In this document: positions 1 through 64,000 of the stretch, piece by piece
Numbering within the stretch: position 1 is the first letter of the stretch
Layout of the letters: every line of letters begins with the position of its first letter
NCBI RefSeq assembly: GCF_902459465.1
Contig: NC_047074.1
Span: 14,198,001 to 14,262,000, forward strand
DNA from: Asterias rubens
Lineage: Eukaryota
Direction of reading: 5' to 3'
DNA: 64,000 nucleotides
The notes under the pieces: generated by a model
Databases searched by the model: none
Seen by the model: only the letters and a program-made list of their open reading frames with translations
What the model was told of the DNA's origin: nothing
Position numbers and translations under genes: made by a program

Positions 1-448
1 GGTTTTAAATGACCTTCCACGTCATTGGCTTATGTTGCTCAGTTTTCTCTCCATGTTAATCCTTATCCTATGAGGAGCATAATTGTTGCATGTTATGAGC
101 AGTTTGATGAAGATGGGTTGTCATGGTGAATAGAAGGCCTTTGGTCGGAGAATATCTTTAGAATGAAGGAAGAATGGGTGTTTGTTTTCATTGCGTGTCT
201 AGAGACAATTGTACATAATGGATCCGACCTAATAATGTTCTTCCTTGAAGTGCTATTATTTATCCCTTGTCATTAATGGTATACATTATCAACAGCTGCA
301 GTCCATCTTCCCAAGTCAGTTTGTATCGTCATTTTTTGGAGTAATTGCCAAGGATATACCCTCCCTTTAAAATGCTAGCATTCATAAAAAGTAAAAAGAA
401 AAAGAAAAAAAAAAACACTTAAACCCCCAAAATTAATTTGATGACCGT

Positions 449-690
449 GGCCCAATTTCATAGAGCTGCTTAAGCACAAAATTTTGCTTAAGCAAAAAAT
501 TCATTGCTTAGTAAAATCAGATTACCGGCCAAGACTCCACTCAATTGTTATGCTAAGTAAACAACAGCTAAATACTAGTCATAAGCAATGTATATGGCAT
601 GAAATTTTGACCAGTAACGTGTGTAAAATAAGCGAGCTATTTTCGTGCTTAAGCAAATTTTTTGCTTAAGCAGCTCTATGAAATTGGCCC
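449..690. mobile_element. Non-autonomous DNA transposon (MITE), TIR GGCCCAATTTCATAGAGCTGCTTAAGC, Harbinger-like family
   Basis: Near-perfect ~27-bp TIRs. Related full or partial copies near 11720, 30420-30651, 31827, 35615, 49085, 50358-50577, 56200-56435, 61640-61955 and 62340-62666, many flanked by CAG/CTG. Confidence 0.8.
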
Positions 691-947
691 CGTGAGTGCC
701 TTGTTACACAAGGCAACTTTTGCAGGCAACTTGGAGGCAACCAACTGCAGTGCTTGCTACAGGACCACTTTGGTAGCGCAGGAGTCATTTTTCAAATAAT
801 TTTAAGATTCCAAAGAAAGTTATGAGAACATTTAAATGTGAATGGATTATCTTCTAGGAGATTGCCTGGAACTGGTTCCCTGAAGATTGCCTGTATTTTC
901 CCAAATATCCATTGCGCAATCGCTAACTGTTGAATGAGGTGCGTGCT

Positions 948-1207
948 GGTCAAACTTGGTCGCTATATAGCTAGACGAGCATGCACCTCAATTCCTGCCT
1001 AACATGCACATTCCGATTTTTGCGATCAGGTCTAGCTAGTGATCAAACTTGATCGCTAGCTAGACCAGCATGCACCTCACTCCAAGACTAACGTGCACAT
1101 ACCAATTTTTGCGATAAGGTCTAGCTAGTGATCAAACTGGATCGCTAGCTAGACCACCAAGCACCTCATTCCGCACCTACATGCACGTCAATATTTTCGA
1201 TAAGGTC
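948..1207. repeat. ~90-bp tandem repeat, 3 copies
   Basis: g(g/a)tcaaact(t/g)g.tcgcta at 948, 1041 and 1130. Confidence 0.8.
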
Positions 1208-3330
1208 CATGGCCCTAAGGTTAATTTGATGACTGAGTACCACATGTATAATATTCATCATTGATATTTGCAGCGAATCAATATGCACAACTCAAGTGTT
1301 TTAATTGTGTCAATGGGTTTTTGAAGCTGAGGTTTGACCGTCATACAATCTGTAATGTATGCCATTGATTAACTGCTTAGCACTAAATCAGCGCAATGGA
1401 TTCAAGAGTCAACGTTCGTACTTGTTAAGTGATGGATTTGTTTAAGACATAAATCATCGTTTAGACGATTCAATGAGAAGGAAAAATCCATATGCATAGT
1501 AAAGATAGTGACACATTGTTTTTTATAACAGGACAATGCCTGGCACTGGCTGGCACTGGAAGGCAAGCATACATGTAGTTATGAGAATTGATTTATTCAG
1601 GTAGCTTTAAAGTGCATTAGCTTTCAGCTGAATTGTCAAATAACCTCTTAGTTCACGCTGTAGGTGTTGTTTTTCATGGTGTAAAAACTAGAAGTGACTA
1701 AAAAAATAAACTTGAAGACGATCAGAGCATACTGATCGAAACTTTGAGTCATTATAACCACTGATTCTTTTTAGAACCAACACAAGAGATATTCACATGG
1801 TGTTACAGCAAAGTTCAAATCCTACTAATTTATATACTGGTTTGAACTCGAAAGATAGAACATGTTTGGAATTGTTTTGAAACAAAAACAGAAGCTCACA
1901 ATTGCATTTTTTTCAAACTGATCCATGTTTTGTAAAAATTCACATGGGGGGGGGGGGGGGGGGGGGGGGAATAGCGGTTTTCCGAAAGTGGAAATATCTA
2001 AATTGCAGATAGGGGCAGTTTTTTTCGAAATCAATAACAGGGATCGATGGACAGTAACAGGAAAGCCCCCATTGAGGAATGCAGCATCAGACTTTTTTAC
2101 TCTTATATTTACCCAAGACTCGGCCCCCCTTCTTATTGCTGGAGAAATTCAATCTTTAGTAACAGGGAATTAATGGATGGGGGATATCAAGCCGCACCAT
2201 CTACGGACCCACTTAGAGCCCGGCGAGCAACGCATATGTTTTGCCAGTTTGGACTGATAGGCTGATGAGGTGCTACCGAACTTTCCGGCAGTCGGTTTCT
2301 TTGCATAGGTCGAGGGCAGAAGATAGAACTGATCAATACGTCAGGTTTTTTGTGTGCATATTTTTTTTAAAGGAGATTCTGAGGTCACTATGGTGATTGG
2401 GATGAAGGTCAAATTTCGAAAGAAATGTTTTACACCAAAATTGTGTTCAAATTTATAAATAAACCATTGACGTACATTTTTCATCAGGCCCCATTTCTTT
2501 CTTTCTTAATTTGAAATCCACATCATGCATAATAAATCCAGGTTCTCTCTTTGGAAGCTGCCATATTTTTTACCTGTACTTAAAAAATCCAATAGCTGTT
2601 CATGATAACAATACGGTACGCTAATCAAATCATAATCTTTCATTTTCATCTTAAGTAAAGTTTGCCGATTGCAGCAAATTATATTCATCGTCAATAATTT
2701 GCCAAACTTGGTGACAGTTGTGTCAGTCTCAATATAAATATAAATTTCCTTCTTCTGAAATTAGAGGTGTCATGCGTAGTTTCTTGTTGTTCACTTTATC
2801 ACACGAAGAAGAAGAAAAAGAATTGATCTGATTAATCACCATGACAACCCCTGTACCTTGTATTTCCCTTCCTCTCCTCCCACCCTTAGACCCTTGAGAT
2901 TGAGTCCGGGAGTGCATATTAAAAGTTACATTTTAAAGCTGAATTCTGTGAAAGGAGCGACGAAACTAGGGTACAATTTTTAGCTAGGCACATAGGTGCA
3001 ACTTTTTTTTTCTTTCTAGGAGGTATTTTCTTGGCAATTAAAACTGAAGTTTCTGCTCGCATTTCCGGTGCTTTTCAGAAAGATTCACGAAAAGCTTGAT
3101 TACATCATCACTCATTTTACGTCATATGTGGCGATTCCATCATTTTGTAAAGCCGCTTTGTTGCAGCATGGAGCTATAACAAAGCAAACTCCCACACACA
3201 ATGGCAATTATTGTCATTTTGACACACCTTGTCAAAAGCAAAAGTGTTTCAAAACCCTGAGGTTGCGGGGACCTATTTCTTGTATCAATCACTATGAAAA
3301 TTCAGAAGTGTACAAATATCTAAATTACAT

Positions 3331-3704
3331 TTAAAGCCATTGGACCCTTTCGGTACAGGAAAAAAAAAAAAAATTCACAGATTTACACATAATTTACAGG
3401 GTTTACAGAAGGTAATGGTGAAAGACTTCTCTTCAAATATTATTCCATGAAATGCTTTACTTTTTGAGAAAACATTAAAACAATATCAATTCTCGATAGC
3501 GAGAATTACGGATTTATTTTAAACACATGTCATGACACAGCGAAACGTGCGGAAACAAGAGTGGGTTTTCCCTTTATTTTCTCCTGACTCCGATGACCGA
3601 TTGAGCCTAAATTCTCACAGGTTTGTTATTTTATATATAAGTGGTGATACACGAAGTGTGTGACTTGGACAATACTATTTACCGAAAGTGTATAATGGCT
3701 TTAA
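3331..3704. mobile_element. TTAA-flanked MITE (Kolobok/T2-like)
   Basis: TTAA-AGCCATT ... AATGGCT-TTAA; interior (acaggtttgttattttat) shared with the other TTAA elements in the window. Confidence 0.75.
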
Positions 3705-6599
3705 ATGATAACCAAAAGATTTAGACACTGATAATGTCCATCAACCTGCAGATCTTAAAGATCTCTGAGATTTGAGTTAAGATGAATTTTTTATTAAGTT
3801 AGTTTTGGTTTTCCTCTTTAATATATTCAAGTTGAACTCGGAGGGGGGAATTATAAATGAAAAGATGTTCCCTGCAGCTCCTTGTTACCGCTTGTTTGTT
3901 TTGTCTCAGGAATATTTTCAATTAAAACAAATCCACATTAGAACAAGCTTAACTTACTCAGCTAAATGTTACCCCCCCTCTTGTTGTTTTTTGTCCAAGG
4001 AATATTTTCAATTAAAGTAAATCCATGTTAGAACCAAATTAATGTATTGCTGTCCACAGGGCTTTATTTGATCTACTCATTTATGCTATTTGACCCGGCC
4101 GAGATGGTCCAGAATTTAGATGCGGTCATAAATATTCCAGAAAATGTCACCTTTTTCTCGGGCTACTCATGGCACACAGATGAATTTCCTCCTGTTGGGT
4201 GATGATGCAAATCATATTGATTCCTCATGTATGTGGCTGAATGCTTGATGCTAACTTATTCACTGATTCTAAACTTATGATTCAAACTCTGCCGTTAATT
4301 TAGGAAAAAGAAACTTGAATTCGATGAATTTATGAATTCCTAGAAAAGCCTTTGTTTCAATATGAGCAACTTTTTCATCAGATCTTTTAAGCAATTTTTT
4401 TATCCCTCATTAAAGTAGTGAACCACAAGTGAAACTTACTGGGTAAATTTGTCAACAGTTATTGATTTAACAAAGGAAACTAACAAGAACAGGATTTGAA
4501 CCTGTGACCTCCTTATTAACTGAGATATGTATCGCTCTATTGCTAGCAGTCACCCAATATACTTGTTCGAAGTGCCGGTCAGAAGCCAAATGTAAATTTA
4601 AAGTCAGAATTAAATTTGTTAGAATTTTTTTGGGGGTTGAACATAGACAAATTGACTACAGCAGGATTTGAGCTTCTTTGTTCCACCCCAGAATTTGTTC
4701 ATTCGGTTACATACAAACAGGTGTGGTTTTGTATTATTTTTTAACCCCCTTCTACAATTTCTGTTATGTGTGTGCCTCAAGGTTTAAAAGGGTTTTGCAG
4801 CTTCTAAAATCTGTCATCCGATAATACCAATGACAAAAACTTCTTTGGCTAGAGTGTTGTTCAAACATGAAGGCAAGAATATCGCCAAGTTTCCATTTTG
4901 GTTAAGTTTGCACTTTTGAAAGTGACTGGTAATGGACTAATTTCTCTGCACTTTTGAAAACAGGTTTGCAGGTACTTGGCATCATGCCAATTCTAAATGC
5001 ATGTGCACATTTTAAAATTGAGAACCACGGTAGCCGAACGTGACTAACATTAAACATGCGCCACTTGGAAGGCGGACATGAATTTTTATGAAGGCAGAGA
5101 TCTGTCATTCACAAAAACAAAAAATACCTCACCCAGAAAAAGGCAGATATCAGTCATTCACAAAAACAAAAAGTACTTCAGTCAGAATCAACTAATGTAA
5201 AGTTATTATTCATGATTGGTAAGGATAGAAAACATTGTTTAATTTTACTGAAAGCTTACTGATTAGGAAGTTCGAACTCAAAACAATTGTTTCTGTGAAA
5301 TATTATTGCTCTGAAATGAAGTAATATTCAAGAAAACTGTACCTGAAAATCTTCTAAAATACAACAGCCGATTGCTGGAAACTGTGTTCAAATGTGTCTT
5401 CTTACTCACGCAACAGATTCAGACAAAATCACAAGTTTAACATATCTTTAATTTATATGGGTGATGACACAAAACATGAACACTGTCTTCAACTGTTTTG
5501 TCAGCTCTACCTATGATACCTTTAACTTTGTGGGGGACGAGAGCAGAATAATGACATGAATGATGTGTTGAGAACTACTGACTGAAGTCAGCCAACATGA
5601 AGTAAATTACACTTTCTGAACCAGTTTCATCCAGTTCCATCAAGATAATTGTGGTTACCAGCGGTTTGATAATAATTCATGAAGTGGGCCAACATTTCAT
5701 CACTGACAGAGCGCTCTCGTTGCTTTCTTTCTTATTTATTCCATCTTCAGAGGTCAAGTGGACCTCCAGGTTTGATGCAGTAGAGTCTTCAAGACTCTTC
5801 AGTTTGTTTTATTATTGATGGATAATCATGTGATCTTGTCACTAGGGCAGCCATCTTCAACATGAGGCATTGAACTCAATTGTGTCGAGTCATATTGAAG
5901 AACCTGTGCACTGTCTATTATTATAGGATTACAATTTCCTTTATTTTTACAACAATGCAAAAATAGCTAATGGTCTGACGTTTCGACTCTAGCAGAGTCT
6001 TAAATGACAACACAACACACATAAACATGTATATATATTTGATATTGATAGAACTGACATACATGTGGGACTATGTATCAACCTATTACAGGATATGTTT
6101 GTATGTGAAATAAAAGATAAATAATTATGATGCAAAATGCAAAGATGCCTGTTACTAACTGGCGTCATGTTAAAATGGTCTAAATTGCCATGCCAATACC
6201 CTTCCAGTGCAAATTTTGTCAGCATCCTAAACATCCGATGACATATTTCTGAGAACGGGATGTTTTAGTTCATTCCTGGAGTGGAATTTGAAATATGATA
6301 CCATTGGATGTCACTTCCAATGGTGTTTTGATTAAGCAGACCCAATTCACTCCAAATGATGTCATCAGATGTTTTGGATGTTGGCAAATTTATCTTCGAA
6401 GGGTTTTGTATCGGATGGTCTAAATTGCCTTTGCCAATACCTGTCCAGTACAAATTTTGTCAGCATCCAAAACATTGGAAGACATTATTTTGAGAAAAAT
6501 GGATTTGTAAATTTTTGTACTGGAATATTATCTGGAATATTAGTATTGTTTTTCATCGGATTTTTTTGGCGTTAACAAATTTGATCCAAGAAGGTATAC

Positions 6600-6780
6600 T
6601 GTACAAGGGTCGTGGGTTCGAATCCCACCCGAGTAACATGCCTGTGTATTTTTTTCTTCACAGGACTCGGGAAAGTACCGAGTATACAGTGCAAACACAC
6701 ATCGGTGTAGGGTTAAAAACCAAAATTAATATTCTTTATCCCAGATGCAAATTTAACTTTAAATTTCTTTAGATACTGTA
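6600..6780 (+). mobile_element. tRNA-derived SINE (5' truncated)
   Basis: B-box ggttcgaatccc followed by a body shared with 11375-11485 (acaggactcgggaaagtac.gagta.acagtgc..acacatcggtgta). Confidence 0.65.
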
Positions 6781-7694
6781 CTCAAGAGCTATTTAGACTA
6801 TTTTTAACATGAGGTCAGAGACTTCTTTTGTCCCACTCACATGAGGACTCTATAGAATTAGATGTTGCAAACTACTTACCAACCAAATGGACCTACACTA
6901 CGGTATAAATGCAAATAAATAGTTAACGGTCTGACACTTCGACCCTAGCAGTCTCTTTCTCGAAGGCTAAATGACAACACAACAAACATGAACAAGTAAC
7001 TAAGTATGGAAAATTTGTACATCACAAGATTTAACTTGGTATTTCCCTTCCTCTTTAAGGACCAAATATCATGCCTGTTGTAGTCAGGAGACAAATGGAA
7101 TGACTGTAGAGTGTTTATAAATATGACTAATGGAGTAATCAATATGCAGATACAAAACACGTATAGAGACCAGTTTAAAATAATTATCTGTGTTTGATTA
7201 AACTGTTCATTCAACCCGTATGAACGATTTGGGTCAATATGGGTCGAGATTGAAACAGGTTATCCTCTTAAAGGCAGAGTAGACAGGGTTTTCCCCATAC
7301 ACAAGCCATTTTATCAGAATATATTGCGCAAATTTAGTGCTGATACAAGCAATTTTCAGTCGATACGCAAAAACAAAACTTCTTTTTTTACATTACTGAT
7401 TCGTTGACGCATTTCAGGCACTGATTAAAGGCAAACTATAGACGATGTGACCTCTGACGTCACCCGAAAACCATAACATGATTTGGGCGCATACCGCCGG
7501 GCAAAACCTTTGTGTTTTGGCAGCCAGCTAGAAAGTACACGCAATCTTAATATGTTTGGCTTGCGAAACATGACGTGTACAGTGTTTTGTCAACAAAGGG
7601 CGGTTTGAATGTAAACATAGGTCACATCGTCTATACCTTTGGTTTTTGGAGACGTTCGGTTGTTTGAATCCTGTATCAATGTACAATGTAGATC

Positions 7695-8114
7695 TATCAA
7701 TATAAACCACAAGGGAAACTAACTGGGTAAATTTTTGAAATGATTTTGGGGTTGAACAAAGAATTGACTAGAGTGGGATTCGAGCCAACGACCTCCGGAT
7801 TAACGTGCCGGCGCTCTACCAACTGAGCTATCTATCCCTATATTGGCGGTGTCCCTATTTTGCCAATATCTTTGTTCGGGGGTGCCAGTCAGAAGCCATA
7901 CAACCGTTAACTGCCGTGTAGCCAGGGATCACACCCAAATTACGATACAACCTGGGAAGCGGCAGCCAGGGGATCACCTTAAGGGGATGCGACTTTTTGT
8001 TTAAGATATCAATTTAAACCACAAGGGAAACTTTCAAAAATTTTCCCAGTCAGTTTCCCTTGTGGTTTATATTGATACCTGAAACAAAAAGTCGCTTGTT
8101 CAACCCCAAAATCA
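7695..8114 (-). mobile_element. Interspersed repeat with an internal tRNA(Asn)-like cassette and terminal direct repeats
   Basis: A-box TAGCTCAGTTGGTAGAGC and B-box-like GGCTCGAATCC on the minus strand at 7766-7836. Direct repeats tatcaat(a/t)taaaccacaagggaaact at 7695 and 8007. Degenerate copies near 4424, 4630, 21908, 29715, 43290, 47150 and 63860 (+). Confidence 0.75.
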
Positions 8115-10735
8115 ATAAAACTAACATGTGAAAATTTAATTTCAAAAGACTGTTAGCATTTTGTGATAATTATGTCCACATGGTTGTGTCCATGCGGGAA
8201 GAATAATATGTATCTGGAATACACAATCTGACAACTGTTTCATGCAAATAATGTTTCCCAGATTGTTATGTTTTTGAATCCCTCTCCCTAAAGCCACATT
8301 TCTTTGGGAGTCATTTTTCAAAATGTTACACATTATCAACATCTGTAGTGCTTCTTACCTACATGTAGTAATTTTATGGTAATTAATCTTTAAAGTAATT
8401 ACCAGGTATTTTTACTCTCCCTGTAATGTCTACTGGCTTGTCATTAAATCCTAGCAATTAATTAACTAAAATACACCTGTACAGATAGATGTTAATTAAC
8501 TCTTCACTTTCACTGCTCATGTGACACAGGTAGCGTGGTCACTAATTATTTGTTCCTAAATTGATAAGAGAGCTATTGGCGTAGATCACCAAGTTATTGG
8601 ATTTTCACATTAAATCCATTGGTAAAAGAAGGCTAATTTAAAGATCACCGAAACCACGATCAAATTAATATTGGAAACCTTACCTCAATCACTGTGTATA
8701 TTTGTGCTGCAAAATGTCAATATTTTTCTTGCTCCGTTTTTTTTCCCCTTTTCCCCCCTTTTATAAAATGTTCCCACTTCTAAAGGCCACAGTTTGTCTC
8801 CATAATCAGATCACACCTTTTTTTGTTTGGTGAGGGAAATATAGCTGGCAAATCTTTTAATGAGATTTATTTCAATTCGATACCCCAAGAAAACGGCCCC
8901 AAATTTGATCAATCACACGTGCACGTAGTATCTAATTGCTGAATTACCGTTTGTCTTCAACTCAAAGTGAGAGGACATGAAAACCAAGACGTAATTAAAC
9001 ATGGTCCGAGAAACACGGAGAGACCAACGACAGGAAAGGAGAAGGGGAAGAGGAGAAAAAAAAGGCGGTCATGAGATTACTTCGCTGGGAGGCCGAGCCC
9101 CTCTCGGCTAATCGGTGACCGGCTTTTACCCAGAGGCGGTATTTATAGAACTCTTTCTTGCTGATGGCGAATCTTACTAATGAAATTGTGGAGTAATTTG
9201 GCCTACGGGTTGCAATGGTAGAAGTACAGCAAAGTTAGCGTACAATTCAATAAGAAGCAGACGTGGCGTGGTGGAAGGACTGTGGTTCTGGGGGTGCTTG
9301 ATTGTTATCACAAATTTTTAAAAAATCCAGTAAAAATTAGTTCAATTTTGTTTTTATATAGGGAAGATGACGAGATTTTGGTGAAAACTGGTACACCTTC
9401 CGGGGCAATCTTAAGCAATAATGAAAACAAAATATGAGTGTCATGGTGTGGGATTTGTGAACTTCTCACCTAGGATTTCACCTATTGAATAAAATGGTAT
9501 CAACCATTGCCTATCTGTCGTCTGTAAGCTGTTACCATTTGGCACGCGCCATTAACCCCCACAGGGGTTGTATAGATACTTTTGCACCGTTGCCCTCCAG
9601 CGTCTTCGGTAGTCGGAATACAGAATCAAATTTCTTGAGACAACACTACATGTCAAAGGCTGATGACAATTTCCTGATTGTCTCAGTAGCATACAATCAT
9701 ACAAGAGTTATTTTAAGAATGCTACTTACATGCGTAGATGCTACTCTCTTTGTCAAGATTGGTTTCTAGGCATATTGAATTTTTTTTTTTTAAAGCAAAC
9801 AGTTTTTTCTTTGAGGAAATTGCATTTCTTGAAGATTGTGAATCAATTGACAGCATAGGGTTACAGACTTTTAAAAATGCATATTCATTAGATTGGGATG
9901 AACCAATCACAGCAAAGGAAAGTTTAGATTTGAATCATAGTATGAATATTTAAATTTTGTTATTTCACTTATTTTTGTACAGATGCTAGGTCCCTCAAGT
10001 CACACTTCAAATTTAATAAACAACATTTGAATGTTCAACATTCGTACAAGAATTAATCATATATCTCCAGGCACGATGATACATTTCTCTAACACTGAGT
10101 CACGTTCCTTGGTAACAAACAATCCATCATCAATGTTCCAAAGAAAAGTCTACCTCAATCGGAGAACTGCAGACATTAATTGCAGAGGTACAATTACAGA
10201 ATTTGTAAAAAAAAAATCATGAAGATCACGGATTTACATAAATGATGATGATAGGAGAAAACATCTCTTGAAATATTTCTGTCTGAAAATGATTGATTAG
10301 AAATAAATAAAACTATTTTCTTGTTTGGAGTTTATCGCTCAGTGAGAGTTTTATTTTTTACTTGTTTTTTTTAAGCCATGTCGTGCAAAATGTGTATCCA
10401 GTTTTTCACTATTTTCTCGTGACCCAGATGGCCGATCGATCTCAAACTTCTACAGGTTGGTCAGTTTATCTATTCTGTAATGTTCCTTTAAAAAGAAAAG
10501 TCTGTCTTAGTCTTAGAATTGCAGACATTGAATTGCAGACGTACAATTTCTTTAAGTATATATCGATCTTAAGTGTTTTCAACTTGAGCCCTTTCTTGTT
10601 TTGTTCGGAACAGATTGTTGTTCACTGTCTGCCTTTACAAATCTATTCCTATTGGGGTCAAAAAGTCATCTTTTTTCTCATTTTAAGAAAGGGTGACCCT
10701 GCAGGTGTTGAGCAAATTGTTCTTGGAATGAGGAT

Positions 10736-10749
10736 GTTTCCATGGTAAC
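10736..10749. promoter_or_regulatory. RFX X-box-like motif GTTTCCATGGTAAC
   Basis: Matches the GTTNCCATGGNAAC consensus; ~4.7 kb upstream of the SCHIP1 IQ exon. Function not shown. Confidence 0.4.
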
Positions 10750-11559
10750 GAGGTTTCATCCTCTGGCTAGATTAAAATGCAACTTTTTGTTCCACAGGTT
10801 TTTTTCCTCTTACACAAGAGGCTACTTTTGACCACATAATGAAAGTATCTGGAGTGGATTATGTATTGAGTCAGATATTATACTTGATATTAAGAAAGTT
10901 AAGCACTTTATTTTTGCAAATATCTGTTTTGTTGTTGTTGTAACCTAGATAATGTTTAACGAAGTAGTTTAAAATCCTCATAGTACGTGTTAGATTGAGC
11001 ATGTTTTAATTTTGGGGTTAAAAAGTACTGCAGTAAGGTCTGCCTTTCTGTGCAAATTGTGAAATGTTATTGGAATTTCAGGTTGTCATGGCTGACTTTG
11101 CCTTCTTAAAATCTTCTTGTAGACATTTAAGGGCTTGCAAATGTCAAACAGCCTTTCTTAAAATGTTGCCTTGATTTCTTAAGCCCTTTAGAGACCATTT
11201 TGTTCTGTATAATTATTGCCTAAATGCCCAGACATAGCTGATATTGTTGTTTTTTTACAACTTTTTTTCTAGTGTCTGATTTTTTTTTAGGTTCAACCAA
11301 TATTAGATATTAATTTGTCAACCTTGATTTAAGGGGTGGATTTTTTGTCTATTTTTGATTTGTAAATTAATTTTTTCACAGGACTCGGGGAAAGTACTGA
11401 GTACACAGTGCTACACACATCGGTGTATATGGGTAAAACCAAAAATTAATATTCTTTATCCCGATGCAAATTTAACATCTATTAAATTAATTTTCGTTCC
11501 ACTTTTGTTTTCTTTCTTCTGCAGTCACAAGTTAGAGGTAGAGTTTGAGGAGAATCACT

Positions 11560-11661
11560 GTGTACGTCGTAATAAACTCCAACGATTCACTACAAATGTA
11601 ATCACGTAAGTGTACGTCGTAATAAACTCCAACGATTCACTACAAATGTAATCACGTAAGT
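11560..11661. repeat. 50-bp perfect tandem duplication
   Basis: tgtacgtcgtaataaactccaacgattcactacaaatgtaatcacgtaag occurs twice. Confidence 0.9.
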
Positions 11662-12817
11662 GTTCCACTAAGAGTTGTTTCAGATTGGTTTGTAACAAGC
11701 TATCGTTTAATAGATGTGCTTAGCAGCTCTATGAAATTGGGCCCAGTTTGTTGACATTCAAAATGTTAGTGTTTGGATGGAAGAATAATTCTTCTATCAT
11801 GGTTGGGCTGTCTCTTCGGTTGTCTGAAGAGAGACGTATCAGCTTTGGACAGTGATTAGTGCAAACGAGTAAAAGTCTTAAGAATAAACCAACATGCTCT
11901 TTATTAAGAGTCAGTGACTCTTCTAAAGATATTAAGACAAGTATTGTCTGTAAGGTTCATCTTAACATTATGTTAAACTTGCATCGAGGATAAAGAACAT
12001 TTTTGGGGAATTTCATATTCACTTCCTTATGGAGACCGAGAAAAAGGGGAACTCTAAAGACTGGGGTGCTTCACAAGAAATGTTGTGTACAAAGTCTTTA
12101 ATGGTAGGTATTTTAGCACAGGGATAAAGGAAAGAACAAAAGATGTCTACTCAGGGATGCAAAAAATGGAATCTGTGTTCCCCTTACACCGATATCTGTG
12201 AACACTTTATTGACCCCTTGCACTCACGTTACACGCAACAACTGTGCCATGCTCACCATGTTGGTGGTCAAGGTGAACATGAAAACGCCGCTTCGCCTAA
12301 AATTCGCACTTCTCTGAATAACACACGTTGACATTGACCACCAAAATGAACCGATGATCTCTGACGTTGTAGATCTCAGCAGTCATTTTCACCACTCCAT
12401 AACTGAGGGTCCTCAAATCTGAATTTGAATCTCACTCTGTGCTAACCGCCATCTGTCTAATTAACGACCGAATTCTAGATTGGGTCAAAGCGCAGGTCAA
12501 ACGCTCCTGATAGTTCTTTTGTACCATGGAAACCTTGCCTCATTGATTGATGGGTTGAAGGATGTAATATAGAAGACCTCCTCCAACTCAGTTGAAGAAG
12601 TCTCAGGCTCTTGATCAAGGGCATTCATCTTGTCTTGGCTCCCTTTCTACCTCGTACATCAAAGAGCGTCTTTGATGGTTCGTCCCAACTGAGACTTCTT
12701 GAGGTTACGGTCACTGGCCTTCCTTAGAGGGAAAGTACATCACTTTTGAAGTCACCCAAGGGCTTACTGATTTGGGACGTTGAGATACTGACGGGGAGAA
12801 GAAGGGTCTATTATTAA

Positions 12818-13007
12818 GGCCCGGTCACACATGCCCCGATCACACAAGCCCCGAAAACGAACACGAAAAATAAGAATGTTAAAAATGCATGCCCTCGATT
12901 GGTTGGATGAGCGAGGGCGTTTCTGTGGAGCAATTCAACCAATAGAATGTGTTCTCTTTGTGTCATTATCTTTATCGTTTTCGTTATCGCTGCAGTGTGA
13001 CTCGGCC
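12818..13007. mobile_element. PIF/Harbinger-like MITE
   Basis: TIRs GGCCCGGTCACAC / GTGTGACTCGGCC with TAA and TTT(A) flanks. Confidence 0.65.
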
Positions 13008-14359
13008 TTTAGGGTAGAGGTATATCTCGTTTGGTAGTTGTCTTACCCAAAGGTTTCCCCAACTAGGGACCATAGATTGGAAGAGGGTGCCAATCAGGGT
13101 AGAGGTATACACCAATTGGGATAATTTGGTTTCTATTCAAGGATTTGACATCCTATGACCGGTGTCAAAATGTGCTCTCTGTTGACCTTGGTGAGGTCAT
13201 TGACCTCGGTAAGGTCATTGTTTGAGCTGGTGACATCTTTAAAATGAGGACAGATTCAGAGGCATAAAATTGCTACTCCTAAATTACACCCCCCCCCCCC
13301 CCCCAGCCCCAGCCTTTACAAGCCAGAATTAAATAATAAAATAAATAATAAAAAAATCATTCCAAAAAGTGTTTTACAAAAAGTGTTTATTTCACTGCAA
13401 CAAAAAAGAAATAAAAAACATTTGCCCAAAGTAAAACATATTTTTAGTCAAGCATTATTAACTTGAATACAAAATGACACAACATCATGCCATTCCACGG
13501 TCGTCACACAGTTACTAATTCTTTAAACCACCTCCCCACCGCAGGGGACTTTACCAGCCAATCCACCCTCAAAATGCCCGGGGCTAAAATTCTCAACCAT
13601 AATGGCAAAGCCTTCCTCACAAATCCCTATTGTCCACGACGAGTGAAAGCGCAGTTTTGTGGTCACGAAGCTGTCAAGCTCACGGGTACAACGTGAGATT
13701 CATTAAAACAAGGAAAAAATCAAGGAATGCTGATGAATTTCACTCATCAAGGAAAGTAAATTCATTTTGAGATGTACAGTTGTTTGTTGATTAACTACAC
13801 ACTTGGCGCTGCTTATATCTAAATGTTTAGCTGATGACAGAACAAGTCGGGTTTATTGACCACAAACATTTCTTAGCTCAACGGCCAGTTTCAGAGAGGA
13901 AGGCTTTCAAAGTTTGTTTAGATTTTTAAAAGGTTGTGTTTGTTTGGATGAATTTTACAAGTTTACTTTTTATTTTATTTTATTTTGATGATTTTTTAAC
14001 TTTTAAGCAAACTTGCACTTTAAGAAAGTTTATAAAACGATGTAGTGCTCAAAATTCGTCACTGAAGCTCAGATCATGGCACTCCATGTCACTAGGCCAT
14101 CATTCCTTAAACAATTTTAGCTCCCTTGGAAGTATACAGCCTGTGCTGCAAAAATATGTAGCACACCAAGCTAATTCATTCATTTATTCTGGTTGTGAAG
14201 ACAACCAAGAGCCCCATGGACAGAAGACAAAGAAGGAAGTTTCAGTTTTAGATTTGGGAGGAAAACCCCAGAGAATTAGTCCATAGAAAACCAGGTTTGG
14301 ACTGAAAACCCAAACCACTTAGTGTGAAAACCCAATCCTCCTGATACCCCCAATGGGCC

Positions 14360-14641
14360 ATATTTTTGACCGTGTGAGGGCGCTCTCAATCACTTCCGGG
14401 GGTATATTCATTCATACCCAAAACAGTTTTTAAAGATTGGAACACATTACCACCACAGACATCTAATCCATCACAGACAATAAGACTTTTAAAGGAGCCG
14501 TTATAATCCACCTCTAAAGCAAATTGAAACTACGGCGCAACAAAAGTGACAGAACGCCTATTAATTTGTGCAGGGTGAATCGCGTGTACCCCCGGAAGTG
14601 ATAAAAATACTATTTATAGAGTCCTCGCGCTGTCAAAAATA
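14360..14641. mobile_element. MITE
   Basis: Inverted termini tatttttgaccgtgtgagggcgctct / agagtcctcgcgctgtcaaaaata, plus inner cacttccgggg / ccccggaagtg. Confidence 0.65.
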
Positions 14642-15474
14642 AGGGGCATTGGATTCAAACCAGGGGTCCTGGAGGTGGAAGGTGAGGAAAGATACCACTG
14701 CGCCAACCCAACCCCTCGTTCGAAAGCGTACGTGTAACAAACACAATACATGTCAAAAGGTTCATATTGAATATATTGTGTGATCTTGACAAAGAAGAAT
14801 ATCAAATGGCTTAGACTTTTTCTCTGTAGCCTCTATCACTTCAGAGTTAAACCAAATCTCTGTGGAACGATATGTAAAAAAAAAATGCCATATGCTAATT
14901 ATTTTAACCTAATTATTTCTTTGCTCATGCTTCATTCTTGTTTTCATTTCAGTTTGCAAGTAACACATTTCTGTTCTTTTTGACAATCACTATTTGAGTC
15001 TCCACCACATGATTGTGGTGAATTGAATTGAATGATTCTTTGTCCATGCTTGTCTGCTAGCCCTACAGCCAAAAAGTACACGACACCTTTCAAGGAAATA
15101 CTAAACGCATTCTTAAACTCACCCCAGACGGTGGAAAAACCCATTTTTTCAACACCTCCAGGAATAAGACATTTTAGCAATCTTGGCCGAGTGACAAAAA
15201 ACTCTTAGAGGTTCAGTCGATGAATACAAACTGCGCCCCCTTTTACCCCCCATTGCCAACTTCCCGACGGCAAGCAATGAAACACACCACAGCTGCCCGA
15301 TAAAACTCATCCTGCAAACATCTGCATGGATTAAAGAATTTCTCCCCCCAACCACCCCAAGGCAAACCAGAAAAAAAGAGTCTCCCGTAGCTGACGAAAA
15401 GGGAGAAGGGAAAGGGGTCGTCGGAGGTAAGGCTTGAATATTTCTCTTCCCTCCCATCGATATTGACGTGTCTG

Positions 15475-18400
15475 ATGGATTACCCCCATAGGATCCAACG
15501 AGCCTGGAGACAGTTCAGACGAGGAAAGCTGAAGACATCCCCACCGCGTCCCTCTACAGACTCTGACCCAGATCATCACCATAGCAACGGAGGAGGAGGA
15601 GGCAGCCACAACGAGGATGAGAATGATGATGATGATGATGAGAACACGGATGCCAATGGTAACAGGAGGGAAGAAGCAAGAGATGGGAGCTTAAGGGAAG
15701 GGGACAACCACGTAAAGAGACCCAGCGGACCAAGTGTCGACGGGAAAACTCACCAGGAGGAAACTTCTTCTCCTCTGGACTGGGTCCCGGCAGAGCCAGG
15801 TTAGTCAATTTATAAACAGAGGGTTTGTGATGAAGTGTTTGTCTACTCTAGACCGTTCTGTACATAAACCTGGTATTTGTCTTGAGTAGATGTTAAACAT
15901 AGCATGATCTGATAACCTTCAACAAGTAGGGACGATGCTTGGCAATTCGTGACCTACATGTGGCAGGAGAAATCTCAAGATCTGTCCACAAATCTTGATG
16001 CATATTTTACAATAGATAGTTGTATCTACTGAAATACCTTGAAGGCGTTATTTATGGAAGAACAAAACAAACAAACAAACAAACAAACAAACAAACAAAC
16101 AAACAAACAAACAAACAAACAAACAAGCAAGCACAAGAAGATCATGCTTTTCGTTGCGTGCAAGATATTAAATTTAACTTTGGCCAACGGGGAAAAGTTG
16201 AGATGGGAATTGGGGGGGGGGGGGGGCAAAGGAAAGTAACTGCTCCCTGGCCCCTGTAGCACCGCCATTTCCTGATGTTTACAAATAATAATAATAATAA
16301 TATTGGAAACCTTTAAAGCGCCGGTATCTGCTACAAGCAGCGCTCATGGCCCCGCTGTACACAAAACAACCAACAAGCAATGAAAGAAGAGTCACATATT
16401 ATACAAAATAGAGTTTATAAGAAAATACTTCTTTATGCAGATGAAATTTTAAACTGTTCTTGAATGTATGCCAAGTGAGTTTGAAAGTTTATTATGTCAG
16501 CAATAACTTAATGCTTGGAGATAATCGCGCTAGCATCAGCGGTATAGATAACCCCCATCTCCCCCCTATCAACAGCTTGAGATATTTTAACCCTGTGGAA
16601 TGTCACGACTCTTGCATTTTGTTTCATTGCCTAATGTGATGATTTATTAATGTCTAAAAGTAAACCTAATATGCGGGGACCGGATCTTTTGTTTTAAGGC
16701 GCGTCAACACAACCGAGGAAGCGCGAGATGTTCTAAACGCCAGTTGCCACGACGATGTGATGTCATGAGTGGATTATGTTGCATGTTCATTCAAACCGTA
16801 GTAAAGTCAATACCTTGCAGTCTGTTTTTTTCTCTTCTTTCTAACTTGTGTTTGACGTAACTAATATAGGCACTAACTTGATTGGAATACTCCGAAACGC
16901 CCCACAAAGTGTAAGTGTGTATTTATAAATGCTTTAGGGCATGATTTTTAAGTGAATTCTTAGCTATCAAAATAGGAATCGGCTACTGTTGACAAGTTGA
17001 TGAATTGAGGATAAATGTCAGCTATACCCACCAGGTGTTTCTTTTTATTAATTTCAATATGAACCAAATTTTCCTTCCATTTTTTTCCCGCTCTTTTTAA
17101 ACTGTTTATCTGAAATGCTCTTTTTTTTTTTTAAGTATGTTATTGGTTTGAGAAAAGATTTATTTATAACAATAACAGATTTAGGGGGATATTTCTTTTA
17201 GTAATTCTGCATAGCAATGGATTCCAGCTGTTTGTAGCAACGATCTTTGTCACTTGTGCTATACACGAGTACCAAAACACTAGTACTTTTGTGCTTGAAT
17301 GCTAGTATCAAACACAAGTATTAAAACTCTAGTACTGAGGTAAACACCAGTACCTTTAAAAGCAACTAATCCCCAAGTGCCAAAACTCTAGTGCCTACAC
17401 ACACTATACCTTTAACACTTAACAATGCATGAGTACCAAAACACTTTATATCTTTAGAAAGTACCTACACCCTCTTAAAAAGTAACCAATGCAAAAGTAC
17501 TAAAACCCTAGTGCTCAAACACAAGCACCTTTAAAAAGTGACAATGCACGATGAGTTTTCTTTTTACTTATTAGAGATTGCAATTTCTAGCTATGTTTAT
17601 TCAGCTTAAATTTTTTTTAAATTTTCCCCAGAGGTCAAGGTCGTGCCCAAGGTCACGTTGAGTTCATTCAAATAAACCAATGTAACAAAATAAAGACCTT
17701 GTGCTTCATGGATGCTTGATCTTAGGATACATGTTTTTTTTCTTCTTAAATGATGGGATACAAGGCGACAGCCGGCGTTTGAGAAGCGGAAAGGGTGTTT
17801 GAAGAAATACCACCTGCTCTTCGCACTTACGCTGTCGGTCACTTTCAAGGTTTAAGAACACATTGAAAATTTACTGCAAATTACAAGATCGCTTTTCTCT
17901 AAGGGTAGAGGGTCGAATATATCAAATGTATTGCCAAATGTGAAGTGTCCTTACTTTCAGCAAACTAGATTTAGATTTTGGGTTGAATAAAGACAAATTT
18001 ACTACAGCGAGATTTGAACCTACAATAAGAAGGTAGAAAACGTTCAGAAGACCTTGTTCGATTCAGCGTGCCTTGGCCAAACATCCACACACTCAGGTCC
18101 ACATTGGCCCAACTTTTTGAAATATTGGGAAGACCCCTGCAATTGTTTGCAACTCTATTTGTTTTAATGTAAGAGTATGAGGACATAACATTCAACCGCT
18201 TACCCTTTTTCTTATGGCAGTAGCTGTAGTTTAAGTGAAGAGCTCAGTGTTTTTGAAATGAAGGGGCTGGTTTTAAATTGACAGACTTTGTTTTTGTTAA
18301 ACGTGATTAAATACCATTGCAATTAAAACACAGTCAGGATTGGCATTGGTATGAGATTTTCATTTCCCCTAATAGTTTCGGGATATTTATCCGACCTTTG

Positions 18401-21400
18401 ACCCAAATTTAATTACTCGCACTCATCACCTCTCTTCCTGCCAACCAATAACAGCGGTTTAGTGTTATTGACATTTTAATCAACCGTCTCTGTTTATGTT
18501 TAATTTTGTTTTTTAACTGATGAACAGATAACAGCCTTGTCAACATGACATCGGCTCAACGCTCCAAGGCAAAACAGGCCATGCTCCAGGATCTCGGAAG
18601 CAGTGTGGAGCTCGATGACAATCATCAGGTCTACGAATCCTCCCCGGAAATAACCGATAAGAAAAAGAACCGTCTCAGCTTAGCCGAGGAGTTTGCAGCT
18701 GCCATGGATGAGGACGACGGGATGACCGGAGACGTGGCGGACTGCGAAGATTCCGACCCCAATGACAGCGAGCTTGAGAGTTCAAGCTGTGCAACGACAC
18801 CGGAGTGGGATATTTGTGATAAGGAGACTAGGAGAGAGGACTCAGAACTGTTCCTTGAGGTACCGACCCTAGCCCTCCTCGCTGATGACTTAAGAAGCAA
18901 ATGCATGCTCCGTGGCAAGGAGACCAACCCAAGTACTATGCAAGATAAACAAAGTATTCCCGACCCAAACAAAAACTACGGTATTTTAGAGTCCGATCCC
19001 AATGCAAACAATGTCGCGTTGGAGCGATGTGAGCTGACTGGAGGAACAAAACGTAAAACAAACTCACAAAGTAGGGATAAGAAACGGAACGTTGAATGCC
19101 AGGATGAGGTACTGAGAACTGTTTCCTTTCCTAATAGGACCGTAGGAAGTCACCCAGTGACTCATAGTAAAGTACAAAGGTGCGCTAGTGCAGACTGCAG
19201 AGAGTCTGAGGTTAAGAAACCGTTCCATGGAGGTGGTGTCTTACCATGTGGTAAGGAACAGGACTTAGTGTGTGTTGAACCTACCATGCCTGTATTGGAT
19301 TGGGAGTCATTAGAGAAACATTTAGCCAAGATGGAAAAAGAGGAAGAACAGCAAAGTTATAAACAGGTGAGATCTTAGGAAAGGAATTTGGGAAAGTGTT
19401 TACTTCAGTGCTATTATCCGTAATGGCAAAGTGTACCTTGGTTTGTTGTAATCGTTCGATCGTTATATAATTATTCAATTCCATTCAATTCAACAATTTA
19501 AGAACTGACTCAGCGGTAGTACAGTTAATCACGATCCTATTAGCTAAAGTAGTAGTCCTAGCCTATTTTCTATACCATCCGCCCGGGTAATAGTTAAAAA
19601 GCAGGACAGTTCTTTTCAGAACTGAGAAGTCTCCCGAACCCCCGAACCTCTACTCTGCGGCAGTAGAATAAAGCAAACAGTTCTCTAAGAACAACTCTAC
19701 CTGGCAAGTAGATACACATATGGTGTTACCTCAAACCAAATATATATCAATTCAATTCAATAAACTTTTTGTTCATGATGGCAATTAGGAAGACAAGTAC
19801 CGGTTATTTACAATAATATTATTATGAAGGTGTCAATAACCAATGTCGCACAAAAAGCATAGTATTTGTTTAAATACATTAAAGTGTGTGTGTTTTACTT
19901 CCTTAAACAAAGGTCAAAAGGGTAAGTAAATCTGAGTGGTTTTTGGGGTTTTTTTTTTCAGTAATTGGTGTTTTTGCTTTTGTCAACTTTGAAGTTTGAA
20001 TCCAAGAAACCTTTGAAGTCAACCTTTCACTGCGTTTCACAAAGAGTCTGAAGAGAGTTCTAGATTTCCGATTCAATATTTTTAAATCCAAGTAGCTTTT
20101 AAGTTAAATACTCATTTGTTTGGATCTTTCTTTTGTAGCAACTGCTTTTAGTATATTTTGACATTGTTTTATGTTTTGTGTTGAGCCTACATCCGTATGG
20201 ACTGTAAAAGGGGTAACCCTGTTTCAACCCTAGGAGTAGGTGGCAACGGCCTCTAGAAAAAAATAGTTGTAGCCCACACCTTGAAGTGGTGTTCAGGCAT
20301 TGTGTGTCTGGCGACTTGCATATAAAAAAATAATAAAAATAATAAAAATAGAGGCTTCTGCATTATATGCGCCCTATAAATATCTTGTATTATTATTATT
20401 CCTTAGACACAAAAACACTCCCGCCAAGCAATTTTACGTAAACTAGCCATGGGTACGGACGATGAGGCAGAAGGAGACATTTACGGAAAGAGTAAAGATA
20501 AGTTATCCACCAGACTCCAGAGTGGTATGAACTTACAGATCTGTTTTGTGAACGAGCCTGCCGATGGTTCCGATTTAGAGGAGGATAGTCCAAGGATTCT
20601 AGCGGCGGAGGAGGGCACGAGGAAAGAGAGTCATATAACGAATCGTTTTGGGAGAGTAACAGGGGCGACAAGGTTAGGAGGAGCTGGAATCAGACTGAGT
20701 AGAGAGAGTAGTAATTCGAGCGCTACGTCAAAGGTAAGATTGGATCGTGGGTAACTTACCTAGGGATCGTCCTTAAAGGCACTGGACACTTGGTATTTAC
20801 TCAAAATAATTGTTAGCGTAAGACCTTACTTGGTAACGAGTAATGGGGAGAGGTTGATAAAACATTGTCGAGAAACGGCTCCCTCTGAATTATGAATTAA
20901 TGTAGTTTAGGAGAAAGAAGTAATTTTCCACGAATTTGATTTCGAGACCTCAGAATTAGATTTTGAGGTCTCAAGATCAAGCATCTGAAAGTGACAAGGT
21001 TTTTTTTCTTTCATTATTATCACACAACTTCGACGACCAATTGAGCTATAATTTTCACAGGTTTGTTATTTTATGCATATGTTGAGATACACCAAGTGAG
21101 AAGACAGGTCTTTGACAGTTACCAACAGTGTCCAGTGTCTTTAATGAGAATAATTACAGCGCTCTTACACTTACACAAGGAAACTATACAATAAGTGGCT
21201 AAATAAAGGCACTAATAATGGGAAAGACAGTTGGTCCCATACTGCTTCGCGAGATCGCTGCTCTTGCACGAAGCTACTAGCTGCTTACTTCTACTCGCCA
21301 AACTGAGACTGTACAGCCCGAGAGCAGTAGTCTCACGGGAGCAAGCAGTCGCGCGAAATACCACCATTGTTGGAATGCTATCACTGCAACAGACACTTAA

Positions 21401-24400
21401 CGACTTGCCACAAGTCTATCTTGACACAAATATGAAAATAAAGTAAATTATTTCCTCAACCTTTACCCTTCACAATGTTTTTGTTCCTAGGCACCATCAG
21501 TCAAGTTTGAAGATGAGGAGGATTTTGAAACGAAACAGGCTCGTCTCCAAGATGAAGCCCGCATGGCTCTGGCGAGAGCAGAACCTCTAGCCAGAATGCA
21601 GATGGAGTTTGAGAGACAACAAAGAAAAAAGTCACCGGTAACTGAATTGGTGAGAGGTGGACTAACACATGTTTAACATCTTTAACAACCCTTCTATTAA
21701 AACCAATCTTTGTTTATAAGAGTGACGTTTCGGGCTTTCCCCAGGTGTTGTCTGTGATATCTTTTCTTTATCTTTCATGTGAAAAACATAGAGTGCACCC
21801 CACAATGTGAAAACACCCCACAAGTACAGAAACACCTAAAAATCCACCCCACTCTGTTGCTCTACTAAGCACATCTTTTCTTAAGACTTTTGCTAACTAT
21901 CAAGTGATAAACCACAAGGAAAATTGACTGGGTAAAGTTTAAATAATTATGGGTTGAACAAAGAAATATTTACCAGAGCAAGAATTGAACCCGCAACTTC
22001 CATGTTTACTAACTTTAATCTATAATGTACATTGATTTGCATGGCCTCATGCTAAGAGAATGTGGTTAGGGTTACAGTAACAAATACTCCAAAGCACTCT
22101 ACTCTACAGTAACAACACTGCTCAGAATCTTAGATCTTTCTATGGTTATTTTTCATTAAATATTATTATTAGCATTGTTACTTCAAATTCTGCTTAGCGA
22201 AAGCATACTCGGAAACTAACTCTGGTTGACTAACTCTAACCCTTTGGCTAAAGTTCCTCCTGAATCTTCAAAATGCTTCAATCTATCGTAATACAACACC
22301 CAAATGTCAGGAATTGGAGACTTAGTGGCAACATGCAGAGATACATGGATAGTTTTTCAATGTTAGTGTATTTCTAGACATGCCCACATTCACCCCCCCC
22401 CCAAAAAAAAGGAGGGGGGTAAATGGGAAAAAAGGAAAATTTTTACTGAAGTCAGTGGCCTTCTCACATTTCCAAGCAAAATCTTCCTTTGACAGTCATA
22501 TATACATGTACCTTGAAGAAGTTTGTATTTATTTGATAATTGTTGACATTTCAGGCTGGTGTATCGGGAATGACAGATATATCCGACAGGTTATATGGCA
22601 AGAAATTCACCCAACGAGCACTCAAGAATATGTCCGTCAGTAAGCTACAGTTTGTGGTTAACGACCTTCACTCACAGATCGAAAGTAAGTCTCAAGTTTT
22701 TTGCCGAGTGGAATCATTTAGGGTGAGATTTCTTTCTTTAGTATTCGGAAAAGACTGGAGAGTAGTGTTGATTACATGGTCATTGAACTGTTCTAGAAAG
22801 TTCGAAAGTCAGTTTTCCGAACTTGAGTTTGACAAGGCATGAAGAGAAAGTTGTTGACTTTTTAAGACCATAATTGATATGCAAGAAATAGTTAATGGCC
22901 TGAGGTTTTGACCCTAGCGGAGTCTTTCTCAAAGGCTAATTGACAACACATGTGAGATGCATGCGTGTTGTTTTGTCATTGAGCCTTTTTAAAAGACTCT
23001 GTTAAGGTCGAAACTCTGACCCTTGCACTTTGTGAAGTTCCAATACAAATTTACATTTTCTCATTGAAGTGCCTCTTGCCAGAAGAAAATTGCTGTGCTG
23101 CTTCACGAACAAAATTCCAAGACTGAAAAGTATTTAAATTGACTAGAATTTAAACATGTAAATTCAAGGACATCTTTGTTTGTTTTTCAGAGATAAAAAC
23201 AGAGGGTGAAAGATAATTACAGGAAATAACTCACAACATTTTTAATTGGTCTTGTGGCAAGAAAAACAACACAAGGCCAAAAACTAAATTGATGTTTGTC
23301 GCCTGATGGCCAGACGGGCAGAAACGTAAAAACTATTTAAACATTTTGGACATGCCCCAACAGGTTCCTCACTTGGCCGCAGCAATGAAAACAAACTACT
23401 TGAAGCCTCGGAATCACGTCTTGTTGTTTTAAGATTTTTGTCTGTTTGCGTTTTGAACCCCTCACTGTTGATCTTGATGTATTTCTACGGCCACCACTTG
23501 AAGTCTGAAGAGGACACTAAAAGCTAGATTGACAGTTAAGACATGGAGGGGGCGGGGTATAGATCTGGTTTCAACTCTCAAAGTCTGTTACTCTTGCAGA
23601 TTTAGATTTTGACGAGAAATAGCTCTGATGAGAATGGTTTTAGATCTGTTTTCTTCTGATCAAAAGTTTATATCCTCTCTCAATTTATAAGTGCTTTTTG
23701 AACCAAGGAAAGATATCGATTGGAGAGTGTTGTTGAAACCATCTTATTATTTGAGATGGTTCCAATCCCCTCCCTCATCACCTCCCCCACCACCCCCAGA
23801 CAGTCTTACAGTCTTGGTAACTACATGTAAGTAAGAAACTTATTAACCCTACTTCTAAGGTATTTTGAGTAATGCATTTTGAGATGGTTCCAATCCCCTC
23901 CCTCATCACCTCCCCCACCACCCCCAGACAGTCTTACAGTCTTACAGTCTTGGTAACTACATGTAAGTAAGAAACTTATTAACCATACTTCGAAGGTATT
24001 TTGAGTAATGCATTTTGACGAGTGAAGGGTTAAAGGGGTTAGATTGGCTTTGAATTTCCAAAGTTAATTATACGATATCTAATTAAAGATACGACAATCT
24101 TCCAGAAAAGTGAAGATTAGAAACTCTATAAGAAATGATCATCATCATCCTACTTGTGGCTCACAGGTTAAAGACATAGTCAAAAAGCCACATGAAGCAT
24201 CACATAAACTTAAAAGTAATTCTATTTCATTATTAGTGTTACCTTAACCCAATTCCCTTCATTGTACCCTAACCTGCCCCCCCCCCCCCCCTCAACCACA
24301 ACTCTCTCTGTCATCACCCAGTTTATTTTATGGCGCTGTACTAAAGAGATTTTGTTCCACTCAGCTGATTATATTCTATAAGACTGACTGATATCATTTG

Positions 24401-27176
24401 TCTAATTCAATTGGGAAAAATTCAATTCTGAGCTTGGTTATTTCATTTCGATTCATTTCTGTTAAGTTAGTTTGAACTCAATTGGACTCTGCACCACACC
24501 CCCTTTAAAAAAAACCCGAAATAAACAAAAGTAGCCAACAAATCACATCCCAAGCAATCATGAATACAGTAACAAAAAAAAGTAACAAATATAAAAACCA
24601 TGGCGATAGTAGAAGTGATGCTGAGGAAATGTCTGGAACAGTCCACTAGGAATTATTAATTTGTTTGGAACAAGGGCACAAGACATGGCTGAATTTTTCA
24701 TTAATTATTTATTTATAATTTTTGATTTTTTTTCCTTCATTATTAAACAAAAAGTACAGATACATTTGGTTCACCCAACATCATAAAATCACTTCCCATC
24801 ATGCATAAAAAAAACCAGTAAAAGATATAAAACCATCATGGCGATAGTAGAAGTAATGATGAGGCAAGGTCTAGAATTTAATTTATTTGGCTGACCCCGC
24901 TTCTTGTGTTTTTGTGTGTGAATATCATACATTGCCTGCAGATATTTATTCTGCAGAGTGAGTTTGAGCGTCTGTCCATTGTGGGTCCGTTATCACTCTT
25001 CTTAATCATTAGCGAGATCGTGTCTCACTCTCTCCCCCACTCTCTCCGTCTCGCTTCGGGAATAGGCATAAATGAGACACTTAAGATCCAAATTTGATTG
25101 GTTTATAATCAACAAGGCTTTAAGAAAACAAAATTGTCTTATTAGGCACATGCTCCCTCTTTAGAGGCTGCCTGCTTTTTTTTAAACGGAAAAAAAAAAT
25201 ACATTTTTATGATCTAAGACAAAAAGCCCTCCTCTTTACTTCTTTTTTAAAAAGCAGGACGCTAAACGTGTTTGTTTGGGTTGTTGTTGTTTTTTGTTTT
25301 TTTTTGGGGGGGGGCTTGAGACACGGGGCTCTTTCATCCCTTGATGTCACACTAACAAGTTTTTGCCAGTAACATTAATTCATGTTAATTAATGGCGGTA
25401 TATGTCGCAAGAGAGGCCGTGCGGGTCTGTGTAAAAAAAGCTGACTTGAACGTTGCCCACTTCAGGAATAATTTATGCTGCTCAAGAATTTCCAGCCAGT
25501 AAATCAATTATGGTTTGACAGTTGACATGTGTCACAGTTTGCCCTTGAGGGCGCCAGACATAATGTGAATCAGCTGGTTGCACCTTCATATGGTGTTGCC
25601 GACCTCAACTGTTATTACTATAGGCAGTTTATTTAAGGCAAGATAAATTATGTGTAGTAAAAAAGAAAATACGCGAAAAATGGCCTTACGTTTTGGAACC
25701 TAGAGAATCTTTCTTGAAGGCTTAATCAAATTTGTTTATATACTGTTTATGTTGAGAAAAAGAAGGAAGAAATATCTTGAAATTCACTTATGTGCCAATT
25801 CTAAGATTTCCGTTATCACCAAATGATTCTGAATCTCTGACAACTGTAATAATAATCCAGTGATGTTTCGTGTCCATAACTTTTATGGTGTTTTTTTTGC
25901 TGTGGTCATGTTACATAATATACCAAGACTAAATTATTTTTGTATTTTTCTGTGTTATAATATTTTTCTGAGAAAATAAAAATTTGGCTTTTGCAAACTG
26001 ACCTATAGTATAAATGCAAAAAGTTAGTTATAGTGGCTTGACGTTTTGACCCTGTGGTGGCAATGCTACATACTCCGAAACTAAATATCAAGACATCATT
26101 TGGGTTTTGTTTACCTGCCAATGCTACATATTATATCAGGTCACATATTATTTCAGGTAATGAAACCAAGGATGCCTTTTATGAGAACTTAAATCACTGT
26201 AGCTCACAAGCCTGAGGAAACCTATAAACAAGGGTGCATGCCATGTGAACAAGAAACATTGGGGTTAACCCTTACTCTTCCACAATAAGTGTTTGGGGGT
26301 CGATTTCACAAAGAATTAGGACAAAGTCTTATCTCTAGTTGGGGCGAGTAACTCCTCCTATTACTCGTCCTAACTTAGGACTAGCAATACGTTTCTAATA
26401 TCTCCTAAGACTAGTCCTAACTTAGGACTAGCAATACGTTTCTAATATCTCCTAAGACTAGTCCTAACTTAGGACTAGCAATACGTTTCTAATATCTCCT
26501 ATTACTCGTCCTAACTTAGGACTAGCAATACGTTTCTAATATCTCCTAAGACTAGTCCTAACTTAGGACTAGCAATACGTTTCTAATATCTCCTATTACT
26601 CGTCCTAACTTAGGACTAGCAATACGTTTCTAATATCTCCTAAGACTAGTCCTAACTTAGGACTAGCAATACGTTTCTAATATCTCCTATTACTCGTCCT
26701 AACTTAGGACTAGCAATACGTTTCTAATATCTCCTAAGACTAGTCCTAAGTTAGGACTAGTCCTAACTCTTTGTGAAATCGACTCCTGGGTTCTTTTACA
26801 TGCACTACCAATCCTAGTACACGGGACCTCCAAAGGTCAAAGCATTTACAGTCAACTCTCGTGATAAAGGGCACTGTTATTTAGAGGTTCTGCTTATAAA
26901 GAGTACATTCTGAAATCCGGAATCTCATTTCTTTAATTTGCTGTCCTTAGTCACAGCTATCTTGTTATAACAAATCTCGAGTTGACTGTACAGTAAAGTA
27001 TACCAAGTGTCATATAGTAATTTGTTGTTTTTTTATTTTGTCTTTCTTGTTCAGGTCTTAATGAGGAACTTGTACAGTTATTAATAAGGAGAGATGAGTT
27101 ACAGATGGAGCAGGACTCAAAACTCATCGACATCGAGGACCTGACAAGGTGGATTCGCATGAGTGAGTCACATTAA
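15475..27176 (+). CDS. SCHIP1: Schwannomin-interacting protein 1 with an N-terminal IQ-motif exon (IQCJ-SCHIP1-like); spliced, ~633-637 aa; last exon uncertain
   Basis: Exons 15475-15799, 18528-19366, 20407-20733, 21491-21649, 22555-22684, 27055-27148, all GT-AG with matching phases (1,0,0,0,1). Then either read-through to TAA 27174-27176 or a splice to 30906-30945. Motifs [90 protein letters not shown] match recalled human SCHIP1 ([50 protein letters not shown]). Confidence 0.93.
16062..16130. repeat. (AAAC)n microsatellite
   Basis: Seen directly; explains spurious ORFs at 16020-16268. Confidence 0.95.
19600..19730. mobile_element. Interspersed repeat fragment; inverted copy at 53095-53200
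   Basis: ggacagttcttttcagaactga.aagtctcccgaa...tctacctggcaagtaga is the reverse complement of 53110-53200. Confidence 0.65.
20773..21144. mobile_element. TTAA-flanked MITE (Kolobok/T2-like)
   Basis: TTAA-AGGCACTGGACAC ... GTGTCCAGTGTCT-TTAA, in a SCHIP1 intron. Confidence 0.85.
23748..24016. repeat. ~130-bp tandem duplication in a SCHIP1 intron
   Basis: ttttgagatggttccaatcccctccctcatcacctccccc occurs at ~23748 and ~23877. Confidence 0.9.
26296..26786. mobile_element. MITE with an internal 47-bp minisatellite (8 copies)
   Basis: TIRs ggggtcgatttcacaaagaattaggac / gtcctaactctttgtgaaatcgactcc; unit ctaacttaggactagcaatacgtttctaatatctcc.. starts at 26370 and 26417 and recurs every 47 bp to about 26699. 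Confidence 0.85.
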
Positions 27177-27202
27177 TGAGATTACATCATCTGATGACAA
27201 CA

Positions 27203-27216
27203 GTTACCATGGTAAC
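27203..27216. promoter_or_regulatory. Perfect palindromic X-box GTTACCATGGTAAC
   Basis: 14-bp perfect palindrome 55 nt after SCHIP1 exon 27055-27148. Confidence 0.4.
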
Positions 27217-30200
27217 CTACTCACACCACCTCCATGTTGGATTGTTGGTTTGCATGGTGGGTGTTAGTACTCACAGCAGAAGATAAAAAATTATTCAAAA
27301 GTTTGTTTTAAAATTTCTCCAATAGTTCATTTGGCTGGTATTTTGAATTTGAAACGGACCATTTGAAAATATTCACAGACTTTCTTTCAGAAACCTATGA
27401 CTTCCTTTTGATTGATAAAATTACAAGCATGTGTAATGACATTTTCAACTGCTAAAGAGCATACCAAAAAAACACAGTTTATTTAGACCCCCTCTCTTCT
27501 TAGGACTTGTTGGTGGTGTGAGTAGGGTCACAAGTGCCCTTGATTATGTTGGTGTTCGTTATAAATAAATGATGAAATATAACTTTATTTTTTTGTTATT
27601 CAAGAAGTGTGAATAATATGTAAAAAGTTTGTGTACTTTAGTGAAAATCCTGCCAAATAAAAAAACAATGCCAACCCGTCCGTGTTTGTGTTTGCAGAAA
27701 TTGTGTGGATTATTTTTTTACTGGTAGTATTTGCCGTGTTTGTGAGCTAAAAAACAAACTGTTCTAATTTATTTCTATGTCACTGTGATGAATCATGTTT
27801 CCTAGAAAGAAAGAAAAAGTTTTATATAAAAAGCTAAAAAATAAAAATAAACAAAGTTATCACAAGTTGTACAGTCTGGTTTGACATCAAGTTGTCACTT
27901 GGATGCCTATCCAAGTTTTTTAACAAGAAGATTGTTCAGTTTTGGTTTTTATCTTTTATTTTAACGGTTATTTTTCAAACAAGTATATTTGTTTACTGGA
28001 AAGTCAGTCAAATTCTCAACTGAAGGCTTTGAAGAGATCTCTACCCCAAAAATACATACAAATTATTTGTCAGACTGAAGATTTTAATCAAAGTAATGGC
28101 CTGATCTGAAACCCGTTTCTATTTTTATATCATGTCCACCTATACCCTGATACTTCTGCTAACTCTGTCTACATTGTTGTTGTTGTTATTGTTGTTGTTG
28201 GTGTTGTCATAAGCAACCTTACTTCACCGTGGCACTATAACTGTTGTAATTCAGTTGATGCAATGTCATGGAATTTGATGTATGCTAACAAACCATCTTT
28301 TACTTTTAATCCGGTCAAAATTGTGGATTTATTTTATCTTTCAAAAAATAAGTTGATGTTTTTTGTTTTTGTAATTTCTGTCTTTAAAATTTATCAAGAT
28401 ATATTTTTGCTAAAGTGCCTTAAAACATTAATGCGCTTTGACACAGATGTTACCAAAGAAATAACAAATAAAACAAATTGAAAACATAATTTTCTTTTAA
28501 AGAGATCAATTTGTAACATATTTTTGCAAATGGTGAACATGCATACATCTTTTCCTTTTGTTAAAAGTGACAATGTGCTTTTAAGCCAAAGAATCTTTAT
28601 TTTAAACTCCTTATTTGCATTGTTTGCTTAACTGTTTTCATTATTTATTGTTCATTTTTGTTTACCTTTGCATGGATTTTGTTTTGTTGTAAAAGCCATT
28701 TTGAATTCATATTTTCTCCATGTGTACGTCGTTTAATTTGAAAGTAAAATTCTAGCAAGATTGTTTTCATTGTTCAAGGAACTGCTTAATCTAAGATGAT
28801 GGGACAAATATTTACACCACAGTTTTATTCCTCCGAATTGTCTACAAGCAATATAAATCAACATTTGCTATATTTATGTTTTTCCACTTTGTCCTATTCT
28901 CAACAAATCATCAAAAGTCAAATATTTTTATAAATGCAAGAGACCACGAAAGACTTGAAAAATTACTTCAATGTAGCTGTGATTAAGATGTTCACAGATC
29001 GTCAATTAGGGATGTCTCTTGGTCTGTTCTGTTTATTTTCAGAAAATTCTAAAACAAATTGTTTGAAAAACAGACGAAGGCATAGCGAGTTAAAGATATG
29101 GTCAGAGATTGGGGGTTTTTTTCATCAGAATATTGCCTCACTCTGTCAATCAAATAATATGGTTTTCTCTGCTGTATCAGGTACGACCATTTAACGCAAC
29201 CTGTCTAAGATTTCTAACTTGTCAAAACAGATTCAATTTCATTAGTTTGATTTTGGGCCACAGATTCAAATTGAAATATCCACTCGCGTTTTCCAGTCTT
29301 GTAATTTTATCTAGCTTCTCAAAACTGTATTTTTATTTCCTTTCAGATCTACATTTATTTGTTAGGTTTGGATATTATTTCTCGAGGCATGGATCATGCA
29401 TCACATTTGAACAAAAAAAATGAATAAAAAGTTATGATTGTCAGTTTGCATTTATCCGTTAAATTAACATTGTTTTATAGATGACACAGTTGTGTTAGCT
29501 TACTTGATTATGTACACATTGATCGCAGCTAAAAAATGTAACCCGGAAAAAGGGTACACTAGCTAAAAGTTGTTTCAAATGAATAAAGCTTCAAAATTAT
29601 ACTCAAACTACTAGTCGTGTTAATTGTGTAAGCACCCCGACTCTATCACCATTGTATAAGGAACCTGACTCTATCATAAGGGACCAGACTATCCATTCTT
29701 GTCTCAGTTTGGTTGAACTCGAGTGGGATTTGAACCAACTACCTCAGGATTAACAGGCCAGTGCACCAACTGAGCTATATTCCGGCCCTCGCTGGCAGTC
29801 TCCCTATTTTGACAATCTTTTAAATTTTTAGTACCAACCAACTATTTGAGGTTGAAAATGATGCTATGTTCTTTTTTTTTAGTTGCAAGTTGCATGTGCA
29901 TCTTTATGGAATTATTATTTATCTAAGGCATTGCCTGAATCAAGCAACTTTCGGCTCTGGCTATGAAGAATGGACCTATGCAGCTTTCTAGCTATAGCCA
30001 TTGCTGCTAACCCTTTCAGTCCCATTGGTGACTTCAGTTGACGAGGACAACGCCAAACAAAAAACACTAAAGTCTGAGCCGAAAAGGCCAACAGTTGCAA
30101 CAGAATTTGGTTCAGAGAGGATTAATTCAGGCACTGCCTAACAATGGATGTTTCTAACAATGGATGTTACTAACATAGCTTTACTAATCTGCATGATTAT

Positions 30201-30419
30201 CACCATGGTTATTAATCATTGTTTATATCCTATTTCACATGGTAGCCATTTTGAGTCAGATGCCCTGCGTTGGATTAATGTTATGACATGGACAGATAAA
30301 AAGCAACCAGACTATTTTTGTTTTAAGCATTGGTTTTATACCATGCCCTAAAATCGTATAAAGAAATCCTGAGATTCCAATCACACACTGAAGACACAAT
30401 AGGGGAGGGGTTACACAAG

Positions 30420-30651
30420 GGCCCAATTTCATAGAGCTGCTAAGCACAAAAATTTGCTTAGCATGAAATTTCTGCTGCGATCAAAAACAGGATTACCAGC
30501 CACATGATTTTCAGAATGAGCAAACAACAGCTGCATACCAGTAACAAGCAACATGCAACAAATGGAAATTTGGTTGGAAATACTGTTTTAATCAAGGCAG
30601 AAATTTCATGCTAAGCAAGTTTGTGTTCTAAGCAGCTCTATGAAATTGGGC
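30420..30651. mobile_element. MITE, same GGCCCAATTTCA family
   Basis: TIRs ggcccaatttcatagagctgct / agcagctctatgaaattgggcc; right flank CAG. Confidence 0.8.
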
Positions 30652-30905
30652 CCAGGCCCCATACTGAGTACCAGATGATTGGTTTGGTTTTGGGATTTGT
30701 AAAACAAAATGGCTGCCTTGAGATAATACGGTATTATGTAGACAGTTTCTCTGCAGCAATGGCTGTCGCACAAACTCCTCTTACATGGCTACACAAGCCA
30801 CATCCACTGGCTCTCATCTCATCATTGCATCTTGTTGTCATGGTTGCAGTTAACTATCATTTACTAACCACTAACCAGGATTTGGTTGCCTGTTACACCA
30901 CACAG

Positions 30906-30945
30906 ACATGCAACAGAACAACAACAACAACAACACCATCATTAG
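30906..30945 (+). CDS. SCHIP1: Candidate terminal coding exon of SCHIP1 (R-HATEQQQQQHHH*)
   Basis: Acceptor cacacag at 30905 is phase 2, matching donor AG|gt at 27148. Translation TR-HATEQQ resembles recalled human TR-HAESQQ. Stronger competing acceptors exist (29882, 30757). Confidence 0.45.
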
Positions 30946-31135
30946 TAAACAGCCGCTGGAAAACGGCCGCAAGCGTCAATACGAGACCCTCCTGAAGCTC
31001 CTAGGGAGCACACTACCCGTCAGTAGGAAATGCTTCTGTGGTATAAGTCGTAGTTCATCCGTCGTGTCCAGTCGGTCAGCATCAAGTCCTGAAATCCAAG
31101 AGATGGTGTCCAGCCCTCTCAGTTCACAGACGTCC

Positions 31136-31607
31136 ATCTGTCGGTCAGCGTCCAGTATGAGTATAAACGAGAGTAGAGCGTCCAGTCCCGAAATGACGTG
31201 GGTGCGACAAGCAATGATCAAATACTGGTATAACTGACACTGCTCTGAACTTTGACCTTATGTCACCATTTGACATCGGACAACTTCAATCTGTCGGTCA
31301 GCGTCCAGTATGAGTATAAACGAGAGTAGAGCGTCAAGTCCCGAAATGACGTGGGTGCGACAAGCAATGATCAAATACTGGTATTACTGACACTGCTCTG
31401 AACTTTGACCTTAATGTCACCATTTGACATCGGACAACTTCAATCTGTCGGTCAGCGTCCAGTATGAGTATAAACGCGAGTAGAGCGTCAAGTCCCGAAA
31501 TGACGTGGGTCCGTCAGGCAATGATCAAATACTGGTGTAACCTATGGTATAACTGACGCTGCTCTGAACTCTGGCCTTTAATGTCAACGTTTGACCTCAG
31601 ACAGCTT
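31136..31607. repeat. 153-154-bp tandem repeat, 3 copies
   Basis: atctgtcggtcagcgtccagtatgagtataaacg at 31136, 31289 and 31443. Confidence 0.9.
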
Positions 31608-33282
31608 GTTTGATAAAGGGATTGATAAAGGGACATTGTAAATGCTATAAATAATTCCACTTTCTTGTTACTTGTGTTTCACAATGGGTCTATAACACGC
31701 ATGACCTAGGTCATTTCATGTATGACCCAGGTCAATGAGTCAATTACACTACATGATTCAGATATCTGCCAGGTATAAACTGTACATACAATCTCATAAA
31801 AGCCTTTGCTTTTGTTCATAAAATGTTGGGACACAAGGTCATGTGATACCTGCTATCTGAGTTACACCCTACCCCTAACACCAACAGGGCCCAATTTCAT
31901 AAAGCCGTTAAGCAGAAGAAGATGCCTAGCAGGAAACCAGTCACATGTACATTACATTATATTTTGGTTGGTAACCTGTTTCTGCTAAGCAAGATTTTTC
32001 CACGCTAAGCATTTTGGGGGTTTTACCAGCTTTATGGATTGGTGCCTGGATTGTAAAGATGTATATGAAATAACTTAAGGTCCTATGATCAGTTGTTAAT
32101 ATTAAGTATATGTACGACTCATAATGGCTTATATTATGCAGTTTTTATATGAATTTATTTTTTTGAAAGCAGAATTCCATAGCGTTGTCCTCATCTGTCC
32201 ATATAATTGTCTTGGGTTTTAAAGAGAGTAATGATTTTTGTCTTGGGATAAGAAACCTAGCAACAACATCTTTCAACAAATTCTTTCTCTTGCCCTCTGT
32301 AAATTCTTATTTGATCCACAATTTCTCTCTATGAAACAAAACTGTCTGTCAGATTTTGACTAAATCAGTATGAGACAGGGCTCGAAGACTACAGGGCTTG
32401 TTGCTTAGAGTTTTTGCTAGACCAGAATAAGTTTGAAATACTAGAATCAAAATGAGAAAGATGTAAAAAGACTGGACTAAAACACCTAAAAGCTGTTGGG
32501 TTTACCAAAAGCACTAAAAAAGATTTGTATCTTTTGTCTAATTGGTAAGAGAACTTCCATACTCAACAAAATTGATGAATTATCAGACTCAAAATCAACA
32601 TTTGAACACAACTGTTTAAATTACAGATACCACAGTGAATTGAAAAATACTTAGGACTGCCTGAATTTTATGATTGTACTGGATAGCCTGATGCTAAAAT
32701 CACTGGCCCCTAACCTGCCGTCCGGATTAAATTTCTAGCCCTGTAACCTCCTCTGACAGTCATAAAGGCAGGGTATACTTTTGGTAATTGTAAAAGACTA
32801 GTATCCTCACAATACATACATTCACTGTACAAATCTATCTGAATGTCCAATGTCCAATATGAAACTAACTTAACTGTCATCCCGGATTAATTTTTTTGAT
32901 CTTGACTGGCTCCCTTCTTATTTTTGGGGGCTTGTCGGATAAATTTGCCAGGCAATATTATCTGAGAAGCAGTTAGATATTGGGCTTGTTTAAAGAAAAA
33001 ATAGAGTATAGGCGCATGTAAAAAATAAAAGAAGAAATTATTCTTGAAATGTAGAATTAAGTATAATGAATGTAAGACATCCATGCATAAGAAACAATAA
33101 ATGGCCCTAAACCAGCCCCTACTTTAATTTTATTTTATCTTAAAGTTATATATTTCTTGATAAGTTCCATTTCGTCTTCCATCATGAATTTAAATTGTAG
33201 TTATTTTATGTAAATATCATCATGTTTTTGATAATCTTCCCTGTCTGCTTTACATATTTCAATTTTCTGACAAATAGTGTGA

Positions 33283-33690
33283 CCTGAGTTTGATGGATTC
33301 AGTTCTGCCACAGCCAAACCAACCATGCTAAGCATGGAGACAGGCATACCAATCTTATCGAGAATCCAAAGATTTGCCTGAGTTTGATGGATTCAGTTCT
33401 GCCACAGCCAACCAACCATGCTAAGCATGGAGACAGGCATACCAATCTTATCGAGAATCCAAAGATTTGCCCGAGTTTGATGGATTCAGTGCTACCGCAG
33501 CCAAACCAACCATGCTTAGCATGGAGACAGGCAGACCAATCTTATCAGAGTCTACAGATTTTGTCTGATTTTGATCGATTCAGTAGTGCAGTCAAACCAA
33601 CCATGCTTAGCTATACAGCATCGAGCCATGCATTCCAATCTTATCAGAGTCTAAAAGGTTTTGCCGAGTTTGATGGATTCATGGACCAGG
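33283..33690. repeat. ~94-bp tandem repeat, ~4.3 copies decaying rightwards
   Basis: c(t/c)gagtttgatggattcag at 33283, 33377 and 33470; degenerate at 33564 and 33663. Confidence 0.85.
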
Positions 33691-33807
33691 TTTGCCAACT
33701 GTATTGCAGTCACAGGTTTTTACGAGGGATTCTGAAGAATTCAGAAAGGCTCTGTGTATGATAATGGTGTTTCAGGGTCAAGTAAATGTACGACTTGTCA
33801 AATTATA

Positions 33808-34025
33808 AAGTTTCTGAGAAGACAAACTCTCCCATTCGGAATGAAAGGATTCTAATCTGGGTAAAAAAAATCCCATTTGGGCGAGTTTAGGTCGCAATGA
33901 CTTTGAGCTATACCTCTCAGCCAATGAAGTTTCTGATAAGATGAACTCTACCATTTGGAATAAAATTATTCCAATCTTGGTAAAGCATTCCAGTTGGGGG
34001 GTTTAGGTTGTAATGACTCCAAGCT
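33808..34025. repeat. ~118-bp degenerate tandem duplication
   Basis: aagtttctga.aaga..aactct.ccatt.ggaat at 33808 and 33926. Confidence 0.7.
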
Positions 34026-35984
34026 TTATTAATACTGCATTTTAACAAGCATCCATGTTGATATAACACTCCATACTATGAAATTCAGGCTGCCACCATC
34101 TTGTCTTGTTTCCTTTGTGAATGAAGGATAAGGAGTACAGAATCTCATTCCTACAAAAAAGGCGCTGGCCTATTATCCCTACAAGCCTCGTTTTGGTTAC
34201 ACATTGGTATGCATGGGAGAAATAACAAGATGGCGGCTCTGTGATCAAGGTGTATTGTATACTAATGTATTGACTGGACACATTAACAATGTTAATCTCA
34301 TCAGCACTGTTCTACTGCAGGCTTCAGCACCACATGCCTTGTCACGCAGGGCACTATTTAAAGGCCAGTTGGGGGCAACCAACTGCACTGCATGCATAAG
34401 GACCACGTTGGACTGCTTTTTACATAAGTTCACTTCACATACTTTGTAGGGATAGATATTACAGTTTCATTCTCATCTTAAACATTGATTTCTACACTAG
34501 AATGGCAATCATTTAATGTATGACGATCTTAGGCGTACAACCCCAACCTTGTCCCCATGGTTTACTTTATTTTCAACCATGTTTACAATAGTAAACCCTG
34601 AGATGGAAACTCCTTACTTGGACACCGATTGGACAACGACTTTACAATATTAGAATAATGTTCCATATTCATAGGTACAGCCAGCCGCCGGCAACCAAAA
34701 ACGTACAAACAAGCTATTAAATCTGGTAGCGAACTATGAGATTATGACGAAGATGTGAATTTCAAAAAGTAGCCAGACTATTTGAATTTGCATGCGTATC
34801 CAAAAATTTTGGATATGCAAATGATCCAATACTTGGGCGAGAGAGCGGTCAACTTTGTAACCGCTCGACACACCCTGGGGACGAGGTTGGTACAACCCCC
34901 CTTGTTGGGTTGAAAGGGGATGGGCAACTGCAATCCAAATTGTGGGCAAAACAGTCACAAACACTAGACTGCAAGAAGAAGCAAGTTTGGACGGACAGAG
35001 CAAAACTGGAAATATCATCAAGAAGGGTTCCACCTTCTGTAAAACCTGATATCTACTTTGGACAGAGCAAAGAATATTTAGAACTTTTAAAAGAAATATG
35101 GAGGGAAACTCCATTTTTGTGCAGGTGATTTTTTGTGAAGTGAAAATTGTCCAAGGACATATCAGTGTAAATATTTGTACACATAAAGCCTGCTCGGTTT
35201 ATTTTTCTATTCTTTTTGAGATAATTATGCGCATATTTAGGGCATTTTTGTTTTTGAAAAGTTATGACAATAAGTTATTGTTATGGTTATGATTAATTTT
35301 GATATTAACTTTTGATTTTTGTATTAATAAGCATTTCATTTAAGAAACCACTCCTACACTTCAATCTTTTTGTCTTAAATTTTGGTCACCGTTTGTAAAA
35401 ACACATGAATACAATTATAAGTGTGCCAAAACTTCAGTTACTGCTTTTTTTTAATTCTCTATTCTCTAATTCACACCTGTTTTATTTATTTAAATATATA
35501 TATAATATTGTCATTGATATTTTTGTTAGAAATTCACAACACAATGATTTAAAATCATTCAATTTTTGAAATTGACCATTTTTGTATACAAAATATAATA
35601 CACTATCTAGACTTGTCCCAAATTTCATATAGAGTAGTGAAGCCAAGAATTAAGCTTAAATTTATTTGCTAAGCAAAATTAAGCAGGGAACCAGTCATAG
35701 TTTATATATAAATCCATATATCACATGGCATTTTGGCTGGTAACTTGCTTAGCAGATTAGAATGTTTAGCAGCTAAATGGAATCATTTTTACTACTCATC
35801 AGCAAGAGAGTAAGGCATAAATCTGTAAATTTTAATTCTGATAATATCAGCAACTGGGCAAGGCTACTTTGTAAACCTTAATGCTGATCAGCAATTGGGT
35901 AAGTCTTGCCTGAACGATAATCAGCAAATGGGCTAGGCCTAATCTGTGAATCTCAAAAATACACGAGGCCTAATCATTAAACTT

Positions 35985-36411
35985 ACAGCTTATCAGCAAT
36001 TGGGCAAGACCTAATTCAAAACCTTACTGCTGATTAGCAATTGGGCAAGACCTAATTCAAAACCTTACAGCTTATCAGCAATTGGGCAAGACCTAATTCA
36101 AAACCTTACAGCTTATCAGCAATTGGGCAAGACCTAATTCAAAACCTTACAGCTTATCAGCAATTGGGCAAGACCTAATTCAAAACCTTACAGCTTATCA
36201 GCAATTGGGCAAGACCTAATTCAAAACCTTACTGCTGATTAGCAATTGGGCAAGACCTAATTCAAAACCTTACAGCTTATCAGCAATTGGGCAAGACCTA
36301 ATTCAAAACCTTACTGCTGATTAGCAATTGGGCAAGACCTAATTCAAAACCTTACAGCTTAGCAATTGGGCAAGACCTAATACAAAACCTTACTGCTGAT
36401 TAGCAATTGGG
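35985..36411. repeat. 41-bp minisatellite, ~10 copies, two alternating variants
   Basis: agcaattgggcaagacctaattcaaaaccttac(agcttatc/tgctgatt); degenerate flanking units at 35840-35985 and 36411-36455. Confidence 0.95.
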
Positions 36412-37372
36412 TATGTCCTGCCTTAAATGATGATCAGCAAATGGGCTAGACCTAAGTACAAATCTGTACAATTCCAATATATATATACTCTAAAAAGTTA
36501 AAAACCTCTGGACAGAGTAAAACAATATTTTTAAATGGTTATAAAAGTATAAAATAAGCTTTTCCCTTATGGTCATGGCCTTAAATCGTGTACTAAATTT
36601 CCCTTTTTCAGAAAAAATTTAACAACAATAGTACATCATGGTTGTAATTTACAATTGGGAGGTTTGAGAAAACCTTGTTTTGATTGAATAATAAAAATCC
36701 ATTGTTTTCTGCATCAATCTTTGTCCTATAACTTCATTTTATAAAAAAAAAGAAGAAAAAAAGAAAGTAAAGTCTGTCTCGACCCAATTCATAAGGATGG
36801 CATTTATAACCGGTTTCATTGCCATTAAACAACTGAGAATATTTCTATTCTCCATGGTCAGGATGCCAGTCCGTTGCAGGTTACTCTCAAGCTCCCACCT
36901 GTACCTGTTTGTACTCCTGGGTGGAGAGAAGCAATTATGATAAAGTGCCTTGCTCAAGGACACATTAGTCACGACAGCCAGGATTCGAACACACATTCTG
37001 TAAACTACAGAATTTTAGTCCATGCCCCTAGACTGCTAGGCCACAGCACCCCAATAATGGTGAATTATTTAATATGTAATCACAAGGGTTGAAAAACAAA
37101 ATCCCCACCCCCATCACCAAATTTATTAAATACGATGTTTAAAACATTGTCAAATATATATATCATCATTTGCTACAAGTCATGTTTTGTACATTAAAAA
37201 ACTTTCAAAAAATTTCAAAAATTTCAAAAGCTTATGTTACAACTTTGTTGTACTGATGCCTAGATACGTCCCCAACATTAAAGAATTTTTTTTATAACAC
37301 AACCATGGGACACATCTTTTAAAACTGCGCCCTCTATAGTCCTGTTATATGGAACATACTGTCAGACTCTAC

Positions 37373-40300
37373 CTATATCCAATACATAACCATGACGACA
37401 GCAGCTAGCAAGTGAGCCACATGATAGTGTGGACCAATCAGATTGCCAGAATTCGCTGTCTCCAGCCTTCCACAAAGCTCATTGGTTGGGTCGTGGGAAC
37501 ACTGAATGTGAAAGGCTCGACTGGTACAGAGAAAAAACAAAAACACACTAGTTATTAAGAACATTTTGTGAATAAAAGTTAATAATAAAACAACTCCATA
37601 AGAAGTGAAAAACATCACAGATTATGTTTGTATTTACAGATATTAAAGGGAAGGTACACGTTTGGTATTCGCCAAAGACAAGTATTCTCACTTGGTGTAT
37701 CCCAACATAGGCATAAAATAACAAACCTGTGAAAATTTGAGCACAATTGGTCATCGAAGTTGCAAGAAAATGAAGAGAGAAAAAACACACTTGTTGGACG
37801 AATTTGTGTGCTTTCAGATAAGAATAAAAGACTTCTAGCTAGAAGTCATTTACTATTTTAGTGAGAAATTACCTCTTTCTCAAAATCTATGCTACTTCAG
37901 AGGGAGCCGTTTCTCACAATGTTTTATACCATCAACAGCTCTGTTTTGAGTAATTACCAAACGTGTACCTTCCCTTTAAAAAAGGCAAACAGAACACAGT
38001 CAGACAATTGAACACAGTCAGACAATTTTGTAGGAACAAATTTTCACCTTCACATAAAGTTGTGCTTCCAGAGGTATTTTTATACTTATTGTAATCACAA
38101 CTCACTATAAACGATTAATTTCAACCAGCAAAATTTCAGGAGATTTGAAGGCAATGAGCCTCTTTAGTGACTTACTTGTCTTCATCGGTGCATGTAAACT
38201 GGATCCCTTTAGCTTTGAACAGTGACTCCAGGTACGCAACGGAACCAACACCACAGGTTTCACTGGTTATGAAAAAAATTCAAAATTCAATTACCAAGTG
38301 TCCAGTGTCTTTAAATGACATTGTTAAAGGTATGATATTTGCAGACATGGTATTTGTTTGACCCTTGGAAAAAATAGAATAATTTTATTCGAGCACAAGG
38401 GCCTAACTCCATGTATACATGGTGTAGGCTATAGACTTTTAACAACAATTTTTCAGATTTTTCCAAGGGCAAAACAAAACCAGAAAAGAGACATAAGTAG
38501 AAATAGTAATTACTTTTGTTAACAAAAACAATTACTTGTGTCTCAACAAATGAACTTTTGATAGAATTTTTAAAAAGATTTAAAAAGTTTTAAAAACTTA
38601 CAATAGTGGCTTGTCGAATGGCTTGACAATAATCACATCAGCTCGAGACACCTGACGGGGGACTAAGTTTGGGAACTCATGAAGATTAAAGTAACTGCAT
38701 CAAGAAGAAAAAAATCATTTATAAACAGACTTCAAAAGAAACGAGTCATAAATTATTTTCAAAACAAAAGAATTGCATAATTTTATCTCATGGTTTGTTC
38801 TGGTTCTTTTCATTAAACCAAAAGTGAAACTCAAAATCACACACATGTTTACAATACAACCTGGGAAGCAACAAAAAGATGTGCCTTTTTTCAAACTTTG
38901 TTCTACCCAAAATTAAAACTGGATTTACTTTTTAAAAAGAAGCTAAGTTTCATCTAAATGCAGTAACACTCTTCGTTGATCAAACACAGGGAGTAAATGT
39001 CCCAAACCAGGCTTCTTCAGTGGAGACCAGAAATGCAAATTTTTATTGAAAGTTGAAAATTGAAAAGGATGAAGATTGACTTTTTAAATTGAACACAAAG
39101 TAACAAGCAAAAACACATGAAAATACAATTTTTTTAAAAGGTGTTTTTCTACAAGCTTTAACTGAAACAGATTTTCTTTCAAAGTAAAAAAGATAAACTA
39201 AGCTGATGAGAAAAGAACACACTGTTTTTTTTTTTTAAAATGAACACAACCTAACAACCAAACACATGACAAAACAAATTTTTTTAAAGGTGTTTTTCAG
39301 CTTAAACTGAAGCAATTCTTTGTAAAGTACCTGTCGTTCCGGAAGGCTCCATCCGTTCGGGACCCATCAAGCATAACTGTGATCACTCCAGTAGCTTGCC
39401 TTGCGATCTGAAAAAAAGGGAAAGAAACACGCCACAATGAAAAACCTGGGTTTCAAGAACACAAAATAAAAGGGCCTTGAAGGTCACTGGTTTCGCTGAG
39501 GTTTCAAAAACATTGGATAAACAAAAGTCTGCCATGATATAACAATTGAGAGTACTTGGGGAAAGAAATTCTAAGGACACGCTTTAAAAGAAATTCAGAC
39601 ACAGACTGGGTGGGCAAATAATATTCAAAGAGATTTTCCGTGATACTTACAAAAAGTGTTTCAGGGCTTGGCTTCGATTCAATGCTTGTTATTCAAGGAA
39701 AATGTTATAGTTTATGGTTGGCTGGCAGAGCTGAAACATTTACCGAGATTGCAGTTTATTATTTAAGAACTTAGTACTAAATTAATGGCCCATGGTTTTT
39801 TATTTTGGGGAAAAGTGGAAGGTGTTATTGTGATGGCATTTTGTTTGGAGAGGTTGGGTTAACTTTTAAAAATGGGTCTGTTGAATACTTGGGTTATTAA
39901 CCTAATGAAGGGTGCAGCCTCATTATTAAAAAAAAATGGAAAAGAAGAATCGAAAGGCCACTTTCAGTTGATTTGAAGAAGATAATTTTAATACCAAAAT
40001 CTAAGAAAAATACTTTAGGAATCGCTCTCAAATGAATGGATTTGGTAATGCATACACTTAAAGACACTGGACACTATTGGTAATTGTGAAAGACCAGTCT
40101 TCTCACTTGGTGTATCTCAACATATACATAAAATAACAAACCTGTGAAAAATTGAGCTCAATTGGTCGTCGAAGTTGCGAGATAATAATGAAAAAAAAAC
40201 ATCCTCATCACACGAAGTTGTGTGCTTTCAGATGTTTGATTTCGGGACCTCAATTTCTAAACTTGAGGTCTCGAAATCAAATTCGTGGAAAACTACTTCT

Positions 40301-42270
40301 TTCTTGAAAACTACGTTACTTCAGAGGGCGCCGTTTCTCACAATGTTTTATACTATCAACCTCTCCCCATTACTCGTCACCAAGAAAGGTTTTATGCTAT
40401 AATAAATATTTTGGGTAATTACCAATAGTGTCCACTGCCTTTAACTGTTGTCCTTAAATGGATTTTAAAAAAATGTGTAACCATGATTGTGGCTTTACAA
40501 TTACTAAGATTATGACCTTGTGCAAAATACTCATTTTATCAACAAAATATTAATGAACAAAGTGTTTCTTACCGCATCTGATGTGCCGGAGTAAAACGCA
40601 GTTGAAGCTACTTTACATCCCTCTTCCCACCAATTGGGACACTCGTCAAAGTTCAACCCAGTAGATCTCTTATCCGTCGAGCTACACCACTGAAGACCAT
40701 TGGCCATGTATCCTAGCATGGTATCCTCCAGAGTCAAGAGAGTATTGGTAGCCGCTGTATAAGCATGGACAATGTTGTCTGTACCGGACCAAAACATGGT
40801 CTGGATGAAGAAAGAGAGATGGGGGAGAATTAAAAGGTTGGTTCATATAAGCACAGGTCACCATGGTCCAGTTGATGGACTTGCAATTAAGAGGTTGTGG
40901 GTTCAACTCCCCAAAGCTAAGAAAGTATTGGTAGCCGCTGTATAAGCATGGATGATGTTGTCTGTACCGGACCAAAACATGGTCTGGATGAAGAAAGAAG
41001 AGAACGATGGGGGATAATTTAAAGGTAGGTCCTTATACACAAAGGTCACCATGCAATTAAGAGGTTGTGGGTTCGACTCCAAAGCTAAGAAAGTATTGGT
41101 AGCCTCTGTATAGGCATGGACAATGTAATTGTCTGTACTGGGCCAAAACATGGTCTGAGTGAAGAAAAAAGAAAACAAGTGAGGATGATTTTAATGTATG
41201 AGGTCCTTACAAACAGGGTTTCATATAGCAAGCCTAGCTTCTTTACAGGTTTCCTCTGACTTGCGAACTACAGTGATTAAGTGCGCCTTGGTTTCATTAC
41301 CTAAGATAAAAACTCATAATAGTTAATAACAATAATATAGATGACACTACTATTAAAGTGTTTACCTTGTCTCTTGGAAGTTGATGAGGCACATCCTTAA
41401 TGAATGTATCATATGCATCAAGGGGAATCTTACATGGGTCCTTGTACGCTATAGCGTCTTTGAAGTCATCCCATAACTGGTTGCAGTTTACTGGCCTAAA
41501 ACAGATGCAGGGGTAAATAATTTTGTGAAAAGGAAGGTAGCAGTTTTTTGTGTGTGTTTTTTTCTTTTTCAATAAACACACAAACAATGAAAACATTTCT
41601 GCTGGACGCCACCAATTTATCTAAACTGTCTCAAAATACACTGAATTGTATTCTTACCTGACAAGAACGATAACCGCGCACAAACATCCAGAAAAGTGGC
41701 AGGAACTTAGCCCAGGTTGGACCGTGCCTTTCACCTCTATGGAGCCCGGTTCGATTCCCGGCCGGACCGGAGCCTTGCACGTGGATCGTGTGTCGGTCTC
41801 CCTACCCGACTGCGTGCTCCCTCCACCTTTCTCTATGCTTCATACCTCAGCTTTTACATCCAAAAGTGGAGTTTGATGAGTACCAGTGTAGATGTAGATG
41901 TTAGTTTTTTTCCTCCAACATTTAAAACTACAATTTCTCCAATGTCTTTTTTAAGAGTTTGTGCAATGTTTTTATCAAACAATAGTATAGTCTCAAGTCT
42001 TGACTCAAAGTCAAACAGAGTCCCTTTTCTCTAAAAGGGTTAACAAATATTAAGTAAATACACTAACCTTGGTGGACAAGCATCTGGTATCGCCTTCTTG
42101 GTCTGAAAGTCCAAACATTTTCCCAGAAAAATATTCTCAATATTTGGAGTTGTCCCTGAACCCAATGGAAAGCAACTGTCCCTCTTCTTCCGACCAGCCC
42201 TCTGAAGGTATCCAAAACTCCCTTCAGTTAGTAGGGTAAGAGCAATAATAAGGAGACAGACTTTCTTCAT
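37373..42270 (-). CDS. ADP-ribosyl cyclase / cADPR hydrolase (CD38/BST1 family), 321 aa, signal peptide plus GPI-like hydrophobic tail
   Basis: Exons 42270-42068, 41495-41366, 40800-40573, 39407-39331, 38694-38602, 38262-38176, 37520-37373; 966 nt, all phases consistent. Family motifs GTTPNIENIFLGKC, MFWSGT, TLEDTMLGY, catalytic Glu in HEFPNL, ETC..FTC, and conserved cysteines. C-terminus HVAHLLAAVVMVMYWI is hydrophobic. Confidence 0.95.
37643..37979. mobile_element. TTAA-flanked MITE (Kolobok/T2-like)
   Basis: TTAA-AGGGAAGGTACACG ... CGTGTACCTTCCCT-TTAA, in cyclase intron 6. Confidence 0.85.
40058..40444. mobile_element. TTAA-flanked MITE (Kolobok/T2-like)
   Basis: TTAA-AGACACTGGACAC ... 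GTGTCCACTGCCT-TTAA. Further copies at 45740-46137 and 53741-54140; partial copies at 38030-38315, 52430-52712 and 58255-58463. Confidence 0.85.
40801..41175 (-). pseudogene. Two tandem partial pseudo-exon copies (acceptor plus first ~70 nt) of ADP-ribosyl cyclase exon 3
   Basis: ttcttcatccag/ttcttcactcag followed by ACCATGTTTTGG occurs at 41154, 40983 and 40800 (spacing 171 and 183 bp). Only the 40800 copy continues into TLEDT and has a donor. Confidence 0.9.
41700..41880 (+). mobile_element. tRNA-derived SINE in cyclase intron 1
   Basis: gcctttcacctct...ggttcgattcccggc (B-box); related copy at ~58510-58640. Confidence 0.6.
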
Positions 42271-42319
42271 GATGGTTGATTTTGGTATCGTGTCTCGCCG
42301 AGTGAAAATGGCCCCTTGC

Positions 42320-42325
42320 TTTATA
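42320..42325 (-). promoter_or_regulatory. TATA box of the ADP-ribosyl cyclase gene
   Basis: TATAAA on the minus strand 50 nt upstream of the ATG at 42270, which has a good Kozak context (ACCATCATG). Confidence 0.55.
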
Positions 42326-45240
42326 TTCACTGAACTAAATGTGATGAAGCTTGGAAGATCACTAATAATGAATTTTACCGCCAATTGTTACGTTCCGTTC
42401 GATTGGTTTTGAATTTACTGAACCGATCCCACAGTCGTTCGGCAAACTTTCTTTGTCAGTATTCATTGTTGCAGATCAGTTACGTCCTTGCTGTCTGGCG
42501 CAAACAAAAGTTTTGTGTCAAACTTTCTTTTTAACGCACCGATTAAAAGGGTGGGTTCAAAATCAAAGCAGTGGGGGGGGGGGGGGGGGGTCGTGGAATT
42601 ATTTTCGGGTTTACTTCCATTGAGGGTCATACTCGGTGCTTTTGATTATTTGCTGCGCAAAGTTTCTGGAAAACTTCCATTTACTAATTTAAAAGTTACA
42701 AAAAGTCAACCTATTTTGACAACAAAGTGGTTAATACCATGTATATTGGCCTTTAATGACGTAAAAATCTGTCTTAAAAGTGAAGTACATAAGTCAAGAT
42801 AATTTCCTACAGAGCAGTTTGTTTTTTAAAAGAAGTCTAAATATTTCCAAACAAAATTCTAAATTTTACACATCAATAAGTTGTCCATTCTGAGTGAAAT
42901 TCTTATAATATATTGCATGGTACACAAGCAAAAAATTATCAGTCAATCAAATTTAGAATTTACTGTTTTATTAACATTTATTAACATTTATTAGCAAAAG
43001 ATTCATATTATAGAATATAATGGCTAAAAATTTATTTTGTATAGTTTCAAGTTTTGAAAGTTGTTCAAACTTTACAATTACAAATACATATTTCATGTTT
43101 TATCTTCAAATATTATTTTTGACACATCCTATGCTTAAACCTCGATCTGGCCAAGTATATCACAGTTTGACAAAAAATCTGAATAATCAAATATTTTACC
43201 CAAATAAACATAAATCAAAAGGAGAACAGGAATATTATTGATTACAAACTACTTGACAATTGTAAGATGAACAAAGAAAAATTGAGTGAAGGGAGATAAA
43301 GGCTGTGACCTCTGGATTAACATGCCAACGCTCTACCAACTATATAGCCCCATATTGACAGTCTCCCCAGAAACAAAAAGTATTTCAAAGCTCTTTGATA
43401 AATACTTCACATGCAAAAATAATAAAGAAGAGGCTTGTTTTAGAGAACCCTCAACTTGTTGGACCTGGTGCTATAATTTTGGTTTTTTCCATCCTGTGGA
43501 AAGAAAATCCCCAACATATTACTCTGGTGGGATTAGAACCCATAACCTTTGACATTTTAAAGCAGCTGTCTTACCAACAGGCCAACATGGGTGCTTGAAT
43601 ATCTTACAGCAACCCTGCACTTCAAAATAATAAAAAATATTCTTTCTTAGTCAGGAGACATTCATGAAAACAAATATTTTTTGAAGAAAGAAATCAATGT
43701 TGACAGCCCACTACTTTGGCACCACTCTCCTACAAAACTTTCAAGATGTTATCACAAGTCAGTGTGCATGCAAGCAAGCTACCATCAACTCCCTGGCAAA
43801 AGTCTGTTCTCACTGGCCTGTCCAGGCAAATATTTTGATTTTCTACAAATTTTACTTGTTTAATACAACAGGAAAGTAACAGAGTATTTTACAAATTTGT
43901 AATTAAAACAAAATTATGCACATAATCAATAAAACCTATGCAGGGCAAATTGACTACATCTATTGAGCATGGTGTACAGTGATACAATGAACAAATCCTG
44001 TGATATTTCTCTGACTACAATTTTAAAATCGTTTTTCTGTGTCCTTTTCTAAGAACTTATCTTGTAAATGAAAATATTTTGGAAATAAAAACAAAACAGT
44101 TTACTATATTGCATAAGAGTCTAAAAAAAGTCTAAAAGTAATTTTGCTGTAATAATCTTACAGTTAACAATCAATGTTGATGGATTCAGAAACTAACAAC
44201 CAATCAACTGTGTTTAAAGGGAAGGTAAACCTTTAGTTATAACACTTTAGAAGTTAATGGCAATATTAACTTCTGAATAGAATCAAAAGCAGCTTTAAAT
44301 AGCATAAAACATTTTGAGAAACATTTCACTTAAAAGTGATGTGGTAAGATAGCAATTTTTATCCCCCCCCCCCCCACAATTTTTGAGTCTCAGAAGCACG
44401 AGTAATGTTTCTCAGATTGTTTAGGGACTTTTCTCTCTGTGTGAACATAATTCGCTCAGGATTTTCAACAATTTCTAAAAAACCTGAAACATGTGAATTT
44501 GAATTTTCCATGTTAGCTTTATTTCATTGCGTCTACATATATAAAGGGTTGAAACAATCGAGCAGTTCCGAAAACCAAAGGTATACTTTCTCTTCAAACT
44601 CAATTGACTGCACTCTAATTATGGATATCATTAAACTGCAGTCTTGCTCCCTGTATACAATACAGATAAGTAGATATCAGACCTCAGAATACCAAACGGG
44701 AGCCAGACCACTTCCCCCTTCAAGATTCCATCTGACAAATGAGATGTGAAGAGAAACCAATACACCATGATTAAAGGGAAGGAATAGAGTTTATTTGGCA
44801 AACACTCTTAAAAGGTAAACATTGGCAAAAATGAAAAAAATTAATGGCAAAAAAAGGCTAACTTGATTCGAAGTACAGCAGCTTTAAAGGACAAAGCATT
44901 TTTATAATCATTTCACTTCGGAGTAATTAGGTTATGCAAAAAGATATTGGTTTTTATTTGGAAAATTGTAATATGAGAAAAGTTACCGTCAGAAATTTTC
45001 TCAGGTTGTTTATTCCAATTACGGATTAAATCTTCCTGCAAGGTCATAACCCATCTAGATTTTCAGCAATATCTCAATATGGCTATCACCTTTAAAAAAT
45101 TGTCCTGTTTTTGTTTTGTTTATATTTACATTTTTATAATATTTTAACAATGGAATGGTTAAAAAGTAATATGTTTCCAATTATATCAACTGGCATAATC
45201 TTACCACAAGAGGGCTCACTCCAATTATTTCAGTCATTCT

Positions 45241-48200
45241 CTAGATGCGTCCCTTATCAGAAAGCTCGTTCATAAGTTTTGCGTTGTACGCAGCGTGTTT
45301 AGCCTGTAGTTCCTTGTCATTGACCGCACTCTTAGCCCAGTAAGTGAGTCCAAGGGCTGGACGCCATCTTTCCTTCGATCTGATCAAGAGAAAATATCAC
45401 ATAAAAGTTAGTTGTTTTGGGCTTTTTTTATGAGAAAATGCCTAACACCACAAGGCAGGATGGCCACTTGAAGGTGAGGGCGTACACTTCACTGATTTGG
45501 GCTGTTGCCCCAATAGTACAGTCACCAGGGGCACATTGCCACTTCCTCCCAGATGCTACAATTCCGGGGGTTTCAGACTCCATGCATATAAACAAATCCA
45601 TAGGTTCGGACACAATGTCAATAATCATTTCTTTCTCTTTTTGCTGACTGCTCTACTCGTTTCAAGAAAATCTGAAGACTCATGGAGGTTTCGAAAAACT
45701 CTTGAAATCAGGAAACATCCTGAGAAACCTTTAGAAGCTTTAAAGACACTGGACACTATTGGTAACTGTCAAAGACCAGTCTTCTCATTTGGAGTATCTC
45801 ATTGTACACATAAAACAACAAAACTGTGAAAATTTGAGCTCAATCAGTTGTCAAAGTTGCAAGATATTAATAAAAGAAGAAAACACCATTGTCACACCAG
45901 GGTAACACGAAGTTGTGTGCTTTCAGATGCTTGATTTAGAGACCTCAAATTCTAAATCTGAGGTCTCAAAATCAATTCGTGGAAAATTACTTCTTTCTCG
46001 AAAACTATGTCACTTCAGAGGGAGCCGTTTCTCACAATGTTTTATACTATCAACCTTTCCCCATTACTCGTAACCAAGTAAGTTTTTATGCTAATAATTA
46101 TTTTGAGTAATTACCAATAGTGTCTTAGATACTTTAATTCCAATTGCCTCAAGACTTACTTGTTTTCTCCGGCTCTATGAACCATGTAAGGATGGTGCCC
46201 AAGAAGGCTTCCTGTATATCAAAAGAAATCAGAAGTAACAAACTTTTCAGTTAAAATACTTTTTTGATACTTCAGAAAACATCAATAACCAGGCATAATT
46301 TGTGTTCTTCTTTTTAATGTTAACGCCCTAGAAAAGGCTAAAAAGCCACCCTTGGTATGGGGTTACAAGCAGAACAAATATTTCAAAGGAAAAGAACTTA
46401 GGGGAGTTAGGAATTAACGTTCCTCTTCAAACAGTCTAGATTGTAAGAAGGGGGAAACATTCACCAGGCAAGGAGTTCCAAAGAGATGCAGTATGTGGAA
46501 TAAAGCTATTGGAATGGCTCCTTGTTCTACATCTCAGCAAATGATATTTGGTCCTTGAAAAAATGGAAAAATCTTATAAAATGTAAGGGCTGACCTACAT
46601 ATACACAAGGTGTAGGCTCTAGTTTACTCTTCAGGCTTTATTTATAACAATTTCTAAGATTTTTCTGAGCTAAAACAAATCAGAAAACAGACAATTAGTA
46701 GGAGGGAAATCATGCCAGACTAACTGACCTTTCTTGACGGCCATTTCATCTTCGGTCTCTTCCATCCAGTCTTTATAGTTAACTAGAGCTTGACTGAAAC
46801 CCAGAGCATCCGTCTTACGATGTTCTAATTCTCCCTTCCGGTCAGACTGAGGGACATAGTACAGACAACCATTCTCAGCATCGGCGTCGTCCAATGCCAG
46901 CCAGAAGGTGATTCCTGGTGGGTGAACAAATAATATGAACAATATTGGGTTCTTGTGTAACCCTTAATCACCCCCCTTGGGGTCTATCCAAGTACTCGGT
47001 ACTTTTACTACAAGGTATGTGGAGCTTTTGTTTGAGTTTGCAGAGTTTTATTTCAGCTTGCTCAGGCAAAACATTCAAAATTTTGATCCAGAAAGGGTTA
47101 ATGTCTCTCAGCACAGCCCCAAAAAAAGGATATTTAACATGTTTAAAATATCAATATAAAAAACAAGGGAAACTGACTGGGTAAATTTGTAAAATATGTT
47201 TAAAATATAGTATTTTTGTGACATATTTGAATCTAATTTTTGTACTGTCTGGTCTACAGGAACACCGAAACACTTAGATTTTACTCTCATGATGATGGCA
47301 CAAACAAACATTCCTATGATGCAATAAAAGTCTTCAGAAACTCGAGCCATTTTCATACTATAACTCTTATCCCCGTGTAATACAGCAATTACCTCAGTGT
47401 AATTTCACACTGTGTCCCTATTCCACAGGGTTCCGGTTGCACAGTTTCAAGAAAACCCTTGGGTTTTACCGCTTACTCCTACTCCGGAGCAGGGGTGGCT
47501 CTTCCCCAAGGTATGCCCATTTAATGGGGCACACCAATGGTAAAGCTATCACTGGGTGCGCTCGATTAGCTTCCCTGGGTCGACCCCGGTCTGCCCCCGG
47601 TACGTTTGAATAGCTTTGACACCATTCCAGGGGCTCACCCCGGTCAGCCCCCAGTGCCCTGCTTGTGGAGTGGGTCACTTGGGGCTGGCCCGAGGTGCAT
47701 GACGTTACCACGTCGAGAGGGCGAGTGTGATTGCTCAATTAGCTCTGGTCAAGGGGTCACCAGAGTGAGCACCGCAAGGTTGACCCAGGGAAGCTTATCG
47801 AACGCACCCATAGTGTGAAAAGGCTGGTTGTAATTCCCTGGGTCAACCCTGGAGAATAGCGTAGTGTGAACAGGGTTTCAGAAATGTCTACCTACCTCTA
47901 TCATGCATGAAGTACTTTCCATCTTGGTGGGCAGGGGTGCACTTGGCGCCCGGTGGTTTGGAGAAATATTGGACATTATTAGGAATGCATTCCTCATTCA
48001 GAAGTAGGTCTGCAAGGCCATTGAAAGCTGGTGATTCACCGAGATCCTAAAAACAAAAAGTAACATTAACTTTAATAATAATAATAATAATAATATAGGA
48101 ATTTATATAGCGCCTTTAGCACAAATCAAAGTGCTGAACAATAAATAAAACAAGAACAAAGCAAGGAAAGAAAGAATTGTGAATTAATATTATCCATTAA

Positions 48201-49219
48201 CTTAAAATTTGAACATCTACATTGTGGTCAGGCAGCACAAGGTATCTTTGGCGGTTTTAAATAAAAAAACCTTCATAAAAAAAAAATCCAAAATTTTCAT
48301 CATCTTTGTCATTGCATGGTAAGTACTACTAAAATCAATTACCATAATACTAGAGCTTATTTAGTGAAAAGTACTGCAGCCGTTGATGGTTTAAACTATT
48401 TTGAGCAAAGGACTCCTTGGAAGATGGTTTTGATCATTTCTCATCCCAAAACATTTAAGAATGAGAACAAAATTAAGCATGACTTGTTTCTTAGATTTCT
48501 GTATGTTGGCCTCGTTTGCGAATGCTGTGACCAGAGACATGGTTGGTACCCACTATCAACTGGCTAAACAAGGATGGAATCAATCAACAAGACTGTAAAC
48601 ATATATTTTGAATGTGTTTTAAAAGCATACAATAAATAAAGTTGTTAACAATAAAAATAGAAACATTTAATAAACATTTAAAACAAAAAATTGTCAACAA
48701 AATTTAAAGTGAAAATGACCAAAGAAATACAAACAAACTAAAAAAAAAAAAAAAAAAAAAGACTTACTGACCTTGAAGAATTCGTCATGATCAAGCATTC
48801 TTTCAAGACGAATAATGGAGTCTTTCTCGCCTTTGGATTCATAGAAAGCCATCTTAGGTGGCAGGTCTGGGACGACATCATTCTCGTACCGTTTCAATTC
48901 ATTCTTGATGGCCTTTAACTCGTCCTCAGAAATGAAACAATCGGCCTGGGAGAGGGAAGTTTTAGAAAAATAAACAAAGTTAGAGTCCACTTCCTGTTAG
49001 TGTTATTTCATTCCTCATGTGACAAAAGGTCAATAAGAGGTCAACCAGCTATGTTTTATTTCTAACTTCTTGGGGTACAGCACTGGGCCCAATTTCAAAG
49101 AGCTCCTTGAGCAGAAAACATTTCAAAAAAAATAATAAAAATATGAATTTTAATATGTTTTCTTTTAATTGTTCAGCGCACAGGAGCATGTTTACATGGA
49201 TAGGCGCTATATAAATGTC

Positions 49220-49301
<82 letters not shown>

Positions 49302-50089
49302 TAAAAAAGATTCTGCCGAGTTTATCTTCAAAAAATGTTATTATTGTTTCATATTGAATGAAAAAATGGTGACGCGATATGGAAAACTTTCCTGTGTTTT
49401 ATTAAAATTTGAAAAACGTCACACCACGATAACCCTACCATGCCTACTCCTAGACTAGATTGTAGAACTATGAGGTTCGTTCCACTACCCTCTCCATGAC
49501 AGCGGAACGAACCTCATACTTTAAGGTGTAGGGTAACCCACCGAATTTACAGTCTACACTCCCTCCCGACTTATTCACTTAACCGTCCTAACAATTAATA
49601 AATACCACAACAAAAATACATTATTAGGAAAAGTTTCCGTATGGCGCCACCACTTTTTCATTCGATATGAAATAATATAGTATCTAATTTACCTCAATGA
49701 TATATCCCTTTTTGTAAAAATTAGTGAAAAAGTGGTGGCGCCATACGGAAAGTTATCCCATTATTATTAAATTTAAAATAGATTTGTGGAAAAATAATAC
49801 CTCAAGGAAAAAATTGACAAATTATGTCAAATTTTCTATCATGTAATAACTGCACCAAAACCATGTCTGTCAAAAAGAAAAATGAATGGTTCAAAATCAT
49901 GAATTATAAAAAAAAAAAAACTAATTTTCACGAAATAGATGCAGTACAAAAACGCCTTACCCGAATGTAACCCTTATCTTTGAAGAAGTCTTTCGTCTCC
50001 GTTTCATCCAATCTTTCCGAGAACCTTGGCCATGATGAAACAACTCCTTCTCCAGTTTTCTGTCGTTTTGATTTGGGAGGGGTGGACAT
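45241..50089 (-). CDS. Phytanoyl-CoA dioxygenase (PhyH) family Fe(II)/2-oxoglutarate dioxygenase, 276 aa
   Basis: Exons 50089-49961, 48945-48772, 48046-47896, 46914-46729, 46211-46160, 45379-45241; 831 nt, phases consistent. Motifs FFKDKGYI, SKPP..TPAHQDG (HxD), TFWLALDDADAENGCLYYVP, HHPYMVHRAGEN (distal His), and RPALGLTY (2OG-binding Arg region). Confidence 0.92.
45740..46137. mobile_element. TTAA-flanked MITE copy in a PhyH-gene intron
   Basis: Highly similar to 40058-40444; right TIR degenerate. Confidence 0.8.
47405..47875. mobile_element. GC-rich element with internal inverted repeats (probable non-autonomous DNA transposon)
   Basis: gggtgcgctcgattagcttccctgggtcgacc (~47553) versus ttgacccagggaagcttatcgaacgcaccc (~47780); ttcacact / agtgtgaa termini. 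Confidence 0.55.
49218..49301. repeat. (ATT)n microsatellite
   Basis: Seen directly; explains the poly-Tyr ORF 49169-49357. Confidence 0.95.
49625..49760. mobile_element. Short palindromic MITE
   Basis: ggaaaagtttccgtatggcgccaccactttttca / tgaaaaagtggtggcgccatacggaaagttatcc with attatta flanks. Confidence 0.7.
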
Positions 50090-51377
50090 TTTGACTACAA
50101 TTTACAAATGCATTCACAAAATGAAGTTTACCTGCCAATTGATTTTTAGTCAAAACAATTCATTGCTTTCACATGACTACGTGCCTTTTGCACATGACTC
50201 GTCTGAGCGCAGACTCGACAACTTCAATCAATCATTCGTGTTCGAACTATGTGCTCCAGACTACTTTGTGTCAGGCATTTCCTGGTGACCCTTGAACCTT
50301 ATTGTTTTCTCGTTGGCCACGCCCACTTTAAACATTCTACCAATAAGGTTTGATCTGGGTCCAATTTCACAAAGCTGTTTAGCAGAAAACACTGCCTGGC
50401 AAATTTATTTGCTAAGCAAAATTAGATGACTGCGCTATATAAGAAGACTTCGATGTTATTATTGGGGTAGGCCTGTCAGTTGTATTGTAGTGTTAACTTT
50501 ATGGAAAGTCAGGTGGTAGGCCTACACTGCTAAGCACGATTTGTCTGTGTTTAGCAATTTTATGAAACAATTGGGCTCAGTTCTCTTTCAGGGGCACGAT
50601 TAGAACTCAATTACTTGGACTTTGAAGACAGGTAAATGAGACAAAAACTGTTATTTTCTTTTTCAATAAACGATTTAATTCATTGAGCTCAAAGAAAAAC
50701 AGAGTGTACAAAACAGACAAACAGAATTCACGTTCAAAAGTCTATCTCGATCAATTTCCATACTGTTATAATTCAAATTCCTTGATTTTTGTTAATAACG
50801 TTAAATATATGGATTGGTGTTTCTTGTAACTATATTTTAACTCATATCCTGCTGTAATAATTAAGCGTTTTTTTTGTCAAAGAATTTTGTGAAGTTAACA
50901 AAATTGGTTTTAATGAAGAAAAAAAAAACCTTGTTCGTGAGTGTGCTAGCGGTTTGAGATAGCGCCCTCTATTGGTAATTGTTTGTTGGCGGTATTAGAG
51001 TAAGTCTATGTATAGTGTGGATCGTTGAATAAACAACCGGAAGGTCTTCAACCAAATCTAATCCTAATATTGTTTTATTGCCAAGTAAAGGGAAGTAAGT
51101 GACAATCATGAAATGGTGCAGTTTAGGAACTGACTTATTTTGTTTGATTGGTTCACTTGAGCCTGTAAAACATTATTTTTTATGTAGCCCTATTACAGGA
51201 TATACACAAGAATTGTCTCCTTATTTGTCAAAATTGAGTAAAACTTACTTTTAAAAAAGCGAATAACATTATAAAAAGCTAACAATAATACTCAACGTCA
51301 CGCTAAAGATGAGAATGCCAAGAGAATCCCCTTTGCGGCCCTTTGTGTAGGCATATAGTGAATGACTCAACAGTTTC

Positions 51378-54300
51378 TTAATGAGCTTTCTTGTGGAGCA
51401 CTTTCAACCACTTGAAGAACTTCACCAATGTTCCTTTCGATCCTGGTATCTCCCGTCCAATCTCAGGGGTTGGTTCGGGTGACGTCACGGGAATCAGTCC
51501 GCCGTTGTCGATCCGCACGCGGACGGTCGGTTGTGTTGGTTCAGGTGGCGTCACGGGAACTAATCCGCCATTATCAATTCTGACGCGGACGGTCGGTTTT
51601 GAGTGGCTGTGTTTTCTATGGTGGTGGTGGTGCTTCTTTGTTGGCCGGGAATCGACCACATCACCCCTGTGCTCTGATTGGCTATAGTGACGGCTGTTCT
51701 CCACATTGATTGGCCAAACGTCTGGAGTGACGTCACGTGCATGCCGGTCATGAGACTTGAGAAGGGAAACTCCAAGCAGAACCAGTTTCAGTTTGAGCTG
51801 TGTGTTTGTCTTCGTGTCGAACACTGTGTCTATAAAATGTCCTTTGTATACCTAATGCAAACGGGAAAAAAGGAACAGAAAGGTCATAATAATGAAGTCT
51901 CGGGCCAATGCCACCACGGAGAAACTCTATTCAGGCAACCAGTTCCAGGCTGAAGTCCCCTCGCTGATCAAAACGAGTATCTCGACCATTTTTGAATCTC
52001 GAAAAGATCGCATTTCAGGCAACTTTTTGACATCCAGATTTCAGTGGTGTCCGTTTGTGATTATTGAAGCCACATAGATGCGGTTGGTATCCGCTGAGTG
52101 TCAACTTGCTACACGTGAATGATTCGACTTTTTATATGAAAATATCGCGACAGGTTTTACTCAACAAGCACAATTTTCAGCTCAAATTTTCACTGACTCA
52201 ATATTAATTTACCATATCAGTATTACATTGACAAAAAACAATAATCTATGACCTTATCTTTAAGATACAAAACAGCAAAGATATGACCTTTATAAGAGCC
52301 ATAAACATTATCAAAATAGGGGGCCTTGTTGTTAATCAGTTGTATACTGACATTTGAGCAAAGGTTGCTGTGAGTTTTAGCCTTGCTTAAAAACACTAAA
52401 TCATTAGATTACATCCTTCGGGTGGAATCGGTCATCGAACTTGCGAGATAATAATGAAAGAAAAAAACTCACCCTTGTCACACGAAGTTGTGTGCGTTCA
52501 GATGGTTGATTTCGAGACCTCAAGTTCCAAATCTGAGGTCTCGAAATCAAATTCGTGGAAAATTACGTCTTTCTCGAAAACTATGGCACTTCAGAGGGAG
52601 CCGTTTCTCACAATGTTTTATACCATCAACCTTTCCCCATTACTCATCACCAAGTAAGGTTTTATGCTAATAATTATTTTGAGTAATTACCAATAGTGTC
52701 CACTGCCTTTAAAGCAAATAATTAAGTTTTGTGATTTACCTTCAAAATTTGAAGAGCTTTAAGAATAAGACTCAACTCTAGTTCTTTCAAGTCGACATCC
52801 AAAACAATAACTGTTTTCACGTCCTGAAATAAACAAAACATAGAGACATGCAGTTAATAAGTAGCTTTATTTAGTTGCTTATTGGACGACCTCCTGGGGT
52901 TCAGACCTCGTGGGGTTATTTGAAACGTTTAATAATCAGGGAGTATTGATGAAGAGGGGAGGGGGGAGGAGTGGGAGGAGGAGGAGGAGGGGGAAGGGAG
53001 GAAAACAACAACAGCAACAAAGAAGAGGAAGAAGCCTTTATGCATAGTGGGGTTTGAGGCGTTGCATGGTGAGGTATCAATTTAGTTTGCGGTAACACCA
53101 TGTGTGTGTCTACTCGCCAGGTAGGGTGTTGTTCTTTAGAGAACTGTCTTGCTTGATTCTACCGCGGAGTAGCGAATTCGGGAGACTTTTCAGTTCTGAA
53201 AAGAACTGTCCTTTATGCATTTTATTGTCTAATGTTATAATAACAATATATCAGCACTCGGCAACTTACCTGTAAAATGTGGATGGCTTTTAGGAGCAAA
53301 GTGAGTTTCAAATCGGCAACCAGGTGACCAGCAAAATGTGACGTCAATTTTTTGTCCTGTAATTAAAAAAATTATGTTTATTATTCAAATTCAGACTTTT
53401 AAATTTATTTAAACACTAGTAACAAACCCTTTTAAATAAAAAAAACGAAGAAGGGAACAGATAAATTGATTTTGTAAATGACAATTAAATTTCTTTAAAA
53501 CTTACTTTTAGTAGCAAGATGGCTTTGAGAATCAATTTGAATTTGAGTTCCTCCGTCATCTCACCGTGGCGAGGTAGCATTCTATGGACTTCATCTTTCT
53601 TTGAGGTCTAGAAATTTTAAATAACCAAAAAAGCAATAATTTTTTAGACAGAATATAAATGACACTTTTATAGAGTGTGTCAAAAACATTAAGCAAGTAA
53701 CTTTGTTAGCAGGTTTCCTCCGTCTTACGAGCTACAGTGATTAAAGGAACTGGACACTATAGGTAATTACTTTATATAATGTCATTGATAATATTGAAGT
53801 CTTATATATAGCGCACTCAAAATAACTGTTGCATAAAAAACTTACTTGGTAACGAGCAAAGGAGAGCTGTTGATTTTTGATAGTAAGTATAAAACATTGT
53901 GAGAAACGGCTCCCTCTGAAGTAACATAGTTTTTTTTAGAAATAGGTAAGTTCTCACTCACTTAATATTAAGTATCTGGAGTACACAAAGTAATGCAACA
54001 AGGTTTTTTTCTGTCATTATTCTCTTGCAAATTCGATGAACATTTGAGCGCAAGTGTTCACTGGTTTGTTATTTTATGCATATTTTGGGATACACTGAAG
54101 TGAGAATATTGGTCTTTGGCAATTACCGAACGAGCCTGTTCACTACATAAATGACACAGAATATTTCTTTTCGTACCTTCAATAACTCCAAGGCCTTCAA
54201 GATTAACTCTAACTTGAGATCATCACGCATCGAGTCGGGAAACAGACCGTCAACATCTATCATCTCATCTCCATCCGTAGGCAGCTGAAAAAAAAATGTA

Positions 54301-54880
54301 AAGTCTATGTTACCAAAACGAGGCTGGGAGGTAAATCGTCTGGGACTCTGTAATGAGTAATAGCAGCTTGGAAGTAATTCAGAAACGTAAATTTATTGAG
54401 CTACTAGTGACTCTTTACAATAGATGGTCTGATATCTTGGACAACAAAAAAATTGCAGATCACGACAAAGACAAAGGACAAATTCTCAATTAACCGCTCC
54501 AGATTTTCGGTAATATCTTAAAGACGGTACCTCTTGAACTGAAATATTTACAATATTGTAGATCCACTAAAATATTGTGAAAGATTAAATAAATCGAGCG
54601 GTCCCAAAACAAAATGTAGGCTTGCCTTTAAGCTGGCGTTTGTGCACGTGGCCTATTCAGGATAAATAAATAAAACAAGTCTACTTACAATAGCGACACT
54701 TTCTGAAGACATGATTTCATCTTCATAGTCAGGGATGCTTTCCGTGGCGTTCATCATAGCATCTTCTCCTCCATGGTCCTTCCCTCCGAAGATGTTGGTT
54801 AAGAACATCACGCATCCTCCAGTTGCGATGACAACCACCAAGACCACAACCACGACCAAAAGAAGTATCTTACAACTCAT
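51378..54880 (-). CDS. Orphan secreted protein, 319 aa, with four exon-encoded Leu/Lys helices, a His tract, a 21-aa repeat and a cationic amphipathic C-terminus
   Basis: Exons 54880-54689, 54284-54177, 53607-53506, 52823-52740, 51851-51378; all introns phase 0 with canonical sites; 960 nt. Hydrophobic N-terminus MSCKILLLVVVVVLVVVIATGG. TATATAAA upstream. The internal repeat differs mostly at synonymous sites. Confidence 0.85.
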
Positions 54881-55056
54881 TATTAAGAGAAACTTATTCT
54901 TTGTATTATACACAAATTTATCTAAAACTAAAAAGTCTTACACAACTTCTGGAACTTTTTTTTAGTGCACCGAGGTTCTCGAAATAATGCTGTTGCTTGG
55001 AGTAAATTTTTCTGGAGCTGGAAAAATTGTGTTTGACTCTCTCTAGCAAACCTCAG

Positions 55057-55064
55057 TTTATATA
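55057..55064 (-). promoter_or_regulatory. TATA box of the minus-strand orphan secreted gene
   Basis: TATATAAA on the minus strand ~180 nt upstream of the ATG at 54880. Confidence 0.65.
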
Positions 55065-57842
55065 GTATTTACCTTGCTAGGTATTTTAGGTTGGGTTTTA
55101 TGAGTTTTTAGTTAATTTTGGGATAAGTTTGTTGTGAGACGGCCCACGCACGGCACTCCTTGACCGTGATGGTTTACATCCATGCTACCGTTTCCTGGGT
55201 CGATGAAACGGTATTCCGAGCAGCGCTGCATGGTGCCTGGGTTTGCTTGACGCACCGGTGTTATTTTAGACGACTCAGCGGACCCTGGTATGTAATTCCT
55301 GGGTTGGTTTTTGCAATTCATGCTTTTGTATCGTCTTCAGTTGTTAAAAAAAACAAAAAAAACAAACAAAAACATCGTGTGGCCATGGACACTCCATTTA
55401 TCTTTGATCTGTTTATATTATTATTAAAAAAAGATAATGACACACATTTGGTAACAACACAGACAATTACCATTTGGGGAGTGGACGGGACAAACCCAAA
55501 TCTTCAACAAATGGGCCCAATCTACTGAAAACACTCTTATTAAAGGTTTTTAGACTGACATTCACTCTCAAATCGAATGAAATTCATGGACAAATCATCT
55601 ACAGGTTGTCAACAGTAGCTACTTTCACTGACTCGACTCCAGTGATTTGCAGACTTAAAAGAAAGAATTGTTATAGATAATAATTATTAGGCCCAACACA
55701 AAGTACATTGGGCTTACAGATAAAGTATTTGTAATTCAAGGGCGGTTTTCCACAAAGTCCATCTTTCTATCCCATGTAAACTGTGTGCAAATTGGTTAAC
55801 TTTTATATTATTTCCAATATTTTGCACGTGCACCCTTCTTTACATTCTTCTCGTTTGTAACTGGCCCAGACCAGTTATAGCGGCCATTGCAATGAAGTTG
55901 TCATTGTGGCGCAATAACAATCCCGTCCAAAATGATTGGGCCACCTGACAATAATAATTATACTCCCCACAGATGTTGTTTTCATCTTATAGTTCTTTAT
56001 TAATGATTCCTTTCCCATTTTATGGTTTGATTAACAGGGATTTAATGAGTCACAGTGGTTTGGTTCCCTGTTAAGAATCTTGACCATTTTAGAATGAGTT
56101 TGTCTTGTCATCATGGACCAATTTCGTGGAGCTGCTCACCAGCCAGACTATCATATCACGTACAATTTGTAGCTGGTATCCTGCTAGTTTCTGCTTGCCA
56201 GACAATTGTTAAGCGATATTTTTCGCTTAAGCGACTTCATGAAATTTGGCCCTGATTCAAACAATGTTCTAGCGAGACCCAATTTCACAAAGCTGTTGTT
56301 AACAGAAAATACCGCTTAGCAAACTTCTCTGCTAATCCAGAAAGTAGTGGGCGCCCCAATGTAGTTTTGCCTGGTAAACTGTTTCTTTTAAGCAACACTT
56401 TTATGTGCCTACAGACTTTGTGAAGTGGGGCCTTGCAGGGTTGTAGACAAACCTAATTGTTGTAGTTGGGACAGAAACTCAACTTGGGCGGTGAATATAA
56501 GTCACTGACTCATATCAAAACACACTATAGACAATGATTGTAGAAATGGGAAAGTTCGGATATGCGTTGTAGACAGGAAATGTTGATTTTAGTCATTCCT
56601 ATTCATGGTGTATGTTCCTTAGAGGATGACTTCATTAGGATCTATCGGTTGGATATTATATTATTGGATTTCCAAATCAATTATTAGATATCGATCGGGC
56701 ATGCCAAATGACGATAGAAATGACCAGGTTGGGCTTGAAACCCGACCAATTTGACTTCACAATTATTGAAATGGGGTTTTTGCGCTTGAATGGTATACCT
56801 TTGGTAATTACTACAAAACAATAATGGCCAGAACAACTGACTTGGTACGAAGCTATTGACAATGTATAACATTTTGAGAAAGAATTGCGATTTTCAGATG
56901 GAGGATTTTAAAAGCATTTCAATCTGAGAAACATCAGATGTTGACAAACTCCATTTTACGGATTACTCTTCCTGCGTGGACATCACCGCCACGACTCTGC
57001 GGTGACGTCTTAAAACGCTACCGCCACATTTAAAATTAATTTTTTGCAGTTTAATTTAAGTATATATTTACTTCGTTTATTTATGATTGAAATGATCGAC
57101 CAATTAAAAAAAAATGAAGGCACGCCTATACTTAGTCTTTAAGGAACTATGGACCAAGCTACCATGCAAGGTTCAAATGATAGGCCTATAACTGAAACCA
57201 CCGGTGCCAAACGATAAGTTTTCGGGGGGGGGGGCACAAGAAGGTGCACCGTATTTTTCGTGGGGTGGGGGGGGGGAGACTTCTACAACCTACCAATTAA
57301 ACGGTTGTTTCCGTTCACTTATTTGTTATACATGATATAATATGACCCGAGTGTCTAAACCGATTGGAGCTGAACATATGGGGTGTGGTATTAGACGTAT
57401 ACGCCCTAAGCCAATTCCCCATCATCGATGATCAGAGGTGATAGGGAATATGATTTGTTCATAATTTCCAACAGTGACAACTGCAAAAGACTACTGTTGC
57501 AGTAGCTACAGATATTGAATACAATCAGTTTAAACACAAATTGGCACAAAACACACCACTTTCAAAACATCAGTTTCGGTGAACCCCGGAAAAGTACAAA
57601 ATGGACTCGGTATACAGAAGGGATGTTCGCCTCGTAGACAAGGAACCGACACAGGAAATCTGTCACACTTTTAAAACAATAGAATCTTTACCTGTCAGTT
57701 AAAATGGCATACGTGCAGTAACATAAGTAGGTCGGACAACTCCTCCTTCAAAAAAATTTGTGTCCAGAACTAAAACTAAAACCATTAATCTAACGTCCAG
57801 GACCCGTTTCCTCATCGGAAGTGCGCACCCTCCCGAGGATTG

Positions 57843-57850
57843 TATATAAA
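57843..57850 (+). promoter_or_regulatory. TATA box of the plus-strand orphan secreted gene
   Basis: TATATAAA, followed ~25 nt later by an Inr-like TCAGATT; ATG at 57979. Confidence 0.7.
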
Positions 57851-57978
57851 GAGGAACCAATCAACATATTCATCAGATTTGTTTTCTGGTGGGTCGTTCT
57901 TGATTTCCGAACCAAAAAAAATTAGCTCTTCAACAGTTTGACTGATTTGGAGCTTGTCCGAGAGACTGGGTTTCAACC

Positions 57979-59622
57979 ATGAATCACGGGTCATTCTTAG
58001 CGGTGTTTCTGCTCCTTGCGTCGGTATCTTACCTCGCCAATGGGGACCGCTGGAACCAGGAGTCACAACAGCCACTCACAGACTGGCAGGTTAGCCTACT
58101 TGCCCAAGATCTGGTAAGTTTTATTTTGAAATATAAACAAAATAAATTCGTCTCTTCTGGAAAGTATTCGGAGCAAGTTTTCTTTTTACGGGACACGTTG
58201 GGTAATTTTTATAAGACCGGTATTCTTGGTGTATTTTTTGTTTTGTTTCATTGGTCATCTAAATTTGCAAGAGAATAATGCAAGAAAAAAACCACCCTTG
58301 TTGCACAAAAATCGTGCAAAGTTACCCCTTTCTCAGCAATTTTACTTCAGAGGGAGCCGTTTCTCACAATGTTTTATATTATCAACGGCTCCCCGTTGCT
58401 CATTATCAAGTAAGTTAATTATGCTAATACTTTGAGCAATTACCAAACGTGTTCTGTGCCTTAATTTAGATTTGTGTCAGGATTTAGACGTTTTTGTGGG
58501 ATGGGGGTTTGCTGAGTGGTTTCCTCCCTGCCATTCGCTTTGTGCGACCCTGGTTCGATTGCCAGACTGAAACTTTGCATGTGGATTGGGGTTTTAGTCT
58601 GTTGGCCTAACTAGTTGTTTTCCTCCCACGTCTAAAACCAAAATTTCATAAACTTGTCTTCTTAACAAAAGTTGGTGTGATGTTTCCATTAGTATACTTT
58701 TCCTTCATATTCAGCTTCGAATCGATTTTTTTATTCACTTGGAGGGTGGTGTTTGGGTGGGGGGGGGGGGGGGTGATGGGCCAGAGTGAATGAACGATCG
58801 GATCCAGTAAATAACTGCCACCTCTCGAAATCTTAAAAACATTATTATACCCGTAGAAACTCTGGCTTAATTACTCGGGTGGGATTCCAACCCAAGACCT
58901 TTGCCATTATAGAGCTGATGTCTTACCAACATAGACTACTGTCATTGCCCAGTAGCTATAGATGCAGTTCGAATCCTATATGTTAGCAGCAGGTATTGCA
59001 TCATTTCAAAAGATTTTAAATTTGCATCGTGATAAAGAATGGGTTAGTTTGACCATAGAGGTAGAAATACCATGGTTATACTGTTACACCGATGTGTATA
59101 AGCACTACATACTAAGTACTTTTACAAGTTCTGTGGACAAAAATCACACAGACATATTTACTCGTGTGGGTGGAGTTTCGCTGCCCATGTCTCATGTTTG
59201 TAAATATTCTGTTTTCCATGTAGCCGGACGAGCTACGTACACTCTATGAGCAGATAATTGATCCCAACGTGGATGAGATCAACAAAGAAAACTACATCTG
59301 GCGAAGCTTTGAGCTCCTCAAATACAGGAAGTACAGACGTTATAGTTGGTTCTACTACTGGCTTCTCGACATCAGTGGGTCCGACCAGCAGCAACTCGGC
59401 AGGCAAACTCCAAAAGGACAAGGGGGACGCACACCACCGAACATCGGGGGATACACTCCAGGCGGACGTACTCCGCCAAACATGGGGGGACACACTCCAG
59501 GGGGACGCACACCGCCGAATCTCGGGGGACGCACGCCCGGTGGACGCACTCCAAAACGCGGCGGACAGAGACCACGACAGAGACAAAGACATGGAAAAGG
59601 TCACGGACGCAATATTGTATAG
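57979..59622 (+). CDS. Orphan secreted Gly/Arg/Thr/Pro-repeat protein, ~177 aa (2 exons)
   Basis: Exon 1 57979-58113 (signal peptide MNHGSFLAVFLLLASVSYLANG; donor CTG|gtaagt, alternative CAG|gttagc at 58089). Exon 2 59224-59622 (acceptor ttttccatgtag); only the phase-0 frame is open from this acceptor. Repeat codons vary at wobble positions (CGC/CGT, ACA/ACT/ACG, CCA/CCG/CCC, AAC/AAT). TATATAAA at 57843, AATAAA at 59752. Confidence 0.82.
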
Positions 59623-62059
59623 ATGAACAGTCGTAAACGGTTATCCATTAAAACAAATTTGAATACCATGCCCAATGTGTGGCAGTGGGTACCCCCTCCA
59701 ACCCACGCAATTTATGCTTAGATGAACAGTCGTAAACTGTTATCCATTTAAAATAAAGTTATAAGCTAGAGGACTTCCTGCCCCGAAATGTTCCCATAAA
59801 ACACTCTTGTCCTCAATGAAGACAAACTAGGGGTTCACCTAACCCTATATAGGACTCTTCCTATGTACTGTAGTGGGGACCCTGCCTCATGTTGAGCACT
59901 ACATGTAGATTCAGCAATACCAAAAGATTAATGAATCATAAGGGTAAACTAAAAACCTGAATAAAACTGTATAAGACAAGCTTTCACTTCACAAAAAATA
60001 AAACAAGTTCTTTCTGGAAGCAAGAGGACAAGCTACATATAAAAACACAAATAAATTTTAGAATCCTCGCATTTGCTAAACTTTAGAAACGCCTCTGTCA
60101 TTTCACACTTTGCCAGTGATCAACATTTGCACACCTGAAGTATTAATAAGCATAAACAGATTCAGAAATTAAATTCAACTGTAGTGGAAGAAAATGTTTA
60201 GTTTTTATTTTAATTTTTAATAAAACAAAGAGAACAAACAAGAAGAAACAGTGATTTGTGTGTGTATTTCGTTTATTTAAACTCACAGCTTTTAATATAA
60301 TGTGAATATGACTGACAGGTACAATGATACTTTTTTATCTGATCACTTAACAAAACAGGTGGGTCAGAACAGAAATAATGACACCCACCCCCAATCTGCC
60401 CTGCCCCATCCAACCCACACCCGCCCCGCCCCATCCCATCCCCAGATAGTGAATATTGATAACATTAAGGTAAAACCAAGCAAAGCAAAAACAGTTCAGA
60501 AGTGTCGCATCAACATCTTATTGGCCAATATTTAATATTTTGAAGCCATTTTAAACTATCTATGTTAAAACTTGGCAGTTGTTAAGTGTTCTTTATTTAC
60601 TTTCATTTCAACTTTTTTTTTTAGTATGGGAAACTGTTAAAAAATGTCTACAAAACGTCCCAACTTTGTGATAAATAGTCTAGGTAACTTGAAAAGTAAT
60701 CCAATTGCAGCCCAAACTGGGCTAAACATGGATAAACATGGATCTGGGTTAAACTGGGATATGAAGTGAATTATGAAGCAGGTATGACAGGAGAATCTGT
60801 TCTCCCCCCCCCCTCAAATGGCAAACTGTGTACAAACTTCTTCTGATAGCGCCCTCTTTTGATTCATCCTCCTTCAGCCAATGTTAATTCCCATATGGGG
60901 GACAGAAACTCCAGGGTCGGGTTTCCCTTTGACACCGCTAGTCAGATAGATTAGGTGACAAAAAGTAGAAAATAAAAATTTCAACAGCCAAAGTTAAGTA
61001 ACGACCATATAGTTAGCATCGGTAACATTGGCCAAGCATATTCTGACTCGCAGAAGGAGAATAATTTGTTCTCATTTGAAAATGTGTACATGAAAATTGA
61101 CTCCGAAATGGAATAAAAAGAAGGAAGTACACATCTTTAAATTCAAACAGGAAATTGGTTGACTATAAAACATCCAATTAGACAGAATCGGTCTTTGGAA
61201 AGCTGACATCAGTATAATATGGAGTATTTATAGTCATCAATGCTGTGTTTAATCTATTGATTATAATAATGGGCGATCAAACGATTATCCTCAATTTACA
61301 TCAAACTTCATCAATTCTATTCTTGTTAAGATAATTGCAAGCCCAACTTATCCCCCCCCTCTGTCTTCTACAGAAATTCTATTAATAAGAAAAAATGAAG
61401 ACGTCAAATGTCTTACGCCTTATCCTTCCATTCGCAGATGAAGCACACAAATACATGCAGAAGCACAAATTCTTGTAATAAGCCTATTCAGAGTTCCAGC
61501 TGCGCATGTCTGTTACTGCTGACAACGCAATTTGTTGCTCTCCCGTGACCTTTTGATAATACCAGCGAGTATTGTCAAAAGGTCACTCGAGAGCAAAAAA
61601 TTGCATAATCAGCAGTAACAGACATGCACAGCTGGAACTCCAAATAGGCTTATGCTTAGCAGAACAGGTTACCAGCCAAACCACCATGTAAAGTATACTG
61701 TATGTGACTGGTTCCCTGCTCATGGTTTTGCGAAGCAGTTTCCTGATACTAGTCCCAAGGCCCAATTTCATAAACCCTGCAAGCATACAAATATATGCTT
61801 AGATAAGCTAAACTCTGTCTTAACAGAAACAGGTTACCAGCCAACGTTCCATGAATGTTAAAATTAGGGGGGCACTGGTGCCCCACAATTGTTTTGCTAA
61901 GCAAAGAACTGTGCTGAGCAGCATTTTCTGCTTAAGCAGCTCTTTGAAATTGCTCAGCTTGTTTCTGGATCATCATCCGATGTAGAAAATGTCACTGTAA
62001 TATACGTCATCCCCCTATTCCCCCGCCAATCTCTGCCACGATCTTGAGAAGTTATCGTC

Positions 62060-63727
62060 TTAAACTTTGGAGGGTGGAGTGTCCTCCTCGATGTATTCAA
62101 ACGGCTCAGGAGCTTCTGGTTCTTCTTCTTCCTCTTCCACCTTGGGTCCACCAGCTGAAAAAGGCAACAAAAGAAAGACAATGATAAGTTAGCAAAATGC
62201 AAGTACAATTTATTAAATGATAGTACATGGCATTTATATGGCGCTTTATACAAAAAAAACAGCGCCACACAATCAACAACAGTATGAAATACGATGGAAA
62301 AAAAAAAAAAAAAAAGCTTGGAAATAGGTGAGCGTAATTTTTGTTGTGCTTAACTACTTATTGTGTTTAAGCAGCACAATGAACTTGGGCCCAGAGCCCA
62401 CTTTCATAGAGCTGCTTGACAGCTGATTTTGTGCTTACTGTGTGATATCCATTTCATAGCGTGCTAAGCGTCAGCACACGAAAAGGTGTGCTAACCTTCT
62501 GGTGCTTACTGCACGAAAATAAATAATGTCACAACGTAAATTTGTGGTGAATGCACAAGATGGCCTTGCTAATCTGTCAAATATGATTACAATTTTTAGC
62601 AATTTTTTATGCTACAGTAAGCACGAAAATTTGCTTAACATGAAGCATCGCTATGCCATTGGGCCCAGTCCTCACTTCACCCCTGTTCTATTTATGTCTG
62701 AAAGCTTTTAAGTGATCTAGAAATTAATGAACTGTAAAATTAAAAGTTTTGTGACTGAAGAATCCTTAATGATGTTTATGTCCGCTATGAGGACATCGTT
62801 GTTGATTGCCTCGGGCCTTGAGATTTCTCCGTCCAGTTTAAGAAACAAGCTCTTTCTTAATACTGACCTGGGACATTAAGAACGATTTCTTCTGGTTCAT
62901 CTTTAGCCGTGTCTTTCATCATAATTATTCCTCCATCAGACAGCTGTAATAAAGGAGATGAGAAAGACAAATGTACATGACAGATTGGATAGACACCAAC
63001 AGAAACATAACAGGAAACCAACAAAAACACCAACAGAAATACAATGACAGTTTGATGTTTTTTTCTTTAGCTCTTTTTAAAACATCTATCAATATTGTGT
63101 AATTATCATACAGTGGTTTATTTGGCTTTCACGATCAAAATTTAGGCTGTCACTCTTTTGTTTTTATCTATAAAGGCAACCTACACTGTGGACAGTTAAC
63201 TAAATTTCGTTCAGAAGGAAGAACAAACTTAAAATCTACATTCTATATTTACAAAGGATAACTGGAATAAGGTTTTTGTGTAGAATGAGGACCCTTGAAC
63301 AAAATTGCATCAACAGTTTCAGAGTAAATAAGACACAACAGTCCATTTGTGGCAACCATTTTGAGGACATTATTAGTACCCGTGTTCAGGGCACATTTGA
63401 GAATGATTTTAAATAAACCATAAACAATACCCCCAAAACGTAACTGACCTGTTTGACTGGGACGTATCTGGACTTATCGACCGTTGTTAAGACTTTGAGC
63501 TGAGCAACCATAACTCTCGCTGGAGAGTTCAATATCTCAAACGATGGCTCAATTTTCTTCTCTTTCTTCTTAGGCTCCACCTCCGGTTCCTCTTCCATCT
63601 TCTCATCTTTCTTATCCTTGGTGTCTTTTCCTGCATCTTTGGAATCCTTCTTTTCTTTTTCCTTCTTGTCTTCTTTTTCTTTCTTCTCTTTGTCGGCAAC
63701 CTTTTCTTCCTCTTTGATTGGTTCATC
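62060..63727 (-). CDS. PSMD1: 26S proteasome non-ATPase regulatory subunit 1 (RPN2), last three coding exons; 5' part lies beyond the window
   Basis: Exons 63727-63449, 62943-62868, 62154-62060 with consistent phases. EPSFEILNSPARVMVAQLKVLT, LSDGGIIMMKDT and GPKVEEEEEEPEAPEPFEYIEED match the recalled human PSMD1 C-terminus ([22 protein letters not shown] ... EPEPPEPFEYIDD). Confidence 0.95.
62395..62666. mobile_element. MITE, GGCCCAATTTCA family, abutting another copy across a CAG
   Basis: ...cttgggcc-CAG-agcccactttcatagagctgc ... ccattgggcc-CAG. Confidence 0.65.
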
Positions 63728-63859
63728 CTATATAAAACAACAAAATAAGAAAACTAAATCAACAACATAAATTTGTTGAACAGGGGTGGAGACAAAGAAT
63801 ATTTTGTAATATTGTATATATCATAACAAGTTTTTAACCGGCTACAGGAATGTAAATGG

Positions 63860-63985
63860 TTGCATGGCTTCTGACTGGCACCCTCGAAAAAAGATATTGA
63901 CAAAATAGGGAGACCGCCAAGAGCTCAGTTGGTAGAGCGCCGGCACCTTATAACAGAAGTCATTGGTTCAAATCCCGCTCTCATT
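63860..63985 (+). mobile_element. Copy of the tRNA-like-cassette repeat
   Basis: gcttctgactggcaccc...ataggga.accgccaa.agctcagttggtagagcgccggca...ggttcaaatcccgctct is the reverse complement of part of 7766-7900. Confidence 0.7.
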
Positions 63986-64000
63986 GTAACATAGCTTGGG

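What the first reader, a model, noticed from the sequence alone, without database searches (positions are those of the whole stretch)
51378..54880. Orphan secreted protein built from four phase-0 exons each carrying an LKLELILKALELLK-type helix
Seen in sequence: exons 2-4 end in LKLELILKALELLK, LKFKLILKAILLLK and LELSLILKALQILK, and exon 5 carries LKLKLVLLGVSLLK. The 14-mer is kept while the upstream half of each exon has diverged, and every intron is phase 0, the signature of exon-by-exon tandem duplication. The protein has a signal peptide, an acidic pro-like region and no cysteine after the N-terminal leader. The ORF track misses exons 2-4. I recognise no family. Inference: the Leu/Lys helices resemble synthetic LK and KL4 surfactant peptides and could form a four-helix bundle, bind lipid or air-water interfaces, or self-assemble (adhesive, mucus or biomineral matrix).
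Basis: partly seen in the sequence, partly recalled or inferred. Interest (0 to 1): 0.82.

Follow-up and report, generated by a model that had tools for sequence, protein, structure and literature searches.

The report
Starfish-only secreted five-helix repeat protein
This is a real, expressed starfish gene (Asterias rubens LOC117298779) from a small, unstudied protein family found so far only in starfish; five consecutive exons each encode one Leu/Lys-rich helix, the five helices are predicted to pack into one compact domain, and the function is unknown.

Summary
The minus-strand gene has six coding exons, not five, and five LK units, not four. All introns are GT-AG and phase 0. A spliced 1,896-nt contig in a public run matches the junctions, and my model is letter-identical to RefSeq XP_033638000.1 ("uncharacterized protein LOC117298779", Asterias rubens).

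It is not a species-level orphan. Orthologues occur in A. amurensis, Acanthaster planci and Patiria miniata. A second paralogue subfamily, with a textbook signal peptide, has the same exon-per-helix layout. No relative was found outside starfish, there is no Pfam match, and no paper mentions it.

Profiles of the five units match each other (HHalign E 1e-12 to 3e-6), while third codon positions are saturated, so the exon duplication is ancient. AlphaFold with nine homologues (pLDDT 76, pTM 0.74) places each LK motif in one of five packed helices. Fold searches give only generic TPR/14-3-3-like resemblance.

The LK helices have low helical hydrophobic moments, which fits buried core helices and not surfactant-like peptides. 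New here: RGD is strongly enriched in the family (7 seen, 0.31 expected), and both subfamilies keep a cationic C-terminal helix. First readers noted this same stretch twice more on this window (s1-150462, s1-150691).

The parts
55057..55064 (-). TATATAAA box upstream of the transcript start
   Evidence: Read directly. It lies 43-50 nt upstream of the 5' end (55014) of the spliced contig.
54881..55014 (-). 5' UTR, minimum extent
   Evidence: run X7 record 23, letters 1-326 lie on 54689-55014.
54689..54880 (-). Exon 1 coding part (residues 1-64). Leader MSCKILLLVVVVVLVVVIATGG (54815-54880), conserved NAT sequon (54743-54751), and the start of the acidic region.
   Evidence: The donor is gtaagt. 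The leader aligns with the cleavable signal peptide of subfamily B.
54177..54284 (-). Exon 2 (residues 65-100), LK unit 1; helix motif at 54177-54218
   Evidence: record 23 letters 327-434 lie exactly on these borders. AlphaFold helix at residues 85-101.
53506..53607 (-). Exon 3 (residues 101-134), LK unit 2; motif at 53506-53547
   Evidence: record 23 letters 435-537. AlphaFold helix at residues 119-132.
53270..53356 (-).
   Evidence: acceptor ttaattacag, donor gtaagt, phase 0. It is present in RefSeq model P0001. FAGH..LKLTL is among the best conserved stretches in the family. AlphaFold helix at residues 147-163. The 173-nt unlisted part of X7 record 23 equals exons 4+5.
52740..52823 (-). 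Exon 5 (residues 164-191), LK unit 4; motif at 52740-52781
   Evidence: AlphaFold helix at residues 175-192.
51381..51851 (-). Exon 6 coding part (residues 192-348). Contains LK unit 5 (51756-51797), RHAR (51735-51746), RGD (51660-51668), His tract (51603-51632), two 22-aa PTVRVRIDNGGL units (51468-51596), and the cationic C-terminal helix KGTLVKFFKWLKVLHKKAH (51381-51437). Stop codon at 51378-51380.
   Evidence: record 23 letters 711-1896 lie on 50685-51848; 66-nt tandem duplication, 82% identical.
50685..51377 (-). 3' UTR, minimum extent
   Evidence: X7 record 23. An AATTAAA lies just beyond it at 50674-50680.

Best explanation
SHOWN. This is an expressed six-exon gene, Asterias rubens LOC117298779. 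It belongs to an undescribed protein family found so far only in starfish, with two paralogue subfamilies.

The protein is modular. It has an N-terminal secretory leader, a strongly acidic stretch, and a conserved Cys-free domain of about 160 residues built from five homologous units. After that comes a fast-evolving linker, which is His-rich with two VRVRIDNGG units in this gene and Thr/Glu-rich and mucin-like in the paralogues. It ends in a conserved cationic amphipathic C-terminal helix.

Each unit is one phase-0 exon that ends exactly at the C-terminus of its LK helix. The array arose by ancient exon duplication, before the two subfamilies split and before Forcipulatida and Valvatida diverged.

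PREDICTED. The five LK segments are not free surfactant-like peptides. They are the hydrophobic core helices of a single compact helical-repeat domain with a generic TPR/14-3-3-like arrangement.

INFERRED (about 0.3 on its own). The protein works outside the cell as an adaptor or matrix-type glycoprotein. The folded LK domain would be a binding module, a recurrent RGD would engage integrins, and the basic C-terminal helix would hold it on polyanionic surfaces such as glycosaminoglycans, mucus, membranes or microbes.
For: Gene model and expression:
- Canonical phase-0 junctions.
- A spliced contig with these junctions in run X7, and partial contigs in X1.
- Letter identity to XP_033638000.1.

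Family:
- Orthologues in A. amurensis, Acanthaster and Patiria, plus subfamily B in all of these and in A. rubens (LOC117302151).
- 53 invariant columns across 10 proteins, nearly all of them in the LK domain and a few in the C-terminal tail.

Exon duplication:
- All repeat-profile pairs match at HHalign probability 88-98%.
- Third-position identity between units is 0.14-0.50, against 43-71% amino-acid identity.
- The paralogue has the same exon borders.

Fold:
- AlphaFold on the LK domain with 9 sequences gives pLDDT 76 and pTM 0.74. Helices at residues 85-101, 119-132, 147-163, 175-192 and 207-226 coincide with the five motifs.
- The single-sequence run was poor.

Helix character:
- LK 14-mers have muH(100 degrees) of 0.18-0.30 at mean H of 0.25-0.39.

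Extracellular location:
- Subfamily B starts with a classical signal peptide ending SQA|Y, which aligns with ATGG|C here.
- The NAT/NST sequon is conserved in subfamily A.
- Subfamily B has Thr-rich linkers.

RGD:
- 7 occurrences in 7 non-redundant members against 0.31 expected from shuffles, at four non-homologous sites.
- The permuted tripeptides RDG, GRD, GDR and DGR all occur 0 times.

Tail:
- Net charge +6 to +10 and muH 0.39, conserved in both subfamilies.
Against: - There is no protein-level, tissue or localisation evidence. The run ids are coded, so the tissue is unknown.
- No signal-peptide predictor was available. The subfamily A leader, with its conserved hydrophobic extension (about 30 residues), could instead be a type II signal anchor.
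- The AlphaFold model rests on only 9 related sequences.
- Fold matches are within the noise range for helical repeats: Foldseek E >= 0.03 with TM < 0.5, and VIA Z <= 9.4.
- RGD positions are not conserved, one member (Acanthaster, subfamily A) has none, and RGD in a sequence does not prove integrin binding.
- The family was absent from the starfish coelomocyte proteome, spine secretome and gravid-tissue supplement tables I could search.
Confidence: 0.55

Rival explanations
1. Precursor of a host-defence peptide. The acidic stretch and the LK domain act as a pro-part that neutralises or chaperones the basic C-terminal region. Cleavage at RHAR by a furin-type convertase, or further processing, then releases the cationic amphipathic tail and the VRVRIDNGG hairpin-like units as membrane-active peptides.
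For: - The charge layout is -15 for the acidic stretch against +6 for the tail, and the tail has muH 0.39.
- RHAR is conserved in all subfamily A orthologues.
- The tail is conserved in both subfamilies.
- The language-model feature search puts apidaecin-type precursors among its nearest clusters, but at sub-threshold scores of 0.55-0.69.
- First-reader note s1-150462 proposes the same reading.
Against: - The LK domain is the best conserved part of the protein, which is unusual for a mere pro-piece.
- Subfamily B lacks RHAR and the hairpin units.
- No dibasic site sits directly before the tail in this gene.
- No peptide evidence exists, and the tail has no match in PDB.
Confidence: 0.2
2. One reading: the Leu/Lys helices act individually as surfactant-like amphipathic peptides, binding lipid or air-water interfaces or self-assembling in the manner of LK or KL4 peptides.
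For: - Leu/Lys-rich composition.
- The only PDB sequence-profile hits are de novo designed idealised helical repeats (dTor_9x57R, E 4.9e-7), which shows that the sequence looks "designed".
- The domain is Cys-free, as exchangeable apolipoproteins are.
Against: - The helical hydrophobic moment is low (0.18-0.30) and the hydrophobic face covers most of each helix.
- AlphaFold packs the five helices into one domain at high local confidence, with pLDDT 87-94 over most of the units.
- The conserved inter-helix segments (FPD, FAGH, G.F.D.VF.TK) indicate a fixed tertiary fold.
- There is no Pfam apolipoprotein or surfactant match beyond a chance hit to the poly-Val leader.
Confidence: 0.1
3. Topology variant for subfamily A only. 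The leader of about 30 residues is an uncleaved type II signal anchor. The protein sits on the cell surface or in a secretory-pathway membrane, and its ectodomain is shed at RHAR.
For: - The hydrophobic run spans residues 4-33, and the segment GGCVMFLTNIFGG is conserved among subfamily A orthologues.
- The single-sequence AlphaFold run gives one continuous helix over residues 3-31 at pLDDT 81-92.
- The feature search's nearest clusters are type II viral attachment glycoproteins, at a weak score of 0.64.
Against: - Subfamily B has an ordinary cleavable signal peptide at the aligned position.
- ATGG|C satisfies the -3/-1 rule (rule taken from established knowledge).
- No predictor was run.
Confidence: 0.25
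4. Not a functional gene: chance ORFs or a decaying lineage-specific transcript.
For: No function, domain or publication is known for it.
Against: - A spliced transcript exists.
- The reading frame, exon borders and 53 invariant residues are conserved across two paralogue subfamilies and four species.
- In run X6 (a relative), exon 6 differs at about 2% of sites against more than 4% plus indels in the adjacent intron (tables 3 and 4).
Confidence: 0.02

Closest known systems
TPR / 14-3-3-like alpha-alpha solenoid domains, including the five-helix peptide-substrate-binding domain of collagen prolyl 4-hydroxylase (6evl)
   Same: Repeat length of about 28-36 residues and an up-down packing of helices. 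These are the best structural matches: ESM Atlas TM 0.57, VIA Z up to 9.4, and 6evl at Z 7.0 with 93 of its 94 residues aligned at 3.3 A. Some of these domains work in the secretory pathway as peptide-binding modules.
   Different: There is no sequence match to any TPR, Sel1 or 14-3-3 model. Each unit has one long helix plus a conserved non-helical segment, whereas TPR units have two helices. TM stays below 0.5 in Foldseek, and the Z values are within the stated noise for helical repeats.
Sea urchin SpTransformer (Sp185/333) immune proteins (features taken from the abstract of PMC3342357 and from my own knowledge)
   Same: Echinoderm-restricted, secreted and essentially Cys-free, with a hydrophobic leader, an RGD motif, a His-rich region and a distinct C-terminal region.
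   Different: No sequence similarity was found in any search. SpTrf genes have two exons and a Gly-rich region, are highly diversified, and are described as largely disordered. This family has six exons, a conserved folded LK domain, and only 2-3 genes per genome.
Vertebrate SIBLING/SCPP matrix proteins such as osteopontin and MEPE (own knowledge)
   Same: Secreted, acidic, Cys-poor and RGD-bearing, with all-phase-0 introns, a large last exon and a basic C-terminal part. MEPE, enamelin and ODAPH clusters appear among the feature-search neighbours at sub-threshold scores of 0.52-0.67.
   Different: No homology was found. SIBLINGs are intrinsically disordered, whereas this family has a predicted folded helical domain. 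There is no evidence here of phosphorylation or mineral association.
Synthetic LK / KL4 peptides and exchangeable apolipoproteins
   Same: Leu/Lys-rich helical segments, tandem repetition, and no disulfides.
   Different: The helical amphipathicity is low, and the segments are predicted to be buried in a single domain. There is no 11/22-mer periodicity and no Pfam apolipoprotein match.

Membership tests
TPR / Sel1-like repeat proteins | Sequence match to TPR/SEL1 profile models (34-36-residue consensus with small and large residues at fixed positions) | tested here: not met
   hmmscan of all 10 family members against Pfam-A at E<=1 returns no TPR, SEL1 or 14-3-3 family. The single exons also return nothing.
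TPR / Sel1-like repeat proteins | Two antiparallel helices per repeat forming a superhelix | tested here: inconclusive
   AlphaFold gives one long helix per unit plus a mostly non-helical connector. Global superpositions on TPR proteins reach only TM 0.4-0.57 and Z 7-9.
Exchangeable apolipoproteins / surfactant-like amphipathic helix proteins | Class A amphipathic helices with high hydrophobic moment and 11/22-mer periodicity | tested here: not met
   muH(100 degrees) is 0.18-0.30 for the five 14-mers at mean H 0.25-0.39. The unit length is 28-36 residues. There is no Pfam apolipoprotein hit.
SpTransformer (Sp185/333) | Sequence homology to the element pattern of Sp185/333, and a two-exon gene | tested here: not met
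   No urchin protein was retrieved by phmmer against 1.84 billion representatives or by profile searches. The gene has six coding exons.
Secreted proteins (classical pathway) | Cleavable N-terminal signal peptide | tested here: inconclusive
   Subfamily B has an n/h/c-type leader ending SQA|Y, and the aligned site here is ATGG|C. The subfamily A hydrophobic run is long (residues 4-33), and no SignalP or TMHMM tool was available.
Integrin-binding RGD ligands | Exposed RGD that mediates integrin-dependent adhesion | not testable with these tools
   Only the enrichment could be shown: 7 observed against 0.31 expected, at four non-homologous sites that lie mostly in non-domain regions. Binding needs an assay.
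Cationic amphipathic antimicrobial peptide precursors | Proteolytic release of a cationic amphipathic peptide with antimicrobial activity | not testable with these tools
   The tail has charge +6 to +10 and muH 0.39, and RHAR is present in subfamily A only. There is no peptide or activity data.

The most novel reading that the evidence does not exclude
The LK family is a starfish-specific invention: a new extracellular helical-repeat fold built by exon duplication. It would work as an integrin-engaging, polyanion- or microbe-binding effector. That would make it a functional counterpart in starfish, which have no Sp185/333 genes, to the urchin SpTransformer proteins or to vertebrate matricellular SIBLINGs. 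The RGD would move between disordered segments over evolutionary time while the LK domain and the cationic tail stay fixed.
Probability: 0.2. Interest if true: 0.65.

Novelty: new variant of a known kind. Interest (0 to 1): 0.45.

Why it matters
Lineage-restricted secreted proteins are where echinoderm-specific biology tends to sit: immunity, adhesion, mutable connective tissue and the skeleton. Most of them are unannotated. This family is a clean case.

It is small (2-3 genes per genome) and old, since it predates the split of the major starfish orders. It has a simple exon-equals-helix architecture that shows how a folded domain can be assembled by exon duplication. It also combines features that can each be tested directly: the folded LK domain, the recurrent RGD, and the cationic tail.

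If the domain is a new extracellular binding fold, or if the protein is an immune or matrix effector, that would fill a gap for starfish models (Asterias, Patiria, and the reef pest Acanthaster). If not, it remains one more uncharacterized taxon-restricted gene.

Tried and rejected
- Pfam on single exons and on all ten family members returned only chance hits to the poly-Val leader.
- phmmer with the last exon against 1.84 billion representatives found only the gene itself, the Patiria orthologue, and low-complexity noise in P0003-P0006. In hindsight this query was too narrow. It did not even recover subfamily B, so it says little about distant relatives.
- Two profile searches of the 5.8 billion-protein set added only starfish proteins.
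- The PDB sequence profile search hit only designed toroid repeats. The C-terminal tail against PDB gave nothing.
- Single-sequence AlphaFold was uninformative at pLDDT 44.6.
- Foldseek against PDB and AFDB clusters, ESM Atlas shape search, and VIA-align wide gave only generic helical-repeat resemblance.
- ESM Atlas feature searches all scored below 0.75, so they are leads only.
- Literature searches by LOC and XP identifiers and by motif strings returned 0 papers.
- Supplements of the A. rubens coelomocyte proteome, the crown-of-thorns spine secretome and the gravid-starfish expression paper contained no occurrence of ids or motif strings. The sea-star footprint paper has no supplement held as text.
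- I considered a KKXX ER-retrieval reading of the ...HKKAH end and rejected it, because there is no C-terminal membrane span and the motif is not kept in subfamily B.
- I considered an LRR-like beta-alpha reading of LKLEL+ILKALELLK. It is not supported by the AlphaFold secondary structure.
- Tissue of expression could not be obtained because runs and samples are coded.
Full report
**1. What is in the sequence**

Reading the minus strand of 51300-54950 in three frames and locating splice signals gives six coding exons:
- E1 54689-54880
- E2 54177-54284
- E3 53506-53607
- E4 53270-53356
- E5 52740-52823
- E6 51381-51851, with the stop codon at 51378-51380

Every intron starts with GT, ends with AG behind a pyrimidine tract, and lies between codons (phase 0).

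It missed E4, which ends in LKLTLLLKAIHILQ. There are therefore five LK units, one at the 3' end of each of E2-E5 and one 19 codons into E6. The acceptor of E6 is ...gcattag|GTATAC at 51851. The two AGs further in, at the ttttatag and acacag sites, would break the frame.

**2. Is the gene real**

Yes. Laying Logan contigs of four public runs on 50500-56400 shows one 1,896-nt contig in run X7 (record 23). Its pieces lie on:
- 54689-55014 (E1 plus 5' UTR)
- 54177-54284 (E2)
- 53505-53607 (E3)
- 50685-51848 (E6 plus 3' UTR)

The 173 letters between the E3 and E6 pieces were not listed, but they equal E4 (87) plus E5 (84) plus the few border letters. A second run (X1) has a contig that leaves E6 at the same acceptor.

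Runs X5 and X6 carry co-linear genomic contigs. In X6, exon 6 differs at about 2% of sites, while the neighbouring intron differs at more than 4% and also has indels.

A TATATAAA box sits at 55057-55064, upstream of the contig's 5' end.

The joined 348-aa translation is letter-identical to protein P0001. That is RefSeq XP_033638000.1, "uncharacterized protein LOC117298779 [Asterias rubens]". The window is therefore common-starfish DNA, and an annotation pipeline has already predicted this gene.

**3. Relatives**

phmmer with the last exon against 1.84 billion representatives found only the gene itself and a Patiria miniata protein. The other four hits are low-complexity repeats.

Searches with the full protein and then with family profiles, together with cluster look-ups, define two subfamilies.

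Subfamily A (this gene):
- A. rubens
- A. amurensis, 97% identical
- Acanthaster planci LOC110980990
- P. miniata LOC119724072

Subfamily B:
- A. rubens LOC117302151
- A. amurensis
- Acanthaster LOC110984930
- Patiria LOC119726473 and LOC119726341

All are "uncharacterized", and all come from starfish. Both subfamilies occur in Forcipulatida (Asterias) and Valvatida (Patiria, Acanthaster), so the family and its duplication predate that split. The ordinal placement of these genera is from my own knowledge.

Absence elsewhere rests on word-indexed searches and one narrow exhaustive search. It is provisional.

**4. Architecture (alignment A2; statistics)**

(a) Leader. Subfamily B has a textbook signal peptide (MATMRRIVLGLVVVL...SQA|Y). 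Here the aligned leader is MSCKILLLVVVVVLVVVIATGG|C, followed by a conserved hydrophobic extension. It could be a cleaved signal peptide or a type II anchor, and I had no predictor to decide.

(b) Acidic stretch. Residues 34-86 have net charge -15. An N-glycosylation sequon (NAT/NST) is conserved in subfamily A.

(c) LK domain, residues about 71-238. It holds nearly all of the 53 columns that are invariant across ten proteins. These include DLKLxLILKAL, ELK..LIL.A, FAGH..LKLTL.LK, and G.F.D.VF.T....LK..L.

(d) Linker, which cannot be aligned between subfamilies. In this gene it carries RHAR (conserved in subfamily A only), an RGD, a His tract, and two 22-aa PTVRVRIDNGGL units encoded by a 66-nt tandem duplication that is 82% identical. 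In subfamily B it is Thr/Glu/Ser-rich and looks like a mucin stalk.

(e) C-terminal tail. Both subfamilies keep a cationic amphipathic tail (K.FKW.K..P.V.HKK.H) with charge +6 to +10 and muH 0.39.

Cys occurs only at residues 3 and 23.

**5. Origin of the repeats**

Profiles of the five units, cut from the family alignment, match each other in all ten pairs at HHalign probability 88-98% and E from 1e-12 to 3e-6. Several alignments extend into the upstream half of the unit, for example 28 columns for R1/R2.

At the DNA level, the 14 codons of the motif are 43-71% identical in amino acids but only 14-50% identical at third positions, which is close to random.

The A. rubens paralogue on another chromosome (locus L001) has the same layout. 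Its exons end in ...LKALVILK...LKALWIIN and ...LKAIDVLE, and the last exon starts with VYSGEYKD. No residues are missing at the junctions, which means phase 0.

The event is ancient and has been held by selection.

**6. Fold**

Single-sequence AlphaFold was poor, at pLDDT 44.6. With the nine-sequence domain alignment A3, the model reaches mean pLDDT 76 and pTM 0.74, and pLDDT 87-94 over most of units 2-5.

The five long helices fall at protein residues 85-101, 119-132, 147-163, 175-192 and 207-226. Each covers one LK motif plus its acidic N-cap, and each ends at an exon border.

Fold searches gave nothing specific:
- Foldseek against PDB and AFDB clusters: E >= 0.03 and TM < 0.5, with 14-3-3, TPR and designed repeats on top.
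- ESM Atlas shape search: TM up to 0.57 on TPR-like proteins.
- VIA-align wide: Z up to 9.4. The tool states this is within the common range for helical repeats.
- PDB sequence profile: only de novo designed toroid repeats.

I read this as a helical-repeat domain of generic TPR-like arrangement with no demonstrable homology.

The LK 14-mers are very hydrophobic, with low helical moment (0.18-0.30). That fits buried core helices and argues against the LK/KL4 surfactant analogy.

**7.

RGD occurs 7 times in 7 non-redundant family members, against 0.31 expected from composition-preserving shuffles. The four permutations RDG, GRD, GDR and DGR never occur.

The RGDs sit at four non-homologous places:
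- just after the signal peptide in valvatid subfamily B
- just before the tail in Asterias subfamily B and one Patiria subfamily B member
- in the linker in Asterias subfamily A (51660-51668 here)
- in unit 5 in Patiria subfamily A

Counting four independent gains against 0.31 expected gives a Poisson tail of about 3e-4 (my arithmetic). A short motif that is kept while its position moves is typical of functional linear motifs. This is the main reason I favour an extracellular integrin-contacting role, but it is inference only.

**8. Function**

Nothing is known. No paper in the library mentions any identifier or motif string. The searchable supplements of an A. rubens coelomocyte proteome, a crown-of-thorns spine secretome and a gravid-starfish expression study do not contain the family. 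Several RNA-like runs of the same species label hold the transcript and others hold none of it, which suggests tissue- or stage-restricted expression.

My best reading is a secreted, possibly glycosylated modular protein. The LK domain would be a folded binding module, RGD would contact integrins, and the basic tail would anchor it to polyanions or membranes.

The main rival is a defence-peptide precursor in which the acidic and LK part masks the cationic C-terminal peptides, with RHAR as a convertase site in subfamily A. The two readings are not exclusive.

**9. Comparison and novelty**

It resembles TPR-like solenoids in shape only. It resembles urchin SpTransformer proteins and vertebrate SIBLINGs in composition and logic: secreted, Cys-free, with RGD, a His-rich or acidic region, and phase-0 exons. 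It is a member of none of them (see the membership rows).

The gene's existence is already recorded in RefSeq. The family, its exon-equals-helix build, the predicted five-helix domain and the RGD enrichment are, as far as I could find, undescribed.

I rate it a new variant of a known kind (a taxon-restricted secreted helical-repeat protein) and moderately interesting.

Noticed in passing
window 57979-59622 (+) and locus L003 3017-4022 (-): The head-to-head neighbour is another uncharacterized secreted-looking gene with GGRTPPN repeats. It has an orthologue in the same divergent position next to the Patiria miniata orthologue: tblastn gives 47% identity at E 6e-25 for the repeat exon and 35% at E 7e-4 for the leader exon. 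The gene pair is therefore syntenic across starfish orders.
   Followed up: partly
window 52426-52712 and 53836-54095: Two inverted copies of an extremely abundant interspersed element lie in introns 5 and 2. The arms 52577-52623 and 53887-53933 are 96% complementary. Summed contig word depth reaches the millions in all four runs, and there are many chimeric joints. The element looks SINE- or MITE-like and was not classified.
   Followed up: no
window 51469-51600: A 66-nt tandem duplication (82% identical) encodes the two PTVRVRIDNGGL(V/I)PVT units. Asterias and Acanthaster have two copies and Patiria has one, so the copy number of this hairpin-like unit varies between species.
   Followed up: partly
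locus L002 1104-1634 (GCA_014845345.1, 2,035-nt contig): A contig filed in a genome assembly carries exons 1-3 of an 85%-identical relative already joined without introns, then runs on into intron-3-like sequence. It could be a partly spliced cDNA contaminant or a retrocopy in another forcipulatid starfish. The species was not identified.
   Followed up: no
proteins P0011 versus P0007, and P0002 (locus L003 7854-7976): The exon-5 acceptor is used at alternative upstream AGs in Acanthaster (isoform X1 adds YGNFQ) and in the Patiria model (which adds YSLIFFLFNFQ, apparently translated pyrimidine tract). These look like minor isoforms or annotation slips.
   Followed up: no
window 52916-53047: A purine/pyrimidine-rich low-complexity tract (GGAGGAGG...) lies in intron 4. 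Reads appear cut there in the read layout (skipped repeat 52947-53034).
   Followed up: no

What the first reader, a model, noticed from the sequence alone, without database searches (positions are those of the whole stretch)
51378..51745. C-terminal half looks like a multi-peptide precursor: RHAR site, His tract, conserved hairpin-like repeat, AMP-like tail
After helix 4 comes DRHAR|DVTP (R-X-X-R convertase motif), then KKHHHHHRKHSHSK, then two copies of PTVRVRIDNGGL(V/I)PVT(P/S)PEPT, then GSKGTLVKFFKWLKVLHKKAH* (6 Lys, 2 His, no acidic residue). The two 21-codon repeats differ at about 8 codons synonymously (GTC/GTG, AGA/CGG, ATT/ATC, GAT/GAC, AAT/AAC, TTA/CTG, CCT/CCC, ACA/ACC) and at only 2 non-synonymously, which indicates purifying selection on the peptide. 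Inference: VRVRI-DNGG-LVPV fits a beta-hairpin, the His tract could bind metal, and the tail has the amphipathic pattern of helical antimicrobial or lytic peptides.
Basis: partly seen in the sequence, partly recalled or inferred. Interest (0 to 1): 0.75.

Follow-up and report, generated by a model that had tools for sequence, protein, structure and literature searches.

The report
Starfish-only secreted protein, conserved cationic tail
The stretch is the last exon of a real, expressed, starfish-only gene (Asterias rubens LOC117298779); its short positively charged end piece is conserved across the gene family, so it may be a membrane-binding or defence peptide, but nothing shows that several peptides are cut out.

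Summary
It is the C-terminal 122 codons of a six-exon minus-strand gene (54880-51378). The spliced 348-aa product is identical to XP_033638000.1, "uncharacterized protein LOC117298779" of Asterias rubens. A spliced 1896-nt transcript contig confirms the exons.

Relatives were found only in sea stars, in two subfamilies. No Pfam family, solved structure or paper matched.

All members share this layout:
- a secretory N-terminus and an acidic segment
- five LKLxLILKALxLLK helices
- a variable, probably disordered linker
- a cationic, aromatic C-terminal tail

RHAR and the VRVRIDNG unit are conserved only in this gene's subfamily. The His tract occurs only in Asterias and includes a (CAC)4 run.

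The two repeat units have no processing sites on either side, so a classical multi-peptide precursor is not supported. My best reading is a pro-protein, or a tethered protein, whose tail binds membranes or polyanions. In the membrane-anchored subfamily the C-terminal part may be shed at RHAR. Antimicrobial activity is untested.

One oddity is unexplained. Three of the window's four TGACGTCA palindromes lie in this gene's coding exons. Earlier scan notes on this gene came only from this same window.

The parts
54689..54880 (-). Exon 1 (phase 0). It holds the start codon, a 24-residue uncharged hydrophobic segment (signal anchor or long signal peptide), the start of the acidic segment and a conserved NAT sequon.
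   Evidence: Spliced translation. Transcript contig X4 record 17 covers 55014-54689. Hydrophobic run and Kyte-Doolittle score of 3.2. Sequon conserved in 4 of 4 subfamily-A proteins.
54177..54284 (-). Exon 2: end of the acidic segment and helix repeat 1 (DLKLELILKALELLK).
53506..53607 (-). Exon 3: helix repeat 2.
53270..53356 (-). Exon 4: helix repeat 3. It contains a TGACGTCA palindrome at 53339-53346.
   Evidence: Its place in the transcript contig is inferred from length: the 173 unlisted contig letters equal exon 4, exon 5 and the junction bases.
52740..52823 (-). Exon 5: helix repeat 4.
   Evidence: Placement in the transcript inferred from length as for exon 4.
51378..51851 (-). Exon 6 (last exon): helix repeat 5, then the whole C-terminal half that the finding describes, then the stop codon.
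   Evidence: Contig pieces from X4, X1 and X2 lie on it.
51735..51746 (-). RHAR (residues 227-230), a minimal R-x-x-R site at the end of helix 5. It overlaps a TGACGTCA palindrome at 51728-51735.
   Evidence: It is the only RxxR in each subfamily-A protein and always at the same position; subfamily B lacks it. Palindrome.
51639..51734 (-). Variable linker (residues 231-262). AlphaFold2 predicts no structure here.
   Evidence: pLDDT 33-37. Apart from DVxxxWP it does not align with the Valvatida orthologues.
51597..51638 (-). His/Lys tract KKHHHHHRKHSHSK. It includes (CAC)4 and occurs only in Asterias.
   Evidence: Absent in Patiria and Acanthaster.
51531..51596 (-). Repeat unit 1 (PTVRVRIDNGGLVPVTPPEPTQ).
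   Evidence: This is the unit that changed in A. amurensis (VRV to VSG).
51465..51530 (-). Repeat unit 2 (PTVRVRIDNGGLIPVTSPEPTP). It contains a TGACGTCA palindrome at 51480-51487.
   Evidence: 12 of 15 residues are identical to the single Patiria unit, 4 of them with different codons.
51381..51464 (-). Pre-tail (EIGREIPG) plus the cationic aromatic tail. Net charge is +5, with 2 His. A helix is predicted at residues 329-346.
   Evidence: F337 and K338 are invariant across 9 sequences of both subfamilies. Codon comparison.

Best explanation
The stretch is the C-terminal half of a sea-star-restricted protein of the secretory pathway (A. rubens LOC117298779, which I call subfamily A of a small uncharacterised family).

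Shown:
- The gene is real, spliced and transcribed.
- The protein has a hydrophobic N-terminus, an acidic segment and a helical domain of five exon-sized LKLxLILKALxLLK repeats. A linker with no confident predicted structure follows, then a cationic Lys/Trp/Phe tail at the very C-terminus.
- The helical domain and the tail are conserved across both subfamilies.
- RHARDV and the 14-residue VRVRIDNG motif are conserved in subfamily A only.
- The His tract is found only in Asterias.

Inferred mechanism:
- The tail is the working end. It is an amphipathic helix that binds anionic surfaces, either membranes or sulfated or other polyanions. The flexible, probably O-glycosylated Pro/Thr-rich linker holds it away from the helical domain.
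- Before it is used, the acidic N-terminal segment may neutralise it.
- In subfamily A the long N-terminal hydrophobic segment probably acts as a type II membrane anchor. A furin-type convertase would then cut at RHAR|DV and shed a 118-residue fragment. That fragment would carry the His tract, both motif copies and the tail.
- The VRVRIDNG copies are binding motifs inside this fragment. They are not peptides that are released separately.
- Host defence is the most plausible biological role, but it is not shown.
For: Gene and transcript:
- Six phase-0 exons with GT-AG borders.
- The spliced product is identical to XP_033638000.1.
- An 1896-nt contig from run X4 lies on exons 1, 2, 3 and 6; its unlisted letters fit exons 4 and 5 by length.

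Family range:
- Only Asteroidea proteins were found in three word-indexed searches and one exhaustive HMMER search.
- Members come from Forcipulatida and Valvatida.
- A subfamily-B paralogue exists in A. rubens itself.

Conservation:
- The tail is conserved in both subfamilies, with synonymous codon turnover.
- Every member has an acidic N-segment (charge -5 to -13) and a cationic tail (+5 to +9), while the linker varies from 42 to 148 residues.

Structure prediction:
- The helical domain has pLDDT 65-89 and the C-terminal half is below 45, with a terminal helix at 329-346.
- In the paralogue P0010 the tail helix has pLDDT 52-60.

Anchor and cleavage site vary together:
- Subfamily A has a 24-residue uncharged run (Kyte-Doolittle about 3.0-3.2) and has RHAR.
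- Subfamily B has a 15-19-residue signal-peptide-like run and lacks RHAR.

Lumenal exposure: an NxT sequon just after the hydrophobic segment is conserved in 4 of 4 subfamily-A proteins.
Against: - RHAR lacks the basic P2 residue of the full furin consensus, and no cleavage product has been observed.
- R-D-V coincides with a TGACGTCA palindrome that is conserved at the DNA level in Patiria. Conservation there may not be about proteolysis.
- The N-terminus may simply be a long signal peptide cleaved near ATGG|C, which aligns with SSQA|Y of subfamily B. In that case no shedding is needed.
- The amphipathicity of the A. rubens tail is no better than shuffles of its own residues (p about 0.2).
- The predicted tail helix has low confidence.
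- Asterias lacks the dibasic site that precedes the tail in five of the relatives.
- The tissue of expression is unknown.
- No mention was found in the searched literature or in the three proteomic supplements that could be read.
Confidence: 0.4

Rival explanations
1. The protein is an unprocessed modular extracellular protein of mucus, adhesive, matrix or secretory granules. It stays in one piece. The tail attaches it to membranes, sulfated glycans or a granule matrix, the linker is a glycosylated spacer, and the His tract and VRVRIDNG motifs add cross-linking or binding sites.
For: - The linker varies in length and is 22-34% Ser/Thr/Pro. In subfamily B it is Thr/Glu-rich and mucin-like.
- Subfamily B has no RxxR at the RHAR position, and P0012 has no dibasic site before the tail. 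Release therefore cannot be a requirement for the whole family.
- The tail contains basic clusters of the heparin-binding kind, such as HKKAH (sequence; resemblance recalled from general knowledge).
Against: - The single RHAR is conserved in all subfamily-A members.
- Five of the relatives have KK, KR or KKKK directly before the tail.
- The protein was not found in the held supplements of an A. rubens coelomocyte proteome or of Acanthaster nerve-cord and spine-secretion proteomes. This is weak evidence, because only text held in the library could be searched.
Confidence: 0.28
2. The protein is a dedicated host-defence peptide precursor with cathelicidin-like logic. The conserved pro-region and acidic segment keep the cationic tail inactive. 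A protease then frees a peptide of about 17-28 residues that permeabilises microbial membranes. The His tract adds a histatin-like, metal-dependent activity.
For: - The tail has charge +5 to +9, 3-5 Trp/Phe, and a predicted helix.
- An acidic N-segment is present in every member.
- Dibasic sites precede the tail in five of the relatives, and an Arg about 10 residues upstream is conserved in most members.
- The rate ratio between A. rubens and A. amurensis is about 0.45, which suggests moderately fast evolution. It rests on only 19 substitutions.
Against: - In real antimicrobial-peptide families the mature peptide is usually the variable part. Here it is the most conserved part.
- Asterias has SKG, not a dibasic site, before the tail.
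- The His tract occurs only in Asterias.
- There is no sequence or profile match to any solved peptide structure.
- ESM Atlas feature scores of 0.65 or less are uninformative.
- There are no activity or expression data.
Confidence: 0.2
3. The tail is a ligand for the protein's own helical domain. It docks on the TPR-like helical-repeat domain, as the last helix or as a peptide in a groove, and regulates that domain's binding activity.
For: - In the P0010 model, structural matches to TPR-like peptide-binding domains (LGN/Pins, kinesin light chain, PlcR, NprR) extend through model residues 262-282, which is the tail helix.
- ESM Atlas shape hits are also TPR-like.
Against: - Z is 9.2 or less and TM is below 0.5. 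The tool's own notes place this within the range of unrelated helical repeats.
- Tail pLDDT is only 52-60.
- An HMM of the 35 helix repeats scores the tails no better than shuffles, so the tail is not a sixth repeat.
- In A. rubens the helical domain is itself net positive (+5).
Confidence: 0.08
4. The protein is a classical multi-peptide (neuro)peptide precursor. RHAR, the His tract, each repeat unit and the tail are cut apart and released as separate bioactive peptides.
For: - A secretory N-terminus, a repeated conserved unit and a conserved RxxR.
- A. rubens transcript contigs exist. Their tissue of origin is unknown, because run identities are coded.
Against: - The units have no mono- or dibasic sites on either side. 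Each is preceded by K-P or Q-P and followed by P or Q.
- There is no C-terminal Gly for amidation.
- Patiria has only one unit.
- The protein is not among the A. rubens neuropeptide precursors, as far as the held supplement text shows.
- At 348 residues with a 150-residue folded domain, it is unlike the 88-233-residue precursors described there.
Confidence: 0.04

Closest known systems
Host-defence peptide precursors with a C-terminal cationic peptide (cathelicidin-type, amphibian dermaseptin-type); named from general knowledge
   Same: A secretory signal, an anionic or conserved pro-region, and a short Lys-rich peptide at the C-terminus that is predicted to be helical. Basic residues lie directly before it in most family members.
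   Different: There is no cathelin or cystatin-like domain: Pfam finds nothing, and the A. rubens protein has no Cys beyond the N-terminal hydrophobic segment. Here the tail is the conserved part rather than the hypervariable one. The processing site is missing in Asterias. No activity is known.
Type II membrane proteins shed by furin (BRI2/ITM2B, ectodysplasin, BAFF/APRIL); named from general knowledge
   Same: An N-terminal hydrophobic anchor-like segment plus a single conserved R-x-x-R in the exoplasmic part. The anchor and the site occur together in subfamily A and are both absent in subfamily B.
   Different: There is no BRICHOS or TNF domain. The site is only the minimal motif, without a basic P2 residue. 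Neither topology nor cleavage has been shown.
Echinoderm neuropeptide precursors (Semmens et al. 2016, PMC4772807)
   Same: Same species, a secretory signal and a tandemly repeated peptide unit.
   Different: No cleavage sites flank the units and there is no amidation signal. The protein is much larger and has a folded helical domain. Its peptide strings do not occur in that paper's held supplement text.
Histatin-like His-rich cationic peptides; named from general knowledge
   Same: A tract rich in Lys, Arg and His (7 His in 14 residues).
   Different: The tract occurs only in Asterias, includes a (CAC)4 run, and is embedded in a larger protein. No evidence of release or metal binding.
TPR-like alpha-solenoid peptide-binding domains (LGN/Pins, kinesin light chain, PlcR/NprR)
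   Same: The predicted helical domain superposes on these folds (Z 8-9, 118-135 residues aligned).
   Different: The scores are within the noise range for helical repeats. There is no sequence similarity. Those proteins are cytosolic, whereas this one enters the secretory pathway.

Membership tests
Classical neuropeptide / multi-peptide prohormone | N-terminal signal peptide | tested here: inconclusive
   There is a hydrophobic N-terminus, but it is 24 uncharged residues long with a Kyte-Doolittle score of 3.2, which looks more like a membrane anchor. Subfamily B has a typical 15-19-residue signal. No SignalP-type tool was available.
Classical neuropeptide / multi-peptide prohormone | Mono- or dibasic cleavage sites on both sides of each putative peptide | tested here: not met
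   Unit 1 is preceded by SK-P and followed directly by unit 2 (Q-P). Unit 2 is followed by PEIGR. The only dibasic pairs nearby are inside the His tract. Criteria taken from PMC4772807.
Classical neuropeptide / multi-peptide prohormone | C-terminal Gly for amidation before the cleavage site (often present) | tested here: not met
   The units end in PEPTQ and PEPTP. The Gly-Gly pair is internal.
Furin / proprotein convertase substrate | R-x-[K/R]-R consensus | tested here: not met
   Only the minimal R-H-A-R is present. Patiria and Acanthaster add an Arg at P5 (RRHAR).
Furin / proprotein convertase substrate | Site conserved in orthologues and lying in an exposed segment | tested here: met
   It is the only RxxR, at the same position, in 4 of 4 subfamily-A proteins. 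It lies where the predicted helix 207-226 ends and the low-pLDDT region begins.
Furin / proprotein convertase substrate | Cleavage actually occurs | not testable with these tools
   This needs mass spectrometry or an in vitro digest.
Alpha-helical cationic antimicrobial peptide | Short, net cationic, about half hydrophobic | tested here: met
   The last 21 residues have charge +6, 2 His and no acidic residue. Relatives have +6 to +9.
Alpha-helical cationic antimicrobial peptide | Amphipathic helix | tested here: inconclusive
   The best 11-mer moment is 0.63, with p about 0.2 against shuffles in A. rubens and 0.008-0.05 in four relatives. AlphaFold2 draws a helix at pLDDT below 45, or 52-60 in the paralogue.
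Alpha-helical cationic antimicrobial peptide | Released as a free peptide and kills microbes | not testable with these tools
   No peptidomic or activity data were found.
Cathelicidin | Cathelin (cystatin-like) pro-domain with four conserved Cys | tested here: not met
   No Pfam match for any exon. There is no Cys after residue 30 in the A. rubens protein.
KKXX (di-lysine) ER-retrieval membrane protein | Lys at positions -3 and -4 of a cytosolic C-terminus, conserved in the family | tested here: not met
   KKAH and KKGH fit the letters in Asterias and Patiria. Acanthaster ends in KWLP and subfamily B in HLIFH or HHVFH. The N-terminal Lys/Arg residues, the cleavable-type signals of subfamily B and the conserved NxT sequon all argue for an exoplasmic C-terminus.
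TPR / helical-repeat superfamily | Significant sequence or structural match | tested here: inconclusive
   VIA Z is 9.2 or less, ESM Atlas TM 0.43 or less and Foldseek E 0.016 or more. There is no Pfam TPR hit.

The most novel reading that the evidence does not exclude
This would be the first gene-encoded host-defence peptide system specific to sea stars. A helical-repeat pro-domain carries a conserved Trp/Lys tail peptide on a flexible stalk. In one subfamily the protein is membrane-anchored and armed by furin-type shedding at RHAR. Its transcription may be driven or tuned by CREB/ATF-type palindromes that have accumulated inside the coding exons, in two different reading frames.
Probability: 0.12. 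Interest if true: 0.65.

Novelty: new variant of a known kind. Interest (0 to 1): 0.4.

Why it matters
Few gene-encoded antimicrobial or membrane-active peptides are known from sea stars. This family gives a concrete candidate that is cheap to test: a conserved 17-28-residue tail that can be synthesised. The two subfamilies also form a natural comparison, one apparently membrane-anchored with an RxxR site and one soluble without it.

The family also illustrates how a lineage-restricted secreted protein can be built. Five helices each have their own phase-0 exon. The linker keeps gaining low-complexity inserts and motif duplications.

If the tail proves inert, the gene is simply one more orphan secreted protein.

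The excess of TGACGTCA palindromes in the coding sequence is a separate small puzzle about DNA-level constraint inside exons.

Tried and rejected
- Pfam scan of every exon product: no family. The only matches were sub-threshold hits to the hydrophobic N-terminus.
- ESM Atlas feature search of exon 6 and of the helical domain: best scores were 0.65 and 0.53, which is uninformative.
- Foldseek against AlphaFold DB clusters and the PDB with the A. rubens model: nothing reached TM 0.25 by query length.
- PDB sequence search with the tail alone and with the family profile: only designed toroid repeats, at E of 0.3 or more.
- Idea that the tail is a degenerate sixth copy of the helix repeat: rejected. 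An HMM built from 35 repeats scores the real tails no better than 2000 shuffles.
- Idea that KKAH is a KKXX ER-retrieval signal: rejected on topology and on lack of conservation.
- Idea that the palindromes create an exceptional RNA structure: the two GUGACGUCAC copies pair in the minimum-energy fold, but the z-score is -0.61.
- Literature: no paper holds the accession numbers or the peptide strings. Nothing was found in the held supplements of an A. rubens coelomocyte proteome, two Acanthaster proteomes or the neuropeptide catalogue. The supplements of the A. rubens footprint paper are not held.
- Raw RNA reads of run X10 (organism C) gave almost no coverage of the exons, so they say nothing about expression.
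- tblastn of family members against the window: no second copy in these 64 kb.
- The Acanthaster orthologue's DNA could not be fetched.
Full report
**1. What is there**

The finding lies on the minus strand. Reading that strand shows a six-exon gene with GT-AG borders, and every exon is in phase 0. The exons are 54880-54689, 54284-54177, 53607-53506, 53356-53270, 52823-52740 and 51851-51378.

The spliced product has 348 residues. It is identical to a database protein that an exhaustive HMMER search returned. That protein is XP_033638000.1, "uncharacterized protein LOC117298779 [Asterias rubens]".

A public-run contig of 1896 nt (run X4, record 17, depth 58) lies on 55014-54689, 54284-54177, 53607-53505 and 51848-51100. 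Its 173 unlisted letters match exons 4 and 5 plus junction bases by length. The exon model is therefore that of a real spliced transcript. Shorter contigs from runs X1 and X2 also lie on the last exon.

A TATATAA box sits at 55064-55058, just upstream of the contig's 5' end. An ATTAAA at 50679-50674 fits its 3' end.

**2. Checking the observation**

All four elements are present as described (details are in the observation check):
- RHAR followed by DVTP
- the His/Lys tract
- two tandem 66-nt units
- a 21-residue tail with six Lys, two His and no acidic residue

The two units differ at eight codons synonymously and at three of 22 non-synonymously. That gives dN/dS of 0.08.

**3. Relatives**

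Relatives were found only in sea stars. I ran three word-indexed searches: the full protein, a five-sequence profile, and the helical region of a paralogue. I also ran one exhaustive HMMER search with the last exon.

The family has two subfamilies.

| Feature | Subfamily A (this gene) | Subfamily B |
|---|---|---|
| Members found | A. rubens, A. amurensis, Acanthaster planci, Patiria miniata | Two Patiria genes, one Acanthaster, one A. amurensis, A. rubens LOC117302151 |
| N-terminus | 24-residue uncharged hydrophobic run | Typical 15-19-residue signal peptide |
| After helix 5 | RHARDV | NWPIDID |
| Linker | One or two VRVRIDNG units | Thr/Glu-rich, no VRVRIDNG |
| Tail | Cationic, aromatic | Cationic, aromatic |

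Members come from Forcipulatida and Valvatida. The helical region of Patiria P0010 (subfamily B) is 67% identical to the subfamily-B protein of A. amurensis. It is only 46-48% identical to subfamily-A proteins. The two subfamilies therefore separated before the two orders did.

No Pfam family, solved structure or paper covers the family.

**4. Architecture**

Every member has the same five parts:
- a secretory N-terminus
- an acidic segment, with charge -5 to -13
- a helical domain of five repeats with the core LKLxLILKALxLLK
- a linker of 42-148 residues that is rich in Ser, Thr and Pro
- a tail with charge +5 to +9 and three to five Trp/Phe

In this gene the first four repeats each occupy their own phase-0 exon. 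The fifth opens the last exon.

AlphaFold2 gives the helical domain pLDDT 65-89. The whole C-terminal half scores below 45, and a helix is drawn at residues 329-346. In the paralogue P0010 the tail helix reaches pLDDT 52-60.

Structure searches return only TPR-like helical repeats, at scores inside the noise range for such folds.

**5. What is conserved in the C-terminal half**

- **Tail.** It is conserved across both subfamilies, and F337 and K338 are invariant in nine sequences. Between Asterias and Patiria, 12 of 18 tail-core residues are identical, and 8 of those use different codons. Acanthaster's protein stops at KWLP. The shared core is therefore K-x-F-K-W/F-L/F-K rather than the final HKKxH.
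- **RHAR.** It is the only RxxR in each subfamily-A protein and always sits at the same place. Subfamily B lacks it.
- **VRVRIDNG unit.** It is conserved in subfamily A. Asterias and Acanthaster have two copies and Patiria has one. The copies sit differently relative to a shared GEVD-like spacer. Within each species the copies resemble each other more than those of the other species. I therefore infer independent duplications or gene conversion.
- **His tract.** It exists only in the two Asterias species and includes a (CAC)4 run. This points to a recent slippage insert.
- **A. rubens versus A. amurensis.** In the last exon, the few changes fall in helix 5, the linker and unit 1, with one silent change in the tail. 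None alters RHAR, unit 2 or the tail's protein sequence, apart from a two-residue insertion in unit 2. With only 19 substitutions in the whole gene (ratio about 0.45), this says little.

**6. Interpretation**

A classical multi-peptide precursor is unlikely, for three reasons:
- The units have no basic sites on either side and no amidation Gly. These are the criteria used for A. rubens neuropeptide precursors.
- The peptide strings do not occur in that paper's held supplement text.
- A 150-residue folded domain is not what such precursors look like.

The evidence supports a modular secretory protein whose conserved working end is the cationic aromatic tail.

Two observations make processing plausible. 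First, the long hydrophobic anchor-like N-terminus and RHAR occur together in subfamily A and are both absent from subfamily B. This fits shedding of the C-terminal part from a type II anchor. Second, KK, KR or KKKK directly precedes the tail in five of the relatives.

Several points count against processing:
- Asterias has SKG before the tail instead of a dibasic site.
- RHAR is only the minimal motif.
- The N-terminus could be a long cleaved signal peptide.
- The A. rubens tail's amphipathic moment is not better than shuffles of its own residues.

I put 0.4 on the shed-fragment, surface-binding-tail reading. I put 0.28 on an unprocessed tethered protein and 0.2 on a dedicated antimicrobial precursor. 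Cis-docking of the tail and the neuropeptide reading get smaller shares.

**7. An unexplained extra**

The CRE-type palindrome TGACGTCA occurs four times in the 64-kb window, against 0.48 expected. Three of the four are inside this gene's coding exons:
- exon 4, across codons L-T-S
- the RHAR|DVT site, across codons R-D-V-T
- repeat unit 2, across codons V-T-S

The three sites use two different reading frames.

I held the protein sequence fixed and permuted synonymous codons, keeping the gene's own codon usage. The expected count is 0.12, and none of 20,000 trials reached three.

The A. amurensis gene has four such sites and none elsewhere in 15.7 kb. The Patiria gene has one, at the same R-D-V position, and none elsewhere in 22.5 kb.

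The RNA fold of the region is not exceptional (z = -0.61).

I cannot explain this excess. It does mean that conservation of R-D-V need not be only about a protease site.

**8. Novelty and score**

The gene is annotated but uncharacterised, and the family is undescribed. By logic it resembles pro-proteins with a C-terminal cationic peptide, but it meets none of the membership criteria of a named family.

It is a reasonable and cheap experimental candidate rather than a surprise. Interest is 0.4.

The scan's earlier notes on this gene come from this same window only.

Noticed in passing
window 53339-53346, 51728-51735, 51480-51487; L002 7994, 9380, 9562, 9634; L001 12250: The CRE-type palindrome TGACGTCA (mostly as GTGACGTCAC) is strongly over-represented inside this gene's coding exons, in two reading frames. 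Three of the window's four copies lie here. With the protein sequence and codon usage held fixed, 0.12 are expected, and none of 20,000 trials reached three. The site at the R-D-V codons is also present in Patiria. Its meaning is unknown.
   Followed up: partly
window 57979-59622 (+); L002 1130-2874; L001 7170-7334: The head-to-head neighbour is another orphan secreted gene, with an aromatic-cationic core and GGRTPP repeats. It keeps its divergent position next to the orthologue in A. amurensis and in Patiria miniata (57% identity over 56 aa, E 4e-16). The gene pair is therefore conserved across two sea-star orders.
   Followed up: partly
window 52306-52841, 53780-54181, 52976-53243: Introns 5, 2 and 4 carry copies of very abundant interspersed repeats (summed contig depth 1e4 to 4e6 in all runs). 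The intron-2 and intron-5 copies belong to the same family and lie in opposite orientation. Many contigs join them as 'opposite strands' or 'goes back'.
   Followed up: no
P0002 (Patiria XP_038050920) residues about 157-167; P0017 (Acanthaster isoform X1): Both gene models carry short inserts (YSLIFFLFNFQ and YGNFQ) exactly at the exon 4/5 junction. These probably come from alternative or mis-called splice donors. Both Acanthaster isoforms end at KWLP and lack the final VLHKKxH.
   Followed up: no
elsewhere in the A. rubens genome (P0015, LOC117302151): A. rubens has a subfamily-B paralogue of 342 aa. It has a classical signal peptide, a Thr/Glu-rich linker, an RRGR site about 20 residues before the tail, and the tail core QVFKWLKWVPK.
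   Followed up: partly
window 51668-51660: An RGD tripeptide lies in the linker (EHRGDVV). It is present only in Asterias; Patiria has GEVD and Acanthaster has GGEVD at the equivalent place. This is probably chance.
   Followed up: no
window 49169-49357: A long (TAT)n/(ATA)n microsatellite reads as poly-Tyr or poly-Asn ORFs. It is not a gene.
   Followed up: no

What the first reader, a model, noticed from the sequence alone, without database searches (positions are those of the whole stretch)
51378..59622. Head-to-head pair of TATA-driven orphan secreted genes: candidate co-regulated secretory or defence module
Two unrelated-looking orphans are divergently transcribed with the same TATATAAA boxes (55057-55064 minus, 57843-57850 plus) about 2.8 kb apart. 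Both have the same logic: signal peptide, acidic N-terminal region, short internal repeats under synonymous-biased change, and a cationic His-containing C-terminus. They sit between PhyH and PSMD1, just upstream of an ectoenzyme (the cyclase). Inference: a lineage-specific two-component secreted system with shared enhancers, for example an antimicrobial or adhesive cocktail from one gland-cell type.
Basis: inference. Interest (0 to 1): 0.7.

Follow-up and report, generated by a model that had tools for sequence, protein, structure and literature searches.

The report
Conserved head-to-head sea-star gene pair
Two real but uncharacterised genes found only in sea stars have sat head-to-head beside PSMD1 in three species, yet the available transcript data do not show them being switched on together, so a joint "secretory module" is unproven.

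Summary
The window is Asterias rubens. Gene A (minus strand, 6 phase-0 exons, 348 aa) and gene B (plus strand, 2 exons, 177 aa) match RefSeq LOC117298779 and LOC117298579 at 100%. Both TATATAAA boxes are where stated. B transcripts begin 36-49 nt after its box and are spliced as modelled.

The genes are not orphans. Both have orthologues in Patiria miniata and Acanthaster planci, and the A<->B head-to-head order next to PSMD1 is kept in all three. A also has paralogues.

Neither protein matches a Pfam family or a specific known fold. A has a 29-residue uncharged N-terminal helix, more likely a signal anchor than a cleaved signal peptide. It continues with an acidic stalk, a confident TPR-like five-helix-repeat core with one repeat per exon, a conserved RHAR site and a His-rich cationic tail. 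B has a signal peptide, a confident four-helix aromatic core and a disordered Gly/Arg/Thr/Pro/His tail.

Co-regulation is not supported. B is present in all four transcriptomes laid, while A exon 1 has zero reads in three and a low-depth contig in one. A's promoter has its own conserved motifs; the only conserved motif shared with B is TATAAA. An antimicrobial or adhesive role is untested.

This is an ordinary, modestly interesting pair of lineage-restricted genes.

The parts
51378..51851 (-). Gene A exon 6 (with stop): fifth LK helix, RHAR site (aa 227-230), His tract, two 22-aa PTVRVRIDNGGL repeats, cationic C-terminal helix
52740..52823 (-). Gene A exon 5, one LK helix repeat, phase 0
53270..53356 (-). 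Gene A exon 4, one LK helix repeat, phase 0
53506..53607 (-). Gene A exon 3, one LK helix repeat, phase 0
54177..54284 (-). Gene A exon 2, acidic stretch plus first LK helix repeat, phase 0
54689..54880 (-). Gene A exon 1: ATG, 29-residue uncharged helix (probable signal anchor), N44 glycosylation sequon, acidic region
   Evidence: one low-depth transcript contig in X8
55057..55064 (-). TATATAAA box of gene A, 184 nt before the ATG; aligns with TATAAATA in Patiria and Acanthaster
55152..55162 (-). CAAGGAGTGCC, promoter motif of A conserved in three sea-star species
55191..55201 (-). AACCCAGGAAA (GGAA core), promoter motif of A conserved in three species
54881..57978 (.). Intergenic region between the two ATGs (3098 bp, against 1969 and 1922 bp in Patiria and Acanthaster); holds interspersed repeats; no Rfam or tRNA match
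57843..57850 (+). TATATAAA box of gene B
57886..57892 (+). Observed 5' ends of B transcripts (contigs start at 57886 and 57889; read starts cluster at 57892)
57979..58113 (+). Gene B exon 1: signal peptide and short acidic N-terminus
59224..59622 (+). Gene B exon 2: four-helix aromatic core, GGRTPPNxGGxTP repeats, cationic His-containing end, stop

Best explanation
These are two separate protein-coding genes of the secretory pathway, restricted to sea stars. They have stayed neighbours in divergent orientation inside a small conserved block (A, B, PSMD1) since the Forcipulatida/Valvatida split. Each has its own TATA core promoter, and they are not demonstrably co-regulated.

Gene A (LOC117298779) most likely encodes a type II membrane-anchored glycoprotein, or one with an unusually long signal peptide. 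Its outside part is an acidic stalk followed by a TPR-like alpha-solenoid of five LKxxLxLKA helices, built by duplication of phase-0 exons. A conserved RHAR site for a furin-type convertase would release a His-rich, cationic C-terminal fragment that ends in an amphipathic helix.

Gene B (LOC117298579) encodes a small secreted protein. It has a cleavable signal peptide, a folded aromatic-rich four-helix domain and a disordered polycationic Gly/Arg/Thr/Pro/His repeat tail. I infer that this tail sticks to polyanions such as matrix, mucus or microbial surfaces.

Shown: gene structure, transcription and splicing of B, orthology, synteny, lack of known domains, and decoupled transcript presence. 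Inferred: membrane topology, cleavage and the molecular roles.
For: The gene models equal RefSeq proteins.

Orthologues and synteny: Patiria has B(-) at 7044-8031, A(+) from 10001 and PSMD1 at 1-5240 of L001. Acanthaster has A(-) at 4394-8192, B(+) from 10001 and PSMD1 from 12724 of L016. B orthology rests on tblastn E = 5e-21 and profile E = 1e-53 to 1e-85. The A-side flank shows no similarity between species, while the PSMD1 side does.

Taxonomic range: a family profile of A against 1.8 billion representatives gives 14 hits at E <= 0.001; the full-length ones carry RefSeq sea-star names, and the short unnamed fragments have the same family motifs.

Structures: A has a helix at 3-31, a core at 75-230 with pLDDT 84-93 and a helix at 331-347. 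B has a core at 33-97 with pLDDT about 90 and a disordered tail. Fold searches return only generic TPR-like or helix-bundle matches.

Topology clues: A orthologues have a 24-29-residue uncharged run, against 20-22 plus an SSQA/SAQA motif in the paralogues. There is one sequon, N44, and RHAR is conserved.

Expression: spliced B contigs are present in X8 and X19, and B depth is about 55 in X10 and 6-20 in X11. A exon 1 has depth 0 in X10, X11 and X19, and 2.9 in X8. The index shows B without A in X14-X16.

Promoters: A has eight conserved 8-mers (0.2 expected) and B has none. The only shared conserved 6-mer is TATAAA.
Against: Conserved divergent adjacency over a long time, with a break of synteny right beside A, is what a functionally linked pair would also show. 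Five index-listed runs (X1, X2, X4, X6, X9), plus X8 when laid, hold both transcripts, so co-expression in some tissues is possible. The tissues of the runs are coded and unknown. The raw-read runs belong to a sister species a few percent divergent, and only A exons 1-2 were inside the laid stretch. No experiment or dedicated predictor was available for topology or cleavage.
Confidence: 0.6

Rival explanations
1. One reading: A and B are a co-regulated two-component secreted system, for example an antimicrobial or adhesive cocktail. They would be driven by shared enhancers in the intergenic region and made by one gland-cell type.
For: The head-to-head pair is conserved in three species of two orders while the outer flank of A is not. 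Both genes are asteroid-restricted, TATA-associated and enter the secretory pathway. Both end in cationic His-containing tails. Runs X1, X2, X4, X6 and X9 hold both transcripts in the index, and X8 holds both when laid.
Against: B is present without detectable A in X10, X11 and X19 and in X14-X16. The B:A ratio is about 5:1 in X8 and, with about 55x on B and no read on A exon 1, far higher in X10. No conserved non-coding block is shared between Asterias and the valvatids other than A's own proximal promoter, and no conserved motif is shared by the two promoters except TATAAA. The intergenic length is not constrained: 3.1 kb with repeats against 1.9 kb. A's paralogues are not paired with a B-like gene.
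Confidence: 0.2
2. B is a highly diverged, truncated member of the A family. It would have been born from an inverted (head-to-head) duplication like the one seen for the Patiria paralogues, which would explain the shared 'logic' of the two proteins.
For: The Patiria paralogues LOC119726473 and LOC119726341 are themselves head-to-head. Both genes have a phase-0 first exon encoding the hydrophobic leader plus an acidic stretch. The second exons place ...ELLK at nearly the same offset, and hhalign picks that stretch with 38% identity over 24 columns.
Against: hhalign gives a probability of 0.4% and E = 0.16. An HMM built from 23 LK repeats does not score B above shuffled B, with 115-316 of 1000 shuffles doing as well. 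B's core is aromatic-rich and lacks the LKxxLxLKA pattern.
Confidence: 0.07
3. One or both proteins are precursors of small bioactive peptides: neuropeptide-like, or cationic host-defence peptides released from the repeats and tails.
For: The layout of signal sequence, acidic pro-region and cationic C-terminus resembles AMP precursors. RHAR is conserved in A orthologues. The peptide repeats are under purifying selection. There is a weak Atlas lead to apidaecin-type precursors for B, with a score of 0.76 that is below any trust level.
Against: The repeats are not flanked by dibasic sites. Asterias A has no cleavage site just before the C-terminal helix, and B has a single KR. The amphipathicity of the Asterias tail is not above shuffles: muH 0.41, matched by 228 of 2000 shuffles. 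There is no Pfam hit, including Apidaecin. Both proteins contain sizeable, confidently folded domains that are conserved better than the tails.
Confidence: 0.12

Closest known systems
Divergent (head-to-head) gene pairs with bidirectional promoters
   Same: Opposite orientation, adjacent 5' ends, and an arrangement conserved across species.
   Different: The TATA boxes are 2.8 kb apart and the ATGs about 1.9 kb apart in the other species, far above the usual limit of under 1 kb. Each gene has its own TATA core promoter. Classical bidirectional promoters are typically TATA-less and CpG-rich (my own knowledge). Transcript presence is decoupled.
TPR-like alpha-solenoid repeat proteins
   Same: The predicted core of A (aa 75-230) is a stack of helix pairs. 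Its best structural neighbours are TPR or helical-repeat proteins: VIA Z 8-9.8, with TPR clusters in the Atlas rows.
   Different: No TPR Pfam model matches. The Z scores are below the level that is meaningful for helical repeats. The repeat motif LKxxLxLKA with one repeat per exon is its own, and the domain is predicted to be luminal or extracellular.
Precursors of linear cationic or Gly/His/Pro/Arg-rich antimicrobial peptides (cecropin- or magainin-type; apidaecin, shepherin, armadillidin)
   Same: Leader, then an anionic region, then a cationic C-terminus. The composition is rich in Gly/Arg/His/Pro, with short tandem repeats.
   Different: No sequence homology. There are no processing sites around the repeats, and large folded domains are present. 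No activity data exist. The comparison rests on composition and on my own recollection of those families.
A-family paralogues in Patiria miniata (LOC119726473, LOC119726341) and on Asterias contig C2
   Same: The same five LK helices, acidic N-terminus and KxFKWxKxxPxxxHKK tail, with E = 1e-90 to 1e-131 against the family profile.
   Different: The paralogues have an ordinary cleavable signal peptide, lack RHAR and the PTVRVRIDNGGL repeats, and one carries a Thr/Ser/Glu/Ala-rich mucin-like insert. They are paired with each other, not with a B-like gene.

Membership tests
Bidirectional-promoter gene pair | Transcription starts of the two genes less than about 1 kb apart on opposite strands | tested here: not met
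   The TATA boxes are 2779 bp apart. The ATG-to-ATG distance is 3098 bp in Asterias, 1969 bp in Patiria and 1922 bp in Acanthaster.
Bidirectional-promoter gene pair | Correlated expression of the two genes | tested here: not met
   B is covered in X10, X11, X8 and X19. A exon 1 has depth 0 in X10, X11 and X19 and 2.9 in X8. X14-X16 hold B words and none of A. The tissues are unknown, so the test is coarse.
Conserved microsynteny pair | Same neighbours and relative orientation in distant relatives | tested here: met
   Patiria L001 and Acanthaster L016 both show A and B head-to-head, with PSMD1 beyond B.
TPR repeat proteins (Pfam TPR clan) | Sequence match to a TPR profile | tested here: not met
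   Pfam scan at E up to 1 returned only a sub-threshold CbiN hit on the N-terminal helix.
TPR repeat proteins (Pfam TPR clan) | Helix-turn-helix solenoid fold | tested here: inconclusive
   The best VIA Z is 9.8-8 against helical-repeat or TPR chains. Foldseek E values are all 0.01 or higher. Atlas rows are mostly TPR with TM 0.22-0.34 by query.
Linear cationic alpha-helical AMP precursor | Signal sequence followed by an anionic pro-region | tested here: met
   A residues 33-85 have 16 D/E against 2 K/R. B residues 23-46 have 4 against 1.
Linear cationic alpha-helical AMP precursor | Processing site immediately before the cationic peptide | tested here: not met
   Asterias A has ...PGSKGTLVKFF... 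with no dibasic site there. RHAR lies about 100 residues upstream. Patiria has KKKK at that place.
Linear cationic alpha-helical AMP precursor | Strongly amphipathic cationic helix | tested here: inconclusive
   Net charge is +6. muH is 0.41 in Asterias, matched by 228 of 2000 shuffles, and 0.60-0.65 in the Patiria proteins, matched by 3-19 of 2000.
Linear cationic alpha-helical AMP precursor | Antimicrobial activity | not testable with these tools
   Needs synthetic peptide assays.
Apidaecin-type Pro/Arg-rich multipeptide precursor (PF00807) | Profile match and repeats separated by processing spacers | tested here: not met
   No Pfam hit. The Atlas feature score of 0.76 is a lead only. B's repeats are contiguous, with a single KR.
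Neuropeptide precursor | Repeated peptides flanked by mono- or dibasic sites, often with a C-terminal Gly for amidation | tested here: not met
   Neither B's GGRTPPN repeats nor A's PTVRVRIDNGGL repeats are flanked by basic pairs.
EF-hand | 12-residue loop with D/N/S at positions 1, 3 and 5, a hydrophobic residue at 8 and Glu at 12 | tested here: not met
   In B's DPNVDEINKENY (aa 58-69), position 8 is Asn and position 12 is Tyr, and Acanthaster has Ser at position 1. There is no Pfam hit (read by eye).

The most novel reading that the evidence does not exclude
A and B form a sea-star-specific two-part extracellular system kept together by selection. A would be a membrane-anchored TPR-like scaffold whose groove binds the proline-rich cationic repeat tail of secreted B. 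Alternatively, both would be processed into cationic host-defence or adhesive components in the subset of cells where both are on. The conserved A-B-PSMD1 block, with a synteny break just outside A, would then reflect functional linkage.
Probability: 0.12. Interest if true: 0.6.

Novelty: new member of a known kind. Interest (0 to 1): 0.3.

Why it matters
The result turns two 'uncharacterized LOC' entries into two defined protein families restricted to sea stars. It gives clean gene models, orthologue sets, predicted domain maps and a conserved promoter module for A. If the pair proved functionally linked, it would be a compact example of lineage-specific secreted proteins held together in a divergent pair, with possible relevance to sea-star mucus, adhesion or immunity. 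As it stands, the pair is one of many taxon-restricted neighbour pairs, and the available transcript data argue against tight co-regulation.

Tried and rejected
- **Pfam:** no family for either protein.
- **Fold searches:** Foldseek against PDB and AFDB clusters, VIA-align wide and the Atlas shape search gave only generic helical matches for both models. The PDB sequence profile search for B gave only chance-level hits.
- **ESM Atlas feature search:** nothing for A or for B's core. The sub-threshold apidaecin-like lead for whole B was not pursued as evidence.
- **Homology between A and B:** hhalign probability 0.4%. An HMM of 23 LK repeats did not beat shuffles on B. Rejected.
- **Complex prediction:** A 72-232 with B 23-100 scored 0.00 with no verdict, which is neither for nor against binding. 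A's core against B's tail was not tested.
- **Literature:** full-text searches for the six LOC names found nothing. Two accession numbers were my own guesses, not tool output, and should be ignored. The supplements of the Patiria single-nucleus atlas do not mention the Patiria genes, and the ovary atlas has no supplements held.
- **Non-coding conservation:** blastn of the intergenic regions between Asterias and the valvatids gave no hit, while Patiria against Acanthaster shares three blocks.
- **RNA genes:** Rfam and tRNA scans of 51-60 kb found nothing.
- **The look-up of encoding contigs** for the Acanthaster A isoform X2 found no record. The locus was reached through B instead.
Full report
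**What is there**

The window has no N. It is Asterias rubens, contig C14:14198001-14262000 of the assembly.

On the minus strand I assembled a six-exon gene, A. Its exons are 54880-54689, 54284-54177, 53607-53506, 53356-53270, 52823-52740 and 51851-51378. Every exon is a multiple of three and all introns are AG/GT. The 348-aa product is 100% identical over its full length to RefSeq 'uncharacterized protein LOC117298779'.

On the plus strand, gene B has two exons, 57979-58113 and 59224-59622, and gives 177 aa. It is 100% identical to LOC117298579.

TATATAAA sits at 55057-55064 (-) and 57843-57850 (+), 184 and 136 nt upstream of the ATGs. The octamer occurs 15 times in the window on both strands. 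Two copies in the right orientation within about 200 nt of two start codons are therefore unlikely to be chance.

Flanking exons match PhyH (46670-46942, -) and the RPN2/PSMD1 C-terminal domain (63386-63598, -). The factual part of the finding is confirmed.

**Transcription**

- Two contig runs of the same species hold spliced B mRNA. X8 has an 883-nt contig covering 57886-58112 joined to 59223-59750. X19 has a 633-nt contig covering 57889-58112 joined to 59223-59631. This confirms the intron and shows that these runs are RNA.
- The 5' ends at 57886 and 57889, and a cluster of read starts at 57892 in X10, lie 36-49 nt after the TATA box. That fits TATA-directed initiation, given that contigs and random-primed reads under-represent the extreme 5' end.
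- In the raw-read runs X10 and X11, from a sister species a few percent divergent, B exons have depth of about 55 and about 6-20. A exon 1 has depth 0 in both.
- X19 has nothing on A exon 1, and X8 has one contig of depth 2.9.
- In the word index, X14-X16 hold 0.16-0.32 of B's words and 0.00 of A's. X1, X2, X4, X6 and X9 hold both.

B is therefore more widely or more highly expressed than A, and the B:A ratio differs widely between samples, from about 5:1 in X8 to no A reads at all in X10. The tissues are coded, so this is a coarse test. It nevertheless speaks against obligatory co-expression.

**Not orphans, and linked in relatives**

A has orthologues in Acanthaster planci (LOC110980990, 47% identity) and Patiria miniata (LOC119724072, 45%). 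It has paralogues in Patiria (LOC119726473 and LOC119726341) and on Asterias contig C2.

A family profile searched against 1.8 billion representative proteins returned 14 hits. The full-length ones are named sea-star proteins; the rest are short fragments, without names, carrying the family's motifs.

B looked like an orphan in a single-sequence search. The gene beside the Patiria A orthologue turned out to be its orthologue, with tblastn E = 5e-21 and 59% identity over the core. A two-sequence profile then recovered Patiria LOC119724071 and Acanthaster LOC110980972. B is single-copy in Asterias.

- In Patiria (L001) the order is PSMD1, B(-), A(+).
- In Acanthaster (L016) the order is A(-), B(+), PSMD1(-).
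- Both are the same head-to-head arrangement as in Asterias.
- The flank outside A shows no similarity among the species, whereas the PSMD1 flank does.

However, a three-gene conserved block does not by itself prove functional linkage.

The Patiria paralogues of A are head-to-head with each other, not with a B-like gene.

**Promoters**

A three-species alignment of A's upstream region puts the TATA boxes in the same columns. It also reveals two conserved blocks, AACCCAGGAAA (55191-55201, -) and CAAGGAGTGCC (55152-55162, -). This gives eight conserved 8-mers against 0.2 expected.

B's upstream region has TATA-like boxes at about -131 to -136 in all three species. It has no conserved 8-mer. The only conserved 6-mer common to both promoters is TATAAA.

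The Asterias intergenic region is 3.1 kb, against 1.9 kb in the others. It contains segments with repeat-level read depth. No blastn similarity to the valvatid intergenic regions was found.

There is thus no sequence evidence for shared enhancers. The spacing is outside the usual definition of a bidirectional promoter.

**The proteins**

A has these parts:

- An N-terminal run of 29 uncharged residues, conserved among orthologues and predicted as one helix (aa 3-31). The paralogues instead have 20-22 such residues followed by SSQA or SAQA, as expected of a cleaved signal peptide. I therefore read A as a probable type II signal anchor. This is an inference from the flank charges and from the single conserved sequon at N44 just after the helix.
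- An acidic region, with 16 D/E against 2 K/R.
- A confidently predicted helical-repeat core at aa 75-230, with pLDDT 84-93. It holds five LKxxLxLKA helices. The first four each end exactly at an exon end, which points to growth by exon duplication.
- A conserved RHAR site at aa 227-230 (RRHAR in the valvatids). By my own knowledge this fits the furin-type RxxR motif.
- A low-confidence C-terminal third with an H5 tract and two 22-residue repeats that differ by 8 synonymous and 3 non-synonymous codons.
- A cationic tail of +6 plus His, conserved across the whole family. Its amphipathicity is clear in the Patiria proteins but not above shuffles in Asterias.

B has these parts:

- A typical signal peptide.
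- A four-helix aromatic-rich core at aa 33-97, with pLDDT about 90. This is the best-conserved part.
- A disordered tail of GGRTPPNxGGxTP repeats, with synonymous to non-synonymous ratios of 5:2, 4:2 and 7:2. It ends in a His-containing basic stretch.

Against the sister species, the listed coding differences are 7 synonymous and 8 non-synonymous. That list is incomplete, so I draw no rate of evolution from it.

**Comparison with what is known**

No Pfam family matches either protein. Foldseek and VIA-align give only generic TPR-like solenoid neighbours for A and helix-bundle neighbours for B. These are below the levels the tools call meaningful for helical proteins.

A and B are not detectably related to each other. 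The features of AMP precursors, apidaecin-type precursors, neuropeptide precursors and EF-hands are mostly not met; the details are in the membership table. A complex prediction of the two folded cores gave no verdict, and I do not count it either way.

**Verdict**

The pair is real and correctly described, and it is conserved as a pair. It consists of two lineage-restricted genes (Asteroidea), not orphans. The co-regulated 'module' interpretation is not backed by the promoter comparison or by the transcript data I could reach.

I put about 0.6 on independent neighbours in a conserved block and about 0.2 on a co-regulated module. The remainder goes to peptide-precursor or duplication-origin readings, which overlap with the others.

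Function remains inferred from composition and predicted architecture only. Interest is modest.

The earlier first-reader notes on the same stretch (s1-150210, s1-150462, s1-150571) describe the same exon-repeat, RHAR/His-tract and GGRTPP features. I re-derived these from the sequence.

Noticed in passing
window 58350-58377 (also 37900, 40324, 46018, 52594 on +, 53889 on -): An interspersed repeat with the core GAGGGAGCCGTTTCTCACAATGTTTTAT has six copies in the window, three of them in introns of A and B. It attracts thousands of raw reads, and summed contig depth exceeds 1.3 million in the RNA runs, so the element family is very abundantly transcribed somewhere in the genome.
   Followed up: partly
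window 58825-59013 (intron of B): A second repeat has very high read depth (85-376 in raw reads; 37,000-63,000 summed contig depth). By eye it looks like a tRNA-derived SINE, but ARAGORN and Rfam call nothing there.
   Followed up: partly
L002 2580-6611 (-) and 10001-14182 (+), Patiria miniata: Two A-family paralogues (LOC119726341, 391 aa with a Thr/Ser/Glu/Ala-rich mucin-like insert, and LOC119726473, 291 aa) lie head-to-head about 3.4 kb apart, next to a wnt gene.
   Followed up: partly
G000:C2:23089575-23094594 (+), loci L009/L010/L015: Asterias has one A-family paralogue on another contig. No B-like sequence was found in the 30 kb fetched around it.
   Followed up: partly
L016 10001-10114, Acanthaster planci: The RefSeq model of LOC110980972 starts 38 codons upstream of the Met that aligns with the signal peptides of the Asterias and Patiria proteins. 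The annotated N-terminal extension is probably a mis-called start.
   Followed up: no
P0003 (Patiria LOC119724072), residues about 165-175: An 11-residue hydrophobic insertion (YSLIFFLFNFQ) sits exactly at an exon border and is absent from all relatives. It is probably a mis-annotated splice donor.
   Followed up: no
window 57936: The sister species in runs X10 and X11 has an 8-nt deletion in B's 5' UTR. Its B protein starts MKHGSF rather than MNHGSF, matching the fragment P0007.
   Followed up: no
window 49169-49357: A long TAT/TAC-type microsatellite reads as a poly-Tyr ORF between the PhyH gene and gene A.
   Followed up: no
run X3 (marine metatranscriptome): An environmental metatranscriptome holds 15% of the sampled words of A's last exon. 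This may be sea-star larval or shed RNA.
   Followed up: no

What the first reader, a model, noticed from the sequence alone, without database searches (positions are those of the whole stretch)
57979..59622. Orphan secreted protein with an aromatic-cationic core and GGRTPPNxGGxTP repeats
The model reads: signal peptide, acidic segment (PDELRTLYEQIIDPNVDEINKE), Trp/Tyr/Arg-rich KYRKYRRYSWFYYWLL, three 13-aa repeats GGRTPPN(I/M/L)GG(Y/H/R)TP plus GGRTP, and an RPRQRQRHGKGHGRNIV tail. The last ~75 aa have about 15 Arg/Lys and no acidic residue. Repeat variation falls on wobble positions, which fixes the reading frame even though ORFs overlap here in several frames on both strands. The GxRTP-xx-GxxTP pattern recalls the SPT5 C-terminal repeats (established motif), unexpected in a secreted protein. 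The two-exon leader-plus-repeat layout loosely recalls echinoid Transformer (185/333) immune genes, but I see no sequence match. Inference: Pro/Arg/Gly-rich antimicrobial precursor, coacervating adhesive, or gamete-surface protein.
Basis: partly seen in the sequence, partly recalled or inferred. Interest (0 to 1): 0.72.

Follow-up and report, generated by a model that had tools for sequence, protein, structure and literature searches.

The report
Starfish-only secreted protein, cationic repeat tail

Summary
Spliced transcript contigs from four public runs (four studies, three organism labels) carry that junction. The product is identical to the 177-aa NCBI model "uncharacterized protein LOC117298579".

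"Orphan" is only partly right. Orthologues exist in Asterias amurensis, Patiria miniata and Acanthaster planci, plus one unlabelled ENA contig. They share the intron position, the TATA promoter and the gene neighbourhood: a divergent starfish-only secreted gene upstream and PSMD1 downstream. Nothing was found outside starfish, and the gene is single-copy.

AlphaFold2 predicts a confident four-helix, aromatic-rich head (residues 31-98, pLDDT 81-93) and a disordered tail. The tail (net charge +14) keeps a periodic G-x-R-T-P motif in every species. It is at least as constrained as the head, with dN/dS of 0.06 and 0.11.

The SPT5-repeat likeness is low-complexity convergence. Membership of the Transformer, apidaecin and spicule-matrix families fails.

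Function is unknown. My best guess, with low confidence, is an intact extracellular protein that binds negatively charged partners through its tail. A host-defence role comes second.

The parts
57843..57851 (+). TATA box (TATATAAAG) of the gene's promoter
   Evidence: Read in the sequence. The 5' ends of transcript contigs lie 35-55 nt downstream, at 57886, 57892 and 57898. TATA boxes sit at the equivalent place in Patiria and Acanthaster.
57886..57978 (+). 5' UTR (start approximate, taken from contig ends)
   Evidence: Contigs X1 (57886), X7 (57892) and X10 (57898) begin here (table 8). By eye I see no upstream ATG.
57979..58113 (+). Exon 1 coding part: signal peptide (residues 1-22, 57979-58044) plus 23 variable residues and the start of the helical head
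   Evidence: Translation; identical to P0001 residues 1-45; profile match of 54 bits.
58114..59223 (+). Phase-0 GT..AG intron (1110 nt) carrying dispersed repeats
   Evidence: A joint that skips 1110 nt, GT..AG, is present in one contig each of X1, X10, X4 and X7 (table 5). The intron sits at the same position in A. amurensis, Patiria and Acanthaster.
59224..59382 (+). Exon 2, first part: rest of the four-helix aromatic head (residues 46-98), holding the invariant ENYIW..FELL...KY..Y.WFY.WL...SG core
   Evidence: Alignment A2 invariant columns. AlphaFold2 helices 47-57, 63-77 and 80-96 with pLDDT about 90.
59383..59619 (+). Exon 2, second part: disordered cationic Gly/Arg/Pro/Thr tail (residues 99-177, net +14)
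   Evidence: pLDDT 39-46; composition; dN/dS 0.06 against A. amurensis.
59422..59553 (+). Three in-frame 39-nt (13-aa) GGRTPPNxGGxTP units plus one GGRTP
   Evidence: Tandem Repeats Finder: period 39, 3.3 copies. 9 of 12 variable columns are at codon position 3.
59620..59622 (+). Stop codon TAG
59623..59757 (+). 3' UTR (minimum extent). It contains a 34-nt direct duplication that includes the stop codon (59620-59653 and 59719-59752) and AATAAA at 59752-59757.
   Evidence: Contigs end at 59728 (X1) and 59753 (X10), while X4 and X7 run past 59800. Repeat.

Best explanation
Shown:
- This is the single-copy, TATA-driven, two-exon gene LOC117298579 of Asterias rubens. It is transcribed and spliced as predicted.
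- It is one member of an undescribed family seen so far only in starfish (Asterias, Patiria, Acanthaster and one unlabelled contig).
- The family sits in a conserved arrangement: head-to-head with another starfish-only secreted gene, and upstream of PSMD1.

Predicted:
- After removal of a 22-residue leader, the 155-aa product (pI about 10.2) has two parts.
- The first is a compact four-helix head. Its last two helices carry an invariant cluster of Trp, Tyr and Phe.
- The second is an intrinsically disordered, strongly cationic tail built on a periodic G-x-(R/H)-T-P motif with several X-Pro-Gly triplets.

Inferred mechanism (about one chance in three):
- The protein works intact outside the cell, not as a cleaved peptide precursor.
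- The tail acts as a flexible multivalent binder of a conserved negatively charged partner, such as sulfated glycans or collagen-associated matrix, or less likely microbial surfaces. Its T-P and P-G motifs may be modification sites.
- The head supplies a second, specific contact or self-association.
For: Gene reality:
- The junction is present in 4 runs from 4 studies.
- The product is identical to the NCBI model.

Family and synteny:
- The exhaustive HMMER search found only starfish relatives, as did the profile search.
- Sources are named.
- Exon structure and intron phase are conserved.
- The neighbours are conserved in four genomes.
- The gene is single-copy by both protein and profile search.

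Architecture:
- AlphaFold2 gives pLDDT 81-93 for residues 31-98 and below 50 for the tail.

The tail is functional, not a spacer:
- Repeat variation is synonymous.
- dN/dS of the tail is 0.06 (A. rubens vs A. amurensis; 1 non-synonymous, 6 synonymous changes). It is 0.11 for Patiria vs Acanthaster at dS of about 0.85. The head gives 0.46 and 0.15.

Works intact:
- In alignment A2, the only dibasic pair present in all species lies inside helix 4 of the head. There is no conserved site between head and tail or between repeats.

Broad expression:
- More than half of the exon-2 words are held by organism-A runs from six different studies.
Against: - There is no protein-level evidence that it is secreted, and no tissue or cell type is known. 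Run labels were coded and only one read-laying run was allowed.
- The signal peptide and the lack of processing are inferred from sequence alone.
- The AlphaFold2 model rests on a five-sequence alignment.
- The dN/dS contrast within Asterias rests on 16 changes.
- A cationic tail is equally compatible with membrane attack or with condensate formation.
- The protein was not found in the Patiria skeletal-proteome supplements. It is not among the 16 described Asterias footprint proteins. So two obvious extracellular materials give no support.
- One organism-A run (X25) held none of its words, so expression is not universal.
Confidence: 0.45

Rival explanations
1. Host-defence protein or antimicrobial-peptide precursor. 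The conserved head would act as a pro-domain (cathelicidin-like logic). The Gly/Arg/Pro tail (Gly/His/Arg in valvatid starfish) would be the microbe-binding or membrane-active part, possibly released by proteolysis.
For: - The layout is leader, partly acidic head (net -8 for residues 23-70), then a tail of +14.
- The valvatid tails are rich in Gly, His and Arg, which recalls known Gly/His-rich antifungal peptides (from my own knowledge, not tested here).
- The nearest ESM Atlas cluster is apidaecin-like, but at 0.76, below the level the tool calls meaningful.
- The gene lies head-to-head with another secreted lineage-restricted gene.
Against: - The locus is single-copy and syntenic, with no expansions.
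- The tail is under strong purifying selection, not diversifying selection.
- There is no conserved cleavage site between head and tail.
- There is no Pfam hit to apidaecin or cathelicidin models.
- No induction data exist.
Confidence: 0.2
2. Self-associating (coacervating) material protein. Arg residues of the tail would pair with the Tyr/Trp-rich head of neighbouring molecules (cation-pi contacts). This would give a dense secretory-granule phase, glue, coat or connective-tissue cross-linker.
For: - Seven aromatic residues are invariant in helices 3-4 (W71, F74, Y82, Y85, W87, F88, Y89 and W91 are among the invariant columns). This is next to an RGG-like tail.
- Contig depth is high in several transcript libraries.
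I did not check it.
Against: - The aromatic residues are predicted to form the core of a folded domain, not free stickers.
- The protein is not among the described footprint proteins, which are all large multi-domain proteins.
- It was not found in the skeletal-proteome supplements.
- Only one Tyr lies in the tail, so DOPA-type chemistry is unlikely.
Confidence: 0.12
3. Signalling-peptide or hormone precursor. The head or short tail peptides would act as ligands.
For: - It is a small secreted protein with strong sequence constraint on both parts.
- Asterias has K-R at residues 156-157 and R-R at 83-84.
Against: - Those basic pairs are not conserved in Patiria or Acanthaster, apart from K/R-K inside a helix.
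- The repeats are not separated by processing sites, and there is no C-terminal Gly-basic amidation signal.
- Full-text searches with the sequence motifs and gene identifiers found no paper, including the starfish neuropeptide literature held in the library.
Confidence: 0.07
4. Gamete-surface or egg-coat protein (bindin-like logic: a conserved core flanked by Gly-rich repeats).
For: The architecture loosely recalls a conserved helical core plus Gly-rich repeats (from my own knowledge of sea-urchin bindin).
Against: - Selection is purifying, and repeat number is identical in A. rubens, A. amurensis and the organism-B transcript.
- Transcripts are present in many libraries from at least six studies, which is unlike a gonad-restricted gene.
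Confidence: 0.04
5. The tail derives from, or works like, the SPT5 C-terminal repeat. On this reading the protein is nuclear and its N-terminal hydrophobic stretch is not a leader.
For: - The homologue P0003 scores 27.3 bits on PF12815, above the 25.4 cut-off.
- The family profile touches yeast SPT5 at E 0.06.
- The G-x-R/Q-T-P motif is shared with the species' own SUPT5H exon.
Against: - The A. rubens, A. amurensis, Patiria and Acanthaster proteins get no PF12815 hit.
- There is no nucleotide similarity to the SUPT5H repeat exon, and protein similarity is only 36-48% over 21-28 residues.
- PF12815 also hits about 24 low-complexity places, including a translated minisatellite.
- There are no NGN or KOW domains.
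- A hydrophobic leader is conserved in all full-length orthologues.
Confidence: 0.02

Closest known systems
Uncharacterised starfish orthologues: Asterias amurensis XP_071798341.1, Patiria miniata LOC119724071 (XP_038050919.1), Acanthaster planci LOC110980972
   Same: True homologues (E 2e-27 and better). They share the leader, the invariant aromatic helical core, the G-x-R-T-P cationic tail, the two-exon structure with the same phase-0 intron, the TATA promoter and the same flanking genes.
   Different: The repeat unit was remodelled between orders: 13-aa GGRTPPNxGGxTP in Asterias, against roughly 9-10-aa GGPG(G/R)RTPxH with many His in Patiria, Acanthaster and the ENA fragment. None of them has a described function.
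SPT5 (SUPT5H) C-terminal repeats, Pfam PF12815
   Same: A short periodic Gly/Ser-Arg/Gln-Thr-Pro motif. One homologue passes the Pfam cut-off.
   Different: The SPT5 repeats belong to a nuclear elongation factor with NGN and KOW domains. This protein has a leader and no such domains. The A. rubens protein gets no Pfam hit and shows no DNA similarity to the species' own SUPT5H exon. The model is promiscuous for any periodic T-P repeat.
Sea-urchin SpTransformer (Sp185/333) immune proteins
   Same: Echinoderm-restricted, with two exons, a leader, and a disordered Gly/Arg-rich (and in valvatids His-rich) cationic product. The description of SpTransformer is from my own knowledge.
   Different: Those form a large, hypervariable, clustered multigene family of echinoids. 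This gene is single-copy, syntenic and under purifying selection. It has a folded head and no detectable sequence similarity. Here the intron falls 23 residues after the leader, not directly behind it.
Cathelicidin-type and apidaecin-type antimicrobial precursors
   Same: The logic of leader, then a conserved non-cationic head, then a cationic Pro/Gly/Arg-rich C-terminal part with internal repeats. The nearest ESM Atlas cluster is apidaecin-like at a sub-threshold score.
   Different: There is no cathelin or apidaecin Pfam match. There are no processing spacers or a conserved cleavage site, no cysteines in the head, and the tail is conserved rather than hypervariable.
Sea-urchin spicule-matrix proteins (SM50 group)
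   Same: Secreted, basic, with Pro/Gly-rich tandem repeats of about 13 residues (from my own knowledge).
   Different: There is no C-type lectin domain. The sea-star skeletal proteome is reported to lack such proteins (PMC5460417), and the Patiria orthologue's motifs are absent from that paper's supplements.

Membership tests
SPT5 C-terminal repeat (PF12815) | Pfam PF12815 match above the gathering score in this protein | tested here: not met
   No hit at E up to 10 for the A. rubens exons or the full protein, nor for the A. amurensis, Patiria and Acanthaster proteins. Only the ENA fragment P0003 scores 27.3 against the 25.4 cut-off.
SPT5 C-terminal repeat (PF12815) | Descent from, or DNA similarity to, the species' own SUPT5H repeat exon | tested here: not met
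   blastn-short of the tail against L004 (the SUPT5H repeat exon) gave nothing. tblastn gave 36-48% over 21-28 aa, E 0.016 or worse in a six-locus database.
SPT5 C-terminal repeat (PF12815) | NGN and KOW domains upstream, in a nuclear protein | tested here: not met
   No Pfam domains at all. An N-terminal hydrophobic leader is conserved in the orthologues.
SpTransformer (Sp185/333) | Multigene, clustered, highly diverse family | tested here: not met
   The only matches in the 418-Mb genome, with the protein and with the family profile, are the gene's own two exons. One orthologue per species sits in conserved synteny.
SpTransformer (Sp185/333) | Sequence similarity to 185/333 proteins | tested here: not met
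   An exhaustive phmmer search of 1.84 billion representatives returned only starfish relatives and one bacterial low-complexity hit. I did not verify that 185/333 sequences are in that library.
Apidaecin-type multi-peptide precursor (PF00807) | Pfam match, and repeats separated by processing spacers or dibasic sites | tested here: not met
   No Pfam hit. The repeat units abut directly, with no basic pair or spacer between them.
Echinoderm spicule-matrix proteins (SM50 group) | C-type lectin domain joined to Pro/Gly-rich repeats, and presence in the skeletal proteome | tested here: not met
   No lectin domain. The orthologue's motifs are absent from the two held supplements of the Patiria skeletal proteome.
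Sea-star footprint (adhesive) proteins Sfp1-16 | Identified in Asterias rubens footprints and expressed in tube-foot adhesive gland cells | tested here: inconclusive
   The paper describes 16 footprint proteins by their conserved functional domains, mostly large multi-domain proteins. Its supplements are not held, so no sequence comparison was possible.
New starfish family (LOC117298579 / LOC119724071 / LOC110980972) | Leader, then the invariant ENYIW..FELL...KY..Y.WFY.WL...SG head, then a G-x-R-T-P cationic tail; two exons with a phase-0 intron before P-x-ELR; located between the divergent secreted neighbour and PSMD1 | tested here: met
   Alignment A2, exon maps, synteny.

The most novel reading that the evidence does not exclude
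The gene and its divergently transcribed neighbour are both starfish-only, both apparently secreted, and have stayed head-to-head since forcipulatid and valvatid starfish split. They could encode two interacting parts of an asteroid-specific extracellular system, for instance one that controls connective tissue or the epidermal coat. In that reading the strictly conserved periodic R-T-P / X-Pro-Gly tail is a modification or docking code read by a conserved partner.
Probability: 0.1. Interest if true: 0.6.

Novelty: new variant of a known kind. Interest (0 to 1): 0.33.

Why it matters
It adds one well-supported member to the large set of class-restricted secreted genes in starfish. It comes with a defined family signature, a conserved gene pair and a testable structural plan: a folded aromatic head plus a sequence-constrained cationic disordered tail.

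Disordered repeat tails usually drift. One that evolves more slowly than its folded partner points to a specific binding or modification code worth finding.

Practically, the report corrects the "orphan" label and shows that the Pfam Spt5-CTD model over-calls periodic T-P repeats. It also flags a probably mis-started Acanthaster gene model. Without an expression site or an assay, it remains one uncharacterised lineage-specific gene among many.

Tried and rejected
- **Pfam.** Scans of both exons and all family members gave nothing, apart from the promiscuous PF12815 hit on one fragment.
- **ESM Atlas.** The whole protein gave one sub-threshold apidaecin-like lead. The head and the tail searched separately gave nothing.
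- **Fold searches of the AlphaFold2 model.**
  - Foldseek against AFDB clusters had a best E of 0.06, and against PDB a best E of 2.3.
  - VIA-align against 48,161 chains had a best Z of 6.0, well under the roughly 13 the tool advises for helical bundles.
  - The ESM Atlas structure search had TM of 0.32 or less.
  - The head is a generic small helical bundle with no informative relative.
- **Profile against PDB sequences.** Only E of 0.017 or worse.
- **Homology between this gene and its divergent neighbour.** None, with a best E of 0.2 on a tiny database.
- **Promoter alignment across three species.** A conserved block is shared only by Patiria and Acanthaster. Nothing is shared with Asterias beyond the TATA box.
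- **Literature.** Gene identifiers, accessions and peptide motifs are in no held paper. The motifs are absent from the supplements of the Patiria skeletal proteome, the crown-of-thorns spine secretome and the gravid crown-of-thorns expression study.
- **Rfam and tRNA scans of the locus.** Nothing.
- **Complex prediction.** I sent no job, either with the neighbour's product or as a homo-oligomer. I make no binding claim, and gene adjacency alone is not sufficient reason.
- **ENA contig.** The contig carrying fragment P0003 could not be fetched because the file is too large, so its species is unknown.
Full report
**1. What is in the sequence**

The window is G000:C14:14198001-14262000 of a 418-Mb assembly. 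The product is identical to NCBI's "uncharacterized protein LOC117298579 [Asterias rubens]", 177 aa.

- Exon 1 (57979-58113) encodes 45 residues, starting with a typical leader: a short polar start, an 11-residue hydrophobic run, then A-N-G before Asp23.
- Exon 2 (59224-59622) encodes 132 residues and the stop codon.
- A TATATAAAG box lies at 57843-57851.
- Tandem Repeats Finder reports a 39-nt period, 3.3 copies, at 59421-59549. In frame these are three 13-aa GGRTPPNxGGxTP units plus GGRTP.
- 9 of the 12 variable columns among the three units are third codon positions. Shifting the frame destroys this pattern.
- Residues 23-70 have net charge -8, residues 71-98 have +4, and residues 99-177 have +14 with a single Asp. 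The mature protein has a pI of about 10.2.
- The other long ORFs over exon 2 (59258-59626 +, 59233-59604 -) are side effects of a stop-poor repeat.

**2. Expression and splicing**

Exon-2 words are held by many runs. Organism-A runs from six studies hold more than half of them. Their share of the whole stretch including the intron is only about a quarter, as expected for RNA.

I laid four runs on 57800-59800. They came from four studies and carried three organism labels. Each gave one contig that joins 58113 to 59224, with GT..AG ends and 1110 nt skipped.

- Contigs start at 57886-57898, which is 35-55 nt after the TATA box.
- They end at 59728 or 59753, or run past 59800.
- All four runs read Ala17 and Arg135 where the reference has Ser and His.
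- One run holds a second allele with a stop at codon 173.
- The contigs cannot tell tissue, strand or level, and run labels were coded. The site of expression is therefore unknown. One organism-A run held none of the words.

**3. Relatives**

A word-indexed search with exon 2 found only the protein itself. The exhaustive HMMER search of 1.84 billion representatives found the following:

- the Patiria miniata protein P0002 (158 aa, E 2e-27);
- an exon-2 fragment from an ENA contig, P0003 (E 5e-20);
- P0004 (99 aa, E 5e-20), which is exon 1 read on into the intron, not a relative;
- a bacterial membrane protein that matches the repeats only (E 5e-5), which I take to be chance composition.

Cluster look-up and a profile search added Asterias amurensis (95% identical, same length and repeat number) and Acanthaster planci LOC110980972. 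The annotated Acanthaster start lies about 15 nt after the TATA box. The real start is probably Met39, which gives a normal leader.

Nothing outside starfish was found. In A. rubens the gene is single-copy, by protein and by profile search.

All four genomic copies share these features:

- two exons;
- the same phase-0 intron, placed before P-x-E-L-R;
- a TATA box;

The neighbour is not detectably homologous to this gene. So "orphan" should read [quoted passage not shown].

**4. Architecture and constraint**

The alignment has an invariant core, E-N-Y-I-W..F-E-L-L...K-Y..Y.W-F-Y.W-L...S-G, and a tail in which G, R, T and P recur at fixed spacing.

AlphaFold2, run on the five-sequence alignment, predicts helices at 35-42, 47-57, 63-77 and 80-96. 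pLDDT is 81-93 for residues 31-98 and about 40 for the tail.

Fold searches return only generic helical-bundle matches: Foldseek E of 0.06 or worse, a best VIA Z of 6.0, and Atlas TM of 0.32 or less.

dN/dS values:

| Comparison | Head | Tail |
|---|---|---|
| A. rubens vs A. amurensis | 0.46 (6 non-synonymous, 3 synonymous) | 0.06 (1 non-synonymous, 6 synonymous) |
| Patiria vs Acanthaster (dS about 0.85) | 0.15 | 0.11 |

The counts within Asterias are small, but both comparisons agree. The disordered tail is at least as constrained as the folded head.

Between orders the repeat unit was remodelled: 13-aa GGRTPPNxGGxTP against roughly 9-10-aa GGPG(G/R)RTPxH. The G-x-(R/H)-T-P motif and three to five X-Pro-Gly triplets were kept. 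No basic pair is conserved between head and tail or between repeats. The only basic pair shared by all species lies inside helix 4.

**5. Comparison with known things**

*SPT5 repeats.*
Fragment P0003 passes PF12815 (27.3 bits against a 25.4 cut-off), and the family profile touches yeast SPT5 at E 0.06.
- The A. rubens protein and the three full-length orthologues do not hit the model, however.
- The species' own SUPT5H repeat exon (L004) shares only the G-S-R/Q-T-P motif, with no DNA similarity.
- The model matches about 24 low-complexity places in this genome. One is a translated 30-nt minisatellite beside a DLD exon.
- I read this as convergence of a short motif, not kinship.

*Transformer (185/333).* It fails on copy number, diversity, sequence and the presence of a folded head.

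*Apidaecin and cathelicidin.* There is no model match and no processing sites. Only the general logic is shared: leader, conserved head, cationic tail.

*Spicule-matrix proteins.* There is no lectin domain. The Patiria orthologue's motifs are absent from that species' skeletal-proteome supplements.

*Footprint adhesives.* The 16 described proteins are characterised by their conserved domains and are mostly large multi-domain proteins.

*Literature.* No held paper contains the gene identifiers or peptide motifs.

**6. How it most likely works**

Shown: a real, spliced, single-copy, conserved gene.

Predicted: a secreted protein with a folded aromatic head and a disordered cationic tail.

Inferred:
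- The tail has no conserved cleavage site and evolves under strong purifying selection. I therefore think the protein acts intact.
- I think the tail recognises a conserved partner rather than an evolving target such as microbes or gametes.
- A +14 Gly/Arg/Pro tail is best suited to negatively charged polymers, such as the sulfated glycans and collagen-associated matrix in which starfish tissues are rich (my own knowledge).
- The T-P and X-Pro-Gly motifs are plausible O-glycosylation or prolyl-hydroxylation sites (my own knowledge, untested).

I give this about one chance in three as a mechanism. The rivals are host defence (0.2), self-coacervating material (0.12), signalling precursor (0.07), gamete protein (0.04) and an SPT5-like nuclear role (0.02).

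**7. Verdict**

"Orphan" and the SPT5 and Transformer echoes are corrected.

This is a sound but ordinary example of a lineage-restricted secreted gene. Its one unusual feature is a disordered repeat tail under tighter constraint than the folded domain. It also sits in a gene pair that has stayed head-to-head since the two starfish orders split.

Noticed in passing
window 58336-58402 and 58872-58938 (inside the intron): Two short dispersed-repeat pieces are matched at 85-95% by thousands of transcript contigs in every run. Summed depth is up to about 1.3 million for the first and about 27 thousand for the second. No tRNA or Rfam match. They are probably SINE- or MITE-like elements common in starfish transcripts.
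   Followed up: partly
window 59620-59653 and 59719-59752: A 34-nt direct duplication (94% identical, spacing 99 nt) begins with the gene's own stop codon, so the end of the coding region is repeated in the 3' UTR.
   Followed up: no
window 59605: In run X7 (organism C) one of two contigs over 59532-59654 reads GGA>TGA. This is a stop at codon 173 that removes the last five residues. The other contig keeps Gly. It is possibly a segregating truncation allele.
   Followed up: no
window 58027 and 59492: The reference alleles Ser17 and His135 are contradicted by all four runs laid, which read Ala17 and Arg135. A. amurensis also has Ala and Arg. The reference individual carries minority alleles, or these are errors.
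   Followed up: partly
L003:10001-10114 (Acanthaster planci LOC110980972): The annotated start codon lies only about 15 nt after the TATA box and adds 38 residues with no counterpart in other species. Met39 gives a normal leader, so the public model probably starts too early.
   Followed up: partly
L009:774-1673 (G000:C2, near 8945962): A 30-nt minisatellite of about 30 copies lies next to a dihydrolipoamide-dehydrogenase-like exon. It translates to RTPTLGGLSY repeats and passes the Pfam Spt5-CTD cut-off. This is an example of that model over-calling periodic T-P repeats.
   Followed up: yes
window 51381-54910 (-) and 62086-63550 (-): The flanking genes are a starfish-only no-Pfam gene transcribed divergently and PSMD1/RPN2. 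Both keep their order and orientation in A. amurensis, Patiria and Acanthaster. The intergenic gap to the divergent neighbour is about 3 kb in Asterias and about 1.8-1.9 kb in the valvatids.
   Followed up: partly
L002:9720-9800 and L003:9790-9850: A block of about 30 nt (GAGGATGGGCCATGAAATGACAAAAA) lies roughly 130 nt upstream of the TATA box. It is nearly identical in Patiria and Acanthaster but not recognisable in Asterias. It is a candidate valvatid regulatory element.
   Followed up: no
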